This document shows positions 1-64,000 of a DNA stretch of 64,000 bases, piece after piece. Positions within the stretch are counted from its first letter, which is position 1; every line of letters starts with the position of its first letter. Source of the stretch: Paraspadella gotoi (taxonomy: Eukaryota; Animalia; Chaetognatha); assembly GCA_051294375.1 (NCBI GenBank), contig CM119265.1, positions 8,998,772 through 9,062,771 on the forward strand. The letters run 5' to 3'. The notes under the pieces were generated by a model. The model ran no database searches. It was not told the DNA's origin and worked only from the letters and a program-made list of their open reading frames with translations. A program made the translations under genes and the position numbers.

Positions 1-112
1 AAAACGAACTTGACGTCGAAGTAAAATCTCGTTAAATCCCTAAAAAAAATTTATTGCGATTCGATTTATGACTGAAAAACCGAAACGCAAATGTCCAAAT
101 GATTTTTAAAGT

Positions 113-146
113 GCTCTCTCTCTCACTCTCTTTCTCTCTCTCTCTC

Positions 147-177
<31 letters not shown>

Positions 178-284
178 GGGTTTCTCGGGACCTGTCCCAT
201 TCCCTTGCTTTTCCACAGCTTCAAGTCCTTTATCTTCAGTAGCCTATCTTATGTCTTTTCATCTCTCTCTCCTCTCTTCCATCT

Positions 285-362
<78 letters not shown>
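113..362. repeat. (CT)n microsatellite cluster
   Basis: Long interrupted CT dinucleotide runs. Similar (CT/GA)n tracts occur at ~1295-1377, 5040-5125, 9090-9160, 32323-32376, 34640-34753, 35015-35115, 39687-39848 and 40375-40460. Confidence 0.95.
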
Positions 363-1330
363 TCTCATCCTTTGACCTTCCGCTGCATCTTTCGACTCCA
401 TATTTTATTGTGACGTTGGCGTCCTAATAATGGCTCTGTCACCGCGGCGAGGGAGCAATGGAGAGGAGGAAGAGGAAGAGGAGGGGGGGAAAGGAAAAGA
501 AAGGGAATAAAGAGAAAGAGGATTGGTGGTGAGGTCCGATCCAAAGTAGTTTGAGATCAAAAGCAAAGTAAACAAAAAGCAACAAATCATTTTAAAAGAC
601 CCAAATATTTATTAAAGGTTATTTGTTTTAATGCTTGAGCTCCGAGGGTGGGTCACTTATAAACATGTGCGATTTTATACCAAAAGAGATCAGGTAACAT
701 CCGGGGAGTAGAAAGGATACATTTTAAAGGTTCATCCTTCGTTTATATCCCGAAAGTCGAGAGAAGACGACAGGAAAAGTGGATCAGAGTTCGTAACTGT
801 CGCCAGCGTCGCCTGTCGTTCGGACTTCGAAACTTGGCAATTGCCGTTCGTGGATGCCAGTTTGGGGCTAATTTTTCTTAGGAAGCTGACCACCGAAAAC
901 TCCCCTACATCTGCATTTATTATTATTGATTTTGTCGGTTTTTGCCGATCGCCACTAAAAAATTCCCCGCGTTGGCCGATTGGGGCAAAATATTCTAGAG
1001 CTTAAAGGAGGATTAATTTGCTTTTAACGAAAGGCAAGCAGCGAGGGATAATTAGGCGAGGTATGTTCGGCTCGACCAACGAGGAATTTCGGCAGTGTTG
1101 GGGGTAAGGTTTGGGAGATATAAGGGTGGAGGCGGTGAGTGAGGGGGGTGGGCGAATTCGACGCCAACGAAGATGGCGCTGTTGGCGACGGCGCGACGGG
1201 CGGCGGTCTTTGCGACTCATTCGGGACTTCCGCTCAACTGAATTCCAAGAAAAATGACGACGCCACTCTGTGAGCCGAGACGTCTGATTCCCGTCTCTCT
1301 CTCTCTCTCTCTCTCTCTTCTCTTCTCTCT

Positions 1331-1361
<31 letters not shown>

Positions 1362-2112
1362 ATCTCTTCTCTCTCTTACTTCACGGGTTTCAAGGGATTT
1401 CTGCTTTCACCTTTTCGATTTCTCTCTCCTCGAAATTAAAAACGGAGAAACTTCGTAGTCATCAGCGATGGTTGTCGTGGTCGTTGTTGTTGTCGTCGTC
1501 GTCGTCGTCGTCGTCGTTGACGTCATCGTAGTTTTCTTTAATCGACGTCATCCTCGCTTCAAATATCGCATAAAACAAAAAATGAGTTATTGATGATATC
1601 TTTACAAATATTTCTCTTTCTAATGGTATTTAACTTTACACACATTTATCACAAAATAAACAACATTCAACCTTTTATCAACTGTAATACATTTTTTTTA
1701 ATAGGTTAAGATTATAAACGAGGTACTTAAGCTAGCATTCTATAGTATTATCAATATATGAAAATGGCAATTGTTTTACACATTAGATAACATTTTATAT
1801 ATATATTAAGTTATATTTAATCTAAGTAATTATAATTCTTAATAACTGGTCTTATTAAACATTTTATATTATACTCTTCTGGAAAGGAAATAGAAGGGAA
1901 TCGACATACAACACAAAGTTATATAGATATATATTTACATTGATCGTCTCAATTTGATACACACAAAGATACAAATATGGCCGCCATTCGATCTTTATTC
2001 TCTGAACGAGCGCCACCTTTTCTTCCTCTCGTCTCGAGGAAAAGAGAGACGAATCGTCGCGACGTTTGTCATCGACGTCGTTGACGTCTTTGTCGTCGTC
2101 GACGGCGTCTCG

Positions 2113-2126
2113 GTTGCCAAGGTAAC
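2113..2126. promoter_or_regulatory. RFX X-box-like palindrome with adjacent TCACGTGA E-boxes
   Basis: GTTGCCAAGGTAAC matches 12/14 of the X-box consensus GTTGCCATGGCAAC. TCACGTGA at 2133-2140 and TCACGTGACGTC at 2179-2190, all in a CpG-rich non-coding stretch. Confidence 0.45.
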
Positions 2127-3045
2127 GGTCGATCACGTGACGCTCTCTCTCTCTCGCGCGATTCCCTTTTCTTCGAAATCACGTGACGTCGAAGAAAATT
2201 ACATTCAATCTTCGCCGCGTTCGAGTCTCGGGAGCGAAAGAGGAGGAGGAGGAGGAGGAGGAGGAGGTGGTGGTGAAGTGGGAGAGAAATGAAGGAAAGA
2301 CAAGGAGAGATGGATAACCATGTGGATGAAGAGAGAGAGGGAATGGGGAGAGGAAATGTAATCTGGTCCGTCTGTATCGAAGTAACGTTTTCGTTTCCAA
2401 ATAACGCTATAACGTTAGTAATGCTATAGTATGAGTTAAACTCGCCATTATCTTTGTTCGTTTGTCTCTTTAAAGGCATAAAAATTTAAAGGGTTTTTAC
2501 TTTTCTTCCACTCGCGTTTCTTCCCGTTTTCCACGATGGAGGATTGGAGCTCGTTTCCTTTTTATTACGCGAGGGGGAGCGGTGGATATGAGAGAGAGAA
2601 AAAGAGAAAAGGGGGGGAGGTGGAGTGGGGGAAGATACGAGCGTAAAATCGGGAAACATTGTTTCCGTTTTAAAGTCGTAAATCACGACGACGTTGGAAA
2701 AGACGATTACGACGACGGTGACGACGATGAAGACGACGACGCCGCAGTTACGAACCCCACGACCGAGAAAGTTTTTTCCGCGCCAAAATTTAAATCAAAT
2801 CGTAAGGATTTGACGAGGTTCGAAGGTTTCGATGGAATGGAGGCTGAGAACTGAGAAGGCGTCAGGGAAGGGAAGGGGGTGGATGGGTTAAGATCTCCCC
2901 TATTACATAAATAAACCAAAAAAAATACCAAACACGAAATACAACAATAAGCTAAAATCACAACGAAATAGCGGAAAATCACGAACTTCTTTCTTTGATT
3001 TTAATAATAAAACTATCTTACCCCCCCCCCAAATTTCTCTTACAG

Positions 3046-4555
3046 ACGCCCTCCTCGATGACGAGACTTCGAGTCTTTACGGCGACGCTCCGTCGGCGAT
3101 GGAACCAACGAGTCCGAGAGCCATCAACATGGCCGCACCTCACCCAACTCCGGGACCTCCTCATGGTAAGTTCGATACCGTGGGTGCGTACAGTTAAAAC
3201 TTGAACTTTATAATCATTGCGGGGTGCCTTTGAAAGAGCGTAGAACTTTCGAATAAGACAATAAAAAACAACAAAAAATAAAATAAACACAATTAAACCT
3301 CGTTTTTCGGATAATTCACTGGCTTGCCGTTCTTGACAAATAGCACTTTCCCTTTTCAGGTTTGCATCCTTCTCCCACTGGCGGGCCGTCGGGTCCACCC
3401 GTGGGCGGACTGTTTGGGCTCGGGGGCGGGTCCGGCCCCTACGGCCCCCCTCCTCCTTACCCCATGGGCGGGCCTCCTCATCACGGCGTGACACCGCCAC
3501 CGCCCAACGCTCAATCGTCGTTACTGGGTGAGACTGTGAATAGATCATAATCCTGATCATATTAAAATTACATTAAACTAAATAATAAAATACTGTTTGA
3601 ACTTATGTGATTCAGGTTTCGACTTGCTGGGCCCGTCGTCGGGCGGGTTAGGCCCGGGCATCACCCCCCATCCGCTCGTCAGCCTCCACCACATCGCCCC
3701 ATTCGGCAACGGCAGAAACTCCCCTCAATCAAGCGGCGCTCTTTCAGGTCAAGACCGATAGTCATATAGTCGCATAGTAACATATTCACATAGACTCATA
3801 GAATGAGATCCAGGGTTGTAAGTAGACGAGAGTGTGAGATTCAGTTTGGCAAGTTTTGGTTTGGAGGATTCATCAATAGAGAAAGAGGAAATTAATTTAT
3901 TTGATTTGCTCAATTATCCGACAAAAGCGAGAAAGAGACTTAATTATTTATTAATTATTTATTTAATCAACGTATGAATTCCTCTTCATGCTCAGTTGCC
4001 AGAGATTAGAATCCGTAGTTTCCAACTAGTACTAAATTACAGAAGGAGAAAATTACGTATTAATTCGATCTGGCACGATCGTTGTTAAATAGATATTAAC
4101 TTTTGCAGAAATATATAATTATGTATATAGGAATATATATATATAATTATGAATAAAAGTATTAAAATTAATCTTCCTCCACAGGTGCCACAGATTTGCG
4201 CATCAACGGTGCATCGACTCCCGGCGGTCTCGGGTCCGGCGGAAGAGGCGGAGGCGGCGGCGGCGGTGGTGGCGGCGTGGGCAGCGGTTTCTCTTCTCTC
4301 TCCGGATCGCCCGGCGGTCCGTCCGACCCTTACCCTCCGCCCGGGGTCGGTCCCCGGTTCCCCGTCGGCGGCGGGGGCGGAGTTGGCGCCCCGCCCTCTA
4401 TGACTCCGCCGCCGACGCACCTGCTGCCGACGCACCACTCCGGCAACCCTTGGCTCGACGTCGACGCCGATCCCACCATGGGGTTGAGGGGCGCGGATTC
4501 GCCCAGCATGGGGCCGGGGCTGGTGCCCCCGGCCGGCTCGGCCGGCTCCTTTTAG
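3046..4555 (+). CDS. 3' exons of a Pro/Gly/Ser-rich protein, probable transcription-factor C-terminus (possibly Lhx3/4-type LIM homeobox); 5' exons not found in window
   Basis: Four exons with GT-AG boundaries, all phase 1 and in frame: 3046-3165, 3360-3527, 3616-3747, 4185-4555 (DALLDDETSSLYGD...GATDLRING...NPWLDVDAD...GSF*). Family call rests only on loose resemblance to the Lhx3 C-terminus (..LYG.., WLDEVD). Confidence 0.6.
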
Positions 4556-5038
4556 GAAAAAAAACAGCCCCACCAAAAAGACAATACAAAAACAAAAAGG
4601 GAACGCGATGGAACAAAACGAAACAATATATAGATATTAGATTAAAACAAAAGTCAAATCGTCAACAGCGGCTGGCGCCATCTTTCTAACTTTTACTTTA
4701 CTTAAAAAACAAACCAAAACAAAAGATCGCGAAACGGATTTCGTGTGACGCGAGCGACGCGCCAAGCGTAACGCAACGCGAAAACGCATGCCCGAAAACC
4801 GAGGCGCCTATGGGCGTGGCGGCATCGCTCGGAAAAAAAAGTGAAGCCCAAAGATGATCTCTTTGCCGAAACAAAATCTCTGGAATGGAATCGTTCCAAT
4901 TAGTTATCGTTATCCTCGAATTCACGAGGACGGTGCTGCTTTTTTTTATTCTTTTTTTATAATTTCTCGGTCTTTTATTTTTTTACTTTGCCTCTATTTC
5001 TCCATCTCTGCTTTTGTTTCTACATAATTTGTAAAATG

Positions 5039-5073
<35 letters not shown>

Positions 5074-6706
5074 GTCTTGTCTCTTCTCTCTCTCTCTCTC
5101 ATCTCTCACTCTCTTCTTCTCTCCTTCCCTCCCAATTTTATTATTTTTATTACATATGATTAACTTTCAAAACCTGTTTTGTTCAAATACCTGACATATC
5201 TTCTTAATTCTGTGATTTTTCGACCCACCATTTTTTTAAGATAGTGAAGCAAGCGTTGACAAATAATCAAAACTATATAAAATAATATAAGAACTAGTGG
5301 TAAAATTTACTTGTGAGGCAATATGAATAAAAACATAATTATTACTGTCGAAATTTGAAAAGAAAATTGTAGAAAGGTAATTGTAGAAGGAATTTAAATA
5401 ACAAAATACTTCTGATTTGTAAGCCACGTTCGATAACGAAATTCATAAATTATGTCTTTGTCGTTCCATTTTGCTTGTTTTTCGCCTCCTCCAAGCTAAA
5501 TTATTTAACATCCCGATACTGCGACAAAATTTCTTAACAGGGGGGGCATTTATTTTTCAACTCTCAATCTTTACACTGTTATTATTTATTTTTTATTTAT
5601 TCGGAGAGTAAATTAGTTTAGTATTTATGTTCGTAACGCTCGATCTCGTTCCTGCCAAATTAAAAAAAATTATTGACAATCTTGGATATTTTTGGTTCGC
5701 GAATGATTTCCTCTTTCAACATTGCGTTCTCAACCATTTCATTTCCATTTTCGATCGTCATTAATATTAATTTATTCTCTCTCTCTCGGTTTTTTTCTCT
5801 ATCTCTGCGACAAGAACGGTGAAATCTGAAATTTAAATTAATTTATCGTTACCTATTCCTTCTATTTAGAAACTTAGCTATCACTATGTTGTAAATTCCC
5901 TTGATCTCTCTTATTCCAAATGTCGAAAATGTATTTTAAAAATTGAATAAATCCGGACCCTCAATGCATATCAATTTTTGTCTCATTTTTCTCTAAAATG
6001 GATTAAAGGCCATAGGAATATAGGCCAGAGAAAAATAGTTTTTAAGCCTGTATTTTTTTAAAATGAATTGAGATAGTTTTTATTTTTGTTTAGTGTGTAC
6101 CGTGTAACTGACAAACAATAACAAAGTGGAAAATTTAACATAATTGTATTTGGTTTAGCAATTATAATCAAGTTTAAACGCAAAAAAAAGCAAGAAATAA
6201 CTTGATACAAAGCTAAACTTAGCACCATGTTTTGACAATAGTCGATTTAAGGACGCATTGGAAGTTTTTGAAAAATATTTGGAATGAATGGTAATTCTTT
6301 CATCCAAAAATTTGTGTTATCTGTTTTTGTATAACAGATACCGCAAATTATACCGTTAACTGTGAATAGAATGACGTTACTACTATTGCACAAATTGAAG
6401 ATGAGGTGGGGGCTAAAGATAAACTCTGAGGCGCTAATTATTATCAATATACCGGCGAAATTAGATTAAATGCTTTTGATTTATCAGAACTTTTTTCATA
6501 AATAAACAAAATACCTCTTACATCGTAGTTATCTCGCGAACGGTAGCAACTGCGATCAACATGACAGCTTAAAAAAATATACATTTTACAATTTACAATA
6601 AAAAAAATATGGATCGCAAACCTAACGTTCGGTTGGTAGAATTCGGAACATGCTTAACAATTTATTTGACGATATATGAACTACGCGAGAGCACGCGCCA
6701 AACATC

Positions 6707-9086
6707 TTACGGTCCTTTCACATTAGTCGCCACAGGGACATATGTGTTGCAGTTTCTACAAACGTCGGCGGGTCCCGCAGGGCCAGGGGGACCGAGCAGG
6801 CCAGGCAGGCCCCTATCGCCCATCAGGCCACGCGCGCCTGGCATGCCGTCGATACCAATTCCGGGCGCACCCGGAGGTCCCGGGGGACCATACTCGATCC
6901 CCGCCGGTCCTTCCAGCCCGACGCCAGCATCTCCCCGATCTCCTTCGGATCCAGGCAAACCAATTTCGCCCTGCGGTCCGGGCGAACCTTCCATGCCGGG
7001 TATGCCTTGCATGCCTTGACCCCCTGGCCGACCTGGCAAGCCCATGGCGCCGGGCAAGCCCTGCTGTCCTGGCGGACCTGTCGGTCCGGGTCGGCCCATG
7101 TTATCTTTTCCCGGTGCGCCGACGAGATCGGCGACCATGTCACGGATCCGCGCAGAGAGAACCCTCATAGCCAAATCGTAGATTTCCTTCTCCGTTGGAG
7201 CGGGGCCTGGCTGTCCAACAGAGCCTGTTCTTCCCCTAGAGCCAGAAGGACCCATTCGGCCTACGGCCCCTGAGGGACCTGCGGGGCCTGGTTCGCCCGG
7301 TTTACCGGGCCAGCCAAGGGGTCCTTTGGCTCCAGGTTGTCCACGCAATCCTAAGTGACCCATTGGACCCGGCGGTCCTGGTGGTCCCATGGGCCCGGGG
7401 AATCCATCAATGTTGAGTCCTCCGCCCGCCGGAAGTTCCGCGTCGTCGCCATCCGTTGTCGGTCCAGGCGGCCCTGCTGGACCAGCATCTCCAGTTGGGC
7501 CTTGAAGGCCCACTTGGCCCGGAGGTCCCGTGATTCCTGGGTCTCCCTTGCCGCCCTGAGGGCCCCGAGGACCTACAGGACCTTGAAGTCCCGGACCTCC
7601 GGACGCACCGTCGGGCCCGACGGGACCAGGAAACCCTGGCGTTCCTTTTGGGCCACGCGGACCTTGAAGACCACGAGCTCCTTCTTCTCCGGGGGATCCT
7701 GTTTCACCGGGTTCCCCTTGGATGCCTTGTTCGCCCTTGGCGCCTCTCGGGCCCGCCCCACCCGGGCGCCCGGCGCGACCCACGAGACCCGACTCTCCTG
7801 GGATCCCTCTGGGACCGGCAGGTCCAGGAGGGCCGGGCTTTCCGCGTCGACCTAAATAAAATATTGAACATGTTAATAATTTAATAATTTAATAATTTAA
7901 TTTAATCGATTTAGAAAAAATTATATACACCTATTAGGTGGCGTGACAAGAAGTTGAACTATGATTATAATATTATATTAGTTGTAATAATTTTATAAAC
8001 AATAAAAAGGTTTATAATATAAATTTGTTGTACTTTTGTACAGAGGACATACTATGTATATGGATCGGACAATCATAAACAAAAGAACACTCGTCGTCTT
8101 GGTTCATCCTTACCTCCTCTGCCCCCGAATCCTGGGTCTCCACGTTCTCCCCTATCACCCGGCCCTGACGAGTCACCGGCCTCGCCCTTAGGACCCCTCG
8201 TCCCCTCTGGCCCGGGCCTGCCGGGATCGCCTTTGCGTCCGTCGCGACCTGGAGTTCCCGGCGCGCCCATGTCGCCGCGATCTCCCGGAGTTCCGGCGTC
8301 GCCCGATTCGCCCTTCGGGCCGCTGAGACCTGGCGCGCCGTCGTAGCCGTCAGAGCCCGGCGGGCCTTCGGGGCCGGCCTCACCCTGCTCTCCCTGGGAG
8401 CCGGGGTCTCCCCGACGACCGCGGCGTCCTGAGGTTATCAAGAGAGTAAGTTCAAGTGTAAGATTCGCCACAATATCATTATTATTATTATTATTATTAT
8501 TAATATAACACTAATATTATTATTCTTTAATTATTATTTAAATATGTCTCACTTACCCAACTCTCCTTCTTGACCGGGTTCTCCAGGAATCCCAGGAGCG
8601 CCATCCAGTCCGTCTTCGCCGTCGGGTCCAGGCGGGCCGGGAGGGCCTGAAAGGGCGAGGAAATAAGTATATTATAGGGCTACTGATTAACCACAACAAC
8701 AACAACAACTCACCTGTTAAGTCTCCGCTTTCGTCGATGACGTCACCGGGCAGACCCTTGAATCCCTGCTCTCCTAATTCGCCCTGCTCTCCCTGGGGAC
8801 CCGGTCTTCCCCTGGGTCCGATGTTTCCCCGCTCTCCTTGTTGTCCCCGTTCTCCGTCCTCTCCCTTCGATCCTTCGGGACCTCGGGGCCCCCGGGGTCC
8901 CCTAGTGCCGGGCGGGCCAGGGTCTCCAAGTTGGCCAGTCTCACCCTTGGGTCCAGGGCGTCCTGAAAAAAAATTAAGAGATTTTTCTGTTTTGAAATGT
9001 AATTTAATAATAGGAATAAGTCTCAAAGTAAGAAGCAAAAAGTAACTGACTACAATTATAACCGTCTGATATCCTACGAATAAGAA

Positions 9087-9150
<64 letters not shown>

Positions 9151-12100
9151 CTCTATCTTCTCTCGGTGATTGATAGAAAAAGCAAAATGTAAAAGCCGAT
9201 TGAAAAATTTTCGCAAGGAAAATATTAAAATATCATATATACGAATGCAGGAAAAATTGGCAAACAAAAGTGGTAGGCCCCAAGCGCGCTGCGACTNNNN
9301 NNNNNNAAGCAGCGAAACCAAGAAAAAAAAAACAGTCAATCGGGAAATAGTTTTAAAAATCCGTTTTCTCGGACAGGATTTTCTTACAGATCGAAATTTT
9401 GGTATCCAGAGATACGGTTATTAAAAAAAAAATGTCTAAAAAGCCAAAAGGAAACGGAAATGCTTTGGATTTCCGAAAAAAAAAAACTCTTCTTAACTTA
9501 CCGCCTTAAAACCACATAAGTGGTCATCGATGAAAAAATGTAAGGTAAAAATGAACTGCGAATTCCAGCGTAAGATGATAAGACACTATTCATGAGTCTG
9601 ATGATGTAATAAAACCGTTTACATTTTTTAAAAGATTTATTTTGAGAAGCTTTGAAAGTAAAGGTAAATACAGTCCTGTGTAAAAAAAAGGCCACCCTAA
9701 AACATTGCATAAATAAATTATATTTAATTCATTTATTATAAAATATATTATAAGTTAATAATATTTATAAAAAAACTATTTGTACAAATTTTATAAAAAT
9801 TTGGCTATCTATTTGCAAGTAATAATTTTTTTCAAAATAACTACTCAAACAGACCTATAAAACAGAAAAAAATTGATAGATTTTTAACCTTATGTGTTTA
9901 AGGTACCATAGCACTTTTGACTTATATGTATAAATTCTACTTATAAAAATCTATATTTACCATTTATCATTTAATATAATAAGAGTATAAAACGTACGTT
10001 ATTTAATACATACGAGTAGCCTTTTTTTTATGCACAGGAGTGTCGTGTTAACACAGGGTGTAGAACGAAATAGAAGATCGGTGAAGAAATGACGATAAAA
10101 TAAACCAAAAGGGATATTTTGGGATTGATAAGAAACTGACGAGAGGAGCCGATGGGAGAATATATTTATGGTAATAATACATACTGAGGTGAAAAAAATA
10201 AACATGAAAAAAGATGTTCTATGTACTAAAAATAATATATTTTTTTGCCTATTTCGATTTTACTCGAAAAGTTTCACCTTCTACTCCGTCTGCGTCGTCG
10301 GTAGAAACAACGACAACTAAATTAACCGTTAAACAGTTTTAAACAAAAACAAACAATGGTTAATTAGCGAAACGACGATTTGGTCGTCAAAAATGAAAGT
10401 ATACATAGGAAAAAAGAAAATATCGATTAGTTAATTTAGTTTTCTTTTAAAATTTGTTATTGTTATTGAACGAGCAACGGTCGTCCCTGGTTAATCAATA
10501 ATAATCACAACATTTGTTAGAACTTTAATTTATTTTAAACACATGTGGGCCTCATCCTACCGACTTACCCGCTTCTCCGGGCACGCCCTTCGGCCCTCGG
10601 TCACCGACGTTTCCTTGACTGCCTTCTTCGCCCCTCTGACCCGGTTGGCCCGGCAGGCCCGGGCCTCCCTTCGGCCCGAGCGGGCCGGGCTGTCCTCGAT
10701 CGCCCCTGGCCCCCGCATCGCCCTCAGCTCCGTTTTCACCCGGCAGTCCGGGCAGGCCACGGTCTCCGGCCTCGCCACGAGCGCCAGCGTCTCCGCGGTC
10801 GCCCGACTCGCCCTCACGACCGAAATCGCCCGATCGTCCCTTGGGACCGACGGGCCCGCGGGGTCCCTGTTCGCCCTGTTCGCCCTGATCACCCTGTTCC
10901 CCTTGCGGGCCTGGAGGGCAAACCTAAATAAAGAAAAGGAAGTTTGGAATGCGCCTTAAAAGTCGAGGTCCGTCATTGTTGTGCTGCCCTATCTGATGGC
11001 TAACCGAAATCATTTTTTACTTTGCCATGCTGCTAACTAATATCCGAACTTACCCTGCATTCCTGCGATCTCGGGCTTTGCGCCTGAATGTCGTTTCGGT
11101 TTTTGAGTTCCGAACACTTGTCTCGTTCGCCGCGAGTCGGGTTGCAGTGGAGCTCGAGCCATTGCAGGTCGAGGATCACCGTTTTCCTGCGCGATTGTTT
11201 AAGGTTAAATATTGTTCTCAACATTTGGTAATAAGCTTTCATTTTAATGTTTTAATGTTTTAAAATCTCTTACTTTATTATTAGTATTATCAAACCTGTC
11301 GTCGACGGCCTTTGCCATGGCGATCTTCCCGGAGATGTCAATGGTGCCCTGTAACGGAACCGTCTGAGTCTCGATGGCTTCGCAGTCGATGTAGAGAGTC
11401 ACCGACTCGGGTTTCACGGTGATGTGAATCTTGTGCCAGTCGCCGTCGAAGAGGCGGCTGGTTTGGCTCCTGGAGGATTGGATTTCGAGGAGAACATCGA
11501 TCATTCAATCAATGAATCAATCAATAAACCAATAATTAAATTATTAAATCAATCAATCAATCAATCTATCAATCAAATAACCTGAAATTAATTTCGGCCA
11601 ATCGACCGTCAAAATCTCTGTAGTAATAAGTGATGGAGTTGTCGGTGGCGCCGTTGACTTGAAGACCGAATTGAAGGGTGGGTTTCGGCGTTGTCGAGTC
11701 CTCGATCCGGAGAAGATGCCAGTCCGCTCCCTGAGGCGATGAGTGAATATCAAGGATTTATAATTTGTTTTTGAGGACGACACCGCCGGAACTCCCAGCT
11801 AGCAGTACGTCTCTACCTCCACGCGGTTCTATCGGGAACATCCTTTCGGATGGCAAAAGAGACGGGAGGCTCAAGCAAACAAGGAGAAGGAAAAGCCGAA
11901 AGGCGGAATCCCGATCTGTTTTCTTGGGAAACGGAGTGGGCCAGGCCAAGCCGATCTGGTCAGTGGTCACCTCCCCCCTCTTCCTTCCCTTCCCAAATCC
12001 CCTGCCCCCTTCCCCCTCTCTCCCTATTTTCCACTATCTTTCCCCACCCTTTTTTAAAAAACAGTCTGGCTGCAGCCTCTGAAGACACTGTTGTCTGCTA

Positions 12101-13027
12101 CAGCTTTGAGAGTGAGGTTGTCCCTTTTTGGACGAATGCCTTTCAAGACGAGACAAGCCGGAACTCTCACCTGCGTGTCAGGATTCCTCATTCTGAAAGT
12201 CGCTTCCAACGAAAACATGTCGGGCAAACCTTTCGGAAACAAAATGGACGTCGGGATCGTCAGATCCGCTCGTCGCCCGATCCTGGTTGAAAGGAGTTAC
12301 TCGTTTTATTGTAAAATTCGAAAATAATTGTATTTAGTGTGAATTTGTAATTTATTGTCTTTTGTCGTTTAATAAGCTGAGAGAGTTTGAGGTTAGATAA
12401 ACAACGATTTTATTTAAAAACAGTGGACATGTTTCGACCTTTTTGCAAGTCGTCTTCAGCACTTAAACAATTAACACTTAAACAATTTTCCAATTACCTA
12501 ATTTTTTTTACATTTCTCGATTTTGTTATATTTATTTATCTACTCTATCTACCTCAATTATCAGTAATAGAAAGCGATATAAAATATTTTTTTTAATCGC
12601 CAAAGAAGATTAAAACTAAGCTTCAACCTGTAAGCCGTTTGCAACCGGTTCGTTCCAGATATTTTCCGGATGCCCGTCACCGAAACTGTCTCCCCGTTGA
12701 GTCCGAGTCGAGAGAAAAAGTCGAAGGCGGGTAGATCGTCATCGCCCTGCGATTCCGTCGGGCAGACGCCCTCCTCGGCGAATTGACCGGAAGTGGGCGT
12801 GGAGGAAATGAGGAGGAGCAGGGCGAGGAGGGGGAAGAGAGAACGAAGGAAGCTGCGGGGGAAGAAGTTAGGCGAAGATTTTTTTTGGTTTTAATTATAT
12901 TAGGTCGTTTGATACGTATTTATTTAAAAAAATATTCACTGAAGACTTTAGAACGAGTTTTTGACATTTTTCTCATATAAAAGCATTCACTTTTCAATAT
13001 TAATTACCTTTTGAAGAAAGCTCCCAT
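6707..13027 (-). CDS. FACIT collagen, collagen IX alpha1-like (signal peptide, TSPN/NC4 domain, interrupted Gly-X-Y helix)
   Basis: Approximate exons 13027-13008, 12852-12628, 12282-12171, 11730-11582, 11469-11296, 11186-11055, 10923-10570, 8962-8714, 8646-8557, 8429-8114, 7851-6707. N-terminus [21 protein letters not shown].. then [65 protein letters not shown] parallel COL9A1 NC4. NC2-like [16 protein letters not shown]. Ends [14 protein letters not shown]. Confidence 0.9.
11798..11864 (+). ncRNA. HDV-like (delta/CPEB3-type) self-cleaving ribozyme fold, P1 imperfect
   Basis: P1 5' GCTAGCA 11798-11804; P2 CGTCTCT 11808-11814 / AGAGACG 11858-11864; P3 ACC 11815-11817 / GGT 11825-11827; L3 TCCACGC; P1 3' TCTATC 11828-11833; GG for P1.1; P4 CATCC-TTTC-GGATG; J4/2 GCAAA with C11854 at the catalytic position. 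Confidence 0.75.
11798..12146 (+). mobile_element. Short non-autonomous ribozyme-headed retroposon candidate in collagen intron 3
   Basis: Flanked by imperfect direct repeat GACGACACCGCCGGAACTCCCA (11776-11797) and GACGAGACAAGCCGGAACTCTCA (12147-12169). 5' end coincides with ribozyme G1. Removing the element plus one repeat leaves a 69-nt intron, typical for this window. Confidence 0.6.
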
Positions 13028-14859
13028 CGTACAGCCGTAATTTTGTTTCCCTATATTATATACAATTTCAGGAGTCTTTAAAAACCAATTTCCGCTGAGA
13101 TTATAAATTCCGTTACATTTTGACTTAAATTAAAAAACACCGAAAAAATTTTTCGCATTCTAAAACTTATTTAAAAAATTCGAACATCTGCTGTTTAATT
13201 AACTAGTCTTACGCGACGAACAACTTTTCGTGCTTGGTTCGCACATACAGTTATTAGTTAAAAACCAAAAAAAAATAATTAAAAAAGCAATAAAAACACG
13301 CAGTGATTGATTTATATTATCGTGAATGTTTAATAAAAAGTCCAGCGCAGCGCGCAGGATTCGCCGTCGTTTTCATCATCCTCCACTGAAGTCGGCTGGG
13401 GAGAGGGAAGCAGTCGATCGGAGCCTTGAAAAGGAATGAAGATTTCAACTGTGCAGCGACTCTCGATGGAGATGAAGCCTTTCGTTTGATCAATACGATT
13501 GTGAACGAATCGATGAATTAATTGTGTGTTCGGAGAAAAGAGGTTACTCCAACCCGTAAGTCATATTTATCACCCAGTTCGAAGAACTTAGTTCACTGAG
13601 AGGGAAACTTAACCCCGAGACCGTGATTTTTCGACGTCGTTGTTGTTGTTGCCGATGTAGAAAAAAATACTTCGATAAATCGGTGGAAAAAAAAAGACCA
13701 GATTTTCGAAATTCAGCCAGCCCAATCCCTGAACCTAATCCACTAAAAAAAAGACAAAATCGTGCCAGTTACTCTGCCGCGAACTCGAAACTCCATATCT
13801 CCGAATTGCGAACGGTATCGTCGACCTATTTCGAACACCGTGGCCCCTCCGTCGCTCCGCAGTCTTCGTCTTTATCTTCGTCGTCGTCCGTTGCAGTTGT
13901 TCATCTTTAACTCGAAGAATGTTTCGACAAATTTTTTTTCTTTTCCCGGGGGCGAAGACGGGAGAAAAAGTAAAAAAGAGAAACAACTAAGAGCCCGCCG
14001 CTCGTCGCTCGAGGTGAAAGGGATGAAAATCAGAGCTTGTGATTGGTCGGGGTTTGGGAAATTGGAGAGCTAATTGGAGGAAAGAAATGTAGGGAGGGAG
14101 AGTGGGGCGGTTGAGGATTTTAACCAGAAATCGCATCGCATCGGGTAAAAGTTGAAAGGTTGAGGATTGGAAAAGGAAGCGGCTACCGATGAGAGTGATT
14201 CTACTGACGGAATATAAAACCGAGGACTGAACTATTTTTTGGGATAAAAAATCATAAGAGCCTTATATCGTTTTGCAATATTTTATTGTCACAACGAACA
14301 TTTTGTCAACAATGCGTGTGAAACATATATTTCTCGACTAAACTATAACCACGAGTCAAAATACTATCTAGAAAACAAAAACAAAAAAGTGCACTCGTAA
14401 AAGAAAAAAAAAGGTCAGACTTTTCGACAGACTATAACAGTGTAACTGTAAGAAAAAAAAAGATTTGAGCTAAAAAAATTAGCGTCTCGACGAATTTAGC
14501 GTGATCATTCGTTCTCGTTAAATACTAAAAAAAAAATTAAAGAAATCTAAATGATTTTAAAGATTGATACAATCGACTAATAGGCGACGTTAACCTCGGA
14601 AGAAAAAATTGGGAAAGACATTTCGTGTTAATGGTGATCGATGAAGATAATAAATATGTTTGTTAGATGGACATTCTACAAAATAAAGGTGTAGACTGTC
14701 GTATGCATATTGATGATGAAAAAAGTTTCGTGTTTCTCCGCGAGGAAAACGACGCGATGATTTGTATGAAAAAAAAAGTAAACAAAAGAGAAAAAGAATT
14801 TCTTAGCGGATCATCGTGCGACACTTTATTTTTGGCAGGGAAGGGTGAGGAAGGAAAGG

Positions 14860-17800
14860 TCAGAATCCTCTTCCGTTGGAGGATGCCGACTGACTAGAAG
14901 CGGCGGAAGCGGCGGCGGCGTTGGCGTTGACTTCAAGCATTTCCAGAAATAGTTTGTGCATAGGCACCGAACCGTCGTTGCGGATCTCGATCCAAAACCA
15001 GCGCAGTAGCAGGGCCACCTGTGAAATGCCCAAAGCGCGAGATGACAAAATCAATCAAACAACGCATCTCAAGGCATCTCTTCATTCCTTCCCTCACCTG
15101 TCTCAATTGCGGCAAGAGAAGCGTGAGAATGCCCGTTCTTTTGTTGGCCGTTGATGCGGGGTTTCCGCTTTTGAGGTGCTCCACCAGATGTCCCCACATG
15201 GCGTCGCGAAGTTCGGCCACTTTGTCTGCGTCGTCCAGCCGCGGGATAGCGTTGAAAAGGACGACGGCTTTCAGAAGGAGGAACTCATCACGGGTGACGC
15301 CGGCCGAGCGGAATCGCGTCACGAGGTCCCTGGAGGACGGAAAACAAAAGAACAACTTTTGACCTTTTCAGAATTAAGAGCATCGGGATAATATAGTTCC
15401 TTTAATAGTTTATTAACCTGAGAAGTCTGTCGAGGTCCGGGACGGATTGAAATATTGATTGACAGTCGTCTTCGGAGAGCAGAAAATCGTCGGCAAAGAT
15501 CAACTTATATAAAAGAAAAAAAATTATTACAAAAGAATTCTAGATTATTAGATAAAAAAGCGCTGTGCTTTGCAAAACCTTAAGACGGTCGGCGGCGGAC
15601 AGCCGGCCCCCGATGGCCGTCCTGTGGGCTACAGCAAGTATCAGCACCTCCAACCAGCACCCGTGAAGAAGGTTCATTTGATCCGAGAGAGAAAGGTGAG
15701 CGAATCCAGGAATCTGCTTCGCCCAACCGATGGTGCCCACAAGTTCCCTGGTGAAAGGGTAATCGGTTTAATTACTATACCTCTACCTCCATATATCTTT
15801 CTCTATGTCTCTCGCCACCTGTCCGACAGATCGCAGAGAATGGCGATGAGCTTGAGCCTCATCTCCTCGTTGTCCGAGGCCTGAGTGAAGGAAGGATCGG
15901 GCAGCGCGAGGACCTTGTCGGGCTCGGCGGCTCGAAGGGCCATCAGCACGACGGTCGTCTCGTCGCGCGAGGAGAGGACGACGCTCTTGAGATCCGGCGA
16001 GGTCGCCTTTCGGGAAGAGAGGGACAGCGACTGTATCGACGAAGTGGTGGTGGTGGAGCGAGACGACCCCGATGCGCCGCTCGGCATAGAAGACCCGCCT
16101 TGCGAAAGAGAGAGAAGGGGGAAAAGGAAGAGCGGTCATTTTATTTAGACTTTAGAGAGAAGTAAATATTGTGCCACGCATGAAAATCACACGCTTACTA
16201 GAAGAGAGGGAGAGAAAGTGAGGACGCGGCGACGGCGAATCGCTGGCCCTCCTCTTGTACTTTTGGCGTCCACCACGAACTCGGTCCACACGAACGCCCT
16301 CTTTCAACATCCCCATTCGAAGGCATTTCTGTAGAAAAGATTATTATAGGTTATGAGAAGACCGGGTTAGGATTTATGAAACGAGTAAAAAAAAATTTTC
16401 ATGAATTAATAATCTCAATCGTTCTCTCGCCTGGAATCGACAGGCCTGACAGGCCTTTCGTCTCCGCTTGGTTATCTCGCACTCGCCATGAGCCGGACAA
16501 CTGTAGTCGATGTTTCCTTGGATAGTGCGTTTGAAGAAGGCTTTACAAGCTTCGCAAGAGGCTACCCCGTAGTGGAAGCCACTCGCGACGTCGCCGCAGA
16601 CTTGTCGAGGAAAATTGTTAGCCGATTAATAGAAGTTGCCACTATCACTTTATCCCTTTTTCTCAGACCTTTGAACCCAGTCTCAGTGAGTCTCACCTAA
16701 ACACATCCTTCGGTCGCCGTCGCGCAAAAAGTTCAACTCCTGATCGTCGTCCGCGCCAAACTGCGCCACGCCCGATTCGACCGTCGCCTTGGCCCCGTCG
16801 GCCAATTGGGAGTCGGGCGCGAGATTGAGCGTGCCCGGATCGAGCATTTGTAGAAAGCACTCATCCGCGTCAGTCGAAGGTTTCATCTCTATTTTTGGAA
16901 GGATGAAATTGAGATGGAGATATGGAAATACAAACGAAAAAAGCGCACGTACGCAAGTGCAAAAAAAAATGTAACTTAAAATACAATAGATCAGATCTGG
17001 TTTTGGTAAAATAAGAGCTTATTCTACCAGCGAAGGTTTTACAATTGTACGAAACTGTAAGCTAAAATGTCTCTCCAAAAAATATTATCATTAAATTTTT
17101 TTTAAAAAAACTTCTATAACAAAATTTATATAATACATTAGTGATTAAAAAAGTTTATAGAACAAAATAACTAATAAATTACTATGCTTTGCGTCTAGAT
17201 GCATTTTAAATAAAACGAATAATATATTTTTTGTAAAACATGACGGATTTGCACCAATTCATACATGTTCCCATATATGTATGTACGCTGGCGCAAAAAC
17301 TGCAACCGCATAAGTGGTTTTTTTTTCCTACAGACTTACGCATAAGACTTTACAAAGTGTGAAAAGTCTTTGTAAAGTAATAAGGATGGTCGGCAATAAA
17401 AAAATTATTATGGAAATGCCTTTTAATATAATTATTAAAAGATGCAGTAACCGTAATATTAACAACTAATTAAAAAGTCGATTCAAGCATCCGAAGAAAA
17501 TTGTAAGAACAGATGAACATACTGCATAGACAATAGTCATAATTAGAAGTTTTTAGGTTTAGCTCTTTTTTTTATGAATTTTAGGAAGCATGGCTAATCG
17601 AAACGATATCCATCTTACATACTTTCGTCATAGTTATGAAGGATATAACCGACGCATCTTGCAATTTGCAGTGAAACCCATTCAAGTCTTCGAATGCTCG
17701 AATTGAAAGGGTTCTAAGAACTTCCGACTATGGAAGTAACAAATAGTAAAGAGTTTAATTATAAGGTCTACCACAGCATAAAAAAGGTATTGCGCGGGAC

Positions 17801-18639
17801 GGTAAGACTTCGTACGAGGGAGTTCGAGTCCATAAGATCTAGCTTTTCCAAATTAAAATACCAAATCACTACATCGAATATTTTAAAAGGGCCGCTTAGC
17901 AACTATGTCCCTACCTTCACCAGTCCAAAGAAAATGCCCTAAAATAAGATTCCAATCATAATTGTACATGAATAAACGGTAACAAACAAACAGAACTAAT
18001 GATATAGATGAACTCGACTTCAAGTCACACTCACCGATGCTCTCGGCGGGACTGGAATATCCACCGGGACTCGAGGAATCATACTGTTGCTGAAAGTCGT
18101 CTTGCAAATTAGACGACGGATCTCCGGTGATCCTGAAAGAGTAAACAAAGTAAGGTTTTAATATGATACATTGCCCATTCATCCCGCGAAAGAAAGGAAA
18201 TGCCAAAACTCACCCTCGAAAGTCCCCGATCAACGTGTAGTCCTCGATCTCCGAGGTCACTTCCGAGAGGCGCGAGGACGAGGCGCCCGAACTGTTGTCT
18301 CCCCACGTCGCCGTCAAAGCAGTCGACAATGTCGTCGGGGTCGACGTCGCGGCTGTGAGGGAAACGATTTTAAATTGAAAATATCTCTGGACCTTCGCCG
18401 CGGATCCCCCACACCCTCAACTGACCCAAAATCGGCCCGCAGGCTCCGGCGGAGCCAGAGGTGGTGACTACACTGGCGTCCATTGGACTCGAGGGACGCT
18501 CGACCTTGATGAGGCTGACCGACGCCGCGAGTCCATTCGCGCGACCCGGCGACATCTTCGGCATCGCGACGGCGGAGACGGCGGTCGGACGGCCCGACGG
18601 ATTGTCGCCTTGTGACGAAGACGGTGACGACAGATTCAT
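14860..18639 (-). CDS. ERR: Estrogen-related receptor (NR3B), about 11 exons
   Basis: [121 protein letters not shown]-2 [13 protein letters not shown]-terminal exons less certain. Confidence 0.95.
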
Positions 18640-19590
18640 CGAGTAGAATTGAGGGGAGGGGGAAAGGGGATAACGACCGCGTCTAATGCCTTTTTACGGC
18701 ATCGTTGGGCCAATCTAGAATTATATTAGGGAGGGAAACGAACTTATCGTTTCTTCTCTTGGATAAAATGACAAAGCGCAAAACGGTACCTGGTTATCCG
18801 AGTGAAGTGAAACCAGTGTTTGATCAGATATTATGCAGGTCCCGGACGTACTTGCGAAAAGTTTAACTCGCTACATATTAGATGATATTAACGCAGCGCT
18901 CAATGGCATTTGGCATATACAAACACATTTTTTTCACTTCTGACAACGAATAATATTAAGCAATCTTTTAAAAGGAATGATTTTTTTTATATTCTGGTTC
19001 ATCGACGAATGAGCACAAAATTATTCGTTAAGAACGGGAAAATTTTAGTTTCAGACCGTTATTCTTGGGCACATTGTTTTGACAGTTTTTATATTAACAA
19101 GTATTTATTTACCATCAGTAACAGTCATAAAACAATCCTAGCCTAAACAATAAGAAGTTACTCCCATCAGGATTTTTTTCCAGTAATCTTAAACATCCGA
19201 CAAGAGGAAGGGCACTTTAACGAGTGATCAACGGTATAATTTCAACGACTAAATTATGAACTAAGGAGAAGGGAGAAGAGAGAACGAAAAAGAAACGAAT
19301 AAGAAAAGGAAATTTGAAAAAAAAAAAAGTGGAAGAAAACAAGGGGAAGTCACCCCGGGGGGGGGAAAGGGGGAAAAAAAGAAAGTAGAAAAGTTTTTTG
19401 AACTGCCTAGCGGACAGCGACTTTCCCCCAACCAATCGCGCTAACAGAAAACTTTTATTTTAAAACTAACGACACTAATTATAAAAAGGTAAAGAGACTC
19501 GAAATCGCATGGAGAGACGGAAGAAGTACCGACGAAGACGGACAAAAAAAAAACCAAAAAGCCGGAGGTGAAGAAAATAAGGGTGGGCCT

Positions 19591-22500
19591 TCAGTCGCTC
19601 TCCTCCTCGTCGGTCGTGAAGTCCGAGACGTCGGAGTTCTCTTCGTCGCCTTGCGTCTCTTCGTCCAACATTTCCCACTGAGGATGAGACTCGATTTTCT
19701 GACGAGAGAAAGATAAAAAGGGGGGGGGGAAAGGAGAAAAGTATAGATTATTAGAGGAGAATAGAGGAGAGGAAAATAGAGAGGAGAGGAGATACAGAGA
19801 AAGAGATGAAAAGAAGTAGGGATTGTGATTATTAAAAACAATTTGGAATCTACCAAAATTTTGCCGCCCACCTTGGCTTGTTTAACGTCGAGTCGAACTG
19901 ATTTTTGTTGATCGAAACCCACGTAGCAGTCGGACTTTAGGAATACCGAGTAAGTGTAAATACCTAGGGAAAAAGTTAAAAAAGACGCTGCACCATTGGA
20001 AAAACAGTTTTGGGATCCGACTATACAACATTTACCTGGCTTTTCGGGCGCGGGAAATTTTAATTCAAAATCTTCTTCGCTCTCAAGGGAGGTGACGTAA
20101 TACGGAGCTGATATGAGTGACTGAGGCAGATAGGGAGAGAGAGGCACGAGAAACAGAACAATGGGGAACGAATGAAAAAAAAATAATTGAAATGGGGGCA
20201 TTTTTAACCGTCCCTACCTGCCGTTTCGTATCCGCAATATAGCACCACCAAGCTTCTTGTTTCTTGGCCGGGAAATACGGACAGTAAACGATATGAGACT
20301 TTCGAGTTTTTGTTTCTAAACTCTGGACTCGCTCCTGTGAGTTCAAGGATTAAAAAAAAAAATGGCTACAAATAAATTAATGATAAAAAGAGAAACTTTC
20401 CCTCACCTTTTGGCTCTCCTGTTGAAACTGCTCCCAATCGTCTTCATCCTGGGACTCGTCGGCTTCTTCGTCATCATCCTTCCGCACACGATCATCCTCT
20501 TCCTCGGAATTGTCCACGTCGCTCTCCGCGTCGCTGCGTCCGTTCCGAACGTCCGAATCCTCGTCGTCATCGTCGTCGTGAGTCCGTCTCGAACGTCCGC
20601 CGGCGACGCCGTTGGCGACGGGGGCCTCGGCTTCCGAGGCTGCAAAATGGATTTTTCTTGTCAAAAAACATTAATTTGGTCTCCTTCGACTCCTCAAATC
20701 TACATATTTCCTCACCATTTTGTTTCCCGACCGTCTCCGGCGCTGGTCTTTTACGCGGTACTACCCGGAGTTGCTGCTGCTGCGGTTTCTTCTTCGGTTT
20801 TGACTTTTGCTTCCCTTTGCTCTTCCAGACAGGCGCTTTCTTCTTGGGGCTTTTCTTGCCCTCCTCGTCCTCCTCCTCCCCTTCATCGGCCTCGCCGTCC
20901 TCGGCGCCCTCTCTAGGACCGTCCCCGCCTCCTCCGTTGTTGAGAGAGACGAGGGCGCCGTTACTTAGTCCGAGGTTTAGCGCCTTGTGCATCGGCTGGC
21001 GCTTGAGTTCCACGCGGACGGTGACGATGGCGCCGGCGGTGATGCTTTTGTCCTCGTCGTCCATGACTTCGACTGAGGGAAAGAAATAGAAAATGAATTT
21101 GACGATTTGCCTTCTAACTTTTCAAACTCGACCCGGCCTGATCTCGCTCACCGATGACGTTCATATTGATGTGTGGATAATTCCCAGCAACTGTGAGAAC
21201 GTCTTGGTACTGCATGTCTGTTAGATTTCGCAAAAGGTTTCGCCTGTCGACTTCTTTCATTTCGAGGAACTGTTCCACAGTCCGAATGTTGCGCTTCCTC
21301 GAGCAAAAATGTCTAAAGAAAGCGATCGAAAAATGAAATGCTCCGAATAATAAAAATTATCNNNNNNNNNNAATAATAAAAATTCTCCATTCATTTAATA
21401 AATAAGCTCTCTTGCCCATGACTTTGGACAGGCTTTGGTGGTTTAAGGCCTCCATCAAGATAATACATGATAATAACATAGCAGGTCCCTGCAAGCTTTC
21501 AACCAAGACCGATTCTTACCTTAAAATATCCTCCTCAATGTAGGGAAGTTGCAACAAAGGATTCTTCCCTTCCCCAATGCCTTGTATTAACAATTGACTA
21601 AGCTTCATGCAGTGTTCGACGGTGTTTAATCGAGGCGCCATATTTGGTCGATCTGGAGCAAAAATCATGAGGGGCAACGTGGGAGCGATAATGATATCGA
21701 TTTCATCTTCTTTGGTAAATATTAAAAAACGTACCCGAATGGCGCATGGCAACGATGGTAGAGACGCAACAACTGATCATCTCTCGAATGAGAGCTGGCG
21801 ACTTCTTCAGAATGTAGTCGCGATCTTTCCCCAGCGTAGAAGGGTTTAGCTCGGTTCTGGAGAGGGCGGCGTGTATCAATGCGCGGGCTTTGATGCTGTA
21901 GGGATGCGAAAGAACGCCCTCTCGACTTTTCTCTCCTTGAGAATGTCATGACAAAAATTGGAAAATTGGGTAAAATGAGAAAGGGCAAAGTCGAATAATG
22001 TACCTAGATTAGGCAACTCCTTCATGAGCTGCGGGACTTCGTAGTCGTCAGACGGGCGGACTTCGATCTCGGGGTTGTGAAATTTCCAGAACTCAAAGGA
22101 GGCGGCCAGAATCATCATGGCACGCCGCATGACCATGTTGGGAGTCTTGTGAAAAAAGTAAAAGTACAGCTGCGTCGTGTCGAGGAGGATTTTGTCGCCA
22201 GTATAACGGATGGAGCGATACCACCAGATCCCGACCACTAGCGGAAGGATGACCATAAAGGCGAGAGCGTAGGCGGCGAGTACGAACTTAGAGTACTGTT
22301 CGCTCACGATCCAGGCAGGGAAGGCGATGCCAAACATCATGGCTCCAGGACCATCCGGGTTCCCGTACTCTTCCCAATTTTTGCGAGCCACGGGGTCGGT
22401 GAGAGCGTCCGAGGCTTTGGTGATTTTCATAAACATTTCCTCGGAGCCGCCCTGATCAGGATGATGGATCTTGGACAACTCGCGAAACTTCTTTTTGATG

Positions 22501-22862
22501 TCCTTTTCGGAGGCCCCGGGCGAGAGGCCGAGAATGTCGTAGGGGTTGTACTCGACGTGGTCTCTCTCGATCTGGCTGACTTTATAGGCGAGAAAGACGA
22601 GAATGACCCAGAGGACGACGATGACGAGTTTGACGAGGCGCTTCTTGGCCCGATCGATGGGTCGCCCCGCGCGCAGCTTCTCCATCTTCTGTCGGCAAGG
22701 TTCGAAGATGGAGAGTTCCTCCACGTCCTGGTGCTTATCGTTCTCCTCCTCCTTCGGCCACAGGTAGAAGGTGAGGGGGAGAAGGATGAGGGCGAAGAAA
22801 GAAAAGATGAAGTAGAAAAATGTGTTGCCGCTTTCGTCGTATTCGAATTTCGCACCCGCCAT
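19591..22862 (-). CDS. SEC63: Translocation protein SEC63 (TM segments, J-domain, Sec63 domain, acidic tail)
   Basis: MAGAKFEYDESGNTFFYF.., YNPYDILG..HHPD.., NWEEYGNPDGPG, PYSIKARALI, ITAGAIVTVRVEL, PYFPAKKQEAWW, acidic end HPQWEMLDEE..EEESD* (stop 19591-19593). Confidence 0.96.
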
Positions 22863-23572
22863 CTTCGGGATCGATCTCGTTCAAACGGCGAAAGTTTTGA
22901 TTGTTTATGTTAACAACGGAAAAGTATTCATACCGTGAAAACCAACGAAAAATTTACGGTCCTTAAAGTTGTAGTTGGAGGATGGAGTGCGGTTCAATTA
23001 TTAATCGAATGCTATTATCGGCATTTTTTTAATACATTTTACAAAGAAAGAAAGTACACCTGACGCGTTTAGACTCGTCACAGACTCAAAATCGGCTATA
23101 AAAACGAAACCAACGGAAACCCAATCCCGCTCCGCGCTCGAAACAAGTTACATAGGTTATTTACGAAATAAAAAAAATGATTCGCGCAAAAGTATTAAGA
23201 TAACAAAACAAAACAAAAAAACAAATATTTGTCATCGGTTTTTAGAAGCGAAGAAAAAACGCTATTCAACAGTTTTTTGTGTTTTTGTCTGACGTAAAAT
23301 AAATTAGAGTCACTCAATCAGATAAAAAAAATTCGTTAAACATGGAGAATAAACTATATACATTTTACAAATTAAACAATTGACTAAGCTAGCGACTTAG
23401 TGCGATGACTGGTTATCTTCGTGGCAAACGCAAGGCAACTCGTTTTGAGATCCACGTCTGAGTTTCAAACAATTGTCATCCTAAAAAAATAGCCAGACAA
23501 GTCTTCCGAAAGGGCGGGAACCGCCGGCTTTTTAAAGTTGTAAATCGTCCGCCCCAAATTCCTTTCGGAGTT

Positions 23573-25248
23573 TTAACCAAAGGAGAAGGAGAAATGCTGA
23601 CCGCTGTGGCTGTGGCCGCCCGGCCCGCCGAACTGAAAGGAAAAGCCGCCTGGCCCGCCGGGCCCTCCCGGCCCGCCGCCGCCACCACCGAAGAACGCCT
23701 GGAAAATCTGATTGGGGTCGACATCAAAGTCGGGATGGCCGCCGTCGTCGTCGAGGTCGTGGCCGGCGTCATATCGCATCCTCTTGCTCTTGTCCGAAAG
23801 GACAGAGTACGCCTCGTTCACTTCTTTAAACTTTCGCTCCTCCTCCTTCCGCTCGGCCTCTTCCGCCGTCGTGTGTCGGTCGGGGTGATGAACCAAAGCG
23901 CGCTTCCTGAAAGAATATGGATAGGGGCGTTGTATTGAAAACGTTCTTTTTCGTATGAACTGATCGTGTTGTTATAAAAATTGAGCAGAGCGGCGACATC
24001 AACAATTGCAGCATTCAAAAAAGTTTTTAACCAATTTAATAACCTGTAACCCTTCTTGATCTCATCTTCAGTAGCGTCTTTCGAGACTCCCAATATTTTG
24101 TAGTAATCCTTGCGTTTGCTTTTTTTTAGTTCTATCTTGGCGTCTCGCAGGTTGGCCTTGTATTCTCTATTGCCGCGGTCCATCTGGCAGAGTTTCTCGA
24201 AATCTCTTACTGCTTCCTCGTGCTTGTCCAGCTCTTGAAATGTCTTGGCTCGCCGCAAATAAGCTTTCTGGTAGTTTTCGTCCAACTCGATCGCTTTGGT
24301 GCAGTCGTCGGCCGATTCCTCGAGTTTCTTCAGCTTCGACAACACCATCGCGCGGTTGTTGTAAAGTTTAGCGTTGGTCGGTTTGTTGTGGGGGTCGATT
24401 TCGAGGGCCTCAGTGTAGATTTGTCGAGCTATTTCCCATTGTCCGGCTTTGAAGGCGGCGTTGCCCTCCTCCTTTTTCGTTTGAAGACGTTTGGCGCGGC
24501 GGAAACAGTCGCGCGCCTTGGGATGATCGGGCGCCAGTCGCAGCACCTGCTGAAAGTGTTGGTAAGCCTTTTCCAGGTTGTCGGCGTAGTAGAGGCAGAG
24601 CCCGCGGACGAAGAGGGCGTCGCAGTTCATGGTGTCGGACTGGAGAATCTCGTTCGCGGATTCCTGTGCCTCTTGAAAGCGACCGATCATAGCCAGCGCC
24701 TCCGCCTTGAGCAATTTGTACCTCGCGCATTTGTGAGCGAACTCTAGAGCACGGTCCATTGAATAGACGACTCGGCGAAAATCCTTCTTGGCGTATTCCG
24801 TCTCGGCGCTCTGTTCGTAGACGAGGACAGCTTGAGCTTGCTTACATTCGTTCTCGGCCGTGCCATTGGCATTATCGAGCTGAAGCGCCATTTGGTAAGA
24901 CCGAATGGCGCTTTTGGGATCGCCTAGCACCAGGTGACACTTGCCCTCCCTAATGTGGCCCTTTAGATACTCGGGATCTCGTTTGACGCACTCGCGAGCG
25001 TCTTTCAGGGCCTCTCGCCATTTGTTAGTCATCATGAAAACGGCAGCTCGGTTACAATAATAGGCGGCGCAGTCGGGACAGGCTTTGATCGCCTCGTCGT
25101 AGCATTTGAGAGCGAGGGTGTATTGCTTCTTTAAATAATAATCGTTGCCTTCCACTTTCTTCGCTTCGGCTAATCGCATCGGCGAATCCCCCGACGATTC
25201 GTCGAAGTCCATCGGCACACCGTTTGTGTAAAAGTGTGAGTCTACCAT
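23573..25248 (-). CDS. DNAJC7: DnaJ homolog subfamily C member 7 (TPR repeats plus C-terminal J-domain)
   Basis: Two coding exons (25248-24044 and ~23906-23573). Multiple TPRs, [42 protein letters not shown]-rich tail FSFSFG*. Confidence 0.96.
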
Positions 25249-25757
25249 GTTTTATATAGTCACGCGAAATTTGATTCTGCGTGCTCAAGGAGTGTTTCTT
25301 GAATCAGGTGTTCTCTTCTTTCCTGCTAAAAAAAATGAGTGAAACGACGTGGAAATAAAATGAGCAACGAAAAACTAATGACGAAATTGGCCACGTACAC
25401 CAAAAACGGATCAAATATATACAGGAAAGCATTGCGACAACAAGTACCTCATACCCATACAATGTCACATCTATTAAAAAAGGAAATAACGCTAATTAAA
25501 AAAAGTACGTGGCATCCATGATTCTGTGTTTTGACTTAAGGCGACAGTCAAGCTGTTCCTTTGTTGAAATCCGTGGATAAGAAAAATCTAGAATGTTTAG
25601 AGGACATGACTAATTTTTGAGTTTAATTAATTTAATTGTTCAGTAGCTCGTAATTACTAGTGTACTTAACTAATTCGATTACAATAGCAGCATAAATTTG
25701 AGAAGGAAGTAATATATTTTTTCTTGGAAATCTCAACTGGTTCTCCCTTCGCTGTCG

Positions 25758-25770
25758 GTTGCTAGGGAAC
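25758..25770. promoter_or_regulatory. RFX X-box in the DNAJC7/DNAJB13 divergent promoter
   Basis: GTTGCTAGGGAAC (reverse complement GTTCCCTAGCAAC) ~155 bp upstream of the ATG of the ciliary gene DNAJB13. A second partial site (GTCCTTAACAAC) follows immediately. Confidence 0.6.
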
Positions 25771-25924
25771 GGCGTCCTTAACAACCGTGTTTTGTACAGT
25801 TTTTTGAAAGAAGTTTGATCACTTTGATTTTTGTTATAAAAAAATATTTACGACATTGACTCGTTTGAAAAGATAGATTTAATTAAAAATTCATATTTAG
25901 ATTTACTTTTAGAAATCAACAATC

Positions 25925-28345
25925 ATGGATTATTACGGGACATTATGTTTGACAAGAAGCGCGGGCGATGCCGACATTAAAAAGGCCTACAGAAAGCTCG
26001 CTCTGAAATATCATCCAGAAAAAAACAATGAATCTGGGGCCTATGAAAGGTGGTGTTCAGCAATGAACCTAAATCTCGAATTTAATTTTTATTCTCATTG
26101 TTTTATATTCTTTATTACTGAAGGTTCACGCTTGTGGCAGAAGCTTACGACGTCCTTTCCGATCCCAAAAAACGTGCCGTGTACGATCAATACGGAGAAG
26201 AGGGTCTCAAGGTATTTTCGTCTTCTACACCTGTTAAAATTTATGAAACCGTCTGTAATCGAATCGATTTCTTTCTTTAAGGTAGGTGTCCCGATCAACG
26301 ACGATGGAGACTTTACCGAGGCCTATACGTTCCACGGAAACCCAGAGAAAGTCTTTCGAGAATTTTTCGGTGGAGACAACCCATTTGCGGAATTCTTCGA
26401 CAGGTTATTTTAGTTCTTTCTGTTCTATTACTTATAAAAAATGGGTCAATTAATCAAGTAAATGTAAATTGATTAACAGCATGCAATCCGAAATGAATCT
26501 GGGCTTCGGCGGAATCAAAGGAAGGGGACGCAAGAAGAAAGACACTGCCATTGAGCGAGACTTGATTCTTTCCCTGGAAGAGGTCAATATTCATTCACAA
26601 CAACTTACACAAAAGTGACAAACCTTTTAACGAGCAGATAAACTACATTTAAAGGTCTATCATGGTTGCACAAAGAAAATGAAAATTTCTCGTCGAGTCA
26701 TCAATGAAGACAATCACACTTCATCTATTCGTGACAAAATTTTGACGATCACCGTCAAGCGTGGTTGGCTTCCTGGAACAAGGATCACGTTTCCCGAAGA
26801 AGGCGATCAGGTCCAAAAACGAATTGATAACTCTAAACTTATTAAATTATAGTTTCCTCAAATACTTACTACGTCGTAACTAACCGTTTTATTACAAGAA
26901 CCGTTTGAGGAAAAACGTTTAAAAAACAGGAGATAACTCCTTTTTATCGATTATAATTACGGTCATTTATCCTAAAATTTTTGGAGCAAGCGGAGAAAAC
27001 CAATTATAATATCAGTTCATTATAATATGGTTGGCTGTGGTTTTTGTGCCCGGCGCAAAAGCGAAGTCACGGTTGCCCCGTTTCCCGTTTCGCGTGTTGG
27101 CACCGGTACGCGGTCGAAACCGGGGCTCCTCCACGTGAAGGTCCAACTCCTTCGTCGGCTCCCGCAAGATGCTTTTTTCCGGCTGGAGCTTCATGTTGCG
27201 AAAAGCTGGAGAGAGAAGTCCAAAGCCAAAGGGAGGGGGGCAAAAACACTTCCAAAGAAGAATTTAATTTGGGAGGACTTTCTCTCTTATCACCCTTCTC
27301 GTTCTGTTTGTCGTATTCCGTGAGTCGCGAAACGATTTCGACCTTCGTGCCGCTGACGTGCAATCCCCGCTCCTCGCAGATCTTTTTCAGCTCCAAGACC
27401 CTTTCAGGCCAATATTCTGAATCTAGAAAAAAGTATCTCATCTCTCGTTGTTTGTTGGTCGCTCAGGACTCAGGAGTCAAAGATTTCTCGAACGCACCGT
27501 GAAGGTCGTCTACTTCGAGACGTTTGACGAGTTCTTCCTTTTTGCCGGAGACAGGGAGCATTCTCTTTCTGCATTCCTCCTTCAGTTCGGGCAGCAGGCG
27601 TTCCTCGTAAGGCCGGTTTTCTTGCTTTTCGCTCACCCTTACGATCTTTTGTTTGCTCTTTTGCTCGCTCGCCATGACGTTATCCCTTTGGCGCTGGATT
27701 CCCCCCAATTGGTCGTCATCGTCCCCCCCTCTATTATTTGGCGCCATCCTCAGACATCGTTAAGTTCCGGGTAACGGTTTATGTAATGTTACATATCGAC
27801 GGTTAAACTTAAAAATATCAAATGCTAAAAATAATACGGAGATCGACGATACTAGTCACTTTTATAGCCTCATTTTTAAAAAAGTTTCCGTTTCCGTCGG
27901 GAAATTGTAGGGTCCTAACAACATCCCGGCCGACATCGTTTTCATCGTTAAAGACAAAAATCACCCCAAATTTCGCCGCGAGGGAACGAACCTCATCTTC
28001 ACCGCCAATGTCCCCTTAGGGAAGGCGCTCACCGGGTGCAGGTGAATACAAAATTTTTTCCACTATTCCCTTTATTTTCAAGTTTTCAACTTATAAACAA
28101 TCGTTCACAGCGTGGAGGTGCCCACCCTGGACGGCCGGTTGCTCAACATTCCCATCGTGGACATAATCCAGCCTGGCTATACCAAGGTGGTGCCAAACGA
28201 GGGCATGCCGATCGTCAGATCAGAACTGGAGACGGCCATGCGAGCCCCGGAAGAAATGGGCCAACTTATCATCGAGTTCAACATCATCTTTCCGAAAAAA
28301 CTCACGCCGGAGAAGAAAAACGTCATTCGAATGGCTTTGATGTAA
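25925..28345 (+). CDS. DNAJB13: DnaJ homolog subfamily B member 13 (radial-spoke HSP40)
   Basis: Exons 25925-26049, 26124-26211, 26282-26403, 26480-26582, ~26656-26810, 27911-28041, 28111-28345. [98 protein letters not shown]. Confidence 0.93.
27012..27747 (-). CDS. Nested three-exon gene encoding a ~190-aa protein with two SAP domains
   Basis: Exons 27747-27498, 27422-27294, 27205-27012; introns of 75 and 88 nt (GTGCGT..CTAG; GTGATA..CCAG), both phase 1, give one open frame of 573 nt. SAP motifs [27 protein letters not shown] and [27 protein letters not shown]. Confidence 0.8.
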
Positions 28346-28610
28346 AGAATAGAACCGATGCAGTAACTTTAAAAAAAATATTTTTCTTAACATGATTGTA
28401 ACCACTTTCCGCGGCTAGTCATTTAATATTTCATGATCTCGCCATTTTTAAATTTTTTTAAAATCATCTGACTCATCTTTTTTAGAATCAAGTTCGGAAA
28501 TGATGGAAGAAGACGTTTGTAAAACTGGGCAAATGAGGAGCTAACGAGTAGCTGAATATAAAAATTTACAATTATTTTTTGCTAAACATTTTTCCTCGAT
28601 AAAATTGACA

Positions 28611-31600
28611 ATGACGACGGCTTCGACTCGACGGGCGACGTTGCCGGATCCCCTAGCGCCACAGCCGGAACCGCGCCGATCAGCGGTGCCGTCGACTCTA
28701 ACGGCGCCGCCCACTTCCCGGCCGCCGGTGCCGAATCACCTCCTCGACTCGGAGACATTCTCAAAGGTTACCAAGAACGATGCGGTGGTAGCGTCGCCCT
28801 CTGTCGTCCACTTCGGCGGCTTCGTCGTGGGGCGTGTTCACGTGCGCAAGCTCGACCTCGTCAACTGCTCGCCCGAAGTGCAACGCTATCACATCGTCGC
28901 CCCACAAACACGTTTTTTCAAGATCAAATATACTAAAGGCGATCGGCTGATTCCTGGTAAGTCTCGGTGGATACATACATAGTGACTTGGACGCTTTGAA
29001 TTTGAAAATATAATTTGCTAACTTTTAATTATTTTTAGGTTTAGCGCTTCGCGTTGAGATCAATTTCATCCCCGACGAATGGCGCTATTACTACGATTGT
29101 CTTCGCATCCACTGTCGATGCGGCGACAATCTCGTCATTCCCATTCACGGATACCCGACTCTCGACGACGCCGCCGTGCCCAAGAGCTTCACCTTTTCGC
29201 CTACGCCCATAGGTTGAAAATTTACGACGGAACGACAAGAATATATGATAAAAGATATATAATATATAGTATATGTCTGATTATATGATGATGAAAATAA
29301 TCATTGACAAAATATGTGGAATTCTGCAATGGTTCACATCAAAACAACAAAACAAGTCTTTTAACTCTCATTTTTTAAAAATATTTTCTCCTCAGGCATC
29401 CAACAAACGAAGGTGGTGCCTCTCCGGTCTCCGCATCCCGTCTCCTTCGAGTTCCGCGTTTCGATCATCGAGGGAAATCCCGCCTTCGCCGTTCAGCCGA
29501 TGGAGGGTCTCGTTCCCGCCCGCGGGGAAGCAAGGATTAACGTCATCTTCACTCCGATAGCTTTCGTCACTGGTGAGCGGCGTTTGTTTCATTTCTGTTC
29601 TCTCATTTTAGATTTATAGTAATATATTTTTTTAAACCTTAGCCTCTATGAAAATGATGATCGAAACGTCCCAGTTCAACTCGAAACCTCACGTGTGCGT
29701 CTTCGCGGGACAGTGTCGGCCAGGCTTGGCGTCTGGAAACGGACCAGGGATCAAAGGTCACTCCCGTGCCGTATCCACTTTGGATCCCAACGAAATCAAG
29801 CCGTTAGAAATAGCTAGGAAAAGGAGGCAACTCACCAAGTACGAAGGACGAAGTTCATTGATTAGTTTTAATCCATTGAATTATTTTTTTCCTCCAGTTT
29901 TAAAAAGCTTTTTTATAAAACGTTTAAATAATATTACGAATTATTTTTTTTATTCTCAGAGTTGGCAAAGTGTCGTTTCGAGGCAGAGTACGACCTCCCT
30001 CGGCCGGAAGCGAGAGTACCGCCTCGGAAACAGAGAAGGACGGAGTGCTGTTTCCGAGAGATCTTAACAACCCTCAGGTCTTCATTTTGCAAAAAAAGTT
30101 TCTCAAAACATTAATGGAAAATAATAAAATTAATAATAATAAAAAAAGTAACACAATACAAACATTTCAATACCCTCGATACTCGATAGTATTTTATACA
30201 TTTCAATAGACTGATTTTATTAATTATAAAACTTCGATTTTTTTTCTCCTTTCCAAGGCCGTCTGCTATGTCCTGAATCAACGGCCGGGGAGGATGACGG
30301 CGAAACAACTGCGGGACGTCATCTCTCAGGCTTCGAGCAGAAAGAAGTCAGCCAAGGTTCGGTCTGCCAACGTTATCTCTTTTTACGATGCTCTGTTTCT
30401 ATTTCCCATGTCAACTTTCACTGTCACTTTCCCACGCAAAACCAGGCGTCGCGCGCTCGCAAGGAGGCGCTATTCGTGGGGAAGATCAATGACCTCCAGG
30501 CGGAGGAGCGGGCGAATCAGTTGAGGTGGATGACCAAATTGGGGGAAGAGGCCATGACGCCAAGATCAAAGGAAGAGGTCACTGAGGATAGGTAAAGAAT
30601 AATCTATCAGTATGATTTTATTATTATTAATTTATTGATATTATATATATTGGTAATAACCTTTCTTTTCGTTGTTCTATGTATTGAGGCAAAATGGTTT
30701 TTGTTTTACAACTTGCAACTAAAGCCGAAACATGTCCGTTTTTTCTATGAAAATAAAAAAAATTCGTTGTAAAACAAAAACCATTTTGATATTATATATA
30801 TATATATTATATATTTAATCTTTATCAATTGACTTCGTATCAGGCAAACTGCCCTGGAGCTTTACAAGCAAAAGCGTGGTGATCCTTCGGTAGATGACGA
30901 GATCGTGCGCAATTCCTCCGTCGCTCAATACAAGCGCATCAAACGCGGAGTGGATCGTCCTCAGACCGAACAGTGCGTCTGATAATAAATCAATAAATGA
31001 GATTTTTCCCTAGTTCCATCGGCCTACAACGAATTCCTTCTCTTTGGCTTTTCCAGCCGACCGAGAACGGAAGAAACATCGGCGACGCTCCCTGGGGCGA
31101 TGGCAGAGCCAACGCATCAACCCAAATTCGATCACTACAAGAACGAACCATGGCGGCTCAAGAACAGAGCCCTCTTTTTGTTTAATCAGGTGAGTCACGT
31201 TACTCGTTACCGTTTAATGTAAGTGTTGTTGTTGTTGTTGTTGTTGTTCTTGTTCGAGTAGTTTGATTGGGCTTTTTTTTTTAATATTATCTTTCTTTAT
31301 TCCCCGCCCTTCTTCAGGGCGCTCGCAAAGTGTTAATCCAAAACCGAGCGGACCGCAACCTGGCCAAGATGCGGCGCTTCAAGGAGGCGTGGAAGGCTGG
31401 GCGGATGAGCGTGGAAAACGTGAGCGTGACTACGGCGCCGGAGGAGCGGGTTGCCACGCCCCCCGTGACGCAAGGGGCGGCCTTGGAGGCGGCGTTGGAG
31501 GAAGGGTTCGCGCAGAAGGAGGAAGAGAAGAAAGTCGATGTCGTCATCGAGGATTTGGAAGACGTCGACAAGGCGACCGAGATCCTCGAGACTAAAGTAG

Positions 31601-32319
31601 ACAAGGTGGTTGAAGATGATTTCTTGAAGGATAATCAAATTTATCCCGGTAGAAGTATCTCTTCTGTTTCCTCACATTCACAATCGTAAATTGCTTATTC
31701 AGTTGGTCCCGTCCGTGATTATCCCGGATGTAATTTGCGCCTGGTCGTTTCCCGAATACGTCGCACCCAACTATGTCGACGACATGTCGGGTAAGGCTTT
31801 GGGCTACGTCCCCTACCGGATCACGGAGGTCGAAGTCCACTCCCAAACGCCTTACTTTAATCTCAAGGTAACGAAGGAAAGAATTCATTTGTTCGCCTTT
31901 TTCTACCTTCCCTTCCTCATTCCGATCAGGCCCCTCAACAAAACCGCATCCTGACCTACCATCGCCACTCGACTCAGGACGCGGCGACGAACTACGTGGC
32001 GCCGGAACGCCGCTCCCTCCGCGAGGGCGCCCACGAGGAGCTGGCCAGCGGCATCATTGATCCGGAAGACAGGCGAAGGTCCAGTCAAGGTGAATGTTAA
32101 AGAAAGTTAAGATAATTAATTAATTATTATTGGTAAAGCGGTCTTTAGATGCGATCGGGATTTGTTGTAGTGCTTGTGAAAGACGGATGGAGAGGATTTG
32201 AAGTAAAAAAAATGTTGTTTGTTTAAAGTGGAATCCTTGATCTAATCATCGTAAACGTCTGCGAGAGCATCTGAGAAAAACAGATGAGGCTATCTAAGCT
32301 ATCCCACTGAGAGGAGAAA

Positions 32320-32377
<58 letters not shown>

Positions 32378-34204
32378 ATATCTCTCAAATTGATCGAAAC
32401 ATGGTTCGTTATTCTCTGTTTTCATTTTGCTCTTTCGTCTTTATCGCTTTTCAATTTTCAATCTTCTCTCCTTTGCTCTCCCCACATTCCTAATTATCTA
32501 CACTTTTCCCCACTTTCTCCCACTCCCCACTCAGACCCCACTCTCGACGAGGATTTCGACCCGGCGTCTATTCGAGCGGATCTGCTGAAGATGCCCGAGT
32601 TCCTCGACGAGTTTAAATATCCTCCCATAGAAGTCTTCAACGCGGCTCCGGGACTCGTTAGGTTTAGGTGAGAGGAATCGAGGGGATGAATTGTTGACAA
32701 CACGGGTGAATTGAAAAATATCAAACTCAAAGCTACATATTTACATTCGTTTCGTTACATTGCCTTCGCCCTTTCCCCAGAAAAACCCTTCCTTACTCGG
32801 AGACGGACCTGGACTTTCACTTGAACCCGATCCCGCCACATCCCTGTCGCCACGATATCTCCACCGCCTCGACCCACTGCGCCACCCAACGCGCCTTCAT
32901 CGATCCCGACGACGTCGTCCCCGGTGTCATGACATGGAAGCGTTACGTTCGCCACGGTTTGGCGGCGACTACGCAGACGCCGAGTCTCTCGTCCGTGTGG
33001 ATGCCGAGGTGGACGGATCCGTACTTGGAGGACATGGCGCCGAGGAAGGGGCCGAAGATGAAGGGGCCTCCGGAGTCGGAGGAGGAGGAAGAAGAGGAGA
33101 AGGCAGAGGAGGGGAAGAACGAGGGTAAAGAGGAAAAGGTGAGGTTATTGTTTTAATTTTTAAAGTTTTTGTTATGAGTCTCCTTATAACTGAATCGCAT
33201 GAACAAAAATTCATAGTTGCCAAGTCGTGCTCTGACGGCGCCGCCAGCCTCCGCTCCCGCAACAGCGCCTCCAACGGCGTCTGCATCGGCGGTGCCGGTC
33301 CCGCAGATCGTGGCTTCTTCCATGACGCTGGATTCCATTCGAGAACATTTTCCACTTATCCCACAATTGGGTTTGCTCAAAAAAAGAAAAATTAATGAAT
33401 GAAACGAAGAAAAAAAAGCAAAATTAATCTCATACCTAATCTTTCTACAGATATACCCCCAGCGCCCTCAATGATGTTCGACAGTCAGATGCAACTCACG
33501 AGTGGCGCCACTGGTGCTCCGGGTGATACTTCTCAGGTAACGTCCTTTTCTAAAACTCAAAGACTACTTTTAACATTGCACTGAGGAATATATATTATAT
33601 AACCTTGGATGTGTTCTTGAATTTAGACCGTCGGCGGCGCCCCCGGAGTCTCTCAGGCGGAACTCTCCGACTCCTCCGCCAACTTTCCCTACAGTCGAAC
33701 GCTTCCTAAATCCTACGTTCCATTGGCGCCGACTGGTGGGCTCATTTCCAGGTGCCTCGAGAAAGACGACGACAAATGATGTTAATTATATATAAAGATG
33801 TTAAAGATGACAACTCCCAATCCTCCCTCCCCACTGATCTCAGGGATCAGCGCCTCCGCGAACTGAACATGTTCGTGCTCTCCAAGTACAACCAACTCGG
33901 TCGCCGAGTCGACGAGAACCTGGAGACGATGAACGGCCTCTTGACGGACCCGAGTCTCCGGTTGGAGCGGAGGAGGAAGAGGAAGTCGGAGGAGGTGGAC
34001 GACTTCGAGCACGAGGTGGGAATTCGGGAAAGGGAAAAGAAGAGGAGAGGAGAGGAGAAAATTATTAGTTCATTTTAGTCATTTCACTTCAGTTATTGAA
34101 TGTTGCGATTAAACTTTCAGGATAGCGAAGAAGCGTTGAAGCCTCTCTCCGCCCTGGACCCGCCCATTATAGTTACGGACAGCGCCGCCTCTCAACCGCA
34201 ATGA
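28611..34204 (+). CDS. CFAP221: Cilia- and flagella-associated protein 221 (PCDP1), multi-exon
   Basis: VPNHLLDSETF..PSVVHFGGF..HIVAPQTRFFKI..LIPGL..FIPDEWRYYYDCLRIHC..LVIPIHGYP, later TPYFNLKVP and VVPGVMTWK match the CFAP221 pattern. Last exon 34121-34204 inferred from splice sites. Confidence 0.9.
30690..30788. repeat. Perfect 23-bp inverted repeat (mini-MITE or intronic hairpin)
   Basis: CAAAATGGTTTTTGTTTTACAAC (30690-30712) and its exact reverse complement (30766-30788), 53-nt spacer, inside a CFAP221 intron. Confidence 0.8.
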
Positions 34205-34687
34205 TGGTCGAGGCGGAAATCACTTGACTCAATTAGAAAGAATAATCGAGCGAAACGAGAAACGCCAAACAACATTCCATTTTTTTAAACTTTTTTCACG
34301 CCATTTTTTTTAATTCCAATTCTGTAATGTGTAGTCTACCATTTACCGTGTCATTCATCTTGCTGGATAACAAGATTTGTTTTTAAACCTCAAGGTTACG
34401 GCGGCTTATTTTTAAAAAGAACGGGAGAATTAAAAGGGGTTTTATGGCCGCTTCGAGGCCGTTTTTTCAGACGCGTTCTCAGGCCTTTTTTCAATCCCTT
34501 TTATGGCCATTTTTAAGAAGAGGTTTGTTGATCATGGATTCTCTTTTTCTCGAAAAACCATCGAGATGAATCGAGGCCGAAGGACGAAGGTTAATTTAGC
34601 GATCTATCTCTCTATTTCTAAAAAATCTATCTGCAGGGATATAGAGAGAAGAGAGAGAGGAGAGAAGAGAGAGAGAGAGGAGAGAGA

Positions 34688-34756
<69 letters not shown>

Positions 34757-35021
34757 CGTGTTTTTTATGCGAAAAAGGTATTAGCGGGAGGTGGGTGATT
34801 ATAGCCTTTCAATTACGTAAACGTTAGCAACGATATAGGGAGGGGTCGATGAAGTCGACTTTACTAACAATAATATTAAAGATATAAATCAAAACGAACG
34901 TCAAAACCTCCTATCGACGAAGAAGGTAAACGTCCCGGGGAAATGTCCGCCTTAATATCAACGTTAGAACATCTTGGGGAGCGTGAGTGGAAATTCTTAT
35001 CAGTGAGTAAACGATCTCTCT

Positions 35022-35102
<81 letters not shown>

Positions 35103-36680
35103 TTTTTTCTCTCTCTTTGAGTGGGCGAGCGTGAGGCAGAAGCCAGAGATAAGCACAAGGAAAGAAAAAAATTTAAAAACCAGTGGTAATTTTTCTGCTG
35201 GAAGCTTCTTTCTGCAAATATTTCTAATCTTCCTCTCTTTTTAGTTTTTTTATTCCCCGAGCGCCGGCGATTTTTCTCAACATCCAACTCGAAGATCTTC
35301 GGACAAGAATCTTTTTCTTGTATTTTTTTTTCTGGACTTTTTCGGCCCTTCGAACTTTGGCTGGGGAAGCGAGCATTACACGAGGTAATTAATAAGTATA
35401 CGTCCTTTTTATTGGGCATTATCATTTGGCAACGATCTTGTATCTTGTATCGGAATTAAGAGAAAACGAGAAAATTTTTTTTTTAAATTTCCGTTCAATT
35501 TTAGTCCTGAATATTCATTATCTTGCACTCAATTTTGTCTCCGTTCCCCATTGTATTAACATCCGCTTTTTCAGAATTGAAAATCATGACAAGAGGTTAA
35601 ACAAAAGACTAACTGGTTAGAAACGGAACGTCAATTCTTTTTAAAAGGGGATAAATCAGAAGATGTTATCTGCAATATTACGATTCCGATAGGGATCGAT
35701 CGTGATCTCACTTGGGTCAGTGAGCCGAGGAGTGCGTGTCTCTGTCTCTGTTTTCGAATGAGAAAGGAAAGCAAGAAAGAAAAAAAGAAGAAAAAGAATC
35801 GACTATCGCGGCGCCGCGAATAGATTGTCATTGTGTCTGGGTAGCTGAGATTTCTTTTTGGATGTCACCTGGCTTCGTTTTTGTCGCGCGTCGCGGCGAC
35901 GACGAATTCAGAGGAATGATGAATGGACGAAGAATCAGAACAGAGTGGATCCTTGGGGGGGGCAGAATCAATTCCGTTTGAGGTTGAGAGAGAGAGAGAG
36001 AGAGAAAGAGAGGATTTCCAGACTTTGGGAGTATCACTATCACTAAGGTTAGAGAAATGAAGAAATTGGATTGCCAGGACTTTTGACCAGAATTTTGACA
36101 GGTGGAATCTGGAAAAGTCACAACAATCAAGGAGAGATGTTTGTTGCCGAACGATATATCTTAGCGGTCAGAGAAAGCTTATTCATTATATTAACTTGAT
36201 TAAGAGGACCGAGATAGAGAGGCATGACGATTTATGAATTCATAAACTCAAGGTACCAAGAAAATCTAATTTTCATTTTTTACTTAAGTATTTCCAATTC
36301 CGAGTAGAGATTTTAAAAATGACTGGGTAATTAATCATTCAGACTTACCAATCATCGAAAATGCCTGAAAGTCTTTTCCTTTGGATAATTATTATATTCT
36401 CGATTTAATTTTAGCTTTAAAATTGTCGGAGATTCGACAAGCGGCACACGGAACAATTACCGAAATTTACTATTTATTACTTTCAATTAACGACAACCGA
36501 TACAACTTTTACGTGGCCATAAATCGGCGGTCAATACAGATAAATCTTTTTCATCAAAAGGTGACGCTTCCGCCGCGCTTCGCCAGAGGGCCTCCCGAAA
36601 TCGTCTTCCAGAGAAAAATAAAAGAAATCAGAACAAAAGGTCAATCCGAAGGTCAAAGCCGTCCCCGAAAAGAAAAGAAG

Positions 36681-36715
<35 letters not shown>

Positions 36716-36735
36716 ATTTTCTCTCCGCCGCGAGA

Positions 36736-38000
36736 ATGGGCAAAGGATCCGGAATGGGTCATCGCCGATGGAACTGGCACTGGGTTCAACCGCCTCACGA
36801 ATATTCGACCATGATCGTCCCCGTTAATTCCCTCTTCAACTACGAATACTGGAAACTTTACTGGAATCAGGTTTTTTTTTTAAATCGAGGTGGAGTTTGA
36901 AAAAGGGCGGGATTTTTAATCCAGGATCTGAATTCTCGTTTACGTTGAAATCGGATTAAATCGATTTAATCCGAAAAACGAGTATTACGTACGACGTTCG
37001 AGTTCAACTTTGACGTGACGATGACGAGGACGCCTTGACATCTAGGCTCAGGAGTGTCTAAAAGGCAAACAGGGCCGAGGTTCACCGGCTAGTCTTAGTC
37101 ATAGACAAAATAAGGTAACTGGCTTAAATTGTGACCCTGGGATGAAATCTTTCGACTGGTCTACCCCCGCAAAGAAGTCACATAACGAAAGTCCCTATCA
37201 AACTGAACAGGAAAAGTAGATGACAGCGACGACGAGAATGACGACGATATCGAAGCCACGTTCTTTTGTTCTACGACGTTTAACGAGTTTGACGAGAATT
37301 CGAAATCCCATCGTCTTGAGTTTGACATCATTGCTTTGATTTTTTTTATTGTTCCTTTCATTTATTTTTATTTTTTAATAGTAGGTAACGCAACCCTCTA
37401 TGAGAATAATCCTAAAGGGGACAAACTTCTTTTTCTTTCCAGTATTGCAACGTGCATCCTGTCACCAAAGTTCTGCCGAGTTTGAACACGAACTGGACCG
37501 TGCCGAAAAAATGGAATCCTTTCAAATGGAGGTAAACATCATCCTTTAAATGGTTTTTTCGTTGAAAATTATATTAAACAGGAGTCGATTTCAGTTAGAT
37601 TACCCAATTCCCAATACCCATTAAGAATGATAATTTTTCAAAAAATTAATTTTAGAACGAAAAACTTGTAAAATTTAACAGAAGCTCGCACACATTCTAC
37701 ACAAATACCCACATACAAATAATTGTCTAATATTATATAATATTCGATGATTTTCACTGTTTGATACGTAAGTAATACGTTAGTAATATTTATCCTTTCC
37801 CCTTCCTTCACTACCCTAGATCCGTGACGGTCTCCCCCCACCACCAGCGCCAAATCACGCGACTCCACGAGCCTTCGGGACTCGAGTTTCGTCAGAAGCT
37901 TCGCTCCCGTCACGTGACCGATTTCCAGAGTCTATCCGGAGAAGACGCCGTCCGCGACGCCAGGATGCGGGCGCGGGAGATCGGGCCCTACCGGAAGTAG
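36736..38000 (+). CDS. Putative three-exon, 134-aa Trp-rich basic protein of unknown family
   Basis: Exons 36736-36870, 37443-37531, 37820-38000 join with compatible phases (0, 2) into ATG..TAG: MGKGSGMGHRRWNWHWVQPPHEYS..YWKLYWNQ/YCNVHPVTKVLPSLNTNWTVPKKWNPFKWR/SVTVSPHHQ..EIGPYRK*. GC3-rich last exon. First donor is weak (GTTTTT). Confidence 0.5.
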
Positions 38001-39683
38001 AAGGGGGACGTAGGGCACGAGGGGTTGGAGGGGCGCGTCGCCTCGGTGGAGCTGTATGGCGCCAGTGCAGGGGATCTACTTACTTAAATGGGATACACGG
38101 TGGAAAGCTCGCTTCAAGTACAACAAAACAACAACAATATCAACGGACGGCAAGAACGGCAAAAACAAGATGGAAAACATTGAAAGCAGCAACCGAAAGA
38201 TAAGATTTTCATTGGCGACGTCTACTTCATCTAAGCACGCCAGTTCCCTTTCGAGAAAACATTGCAGCTGAACCAACGACGTAGGAAAAACAACAATAAG
38301 ACGAACGAACTCCCTACCCCCTCAATGTCCACCTCCGTTTTCAACCCACCTTTACCAACCCCCTCTCCTCCCGCGGGCGACGGCTGACTCAACGCCCCAT
38401 CTCTCCTCTTCCGCCGGAGGGGGAGGGTCTCTCTTTGGGTCCTCGACTACGAGTCTCGAGCATGGAATCGCATGGTTGTTACATGATTAGCGGGAAAAAA
38501 TGGGAAAACGGAAAAAAAATCCTTGAAAAGATCATCGTTTCGCCTGTTCTTTTTTTTTTTCTTTTTCTTTTTCTTTTTAAAATCAAATCTTTTCATAATT
38601 CGCCGATGTTCCTAACTGCTAGCGCCGCTTGTTAATTTTGTTAGTCATTTGTTTGTTAATTTATTTTCCGGTTTGTGTCTTCGTTTTCGTGGTTTCGTAT
38701 TTGAATATGCAAGAAGTAAAAAAAACGTGTAAATGTCGAATTAAATTAATTTGATATCGAAGCGAAATTAGGGGTTCGTGCGTAAGAAATGTTTAGCTAA
38801 TTGCGGCGGCGACTTTCAATGGCATTCGCGTGATTTGCGGGCGAGGAATCTTCAATCTCATAAAATCTCATAAAGATGGATGCGGTCAGTTGGATCGACT
38901 GGCCGAGAGACCGGAGCCGATATTTATCTCGATATGTCATAAACTTTGAAGTTTGTTAATAGCTTGATATCTAGAGAGGCGACCCGGGAATGCGCGGCTC
39001 CGCAAAGAGACAGCGGCAAAAGAATTTCGGAGGAAGAGCGTACTTTTGTCGCGAGTCAAAAACGCGAAAGAATTAAAGAAAAGAAAAACGATTCGGCCGC
39101 TTCCTCTTCCTCTTCCTAATCTTCTCCTTTCGTTAATTCTTCTTCCCCCCCTTCTTCTCGCGATCGGCCGGGGGGGGGGGAATTCGTCAGGAAAGGAGGA
39201 TCAACGGTTCTTGTCTCACGCTTCGTTTGACTACGAATGAAAAGAAGGGGAAGAGTTCGATCTGTCGCGGGATGAATGGAATTGTTTATCGGATCGATTC
39301 AATCACGCCGCTCGTTTATGAATAGGAGTTATGAATACCAGAATCTGAACTGTAGTTTATAAAGATAAATACTATCTTGCATAAAAATTAAATGCTAAAT
39401 TAATTTATTGATATGCGAATGGCGGAAACGGTGACGTAAACATGCTGGAATTTTTCATAGTCAATTTTTGATAAGCGGAGATCAATAAAAAGATATTTTT
39501 TCCCCGACCATAATTGAACTGTCAATAAAATCCTTTACTTTTAGTTGACTTAGAAAATTGAAAAAAACCAATTTTGAATAGCGATAAAAAATGATTAGTG
39601 CGCATTGACTATTGAGAATATTGAGATGGAGAAGATCAATCGGTCAATCAATCTCAGCTCAAAGAAGAACGATTATCAACGAC

Positions 39684-39816
<133 letters not shown>

Positions 39817-40369
39817 CAGAGAGAGAGACAGAGACAGAGAGAGAGAGATCAGCGACAAAGATCTTCGGTGGCTCCAAGCTGAGGGATATGATAAAAAAAA
39901 TTGATTTGAAAAAAAAAATTGATGAAGAGCGAACAATGATAAGGAAAATGATAAAGAGTGGGAAAAATTGAGATGACATTTTGAGGAGCGGGAAACAAAA
40001 GGGAAAAAGTCGAGAGGGAAAAATCGTTTACTAAATGACATTAGCCTCTGCCGGAGGAAAAAAAAAGTTTTGCTTTCCATTATTTGGCTGAAATAAGCTT
40101 ATTGGATTTAGAAATCTTAAAATACATGCGAATTTTTATGTATGATATTGAAAGTCAAATAAGAATAAAAAAAGTTGTTTTTAAAATACAAACATGAGAC
40201 CGAATTAAACTTTTCATCTCATCCCTAATTTCAAAGGGAGAGTTTGGAATTGGGGGGGGGGAGAAGGGGAGAGAGAAAGAGTGAATCTCTCAGGCTGAAG
40301 TGAATATCCCACCGGGAATCAATTCGGCGAGCCATCACCACAAGGCGTAATATTTGCGCATATTCGTTA

Positions 40370-40463
<94 letters not shown>

Positions 40464-41775
40464 ACTATTTAAAGTGGCTTGATACGATTTGACGATGACG
40501 TAAAAATCTTGTCTTCGGCAACGCCATCGTCGTCGTCGTCGTCGACTCTATCGTCGTCGTCATCATGCTTGTACCTTTTCGTCGTCGTCATAACATCGTC
40601 GTCGTCGTCGTCGTCGTTGATGTCCTCGTCGCTTCTGCTTCTGGATTTCGTTTTCCGCGTTTCATTTTTTTTTTTTTGCGGATTCTCAAAGAAGAAGAAA
40701 ATTAATCCAAATAAAAACAACTTAACGACAAATTTCAGCGATTTTTTTTTTTTTTTTACTGGCGCATAAATATTAAACATAAAGTGACATTCCGAATAAC
40801 ATTATATGAAGATTTCTAAAATTTTTGCAAGTTATTATTTGTCTAGAGGAAAAAAACGGTCCTAAAATATCACGTTTTCATGAATTTGTTTAAGCCCATC
40901 AATCCGATCGTTTTAGCGAAATAAGTAAAACAAATTTAGAAAAACGACCTCGGAGAAGCAAATTTGACACGAAAATACATTAGCAAGTAAAAGTGTAAAT
41001 TTCCTCGTCACTCTTAAGAAAAAGTATTAATTTAGCTTAAAACGATTACGGTCTCCGCTTCCCTCCCGCTTCTTTTCGAGTCCCACGCCGGGAGAGGCAG
41101 AGTTCATTTTTCTTTCTTGAAAAGATAAAAAAAATCTTTTTCTCTCAAATATTTAAAAAAAAAAGGTCAGTTGCTGATTCAGACGACGGAGGATTTTAAT
41201 CACTGCATTGCACAAGGATGCAATATCATTAACAAATCGAAAAGCATTTTATTTAATAGGCAAAACAAAAATCGCCCGATTGCCGGCAAAAGTACTTACT
41301 CTTATACTACGCGGAAAATAATATTACTATAAAACATAAATAAAAGAATAAATTAAATCGAAAAACCATTTATGAATATTTAGCCAAAACTGCTTCGGCT
41401 CGCGCCCGGCGCAAGTCTTTCCCATCATCTGATCGCTAATCGGATTTACGCCTTTTTTTCCCCAAACAGGAAGAGACGGACGTTTTTTTTTTTCGAAAGA
41501 AAAAAAGAAATCGGGATCGAGAATAATAAATAATTTTCTTGACACCCGAGACCCGCGATCTCCGACCGGGGTGACGAGCGTCTTCGCTCCCTAAAAAGAG
41601 AAACGTATTCACTCTTGGGTCCTCACACTGGACCTATCTCTATCTTCACACTTCAGACCATCTCAGAAAAATATTTCAATCGTGAAAAAGTTTCACTCTT
41701 GACTTTTCGACGCCGTCGAGGTCATCAACTCCCAAAGAGCTTTGTAATTTGCCACGCCCCAAAATTCCGCCAAAA

Positions 41776-42981
41776 ATGGCGTCTTGCGGCGCGTGCGCGC
41801 GTTGTCAATACGCGACGATGTTCCCTGACTCGCAAATGGTCGGCTTCATCGCCTTCGCCACCGACTGCGCGCGGCAGCGTCGCAGTGGCAGTGGCAGCGG
41901 CGAAGCGGAAGAAGCATTGACGACGCCGCCGCCTCCGCCGCAATTTTCACCGAGTTCACCGCCGCCGCGGTCTCCTCCTCCGATTTCTCCGCCGCCTCCA
42001 CCGCCCGGTTGGGAGGACGGCGCCCCTAGCCCACCTCCGCCGCTCATTTTCCAACGCCCGTCCTCCACGCCCTCCACCGCTGACTCTCCACCGCTCGTCG
42101 TTCGACGCCGCCCGTCGTGGAGACTCAAGCGGCCTCTGTCGATGCGTTCGCCCACGTCGAGCGTTTCTCCCGCCACAACCGCCTCACCCACTTCCCCACG
42201 CCCCCTGTCTTTCTCTCCACGCCCCTCTTCACCTCCCACTTTTCCCCCCATCCCCCCATCCTCTCCATCGCGACGTCGCCCGCTCTCTGAGGTCTTCTCG
42301 CGCCTCCAACGCCCGACGCCGCTCGGCGACGATGGCGCCGGGGACGCCACCGACGAAACTCGCGGCGCGGTCATGACGACGCCGGATTTCCTCGGCGCCG
42401 AGTGGCGTCGCTCGATCATGGTAGCCGAGGAACTTCCGGCGCCGAGAGGGGAGATTCGCTTTTCCTCTTTTCGGCCAACGACGCCGACGAAATACGAAAT
42501 CGCGCCGGTTGACACCACCGACGACGGCGCCGAATATCGCCAGCGGCTGCAATACGCGTCGACGACGCTGTTGGGGCCGAGATTATCAGCTACGGCGTCA
42601 GCGGCTTCGGCGGCGTCCCCAGCCTCGACGTCGTCGCCCTATTATTCCTCGGTCCGACAAAGCGTCGATCTCGAGGAAAGCCGAGACATTAATTCCGACT
42701 TCGACGTCTATTCTCGACCGGGTGTAACCGAGAACAAGCTAGACCAAAACGTCACTCCGGATGAAAGTGCCGAACCGCTAGACTCGACGGTAAACCCGGA
42801 TGAAACCGAAGAACCCGTGGAGTTGGACACGAGCGAAGAGAAGTTCTTGCTCGACCTCGGAACGGAGACCGAGGACGGCGACGAGATCTTGGAGAGCGTC
42901 TACAAGACTCTGGAGAAGTACAACGTCATGCCAAAGATCAATCCCGACTTCTTGTTGGAATCAAGGGTCGAGTTTAAGTGA
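41776..42981 (+). CDS. Intronless ~401-aa proline/serine-rich protein with N-terminal CxxCxxC and acidic C-terminus
   Basis: 1.2-kb GC-rich ORF in AT-rich flanks, start context AAAATGGCG, exon-like codon usage. The stop overlaps a GTGAGT, so further splicing cannot be excluded. No family recognised. Confidence 0.65.
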   Translation: MASCGACARCQYATMFPDSQMVGFIAFATDCARQRRSGSGSGEAEEALTTPPPPPQFSPSSPPPRSPPPISPPPPPPGWEDGAPSPPPPLIFQRPSSTPSTADSPPLVVRRRPSWRLKRPLSMRSPTSSVSPATTASPTSPRPLSFSPRPSSPPTFPPIPPSSPSRRRPLSEVFSRLQRPTPLGDDGAGDATDETRGAVMTTPDFLGAEWRRSIMVAEELPAPRGEIRFSSFRPTTPTKYEIAPVDTTDDGAEYRQRLQYASTTLLGPRLSATASAASAASPASTSSPYYSSVRQSVDLEESRDINSDFDVYSRPGVTENKLDQNVTPDESAEPLDSTVNPDETEEPVELDTSEEKFLLDLGTETEDGDEILESVYKTLEKYNVMPKINPDFLLESRVEFK

Positions 42982-44762
42982 GTTGGATATTATTGACCAT
43001 TATATTAATTACTATCATATTATGATACTATATTTCGCATCAAATTGAAAACCCGAAAAGTCATTCGTCCCCCAAAAAACTAAAGATGAGTATTTCGCAG
43101 AATTTAAAATTCTTCAAATATCAAAATATGATTTAGATAACTTTTTAAACTGATTTATAAAAATATTTTGATTTAATTAAGGCCGCTTCGGGCTCCCTTT
43201 CAAACACACGTGTAAAACGATGATTTGGTGCTACGACAAAAGTGGGTCGCTTTCGGATTCAAGGTGCTTTACTTCACTTCACTTGAGTGAAGTTGAGTAG
43301 TTTAGATGGAGAATAAACGGAAAGCAGAACAAACTGAAAATTCGAACTGGTCAAGCCGCATGTAGATCACACCTTAGTTCAATTAACTCAGAGCTATTTC
43401 CGCTTAGCGTCTCGCTTTATTTTGCTTTTCTCTGTTTTCTGTAACTATTACTGTAATCTCTGTTCCATGTTAAATTATTAATCGAAAACAGATTTTTTTA
43501 AATTTATTTAAGAATTAAGTGCGAGTTAACACAATCGAACAAGAAGTTAAAAAAGTATTGCGTCATATGGATAGAATTTCACTTATGTCAAATTTTAGCC
43601 TTTAAAACATTTAGTTAATTTTATTTGATATTTTCAAAACATACGTGCTTCAATGTCGACACACAATCTTGTAGTTTTGGTTTGCAAAGTAGTAAAGCAA
43701 AAGTCTGAATGGAAACGAGGTACAATGAAATATCATTTAAAAATCAAACGAAAGTAATCTGTCGATATAAAAACATTAAGGAAAATAAATCGTATTCATT
43801 CGTGCCAGAGTCTCAATAGACGTAACCGGTTCCAAAAAAAATATAGTATTTGTGTTTCGAAACCATAATATTCGAAAAAAAAACAAAACGCACAATGAAA
43901 AAAAAACAAAATATTGAGGGGGACAGAAAATGGAGTCAAACTACTTCTACTTAAAATTGAAAAAAAAAACCTTTATCGCGTGGAATGTATTTTATTATGT
44001 ACTACACGCTACTTTAAAGCCACTATCATAAAAAAAATATATAAAAACTAACTGAAATGAAAAAAAAATAAAGAGCGAACTTCTTCGGTATTAAAAGTGC
44101 GGTGAAGATTAATCAAAGATTTAATTCATGAGCGAAAAAAAATTAATCGCGCGAACAAAATAGCAACGGACGATGGCACTCACAGCTTAGTAGGGTCCAT
44201 TAAAAAACCCTTTCCAATTGGGTTGCTTTTTTGATTTTTTTTAGAGAGATAATATATATGCGAGCAAAATGTATAACACATTCATCGTAAAGAATATTAT
44301 ATAAATCTCTTAATAATATAATGCACGATTATTCAACGAAGAAGGGCGCTATGGCCTTGAACAGTAATAAGATGGTATTAATAATCGTAATAATTTCCGT
44401 TATATCACAAAGTACGAACAAAGTGGGAGGGAGAATGATTCTGCGAAACACTGTACGAAGAATAACTTTATAACAAGTTTACTTTTCTTTTTAAAGATGT
44501 TACATATAGAAGTATATTTAGTGTTAACTGATCGGAAGCGAATAACTTCACAGCTATTATGACTACTAATACGTTAGTAAAAGTAAATACATACGAAAAG
44601 AGGTAAAAAAGAAACTTTTTGAAGAGCTAGAGACGTTAGAACAGAAATTAAAAAAAATTGCAGAAACGTCTCCTCAAATTACGACTAGCGTATATAAATA
44701 TCGAAATTTGCAGTTAATATGAGATTGTCCGTCGATGAATGCCAATGAAAAAGAACCCATAA

Positions 44763-44808
44763 CTTAAGCTTAGACTTAAGCTTAGACTTAGACTTAAGCT
44801 TAGACTTA
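44763..44808. repeat. Short CTTAAG/CTTAGA hexamer array
   Basis: About eight mixed units CTTAAG/CTTAGA, also present in the duplicate copy near 50748-50802. Confidence 0.8.
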
Positions 44809-45104
44809 CGGAAGAAAAGAAAATTGCTCTCCCTAATAATGTCGACTCAGTTAAATTTGTTTATAATCCCGAAAAGAAAAGAACAACGCAATGAAATTTC
44901 AAAAAAGTTCGTAAATGATGCATGGAGATCACGTTTTCGTGCGGGATAGAATTTTAATAACCGAAAGACCCGAAAGTTCACCTTTAATTTTTTTTTTTTT
45001 TTACCGTTGAAATTCAACGAGTTGTATATTTATTTTTTGCTTTGGAAAAAAAAGAGCAGCACCTTTCATCCCGGTAACGAACCCACAAAACCCCCGAGCG
45101 CTTT

Positions 45105-48100
45105 TCACTCGAGATTGTCGTAGTCGAGCAGCTCGAGGTAAGTCGTCGGCACCTTACCCGACTTGGACCCGCGTTTCGCCATCATCCAATCGGCGCCGAA
45201 TCCGGGGACGGAGTACACGTCGATGATCTGATTGGTTACGAAGTTGCGTTTAAAATGTATCAATGTTATAAAATAGTGGTTAATTTTAAATATAAGTTCA
45301 TTCATAAATAATATAGCAGAGTAGCTTGTGGTTCATTTCAATCAATCCCATTTACACCATCTAAATTTACAACTCTCTCATTCACATATTGTAGCAGTTT
45401 AGATTATTTCTTGTATCTTTTTATTCTATTTTCCTAAAAGTTTTATTTTACTATTTCAGGGATATTTATTAAGTTTTTACTTAAACCAACACATAACCAA
45501 TATACAGATGTGGTCAAAAAAAGTTTAAACTTTGAACCCCCTACTATCTCATTTGTTTGTCATCCTATTAATTAAAACTTGGGTTTATTTAAAAGTTAAC
45601 GTTGCTTTCTTTTTATACTTGATATTTTTTTGGTTTATAAAAAAATTGAATTTGAATGTTCTTGACTATTATATTGTATACTTTCTTATGAATTAGTTCA
45701 TAACATTTTATTCATGAGTTTATTTAAACGTTAATATCTTTTGTTTTTGTTAAATTATAATAGTTTAGTTTTTACTTGTTTACCGCTTTCTAATCTTTTA
45801 CACTGATACTGTTTCTGATTTTGTCAATACTGTTTTTGATATTAATAAAAAAAATTTTAAAAAAGATAAAAAACTTTAATTAAAGCCTATGGCGAGGTTT
45901 TTAGGCCAAATATTATAAAAGCTGTGCTAAATAATAAACGGATCTGAAATTCTGTTTAGACTTTTTTTTTTTGCGTAAAAAATTTTTTATCCATTTTTAT
46001 TTTTTGTGTTTTTTCACCATGGAAACTTCAAAACAGTTAAACCCTAAAAAGAAAGCTGCAATTATTAAGCTTTGGAAGGCGTGTTTGTCAAGATATAGGA
46101 TCGCAAAACAGTTGAATTTCTCTCCTACCACCATTTGCAGTTGTCAATAAATTTGAAACAACTGGAAACCTTGGACGAGCTGTTGAAAGTGGGCGACCTC
46201 GCAGGTCCTGGGAAACCTAGAACAATAACCTGGTAAATCACGAAATTCAAAAATGGAGGGCTCCTGCAAACCAGATGAAAAAAAATAAAGAAAGAGGAAT
46301 TGTAGCCAGTCGTTCACTATTGAAAGATGGCTTTTCATACTGAATTGAGCTACTGGAAATGAGGCCAAAGCTACCCACTCGCTTGACTGCATCATCATCG
46401 AAAACGTCTGGTCAAGGATAAAAAAGGATATTTCGCAGTACAACGCCACGACAGTCGACGAAATAAAAAAAATTGTAAAATGTATTTGGCGGGAGCTGAA
46501 CCCTTCGTATTTGCGCAGCCTCTACGACTCTCTCCCTCGTCGCATGGAAGCGGTGCTGGAAGCAAATGGTGGTCCGACAATGTATTAATTAACCGAGTCC
46601 TAAAAAATATTTTTCTTCGAATAGCAAAATAAAATGCTTTCGTCATAACTATTAAACTTTTTTTTTTGACCACATGTGTACAATATATTAAATGTCCCTC
46701 CCGCTATAATAAAATTATAAATTGATGAATCAATCGATCAATCGCCGCTGACCTCGTCGGCCTGGACGTTGAGCTCGGACTCATCGGCGGCGTCAAAGTC
46801 GTAGAGGACGCGCGCGCGTTTCACATCCTTTTTGGACGAGGAAGACGACGACGTCGGCCCGCGGGTCGGAGAGTCCAGGCTCGAGAACGCGTTCGACGCC
46901 AGGCCTTGAGGGAGGAGGCGGTGAGTTTAGGGTGAGGTTAAGAACGACACTTTAATTAAGCTATCAAAGTCAAAGCTCAAATGCAAAATTTGTAAAGTTT
47001 AGTTGGTTTTTTATGAAGCTCAAAATTAAAATCTCTACTTGTTTTGTTTGTTTGTTTTTTTTTTTTTACGCTGAAAAAAACTTTTTTCCTTTCTTATCAA
47101 AAATCTGATTTTGGATAAAAAAAAGTTCATTTTGAAAACAAAAAAAAATTTCATTGGGATATTACTGTGATAATTGTATTTGGTACAATGTGCAATTGTG
47201 CATCCGTTCCCCAAAGGCCTTACAATATGATTATCTGATAAATTTTTTTGATTTCCGAAAGCTTCATTCTATCATCCCATTCCATCCTATCTTAAACGCT
47301 CTCTCCTACCGAAACCGTTGCTTGAGATCAAGTCGTTCGTCGGGATGTTCGTCGTTCCGTTGGTCGTGCTGGCAAGAATAGGGTTCAGATTACTGCCGCC
47401 AGGGGTGTGCGGTCCCGAGGCTGGCGTCAGGCTGAAACAAAATATCAGCTTATTGATTTCAACGTAATTAATTTTTATTGAAAAAAAAATTTGATTTTTA
47501 ACTCTAATTACGTATACTTAAGTCGATTATCATTATTATAAATCCTTAATACTGCTGAATTGATAATGAATGAGAACGGTACCGATTAACTCACTTTCCC
47601 AACTGTCGCTGAAGGTCGAGCATGTACTGGTGGCACTGAGCGTGGAACTGGACTTGAGCCTCCACGAAGTCGTTTAGGCATCGCAAATGATGCGCCTGAG
47701 AGAGAGAGAGAGAGAGNNNNNNNNNNNNNNNNNNNNNNNNNNNNNNNNNNNNNNNNNNNNNNNNNNNNNNNNNNNNNNNNNNNNNNNNNNNNNNNNNNNN
47801 NNNNNNNNNNNNNNNNNNNNNNNNNNNNNNNNNNNNNNNNNNNNNNNNNNNNNNNNNNNNNNNNNNNNNNNNNNNNNNNNNNNNNNNNNNNNNNNNNNNN
47901 NNNNNNNNNNNNNNNNNNNNNNNNNNNNNNNNNNNNNNNNNNNNNNNNNNNNNNNNNNNNNNNNNNNNNNNNNNNNNNNNNNNNNNNAGAGAGAGAGAGA
48001 AAAAGTGATATAATTACACTGGAGAAAAATGGGGAGTGGAAAGGAGAGAGTAGATAGAAAAGGAGACAGGAGATAGAAAAGGAGAGAGNNNNNNNNNNNN

Positions 48101-51100
48101 NNNNNNNNNNNNNNNNNNNNNNNNNNNNNNNNNNNNNNNNNNNNNNNNNNNNNNNNNNNNNNNNNNNNNNNNNNNNNNNNNNNNNNNNNNNNNNNNNNNN
48201 NNNNNNNNNNNNNNNNNNNNNNNNNNNNNNNNNNNNNNNNNNNNNNNNNNNNNNNNNNNNNNNNNNNNNNNNNNNNNNNNNNNNNNNNNNNNNNNNNNNN
48301 NNNNNNNNNNNNNNNNGATAGAAAAGGAAGATAGAATTTGAAAATGTAGGAGATTATCGGGAGATTAATTAAAAACGAAATGTTTCGGTGTTTGGAAAAA
48401 TTTTTTTAAAAAAGTTTTTGAAAGGGAATCGGTGATGTAAACTTTGTAGTATACTTTTTTTAGGAAGAGAGACAGAGATAGAGAGAGAAAGAGGAAGAAA
48501 AGAAACAGAGCGTGCCACTGACTTTATGAGAGACTTTGCAAGTGCTATTGAATTTATACACATGCTTATTTTCGGTAGGCAAGCTGGTACTAAAACTTTT
48601 TCTCAAAAACTCATGGGGAACGTTCGTAGTTATTTCGATTCGGTTTTTGAAAAAAAACAAGATATAAACAATCGGAAAAAGTTTAAACATTTCGAGTACT
48701 ACACATTACTTATTTAGGTTTATGTAAGTTTAGGTTAGAATTACTAACAAACATGATAATGAGGAGAATTATTAGCACAACATCGAAATTTGAGCGATTT
48801 TGTCATTTTTTTGACTACTGCAATTAATTATTTAAAATCGCTGCACTTCAGTTAATTTTTTATGAAGAAGAAACCGTATTNNNNNNNNNNNNNNNNNNNN
48901 NNNNNGTGGATATTATTGACCATTATATTAATTACTATCATATTTATTGATACCTTATATTTCCCATCAAATTTGAAAACCCCGAAAAACTAAAGATGAG
49001 TATTTCGCAGAATTTAAAAATTCTTCAAATTATCAAAATATTGATTTAGATAAACTTTTTAAAACTGCATTTACTAAAATATTTTGATTTATTTTAGGTC
49101 GCTTCGGGCTTCCCTTTTCAAAACACACGTGTAAAACGATGATTTGGTTGCTACGACAACAAGTGGGTCGCTTTCGGATTCAAGGTGCTTTACTTTCACT
49201 TCACTTGAGTAAGTTGTAGTAGTTTTAGAATGTCAGCTGAATAAACGCGAAAGCAGAACAAAATTGAAAATTCGAACTGCGTCAAGCCGCATTGTAGATC
49301 ACACCTTAGTTCAATTAACTCCAGAGCTATTTCCGCTAGCGTCTCGCTTATTTTGCTTTTCTCTGTTTTCTGTACGATTACTGTTAATCTCTGCTTCCAT
49401 GTTAAAAATATTAATCGAAACAGATTTTTTATAATTTATTTTAAGAATTAAGCTGCGAGTTAACACAATCGAAAAGAAGTTTTAAAAAAGTATTGCGTCA
49501 TATGGATAGATTTACTTTATGTCAAATTAAGCCTTTAAACATTTATGTTAATTTTATTTTATATTTTTTCAAAACATACGTGCTTCAATGTCGACACACA
49601 ATCTTGTAGTTTTTGGTTTGCCAAGTAGTAAAGCAAAGCTCTGAATGGAAACGAGGTCACATATGAAATATCATTTAAAAATCAAACGAAAGTAATCTGT
49701 CGATATAAAAAACATTAAGGAAAATACAACGTATTCATTCGTGCCAGAGTCTCAATTAGACGTAACCGCGTTCCAAAAAAAATATAGTATTTGCTGTTTT
49801 CGAAACCATAATATTCGAAAAAAAAAAACAAAACGCACAATTGAAAAAAAAAAACAATAATTATAGGGGGACAGGGAAATGGAGTCAAAAACTACTTCTA
49901 CTTAAATTTGAAAAAAAAACCTTTATCGCGTGGAATGTATTTTATTATGTACTACACGCACTTTAAAGCCACTATCATAAAAAAATATATTAAAAACTAA
50001 CTGAAATGAAAAAATAAAGAGCGAAACTTCTCGGTAATTAAAGTGCGGTGAAGATTAATCAAAGAACTTAATTCAATTGGAGCGAAAAAAAAATAATCGC
50101 TCGCGTAACAAAATAGCAACGGACGATGGCGCACTCACAGCTTATAGGCGTCCATTAAAAAACCCTTTCCAATTTGGGTTGCTTTTTTGATTTTTTTAGA
50201 GAGATAATATATATGCGAGCAAAATGTATAACACATTCATCGTAAAGAATATTATATAAATCTTCTTAATTAATATAATGCACGCATTATTCAACGAAGA
50301 AGGGCGCTTATCGCCTCTGAACAGTAATAGATGGTATTTAATAATTCGTAATAATTTTTCCGCTTATATCACAAAGTACGAACATAGTGGGAGGGAGAAT
50401 GATTCTGCCCGAAACAACTGTACGAAGAATAACTTTATAAACAAAGTTTACTTTCTTTAAAGATGCTTACAGTATAGAAGTATATTTTTGTTGTTAACTG
50501 ATCGGAAGCGAATTACTTCACAGCTAATTATGACTACTTAATACGTTTAGTAAAGTAAATACATTACGAAAAGAGGTAAAAAGAAACTTTTTAAGAGCTA
50601 GAGACGTTAGAACATGAAATAAAAAAAATTGCAGGAAACGTCTCCTCAAATTTACGCACTAAGCCTCGGTATATAATATCGAAATTTGCAGTTAATATGC
50701 AGATTGTTCCGTCGATGAATGCCAATTGAAAAAGAACCCATACTTCAACTTAGACTTAGCGTAGACTTAAGGCTTAGACTTAGACTTAAGACTTAGACTT
50801 TACGGAAGAAAAGAAAATTTCTTCTCTCCTAATAATGTCGACTCAGTGAAATTTGTTTATAATCCCGAAAAGAAAAGAAACAACGCCCAATGAAATTTTC
50901 AAAAAAGTTCGTAAATGATGCATGGAGATCACGCTTTTCGTGCGGGATAGAATTTTAATTAACCTAAAGACCCGAAAGTTCACCTTAATTTTTTTTTTTT
51001 TTTTTATCCGTTGAAATTCAACGAGTTGTTATATTTATTTTTGCCTTTGCGGAAAAAAAAAGAGCAGCACCTTTCATCCCGATAACGAACCCACAAAACC

Positions 51101-54100
51101 CCCGAGCGCTTTTCATCGAGATTGTCGTAGTTCGAGCAGCTCGAGGTAAAGTCGTCGGCACGCTTACCCGACTTGACACGCGTTTCGCCATCATCCAATC
51201 GGCGCCGAATCCTGGGACGAGTACACGTCGATGATCTGATTGGTTACGAAGTTGCGTTTAAAATGTATCAATGTTTATAAAATTAGTGTGTTTAATTTTA
51301 AATATAAGTTCATTCATAAATAATATAGCAGCAGTAGCTTTGTTCGTTCATTTTCAATCATCCCATTTACACCATCTCAATTTTACAACTCTCTTCATTT
51401 CACATATTGTAGCAGTTTTAGCATTATTTCTTGTATCTTTTTATTCTTATTTTCCTAAAAGTTTCTATTTTGACTATTTCAGGATATTTATTAAGTTTTT
51501 TACCTAAACCAACACATACCAATGTACAGAATGTGCAAAAAAGTTTAAACTTGAACCCCTATATACTCATTTGGTTTGTCATCCTATTAATTAAAACTTG
51601 GCGTTTATTTAAAAGTTAACGTGCTTCTATTTATACTTGATATTTTTTTGGTTTATTAAAAAAACTTGAATTTGAATGTTGGACTATTTATATTGATATA
51701 CTTTCTTTGAATTATTCATAACATTTTATTCATGAGTTTCTATTTAAAGTTAATATCTTTTGCTTTTTATTGAATTATAATAGTTTTAGTTTTACTTGTT
51801 TTATTCGCTTTCTAATTTTTTACACTGCATACTGTTTCTGATTTTGTCAATAACTGTTTTTGCGTATTAATAAAAAAAATTTAAAAAAAGGATAAAAAAC
51901 TTTCATTAAAAGCCTCATGGCGAGTTTTTAGGCCCAAATATTATTAAAAAGCTGTGCCTAAAAATAAAACGGATCGAATTCTGTTTTAGATTTTTTTTTT
52001 GCGTTATAATTTTTATCCATTTTTTTATTTTTGTGTTTTTTCACCCAATGGAAACTTCAAAACAGTTTAAAAACCCCTTAAGAAATGAAGCTTGCAAATT
52101 ATTAAGCTTTTGGAAGTGGCGTGTTTGTCAAGATTATAGGATTCGCAAAACAGTGAATTTCTCTCCTACCACCATTTGCACGTTGTCAATAAATTTGAAA
52201 CAACTGGAAAACCTGACGAGCTGTTGAAAAAGTGCGGGCGGACCATCGCAGGTCCTGGGAAACCTAGAACAACTAACCTGGTAAATCACGAAATTCAAAA
52301 ATGTAGGGCTCCTGGCAAAACCAGCTATTGAAAAAAAATAAAGAAAGCAGGAATTGTAGCCAGTCGTTCACTATGAAAGATGGCTTTTCTACTTGATATT
52401 GAGCTTTACTGGAAATGAGGCCTAAGCTACCACTCGCTTTGACTGCATCATCAATCGCAACGTCTGGTCAAGGGATAAAAAAGGATATTTCGCAGTACAA
52501 ACGCCACGGACAGTCGACGAAATATAAAAAAATGTAAAATGTATTTTGGCCGGGCAGCTGAACCCTTCGTATTTTTCGCAAGCCTCTACGGACTCTCTCC
52601 CTCGTCGCATGGAAGCGTGTTGCTCGGAAAGCAAATGGTGGTCCGACAATGTATTAAATTAACGAGTCCTAAAAATATTTTCTTCGAATAGCAAAATTAA
52701 AAATGCTTTCGTCATAACTATTAACCTTTTTTTTTATGACCACATGTTGTTAACAATATATTTAAATGTCCCTCCCGCTATAATTAAAATTATAAATGAT
52801 GAATCAATCGATCAATCGCCGCTGACCTCGTCCGGCCTGGACGTGAGCTCGCGACTTCATCTTGGCGGCGGTCAAAGTCGTTGAGAGGACGCGCGTGCGC
52901 GTTTCACATCCTTTTTGGACGGAGGAAGACGACGACGTCGGCCCGCGGGTCGGAGAGTCCCAGGCTCTGCAGACGACGTTCGACGCCAGGCCTTGACGGG
53001 AGGAGGCGTGAGTTTAGGGTGAGGTTTAAGAACGGGACACTAATTAAGCTATTCAAAGTCAAAGCTCAAATGCAAAAATTGTAAAGTTTAGTTTGGGGTT
53101 TTTTTATGAAGCTCAAAAATTAAAATCTCTACTTTGTTTTGTTTGTTTGTTTTGTTGTTTTTTTTTACGCCTGAAAAACTTTTTCCTTTTCTTATCAAAA
53201 AAATCTGATTTTGGATAAAAAAAAGTTCATTTTGAAAAACAAAAACAAAAAATTTCCATCTAGGATATTACTGTGATAATTGTATTTGCGTACAATGTGC
53301 AATTGTGATCCGTTCCCCAAAGGCCTAACAATATTGATTATCTGATAAATTTTTTGATTTTCCGAAAGCCTTCATTCCTTTTATACAATTCCATTCCATC
53401 CTATCTTAACGCTCTCTCCTACCGAAAAACCGTTGCTTTGAGATCAAGTCGTTTCGTCGGATGTTCGTCTTCCGTGGTCGTGCTGGCAAGAATAGGTCGT
53501 TCAGATTAACCTGCCGCAGGCGTGTGTGCGGTCCCGAGGCTGCGTCAGGCTTGAAAACAAAAGATCAGCTTATTGATTTAACGTAATTAATTTTATTGAA
53601 AAAAAATTGATTTTTAACTCTATTACGTATACTTATGTCGATTTATCATTATTATTAAATCCTTAATACTGCATGATTGAATAAATGATTCATGTAGTAA
53701 CTGGTACCGATTAACTCACTTTCCCAACTGGCGCTGAAGGTTCGAGCATTGTACTGGGGCACTGAGCGTGGAAACTGGACTTGAAGCCTGCCACGAAGTC
53801 GTAGCATCGCAAATGATGCGCCTGAGAGAGAGAGAGAGAGAGAGAGAGAAGATGAGACGAGAGAGAGAGACGCAGAAGGAGAGAGAGAGACGGAGGAGAG
53901 GAGAGAAGATGAGAGAGATGAAAGTGGAGCATTCGTCTGATAGATCCCTCTTTGTACTTTAATTTTCAACGCGCTCACGATGCAAAATGTTAGGGAATAA
54001 TGGTTGCAAAGTTTAAGTACGATTTTGGTGCTTTTTTTTTTTTTTTTTTTTAAGAAAGGAAACAGATTTACGTTATGAGGGAGAGGAGAGAGATTGATTG

Positions 54101-55916
54101 AATAGAAGAATGAGAGGAAAGGGTTGTGAGGAGAGATGAGAGAGAGAGAGAAAAAGTGAATATAATTACACTGGAGAAAAATGGGGAGTGGAAAGGAGAG
54201 ATAGATAGAAAAGGAGACAGCGAGAGAAAGGAGAGAGGGATAGAAAGAATAGACGAGATAGAAAAGGAGAGAGATATAGAAAAAGGTCGAGAAGAAATAG
54301 GAAAAGGAGACAGAGATAGAAAAAGGAGAGAGGAGGAATAGAAAAGGAGAGAAGGTGATTAAGAAAAGGAGAGAAGAGACTAGAAAAGGAGAAGAGGAGA
54401 TAGAAAGGATGAGAGGAGATAGAAAAGGAGAGAGGAGATAGAAAGAGAGAGGAGATAGAAAAGGAAGATAGAATTTGAAGAAAATGTAGGAGATTATCGG
54501 AGGATTAATAAAAACGGAAATGTTTCGGTGTTTGGAAAAATTTTTTTAAAAGAAGTTTTTTGAAAGGGAATCGTGTGATGTAACTTTGTATATACTTTTT
54601 TTAGGCAAGAGAGACAGAGATAGAGAGAGGAAAGAGAAAGAAAAGAAACAGAGCGTGCCACTGAACTTTATGAGAGACTTTGCAAGTGCTATTAATTTAT
54701 ACACATGCTTATTTTCGGGTAGGCAAGCTGGTACTAAAACTTTTTTCTCAAAAACTCATGTGGGAACGTTCGTAGTTATTTCGATTTCGGTTCTTTGAAA
54801 AAAAACAAGATATAAACAATCGGAAAAAGTTTAACATATTCGGAGTTACTACACATTACTTATGTGTTAGGTTTATGTAAGTTTTAGGTTAGAATTAACT
54901 AACAAACATGATAATGCAGGAGAAATTATTAGCCCACAACATCGAAATTTGAGCGATTTTGTCATTTTTATCGCGCCTTGACCGCGAAGCCGCCGGTTCA
55001 GCGCTCTATAATGGTTTTAGGTTTGATTCTTTTGTGACGTAGTTCGTCGTCGTCGTCGGCGTTCACGCTATTTTTTTGTATAAAAAACTACTGCGCTTTT
55101 ATAGTTTTTAGGCTGGGACTTACAGATTTTTTTTTTTTTAAATAAAATTATTATGAATATTTATAAGTTTATTACAAAAAGTTGTGCGATCATAGTAAGT
55201 TAAAAAAATTAGATATGCTCTCAACTTGAAATAGCTTGAGTATTTTCTTATCTACATTTGGATTTAAGTTATTTTTTGTTTGAATTTCCATTTGATTATG
55301 ATTTACTGCAATATGCAAATGAGATTTTATAGTACTTCATTTTATAATATCCAAATTAGTATATAGAAATGCTTTAAGCTAATTCTACATATTGCGGTAT
55401 ATAATATGTTGAAGATGAAATTCAAAAAAATTTTCTTTAAATTTCTAACAAAAATTGGGGAGACTCCAAAGAATATTTATTTATAGCAAAGTTGAGAAGC
55501 TGTAATATATCGTTAATATTTAACTATCAACCTGCGATAGAAAAAAAAATTCTCCCTTTACATAGCTGCTGATTGGAAAAATTTGAACGAAAAGTTATTT
55601 CCCAATTGAATAAACTTCATGCTTTGTAACATTTTTTGCCTTTCTTCTTATTATTTTTTTAATATATATATATTTTTGTTAGGCGCCTGCCTTTTCTGAA
55701 TCGTTTTATAAAACCGAGTTCTGTTTCTCTTGTGTTGGCGATCTTTGCGGTTGATTCGTTCCGTCTTTTTGAAAAAAATTTCTGAATTTTTTTTTCTTTC
55801 TAAAAAAAACATATTATGTATTTGATCAGGCGCGGTCCTTTCTGGAATCTTTTAAAAAAAGAGTTCAGGCTCTTCTCGTCTCATAGCTTTCTCCCTCCGG
55901 CTCCGTCCTCTCTTCG

Positions 55917-55948
<32 letters not shown>

Positions 55949-56814
55949 CTGCTCTCTCTCTCATTTTTTTTTACTTACAAAAAAAAAATTTATTCACTTT
56001 GTTTTACCACCGTTTTTTTGAAAAATTCTTATTGAATGTTCTTTCCTTCTAAAAATTTTATTATCCCAATTTATTACCGCATGCTTCCTTTCTCAATACA
56101 AAATCCACAAATTTATTATCTGAGTAATTTTCGTGGATTTTTTTGAGAAAATGTGAAGAATAACTTACTTGACCTGGATTTCTCGTGGGCCGTTCGGATT
56201 CCATGGCCGGAAACTGGCAACGAGGTAAACAATGTCGAGGAACATTGACCTTAATAACGCGTTTGATTGGCAACGGAAACGTTTACGTGTATAAAAAAAA
56301 TCAACTTGACGATGATTCACGCGCATATAAACAAGAAGGACTAATATTGCGTATCGGTTGGGCGGGAAAAACTTTCCTTCTCCATTCTTTTCTCTTTCTC
56401 TCTCTCTCTCTCTTCTCTTCTCTCTCTCATCTCTCTCTCTCTCTCTCTCTCTTCCTCTTTTTTTTTTTTTCAAAAAAAAAAATTTTATTCACTTGGTAAA
56501 CGAGTAAACGAGTTCCGCTCTTCTCTCTCTCTCTCTCTCCTTCTCTCTCTCTCTCTCTTCTCTCTCTCTCTATCTTTCCTCTATCTGTCTCTTCTCTCTC
56601 TTTCTCTCTTTCTATCTCTTTTTTTTTTTTACAAAAAATTAATTTTTTAGTCACCTTTTTTTCACCTCCGTCATTCAAACGAGTTCCGGCTCTCTCTATC
56701 TCTCTCTCTCTCTTTTTTTTTTTTACAAAAAAAAATTTTTTTTAGTCCACTTTTTTTTTTCACCAGGCGACGACGTAAACGCCTGTAAACGAGTTCCGGG
56801 CTCTGTTCAGGCTT

Positions 56815-56848
<34 letters not shown>

Positions 56849-59800
56849 CGTCTCTCTCTCTCAATGTAACATCGTCGTTTTTGAAAATTCATTATTATTT
56901 TTTTCCTTTCTAAAAACTTTTATTATCGCCATTTATTTTTTTTTTCTCTATACAAAATCCCAAATTTACATCCCGAGATTTTCATGGATTCATTTTAGAA
57001 AAAAAATGCAGGCAACTTCACCATGCTACATTCAGGCTTGCTGCCTGCTACATATAGCTGCCTATATGTCTCGCGCAATTGCGCTGATTAATTTAATTGC
57101 ATATATAACTTTCTACCAAAAAAATTTTTTTGTTTTCTGGTTTATTACTGTAACTTGGACCGGGTCTGCGTCCCACTATTGGCAAAATTAGTATCTAAAA
57201 ATTAGGTAGTTGAGAAGAGAGAGTTTGTCAAATTAAAACATTACTTTTTTTTATCTAGACAAGTTTTACAATTTTTAAAATTGTAAATCTTTTTAGTTGT
57301 ATATATTTTAATCATTTTTATATTCTTTTTTAAAATTAATAATTTATTTGGAATTGGGATAAATATTTAATAAATTAGTTAAATATGCAAATATGAAATT
57401 GACCTCGGTCTGGCTTTCTTTCTTAAATAAAAAGAACAATCTTAAAATTCATTCAAGATTTAAAACACTTTTTTTAAGATGAGGACCTAAAATTTTTTTT
57501 TTTGATAAGTAAAAAAAATATTAGAAAGGCAAAGGTTCGGTCCCTACTCAGTAGCGTTCGGAAAAACACGAGGTTCAGCTCTTGCAGGGCGGTCCAGCTT
57601 CTCTCTATCTTTCCTCTCTCTCTCTCTCTCTCTCTCCTCTCTCTTCTCTCTTCTCTCTTTTTCTTTCTATTTATGTCCGCCACTTTATTCCGCGTCGTCT
57701 GATGGCACATTCTCTTTCATTTACTAATTGCGATAACTTCATCTCAATCTAACGAATTATAGACATCCGATTCGTGACTTTTTGGTTGAAAAATTCTTAT
57801 TAGCTTTAATAACGCAGGTGAGTGAAAAAACTGACCCAGCCTCTCTACCTTCTCTTTCTCTCTCTCTCTCTCCTCTCTCTCTCTACTCTCCTTCTCTCTC
57901 TCTCTACTTCATTCATCTACACGCATTTTGTTGTTTTAGTTTACGATGAATGCATTCATCGCGTCACAATGAATTGGACTACTCATCGCAATCAATGAAT
58001 GATTATCATCATATCCATAGAATGTATTATCATCACATCACTAGATGACTATGGACTATTCTCGCATTCAATCACTGTTGATTATCATCACCATTCAGTT
58101 ATTTTGTTGATACATCGGCCATCAATTATTGGTTCATCATCCGCATCAATATGTTGCGTTATCATCGCATCAATATTTGGTTACCATCGAAAGCGCGCTC
58201 CGCATCCCTATTGCTTTTAAGGATTTTTTTTGACTTACGTGCAAGTGTAATTATTTAAAATCTTCTGCACTTCAGTTAATTTTTTATGAAGAAGAAACCG
58301 TATTATTCACTAACACCATAACTCTTAAAACTGTTAGTCGTACGAATGAAATTATTCATGCAGACAGCGAACACGTCACGATTTATTGACGGTTTTTGAC
58401 GTCACACACGTGAAACATTTTGTCTTCGCGAAAGTTGTGAATTAGAAAACGAGAGACAGAGAAGCGAAGGAATATCTATCCCCAATCTTAGAACCCGGAC
58501 AAATAATATCGATTTAGTGTGGTAACTATATTCCGGTAAAAAAATTACAATATTTGGATGGCTGACATTGCAATCAAGGTTAAATAACTCAGCATTCAGG
58601 TAAAATTCTTCTACCCGAAAAGAAAACTGTTTGTATACAAATTTATTTTCTCATAATAACGTACCACCGTCTGTCCACGGAAACGAAATAATATCAGAAA
58701 AAAAATATGCGAATAGAGAAAAGGAAAAAAAAATGCGAATGAAAAATTCTAAAGAAAAGTTGGAGAGAAAAAAGTCAAACGTACAAAGAATTCCAGTGAA
58801 TCTTTTTATTTTTTACATTTGTCCAAGAGATAGAGTCACAACGATTAATGTTTTTTTTAGTTTTTCTGTAAATCATGCAATTGAAATTACGTTTTCTACC
58901 AAAATCATTTTAAAAAGTTTAAAATATCATTGTATTTTATTTTATTTGTATATTTTTTTTTCCGCGGAACGAACAGAAACAAAGGAACAACATCAATACT
59001 TTCGACTCACGTGAGTGCTGGTGATTCCCTCCAGCAGCAGTTTCGTGATTTCCGCCTGTCGGTCGAATTCCGTCTGCGCCTGACGAAGATTCGCTTCCGC
59101 CTGGCGAGAGTTTCGGAGACGATGGGGTTGGATGGAGATTTGATGGAGAAATGAAGAAAAGATGGAGGATATTTGATGGGCAAAATAAAAATGAAATAAG
59201 GATTAAGGAAAAAAATAATTAACGTTAAAGAGGCAATAAGTTAAGAATAAAGGAAGAAGGAAAGGAAGGTGAAAAGGGTTTATAAAAAAGGACGAAATTA
59301 AGATGAATTTTTTTTTTATAAAGAATGAACGGAATTTTCAATTGTTAGGCCAATTGCTATAAGTCCATGGCCAATTCATTTTCACTAAAAGTGGATCGCT
59401 CCTACNNNNNNNNNNNNNNNNNNNNNNNNNGACGGCATGATGGCATCATCTGATATCTACATAATCATTAGATATATATTATATATTTTTTTAAATTTGA
59501 AATTATACTTTCTACGATGAGGCCCAAACTTAATCTATTTTCAATACAATTTACAATAACTCGAAATAAAGATAGTACTAAATATGAATACAACGTATTT
59601 TTAATAACGCAGAAAAGAAAAATGGCGGTTAATGTGAGATCGCGCGAAAATTAAATGTTTACTGACCCACGTTGTCCTCCGGGTTCATTCTCGGCCGTCT
59701 ATGCGCAGGAAGAGAGAATGAGAGAGAGATAGAGAGAGAGGAGAGAGACAGAGAGAGATGGAGAGAGAGCAGGAAGATGGCGATGGGATTAGGTAGCGAT

Positions 59801-62800
59801 AATAGAGTAAAAGAGACAGAAAAATAGACAAGAAAAATTCGATGATCTATCATGAGAAAACAAGGCCGAGCGAAAGGAAATTACGGGTATTTTGGGAAGT
59901 TGATCAAAAATTACGATATTGATTGGTTTCTTAGGAATTCACAGACAAGCAAATGGGAAAAGTAAGAGCCTCCATAAAATCTTTCTATTTTTTTACGGAA
60001 AGAAAAGAAAAAAAAATATTTCGAGGATGTTTTTTTTTTGTCGCTGTATAACACGGGTTTACGTTAACGATCGAAGTTGTCACGGACGATTATGTCATTC
60101 GAAATTCGACAGGGTTTAGTTCAAATAACGGTCAAGCAGGTTTTTCAAAAAGCGTAAAATATAAAATTTTTTTTTCACCGATAACAAGGGAAACAAGCAT
60201 TCACACCAACAATAATTATTTTAAAAAAATCCAAGGTTTTTTTTTTTTTTTTTACAGATATCGTAATTTTTACGTATAGAATAATAATCAAAGGAAGTAT
60301 AATGAAATTATCATGATTTTGAAAAGGTAAACTCTCTGACGCGCGCTAGTTTAAAAAAAGATACGAATCTGGCTTACCAGAAAAAGAACAGGGTCATTAT
60401 TTTCGTAGCGACCTTACGTTCGTCATTTGTCACTTTCACTCACAGTTTCATCATTCGAAATCGGTTTCTACAAAAGGACGATAAAAATAAAAAGAATAAA
60501 ATGGTCGGCGATAAAACTGCTCAAATTCGTTGCCGAGGGGAGGGAATTTATGGAAATCGTGATTCGCGATCTGAGGAAACAATTTCGTCGCCGTCTCAAA
60601 GATTATAGTATACACGTAGTTATTAGTAGATCTAGTAACGGATTATAGTCATCTTAGTATTGTGATGGATGGAGATTAAAGGGTTGTAGGCGTTTTTGGT
60701 GTTACAATGGGCATGGGTGTTTCTTAAACTAGACAAGCTCTATATAATCATTTGAATCACCAATTGGTAACCTATGAAATCAACGATAACTGATGTATAT
60801 GTGTAAGCCTATAAATGATAAATAGAAATAAAAGTATAAAATTTATCGAGTTGATATAGTATCACTAATTCATTATATATGTTTCCCAAAAAAATATGAA
60901 TGGACCAAGTTAATATCGATTCTTACCCCCTGCTGCTGCATCCAGGCTGCTCCGCACGACGGAGGCGTTCTTTGCAAGCGTCGAGGTCCAATCGCTTCGT
61001 CATCAGCATTTCTTCTCTTTCTAATTAGAGAGAATAGAAAAAAAAAACATTACGACATAATAAAGAAAGCCTCGTTAAAGGCTATTCGTTCTATGTGTAT
61101 ATAAATTTAACTTCCTCCTTTCTTTTTTTTCTTTAAACCCGACCTCCCCTCGATTATCACGTGATCAAGATTTTTTTACGTTAGCTTCACGAATAAATAG
61201 CGAAGCCGCCCTACAATTAGTTGACCTTTTCTCCTTGTTCTGCCTTTTTTTCCGACCTAAACAACCGCTCCTCCCTCCATTTACCCCCCCCCATTCTTAA
61301 GCACTTACATGATGGTTCTCATGTCTCCTCGAGAAAGTTGCGCACAAGGCTTGCCCAAAGAAATTGTTGTACGAAGTCCGTTGCGAATTCCTTCTCAGCC
61401 TGAGCGGTTTTAGTTCCGTCTGGACCGGATTGTATGATAACGGTTCTGACGGATTTGATGAGACCGTTTAATTCGAATTCGACACCAAATCGGTGTAAAA
61501 ATACTTTTTTGAAGTTGTAATTTAAGAAAATAACAAGAACTACACTAGCGATAGTACTCTACTCTGATTTATGAGATTATGTCAAGCATGTTCTCATAAA
61601 AATTATCATTCGAATCTAACCAAAACGACTAAAATAGGTACCAAAAGAAGTCTTAAGTTTCAAAAGGAAATTTCCGTAGAAGAAGATTGGGTTGGTTGGT
61701 GTAGGAAAGAGCCGACTAAGTCACTTAAGTACGAGGCGTCATTCCTGCCGAAAATGACAAGAAAAATAACTAAACAAAAGGGAAACTAGGTTCAGTTAAA
61801 GATGCAAACTGGGGACCTTCTTTTTCCTTTTTTTTTCATAAATCTGTGATACAAATGAAGTGTCTGCTTTGTTACCGAGTCCTCCATGCACATAAATTAA
61901 TCGCGGTCGACAAAGCGTACTACGGAGACATATAAAAAACACACCGAAATCTCGGAAAAAAGAAAAGTCGGAATCCAATTACGACGAAAATGCGTACGAA
62001 AAGAGACGCAAAAGCTAAATTATACGAGAACATTTTAAAAAAACGACGCCAGAAGCGACCAAATTATCTTTAGCAGGAGAAACGATTCGATTTTGTCAAA
62101 TTGTTTCGATAACCAAAAGCGCGGATGTCGACTAATGACTAGAAAATCTAAAAAAGAAAAAAAGGGAAACTGAGTGAAACCAAAAAAAAAAGAGTGCTCG
62201 GTTTTTAAGAGAGATTCTACAACCATTAAACCCGATTAACATTATTACTTAACCTTTACATTCTCATTACACCTGCCAACTGATATTCATTTTTATCGAG
62301 TCGCATTTGTAATTACCAAACATTACAAACAAAAGACCGTATTACCGTATAGGCTCAGTTGCCCGTTCCGTAAGTCGTTGCCCGCCTCCACCATCGAAGT
62401 CCCAATAACCGAGATTTCGTGTCCAATCGGCGCTTCTTTTTCCAGGTTTGTTGTACAGCATGTCTTCATTCGGGCGTCTGGGAAGCAAGAGATCGAGGAT
62501 ATATCGAAATATGAAGAAAAAAATAGCAAACAATTGATCTAGATAAATAAAAATGGTATGAAATATCAGCAATTGGCACTCATAATTGACAACTGACTAA
62601 TTTCGGACTTGTCCTCTAATTGTACACTTTTAACTAGCATAATCTTAGGTTAATTACATTTATTTGCAACCCAATAACTCCGCAACTGGCTGAAAATAAC
62701 ATACCTTGACCTCTGATTCAGTCATATTAAATCGTAGCAAAGACATTAAAATTCCCTTTTTTTCCCGGGATTTTTGATTGGTTGTCATCTTTCCAATCGC

Positions 62801-62966
62801 TCGTCATCCCCCTCCCCTCATTGGATTGGGCTGCAATGACGGCCTCGACTCCGGCCTGTTCACTTCTCCGTCCAGTTTTCGTCCATCGTGCGCGACCCCA
62901 TCAGATCCTCGAACTGCAAGTCCAACTCCGTCTTCTCCGCGTGGCCGACTCCTTTCCTCCGTGAGA
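45105..62966 (-). CDS. SH3GLB1: Endophilin B (N-BAR plus SH3); first exon not confidently located
   Basis: Exons: ~62966-62822 (GHAEKTELDLQFE..QPNP), ~62477-62346, ~61447-61308, ~61021-60927 (KRLDLDACK), 59100-59011 (QAQTEFDRQAEITKLLLEGITSTH), 47696-47595 (AHHLRCLNDFVEAQ), 47432-47310, ~46918-46753 (RARVLYDFDAAD), 45227-45105 (DWMMAKRG..GKVPTTYLELL). Exons above 59.4 kb carry indels. B1 versus B2 not resolvable (likely co-orthologue). Confidence 0.9.
45505..46678 (+). mobile_element. Internally deleted Tc1/mariner DNA transposon
   Basis: TA target sites at both ends. TIRs CAGATGTGGTCAAAAAAAGTTTAA / TTAAACTTTTTTTTTTGACCACATGTG. Transposase relics: HTH METSKQLNP..IAKQLNFSPTT..SGRPR (from 46019) and C-terminus IENVWSRIK..LYDSLPRRMEAVLEANGGPTMY*. 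Most of the DDE domain is missing. Confidence 0.92.
51527..52749 (+). mobile_element. Duplicate of the Tc1 relic within the noisy copy
   Basis: Same TIRs and transposase fragments as 45505-46678, with indels. Confidence 0.8.
54195..54471. repeat. Purine-rich minisatellite (~19-bp GGAGATAGAAAAGGAGAGA unit)
   Basis: Roughly a dozen degenerate units; corresponds to the N-gap 48089-48316 in copy 1. Confidence 0.75.
54970..58223 (+). mobile_element. Non-autonomous Helentron-like (HINE/DINE-1-type) insertion, ~3.25 kb
   Basis: Absent from copy 1 (empty T-run at 48806-48812). Begins T-run/ATCGCGC with noisy stem-loop GCGC-TGACCGC-GAA-GC..GGTTCA-GCGC, then (CGT)n microsatellite, internal repeated cores, 3' AGCGCG plus small hairpin GCAT-ccct-ATTGC and a T-run. 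Confidence 0.6.
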
Positions 62967-64000
62967 CTGTAAGATCAAGGAGGGGCGCAGAGGGGCGGGG
63001 ACAAGACGAATGTTGAGATAGATAGATGTAGCGGCAACTTTATAACTTTAACTTTATAATGACAGTTTATAATTGTCTAAAAATTCATTTAGACATACCA
63101 AGTAACATCCTACTGTACTGATGATTTGGAACAGGATAATACTTAGTGTATTACACAATTTGGATGGGGCTTAAGTTTCGCGGCCTTATTTTCGGTGAAA
63201 ATAAAACACGGCGCCTTAAAAATGAAAAGAAACCAAAAGCTTAAGTTCCCGTTATGTTATTTCAAATGACAAGGCATGAAAAATAATGAATCTACCATCA
63301 CGGATGTATGGTAACAAGTATATAAAAAGCAATGTCTCTTAACGATCCCCCTCCAGTTCAAATCTCCATAGGAACGGAAAACAACATAAAACGAAGGTTA
63401 TTCTCATTATTTCTGTTTATTTCGTGGAAGAGAATCGTAAAAACTGAGTCGGGAGACCGAATGAAGCTTATTCTAAACTTTTTATATTTCAGAGTTTCAT
63501 TCCGGTGAAGAAGCAGGAATAAAAACTGAGAGCTTTCAACATTCTGGAAGAAAAAGCGGTAACTAACGGAGTAAAAATCAAACTCACTATTTAATCACTA
63601 ACAATCCAGTACTATTTACTGAATTATTAAATTATTTCTCTGGCTTTACATTTACTACTACTAGTACCCCATTACCCGAGTATATTGTTACTTGTGTGAA
63701 GTGTACTCTCTCACTCTCTCTCTCGTCTCTCTCTCTCTCTTTTTCCGTCCTACAACCAATATACTTCCTCCCGTGCTTCTCGCGATCGCCCAGATCACAA
63801 GCGATTCCGAATGACACCGTGATCGAGAGCAAACGCACCGGAATGACGTCATCGATTCCGCGCCTCAAAACGACCTGCGTGCCATGACTACCAACTCGCG
63901 ACGTCGAAATCACCGTCTTTTACATCCGAGCGCGAGGATGAGCCCAATTAAAGCCTAGCCCAGTCAAAAATTCCACGACCGTTTAGAAAGGATGAATTCT

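What the first reader, a model, noticed from the sequence alone, without database searches (positions are those of the whole stretch)
11776..12169. HDV-like ribozyme heading a ~350-nt TSD-flanked element inside a collagen intron
Seen: 11798-11864 (+) has the nested double-pseudoknot order of HDV/CPEB3 ribozymes: perfect 7-bp P2, P3 ACC/GGT, L3 UCCACGC, GG for P1.1, P4 hairpin and J4/2 GCAAA. P1 is GCTAGCA/TCTATC, one deletion and one substitution from perfect. A 22-23 bp direct repeat (19/23 identical) ends exactly at the predicted scissile position A11797|G11798 and recurs at 12147-12169, where it overlaps the collagen splice donor. Excising the element restores a 69-nt intron. Established: HDV-like ribozymes process the 5' ends of R2, RTE and L1Tc retrotransposons and R2-derived SIDEs. 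Inference: this is a full-length non-coding retroposon whose 5' end was defined by self-cleavage rather than a Pol III promoter. An alternative is one monomer of a retrozyme-like tandem/circular RNA using a delta rather than a hammerhead ribozyme. It lies antisense to the collagen pre-mRNA, so it would not cut the host transcript.
Basis: partly seen in the sequence, partly recalled or inferred. Interest (0 to 1): 0.88.

Follow-up and report, generated by a model that had tools for sequence, protein, structure and literature searches.

The report
Ribozyme-headed jumping element in collagen intron
This is one decayed copy of a repeated 350-base DNA element whose copies begin exactly at the predicted cut site of a hepatitis-delta-type self-cleaving RNA fold; it is likely a non-coding hitch-hiker of a LINE retrotransposon, a new example of a known kind of element.

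Summary
11798-11864 (+) has the full HDV-like ribozyme order. It is the only hit of my descriptor in 64 kb; 0 of 60 shuffles give one with a 7-bp P2. Contigs from five DNA runs show a dispersed repeat family, order of 100 copies. Depth jumps from single-copy to about 80-90-fold at G11798. The 5' flanks differ between copies, the 3' ends run into (TCAAG)n, and no head-to-tail joint appeared. The flanking 22/23-nt repeat is single-copy, so it is a target-site duplication, not a terminal repeat. This copy's P1 is broken (-0.1 vs -8.2 kcal/mol), so it is likely dead. The 440-nt intron is spliced normally and the element is antisense to the collagen. Best reading: a bipartite, ORF-less LINE derivative (SIDE / RTE-N / NARTc type) released from read-through transcripts by self-cleavage and copied by a LINE, most likely RTE. 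Cleavage was not tested and no LINE partner was found. New member of a known kind; interest 0.3.

The parts
11798..12147 (+). Full-length copy of a dispersed non-coding repeat family (350 nt including the first tail unit)
   Evidence: Summed contig depth about 80-fold to 300-fold the flanks, boundaries at 11798 and 12147
11798..11864 (+). HDV-like ribozyme, antigenomic-type core (P3 ACC/GGT, 7-nt L3, putative catalytic C11854); P1 broken in this copy
   Evidence: Sequence, sub-threshold Rfam RF00094 and RF01787, descriptor against shuffles
11828..11833 (+). 3' strand of P1; two substitutions private to this copy (T at 11828 and 11832, where other copies have G)
   Evidence: table 3: G at 11828 in 8680/8805, 3362/3453 and 2047/2125 depth units; G at 11832 in 13930/14104, 2700/2768 and 2112/2125; duplex -0.1 vs -8.2 kcal/mol
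11882..11894 (+). 13-mer AGGAGAAGGAAAA, also the core of a conserved RTE 5'-UTR domain
   Evidence: One match in the window, 0.02 expected; 76 occurrences in the PMC5786205 supplement; motif chosen after the fact
11969..12055 (+). Pyrimidine-rich, indel-prone middle segment
   Evidence: Sequence; many variants, indels and joints among copies
12120..12133 (+). Small 3' hairpin (4-bp stem GTCC/GGAC) in the conserved 3' end, candidate LINE-recognition element
   Evidence: Sequence; high depth in bin 12099-12145; role inferred
12143..12147 (+). First unit of the (TCAAG)n tail
   Evidence: Loose ends behind 12147 and 12157 begin TCAAGTC in runs X2 and X7 (table 7)
11776..11797 (+). Left target-site duplication (best-matching core 11785-11797)
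   Evidence: Single-copy depth at 11780-11791 in 3 DNA runs and at 11783 in 3 DNA runs; alignment and chance
12147..12169 (+). Right target-site duplication; its first ten bases are a mosaic of target and tail; it holds the start of the intron next to the donor
   Evidence: alignment; its 3 proximal differences from the left copy all match the TCAAG tail
11764..11772 (+). T-stretch about 10 nt upstream of the left duplication, as described for RTE-type insertion sites
   Evidence: Sequence; PMC6007223 passages; one locus in an AT-rich intron, weak
11731..12170 (-). Host intron (440 nt) of a collagen gene with an N-terminal laminin-G-like domain
   Evidence: Spliced joint 11729 to 12170 in run X9; frame stays open; Pfam Collagen on two downstream exons and weak Laminin_G on one

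Best explanation
11798-12147 is one decayed copy of a dispersed, protein-less repeat family whose copies start at the predicted cut site of an HDV-like ribozyme and end in (TCAAG)n, and it is likely a bipartite non-autonomous LINE derivative, likely of the RTE clade. Shown: many copies, shared 5' end at G11798, locus-specific flanks, tail, target-site duplication, intact paired core in the family, broken P1 here, normal splicing of the host intron. Inferred: (1) intact copies are transcribed by read-through from host promoters; (2) the ribozyme cuts before G1 and frees an RNA with a defined 5' end; (3) an APE-type LINE protein binds the 3' end in trans, nicks DNA downstream of a T-stretch and primes reverse transcription, with the TCAAG tail pairing imperfectly to the target, which would explain the mosaic right duplication; (4) second-strand synthesis leaves a 13-23 bp duplication; (5) this copy landed antisense, just inside the intron donor, later lost two P1 pairs and is now inert.
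For: Depth is 73/20/14 at 11780-11791 and 5796/1824/1117 at 11798-11803 in X1/X5/X8. The excess in bin 11792-97 allows at most about 29%, 9% and 25% of copies to include A11797 (my arithmetic), near chance for one base. Loose ends before 11798: 4, 6 and 5 contigs, agreement 0.53, 0.49, 0.50. Loose ends behind 12147/12157 begin TCAAGTC: 7+4 contigs in X2, 5+3 in X7. No variant row falls in 11808-11827, the P4 stems or C11854; 9 of 67 ribozyme positions have a variant row against 21 of the next 65. Single contigs of 130 nt at depth 488 against about 10.5 (X7) and 78 nt at depth 500 against 14 (X8) point to a young, near-identical subfamily. P1 of 6 or 7 bp is typical of R2 ribozymes, and single P1 mismatches went with loss of cleavage (PMC3774820). 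Only RTE, Ingi, Vingi and R2 are reported to make such bipartite elements, which keep the LINE 5' end (PMC5786205). RTE hints: short-repeat tail, T-stretch near P-10, first duplicated base A (PMC6007223), and the 13-mer.
Against: No autonomous LINE sharing either end was seen: no genome is held and I recognised no RT or APE ORF in the window. Cleavage is untested and the Rfam scores are below threshold. Most probes for RTE likeness failed. In one search, 3 of 5 motifs had no hit in the PMC5786205 supplement and one hit was in unrelated context. In one search, 4 of 6 had no hit and one was in unrelated context. TCAAG tails were not found as an RTE feature in print (1 paper listed, not read). 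Short-repeat tails also occur on CR1 and L2 (recalled). Summed contig depth is not a copy number, and the same loci recur across runs, so the runs are not independent. Tables were cut (209 and 47 loose-end rows not shown). A minority of copies align only from 11801 or later. Compensatory change in P1 could not be seen, because letters near alignment ends are not listed. No empty-site allele appeared in 3 DNA runs, so the pre-insertion state is inferred.
Confidence: 0.75

Rival explanations
1. Composite ribozyme-headed SINE: the ribozyme head was captured from a source other than the LINE that supplies the tail, and stands in for a Pol III promoter (a dispersed analogue of the R2/R1 hybrid SIDE).
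For: No LINE with this 5' end was found; likeness to known RTE 5' UTRs is limited to short motifs; hybrids of this type exist (PMC3414825 abstract).
Against: The RTE-type 13-mer lies 18 nt after the ribozyme, as expected for one continuous 5' UTR. Internal deletion is the usual route (PMC5786205). No search here could have found the partner.
Confidence: 0.13
2. The 5' end is set by an internal Pol II promoter starting at +1 (Pr77-like); the ribozyme is a back-up, a relic or a protein-binding fold rather than the cutter in vivo.
For: In L1Tc and NARTc the same 77 nt are both promoter and ribozyme (PMC3383444 abstract start; PMC4035085 passages). Bipartite LINEs are thought to be Pol II transcribed (PMC5786205).
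Against: The family start coincides with G1 to the base and the core shows no variant rows. This reading is compatible with the best one and changes only steps 1 and 2.
Confidence: 0.07
3. Monomer of a retrozyme-like tandem or circular RNA that uses a delta ribozyme.
For: Size is within the 150-450 bp range of animal non-LTR retrozymes (PMC7229834).
Against: No head-to-tail joint in 4 runs (table 5); diverse flanks at both ends; a LINE-type tail; folding z-score +0.70 with 71 of 100 shuffles as stable. Contigs can drop rare junctions.
Confidence: 0.03
4. A domesticated intronic ribozyme that regulates the collagen gene, as proposed for CPEB3.
For: Intronic position next to a splice donor; present in all five DNA runs laid.
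Against: It is antisense to the pre-mRNA; P1 is broken only in this copy; the intron is spliced normally.
Confidence: 0.02

Closest known systems
Bipartite ORF-less non-autonomous LINEs of the RTE clade (RTE-N elements, RTESINE, WALLSI3, Bov-A; PMC5786205)
   Same: [quoted passage not shown]
   Different: Parent LINE not shown; TCAAG tail not among the RTE tails in the part of the PMC6007223 table I saw; likeness to listed RTE 5' UTRs is only motif-level.
R2 SIDEs and R2/R1 hybrid SIDEs of Drosophila (PMC3414825)
   Same: 5' HDV-like ribozyme joined to a LINE 3' end, no ORF, 5' end made from a co-transcript; 6-7 bp P1 as in R2 (PMC3774820).
   Different: SIDEs insert only in 28S rDNA; this family is dispersed with diverse flanks and has a microsatellite tail.
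NARTc, RIME and SIDER (Pr77 hallmark) of trypanosomatids (PMC4035085, PMC3383444)
   Same: Dispersed, non-coding, TSD-flanked retroposons whose first 70-80 nt fold as an HDV-like ribozyme.
   Different: Protist L1Tc/ingi clade with a shown internal promoter; here an animal genome, a TCAAG tail and no promoter test.
Rfam HDV_ribozyme RF00094 and drz-agam-1 RF01787
   Same: Same nested double-pseudoknot order, 3-bp P3, 7-nt L3 and C-x-A J4/2.
   Different: Scores below gathering; the family P1 is 6 bp and a self-complementary hexamer.
Animal non-LTR retrozymes (PMC7229834, PMC7761336)
   Same: Small, non-coding, ribozyme-bearing, no evident promoter.
   Different: They are tandem, use hammerheads, make circles and are strongly self-paired; none of these was found here.

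Membership tests
HDV-like ribozyme | Nested double pseudoknot P1, P1.1, P2, P3, P4 in order, with L3 and J4/2 core and catalytic C | tested here: met
   P1 intact in the family majority, broken in this copy
HDV-like ribozyme | Rfam gathering score | tested here: not met
   23 of 50 and 19.6 of 37 bits for this decayed copy; an intact copy could not be scanned
HDV-like ribozyme | Compensatory base changes across copies | tested here: inconclusive
   Variants avoid the stems of P2, P3 and P4, but the 5' P1 strand is not reported near alignment ends
HDV-like ribozyme | Mg2+- and C-dependent self-cleavage before G1 | not testable with these tools
   Needs a cleavage assay
Non-autonomous non-LTR retroposon | Many dispersed copies with shared ends and locus-specific flanks | tested here: met
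Non-autonomous non-LTR retroposon | Target-site duplication and 3' simple-repeat tail | tested here: met
   TSD at this locus only; tail in several copies
Non-autonomous non-LTR retroposon | No encoded protein | tested here: met
   The 171-aa stop-to-stop frame across it matches no Pfam family at E<=0.1; frequent indels among copies
Bipartite RTE derivative | 5' and 3' ends shared with an autonomous RTE LINE of the same genome | not testable with these tools
   No genome held; no partner recognised in the window
Bipartite RTE derivative | RTE-type 5'-UTR domain and insertion signature | tested here: inconclusive
   13-mer and T-stretch present; most other motif probes missed
Classical Pol III SINE | tRNA, 5S or 7SL head with A and B boxes | tested here: not met
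   No box pattern on either strand, no tRNA, no such Rfam match
R2 SIDE | Site-specific insertion in 28S rDNA | tested here: not met
   Collagen intron; diverse flanks
Non-LTR retrozyme | Tandem monomers and head-to-tail junctions | tested here: not met
   No such joint in 4 runs; contigs may drop rare forms
Non-LTR retrozyme | Accumulates as circular RNA | not testable with these tools
   Only contigs were available, no raw RNA reads

The most novel reading that the evidence does not exclude
A ribozyme-headed SINE family: an animal retroposon whose head is an independently captured delta ribozyme rather than a tRNA/5S/7SL gene or its LINE's own 5' end, recently amplified to hundreds of dispersed copies, with a palindromic 6-bp P1 that could let two copies swap strands and cut each other in trans.
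Probability: 0.13. Interest if true: 0.62.

Novelty: new member of a known kind. Interest (0 to 1): 0.3.

Why it matters
It is a clean animal example in which the 5' boundary of a dispersed, promoter-less retroposon family falls on the predicted ribozyme cut site to the base. PMC5786205 leaves open why only RTE, Ingi/Vingi and R2 make bipartite elements and suggests 5' ribozymes matter; a young family with live and dead copies could test whether cleavage is needed for spread. A 350-nt natural RNA with its own 5'-end maker also marks the minimal cis signals for a LINE enzyme, relevant to RTE- and Vingi-based gene writers (PMC13708176 passages). This particular copy probably does nothing.

Tried and rejected
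No whole genome is held, so copies came only from coded sequencing runs. No RNA holder was listed on record; this says nothing about expression. Run X9 is RNA by guess and its collagen contig lacks three introns. Only contigs were served, so RNA starts, strand and level could not be read. No second copy in the window. Pattern scans: viral contigs 0 hits; prokaryote genomes 0; metagenomes 4 hits, none with the family's downstream sequence. Start at A11797, the register of the drz-agam-1 alignment: rejected on depth and loose ends. 7-bp P1 by an insertion in other copies: not seen; a seventh pair A11804-T11827 could form only by taking T11827 from P3. Terminal-repeat reading of the 23-mer: rejected, the left copy is single-copy. 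Host taxon: a DnaJ-C7-like protein of the window has unnamed relatives at 75-77% and named molluscs, chordates and others at about 52-60%, so I can say only 'an animal with no close named relative in that search'. Motif scan for RT/APE peptides gave 10 scattered short matches, none recognisable as a LINE. Three look-ups of earlier findings returned nothing. A paper search on P1 length found 0 papers. Ruminski 2011 was not held; it and Webb 2009 are known to me only through papers citing them. Figure S4 of the PMC5786205 supplement is a picture and could not be read; it may bear on the RTE assignment. Repbase and Dfam could not be searched.
Full report
Observation. Rfam aligns two HDV-class models over the span, both under their gathering scores (23 of 50 bits, E 1.6; 19.6 of 37 bits, E 0.77; 2 of 4 matches). 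The 64-kb scan does not list them among its 11 matches. A structural descriptor, written after seeing the motif, finds this locus alone on both strands; 0 of 60 shuffled windows give a hit with a 7-bp P2 and 5 of 60 give one with 5 bp or more. The flanking repeat aligns at 19 of 23 columns with one gap; 1 of 11,992 random non-repetitive pairs at that spacing scores as well, or 11 of 19,589 with repeats kept.

Host context. The gene is a minus-strand collagen: Pfam Collagen on 2 of 6 peptides tested, weak Laminin_G on 1, nothing on 3. A contig of run X9 joins 11729 to 12170 across a 440-nt CT..AC gap and skips the two neighbouring introns too; the joined exons stay in frame. So the donor inside the right repeat is used and the element is antisense to the pre-mRNA. 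Removing element plus one repeat leaves 68-69 nt. The host is an animal with no close named relative in the protein search.

It is a repeat family. No genome is held, so I laid contigs of 6 of the 9 listed runs on the locus. In one search the summed depth in X1, X2 and X7 rises from 73, 23 and 10.5 upstream to 16,550, 4,066 and 2,471 over the ribozyme and 9,013, 2,359 and 1,880 over the 3' end. It is lower in the indel-rich middle and returns to 106, 15 and 11 in the next exon. In one search depth in X1, X5 and X8 is 73, 20 and 14 at 11780-11791 and 5,796, 1,824 and 1,117 at 11798-11803. The tool warns that this is no copy number; the ratios of about 80 to 300 suggest the order of 100 copies. 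Short contigs at 35-46 times single-copy depth (78 nt in X8; 130 nt in X7) indicate a young, near-identical subfamily.

The ends. The excess depth in bin 11792-97 allows at most about 29%, 9% and 25% of copies to include A11797 (my arithmetic), so the family starts at G11798, the predicted G1. Loose ends before 11798 come from 4, 6 and 5 contigs with agreement near 0.5, so flanks differ between loci. Two contigs each in X5, X8 and X9 start at 11797, and 2-3 per DNA run at 11801; 47 rows were not shown, and the same loci recur across runs. At the 3' end, loose ends behind 12147 or 12157 begin TCAAGTC in 7+4 contigs of X2 and 5+3 of X7 (209 rows not shown): a (TCAAG)n tail, of which this copy keeps one clear unit. 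The left repeat is single-copy, so it is a target-site duplication. The three differences in the first ten bases of the right copy all match the tail, while three other positions match the target. This looks like priming on a partly complementary site (inference); the alternative is a 13-nt duplication after a decayed tail. No head-to-tail joint and no empty-site joint appeared in table 5; contigs drop rare forms.

The ribozyme in the family. G replaces T at 11828 in 96-99% and at 11832 in 98-99% of depth in three DNA runs, and no insertion is listed in P1'. The family P1 is therefore a perfect 6-bp helix of a self-complementary hexamer, -8.2 kcal/mol against -0.1 for this copy. R2 ribozymes typically have 6- or 7-bp P1, and single P1 mismatches went with loss of cleavage (PMC3774820, passages and section 16). 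So the family is plausibly active and this copy plausibly dead; neither was assayed. No variant row falls in P2, P3, L3, the P4 stems or C11854; 9 of 67 ribozyme positions have a variant row against 21 of the next 65. Covariation in P1 could not be read, and seeding bias may inflate the contrast.

Mechanism. No Pol III box or tRNA was found. I commit to read-through transcription, self-cleavage before G1, and target-primed reverse transcription in trans by a LINE, most likely RTE (0.75 overall; about 0.6 for RTE given that). Hints for RTE: a short-repeat tail, a T-stretch about 10 nt before the duplication and A as first duplicated base (PMC6007223, abstract and passages), and a 13-mer at 11882-94 (0.02 expected per window) that occurs 76 times in the RTE 5'-UTR alignments of the PMC5786205 supplement. 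Against: the motif was picked after the fact in a purine-rich stretch, 7 of 11 further motif probes had no hit there, and no partner LINE was seen.

Comparison with what is known. PMC5786205 (main text parts 1-4 of 5; supplement searched, parts 6 and 15 read) states that RTE, Ingi, Vingi and R2 produce ORF-less bipartite elements that usually keep the LINE 5' end, and that six LINE clades carry 5' self-cleaving ribozymes. R2 SIDEs (PMC3414825, abstract) and NARTc, RIME and SIDER (PMC4035085, passages) are the tested examples. A review (PMC6765202, passages) notes genomes with hundreds of HDV-like ribozymes between conserved downstream and differing upstream sequence, and says some SINEs use them. 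Animal retrozymes are tandem, hammerhead-based and self-paired (PMC7229834 and PMC7761336, passages); this element folds no better than shuffles (z +0.70). I found no paper on this family in nine searches, but Repbase and Dfam were out of reach. It works like a SIDE or NARTc; membership in the RTE-derived group is unproven.

Verdict. Real feature, correctly read in outline, new member of a known kind; interest 0.3. The novel case, a composite ribozyme-headed SINE, is not excluded (0.13) and would deserve about 0.6.

Noticed in passing
window 12422-12463, minus strand: Minimal type-I hammerhead-like motif (CUGA core, 3-4 bp helix II, one- to two-pair helix III with palindromic ACAUGU, predicted cut after C12426) in the next intron (12283-12627), sense to the collagen pre-mRNA. 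The region is multi-copy in all three DNA runs, though the matches are short and AT-rich. It resembles the minimal hammerheads of Penelope-like elements (exact form recalled). No Rfam hit. That intron is spliced out in X9.
   Followed up: partly
run X9, record 27 (aligns to window 11806-11921): A 3,126-nt contig of depth 221 carries, 138 nt from one end, a degenerate copy that has lost much of P4 and J4/2; it is near single-copy depth in the DNA runs. Probably an old copy in a UTR, but its length is also that of an RTE LINE.
   Followed up: no
L002 and L004, around positions 1480-1540: Unrelated metagenome contigs hold compact HDV-like folds with the same P3/L3 core, a 7-bp P1 with G-U at the cut site, just after CCACCA; they look like tRNA-associated phage theta ribozymes (name recalled).
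   Followed up: no
window 42984-47716 and 48907-53842: A roughly 5-kb segment is present twice at 89% identity, with N gaps between: a tandem duplication or two haplotypes assembled in a row.
   Followed up: no
window 21876-26413: Three neighbouring J-domain genes: a Sec63-like frame (21876-22880, -), DnaJ-C7 (23818-25251, -) and a further DnaJ-like frame (25913-26413, +); the first and third are named from their translations only.
   Followed up: partly
window 11737 and 11783: C/T differences between runs: 11737 in X1, X2 and X7; 11783, inside the left duplication, in X2 and X7 but not X1.
   Followed up: no
PMC5786205 supplement, near part 3: An aligned sequence there (positions 2-74, apparently the Vingi-2_Gav 5' end by Table 2) looks closely like the mammalian CPEB3 ribozyme (CPEB3 sequence recalled), hinting at a retroposon origin for CPEB3-type ribozymes.
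   Followed up: no
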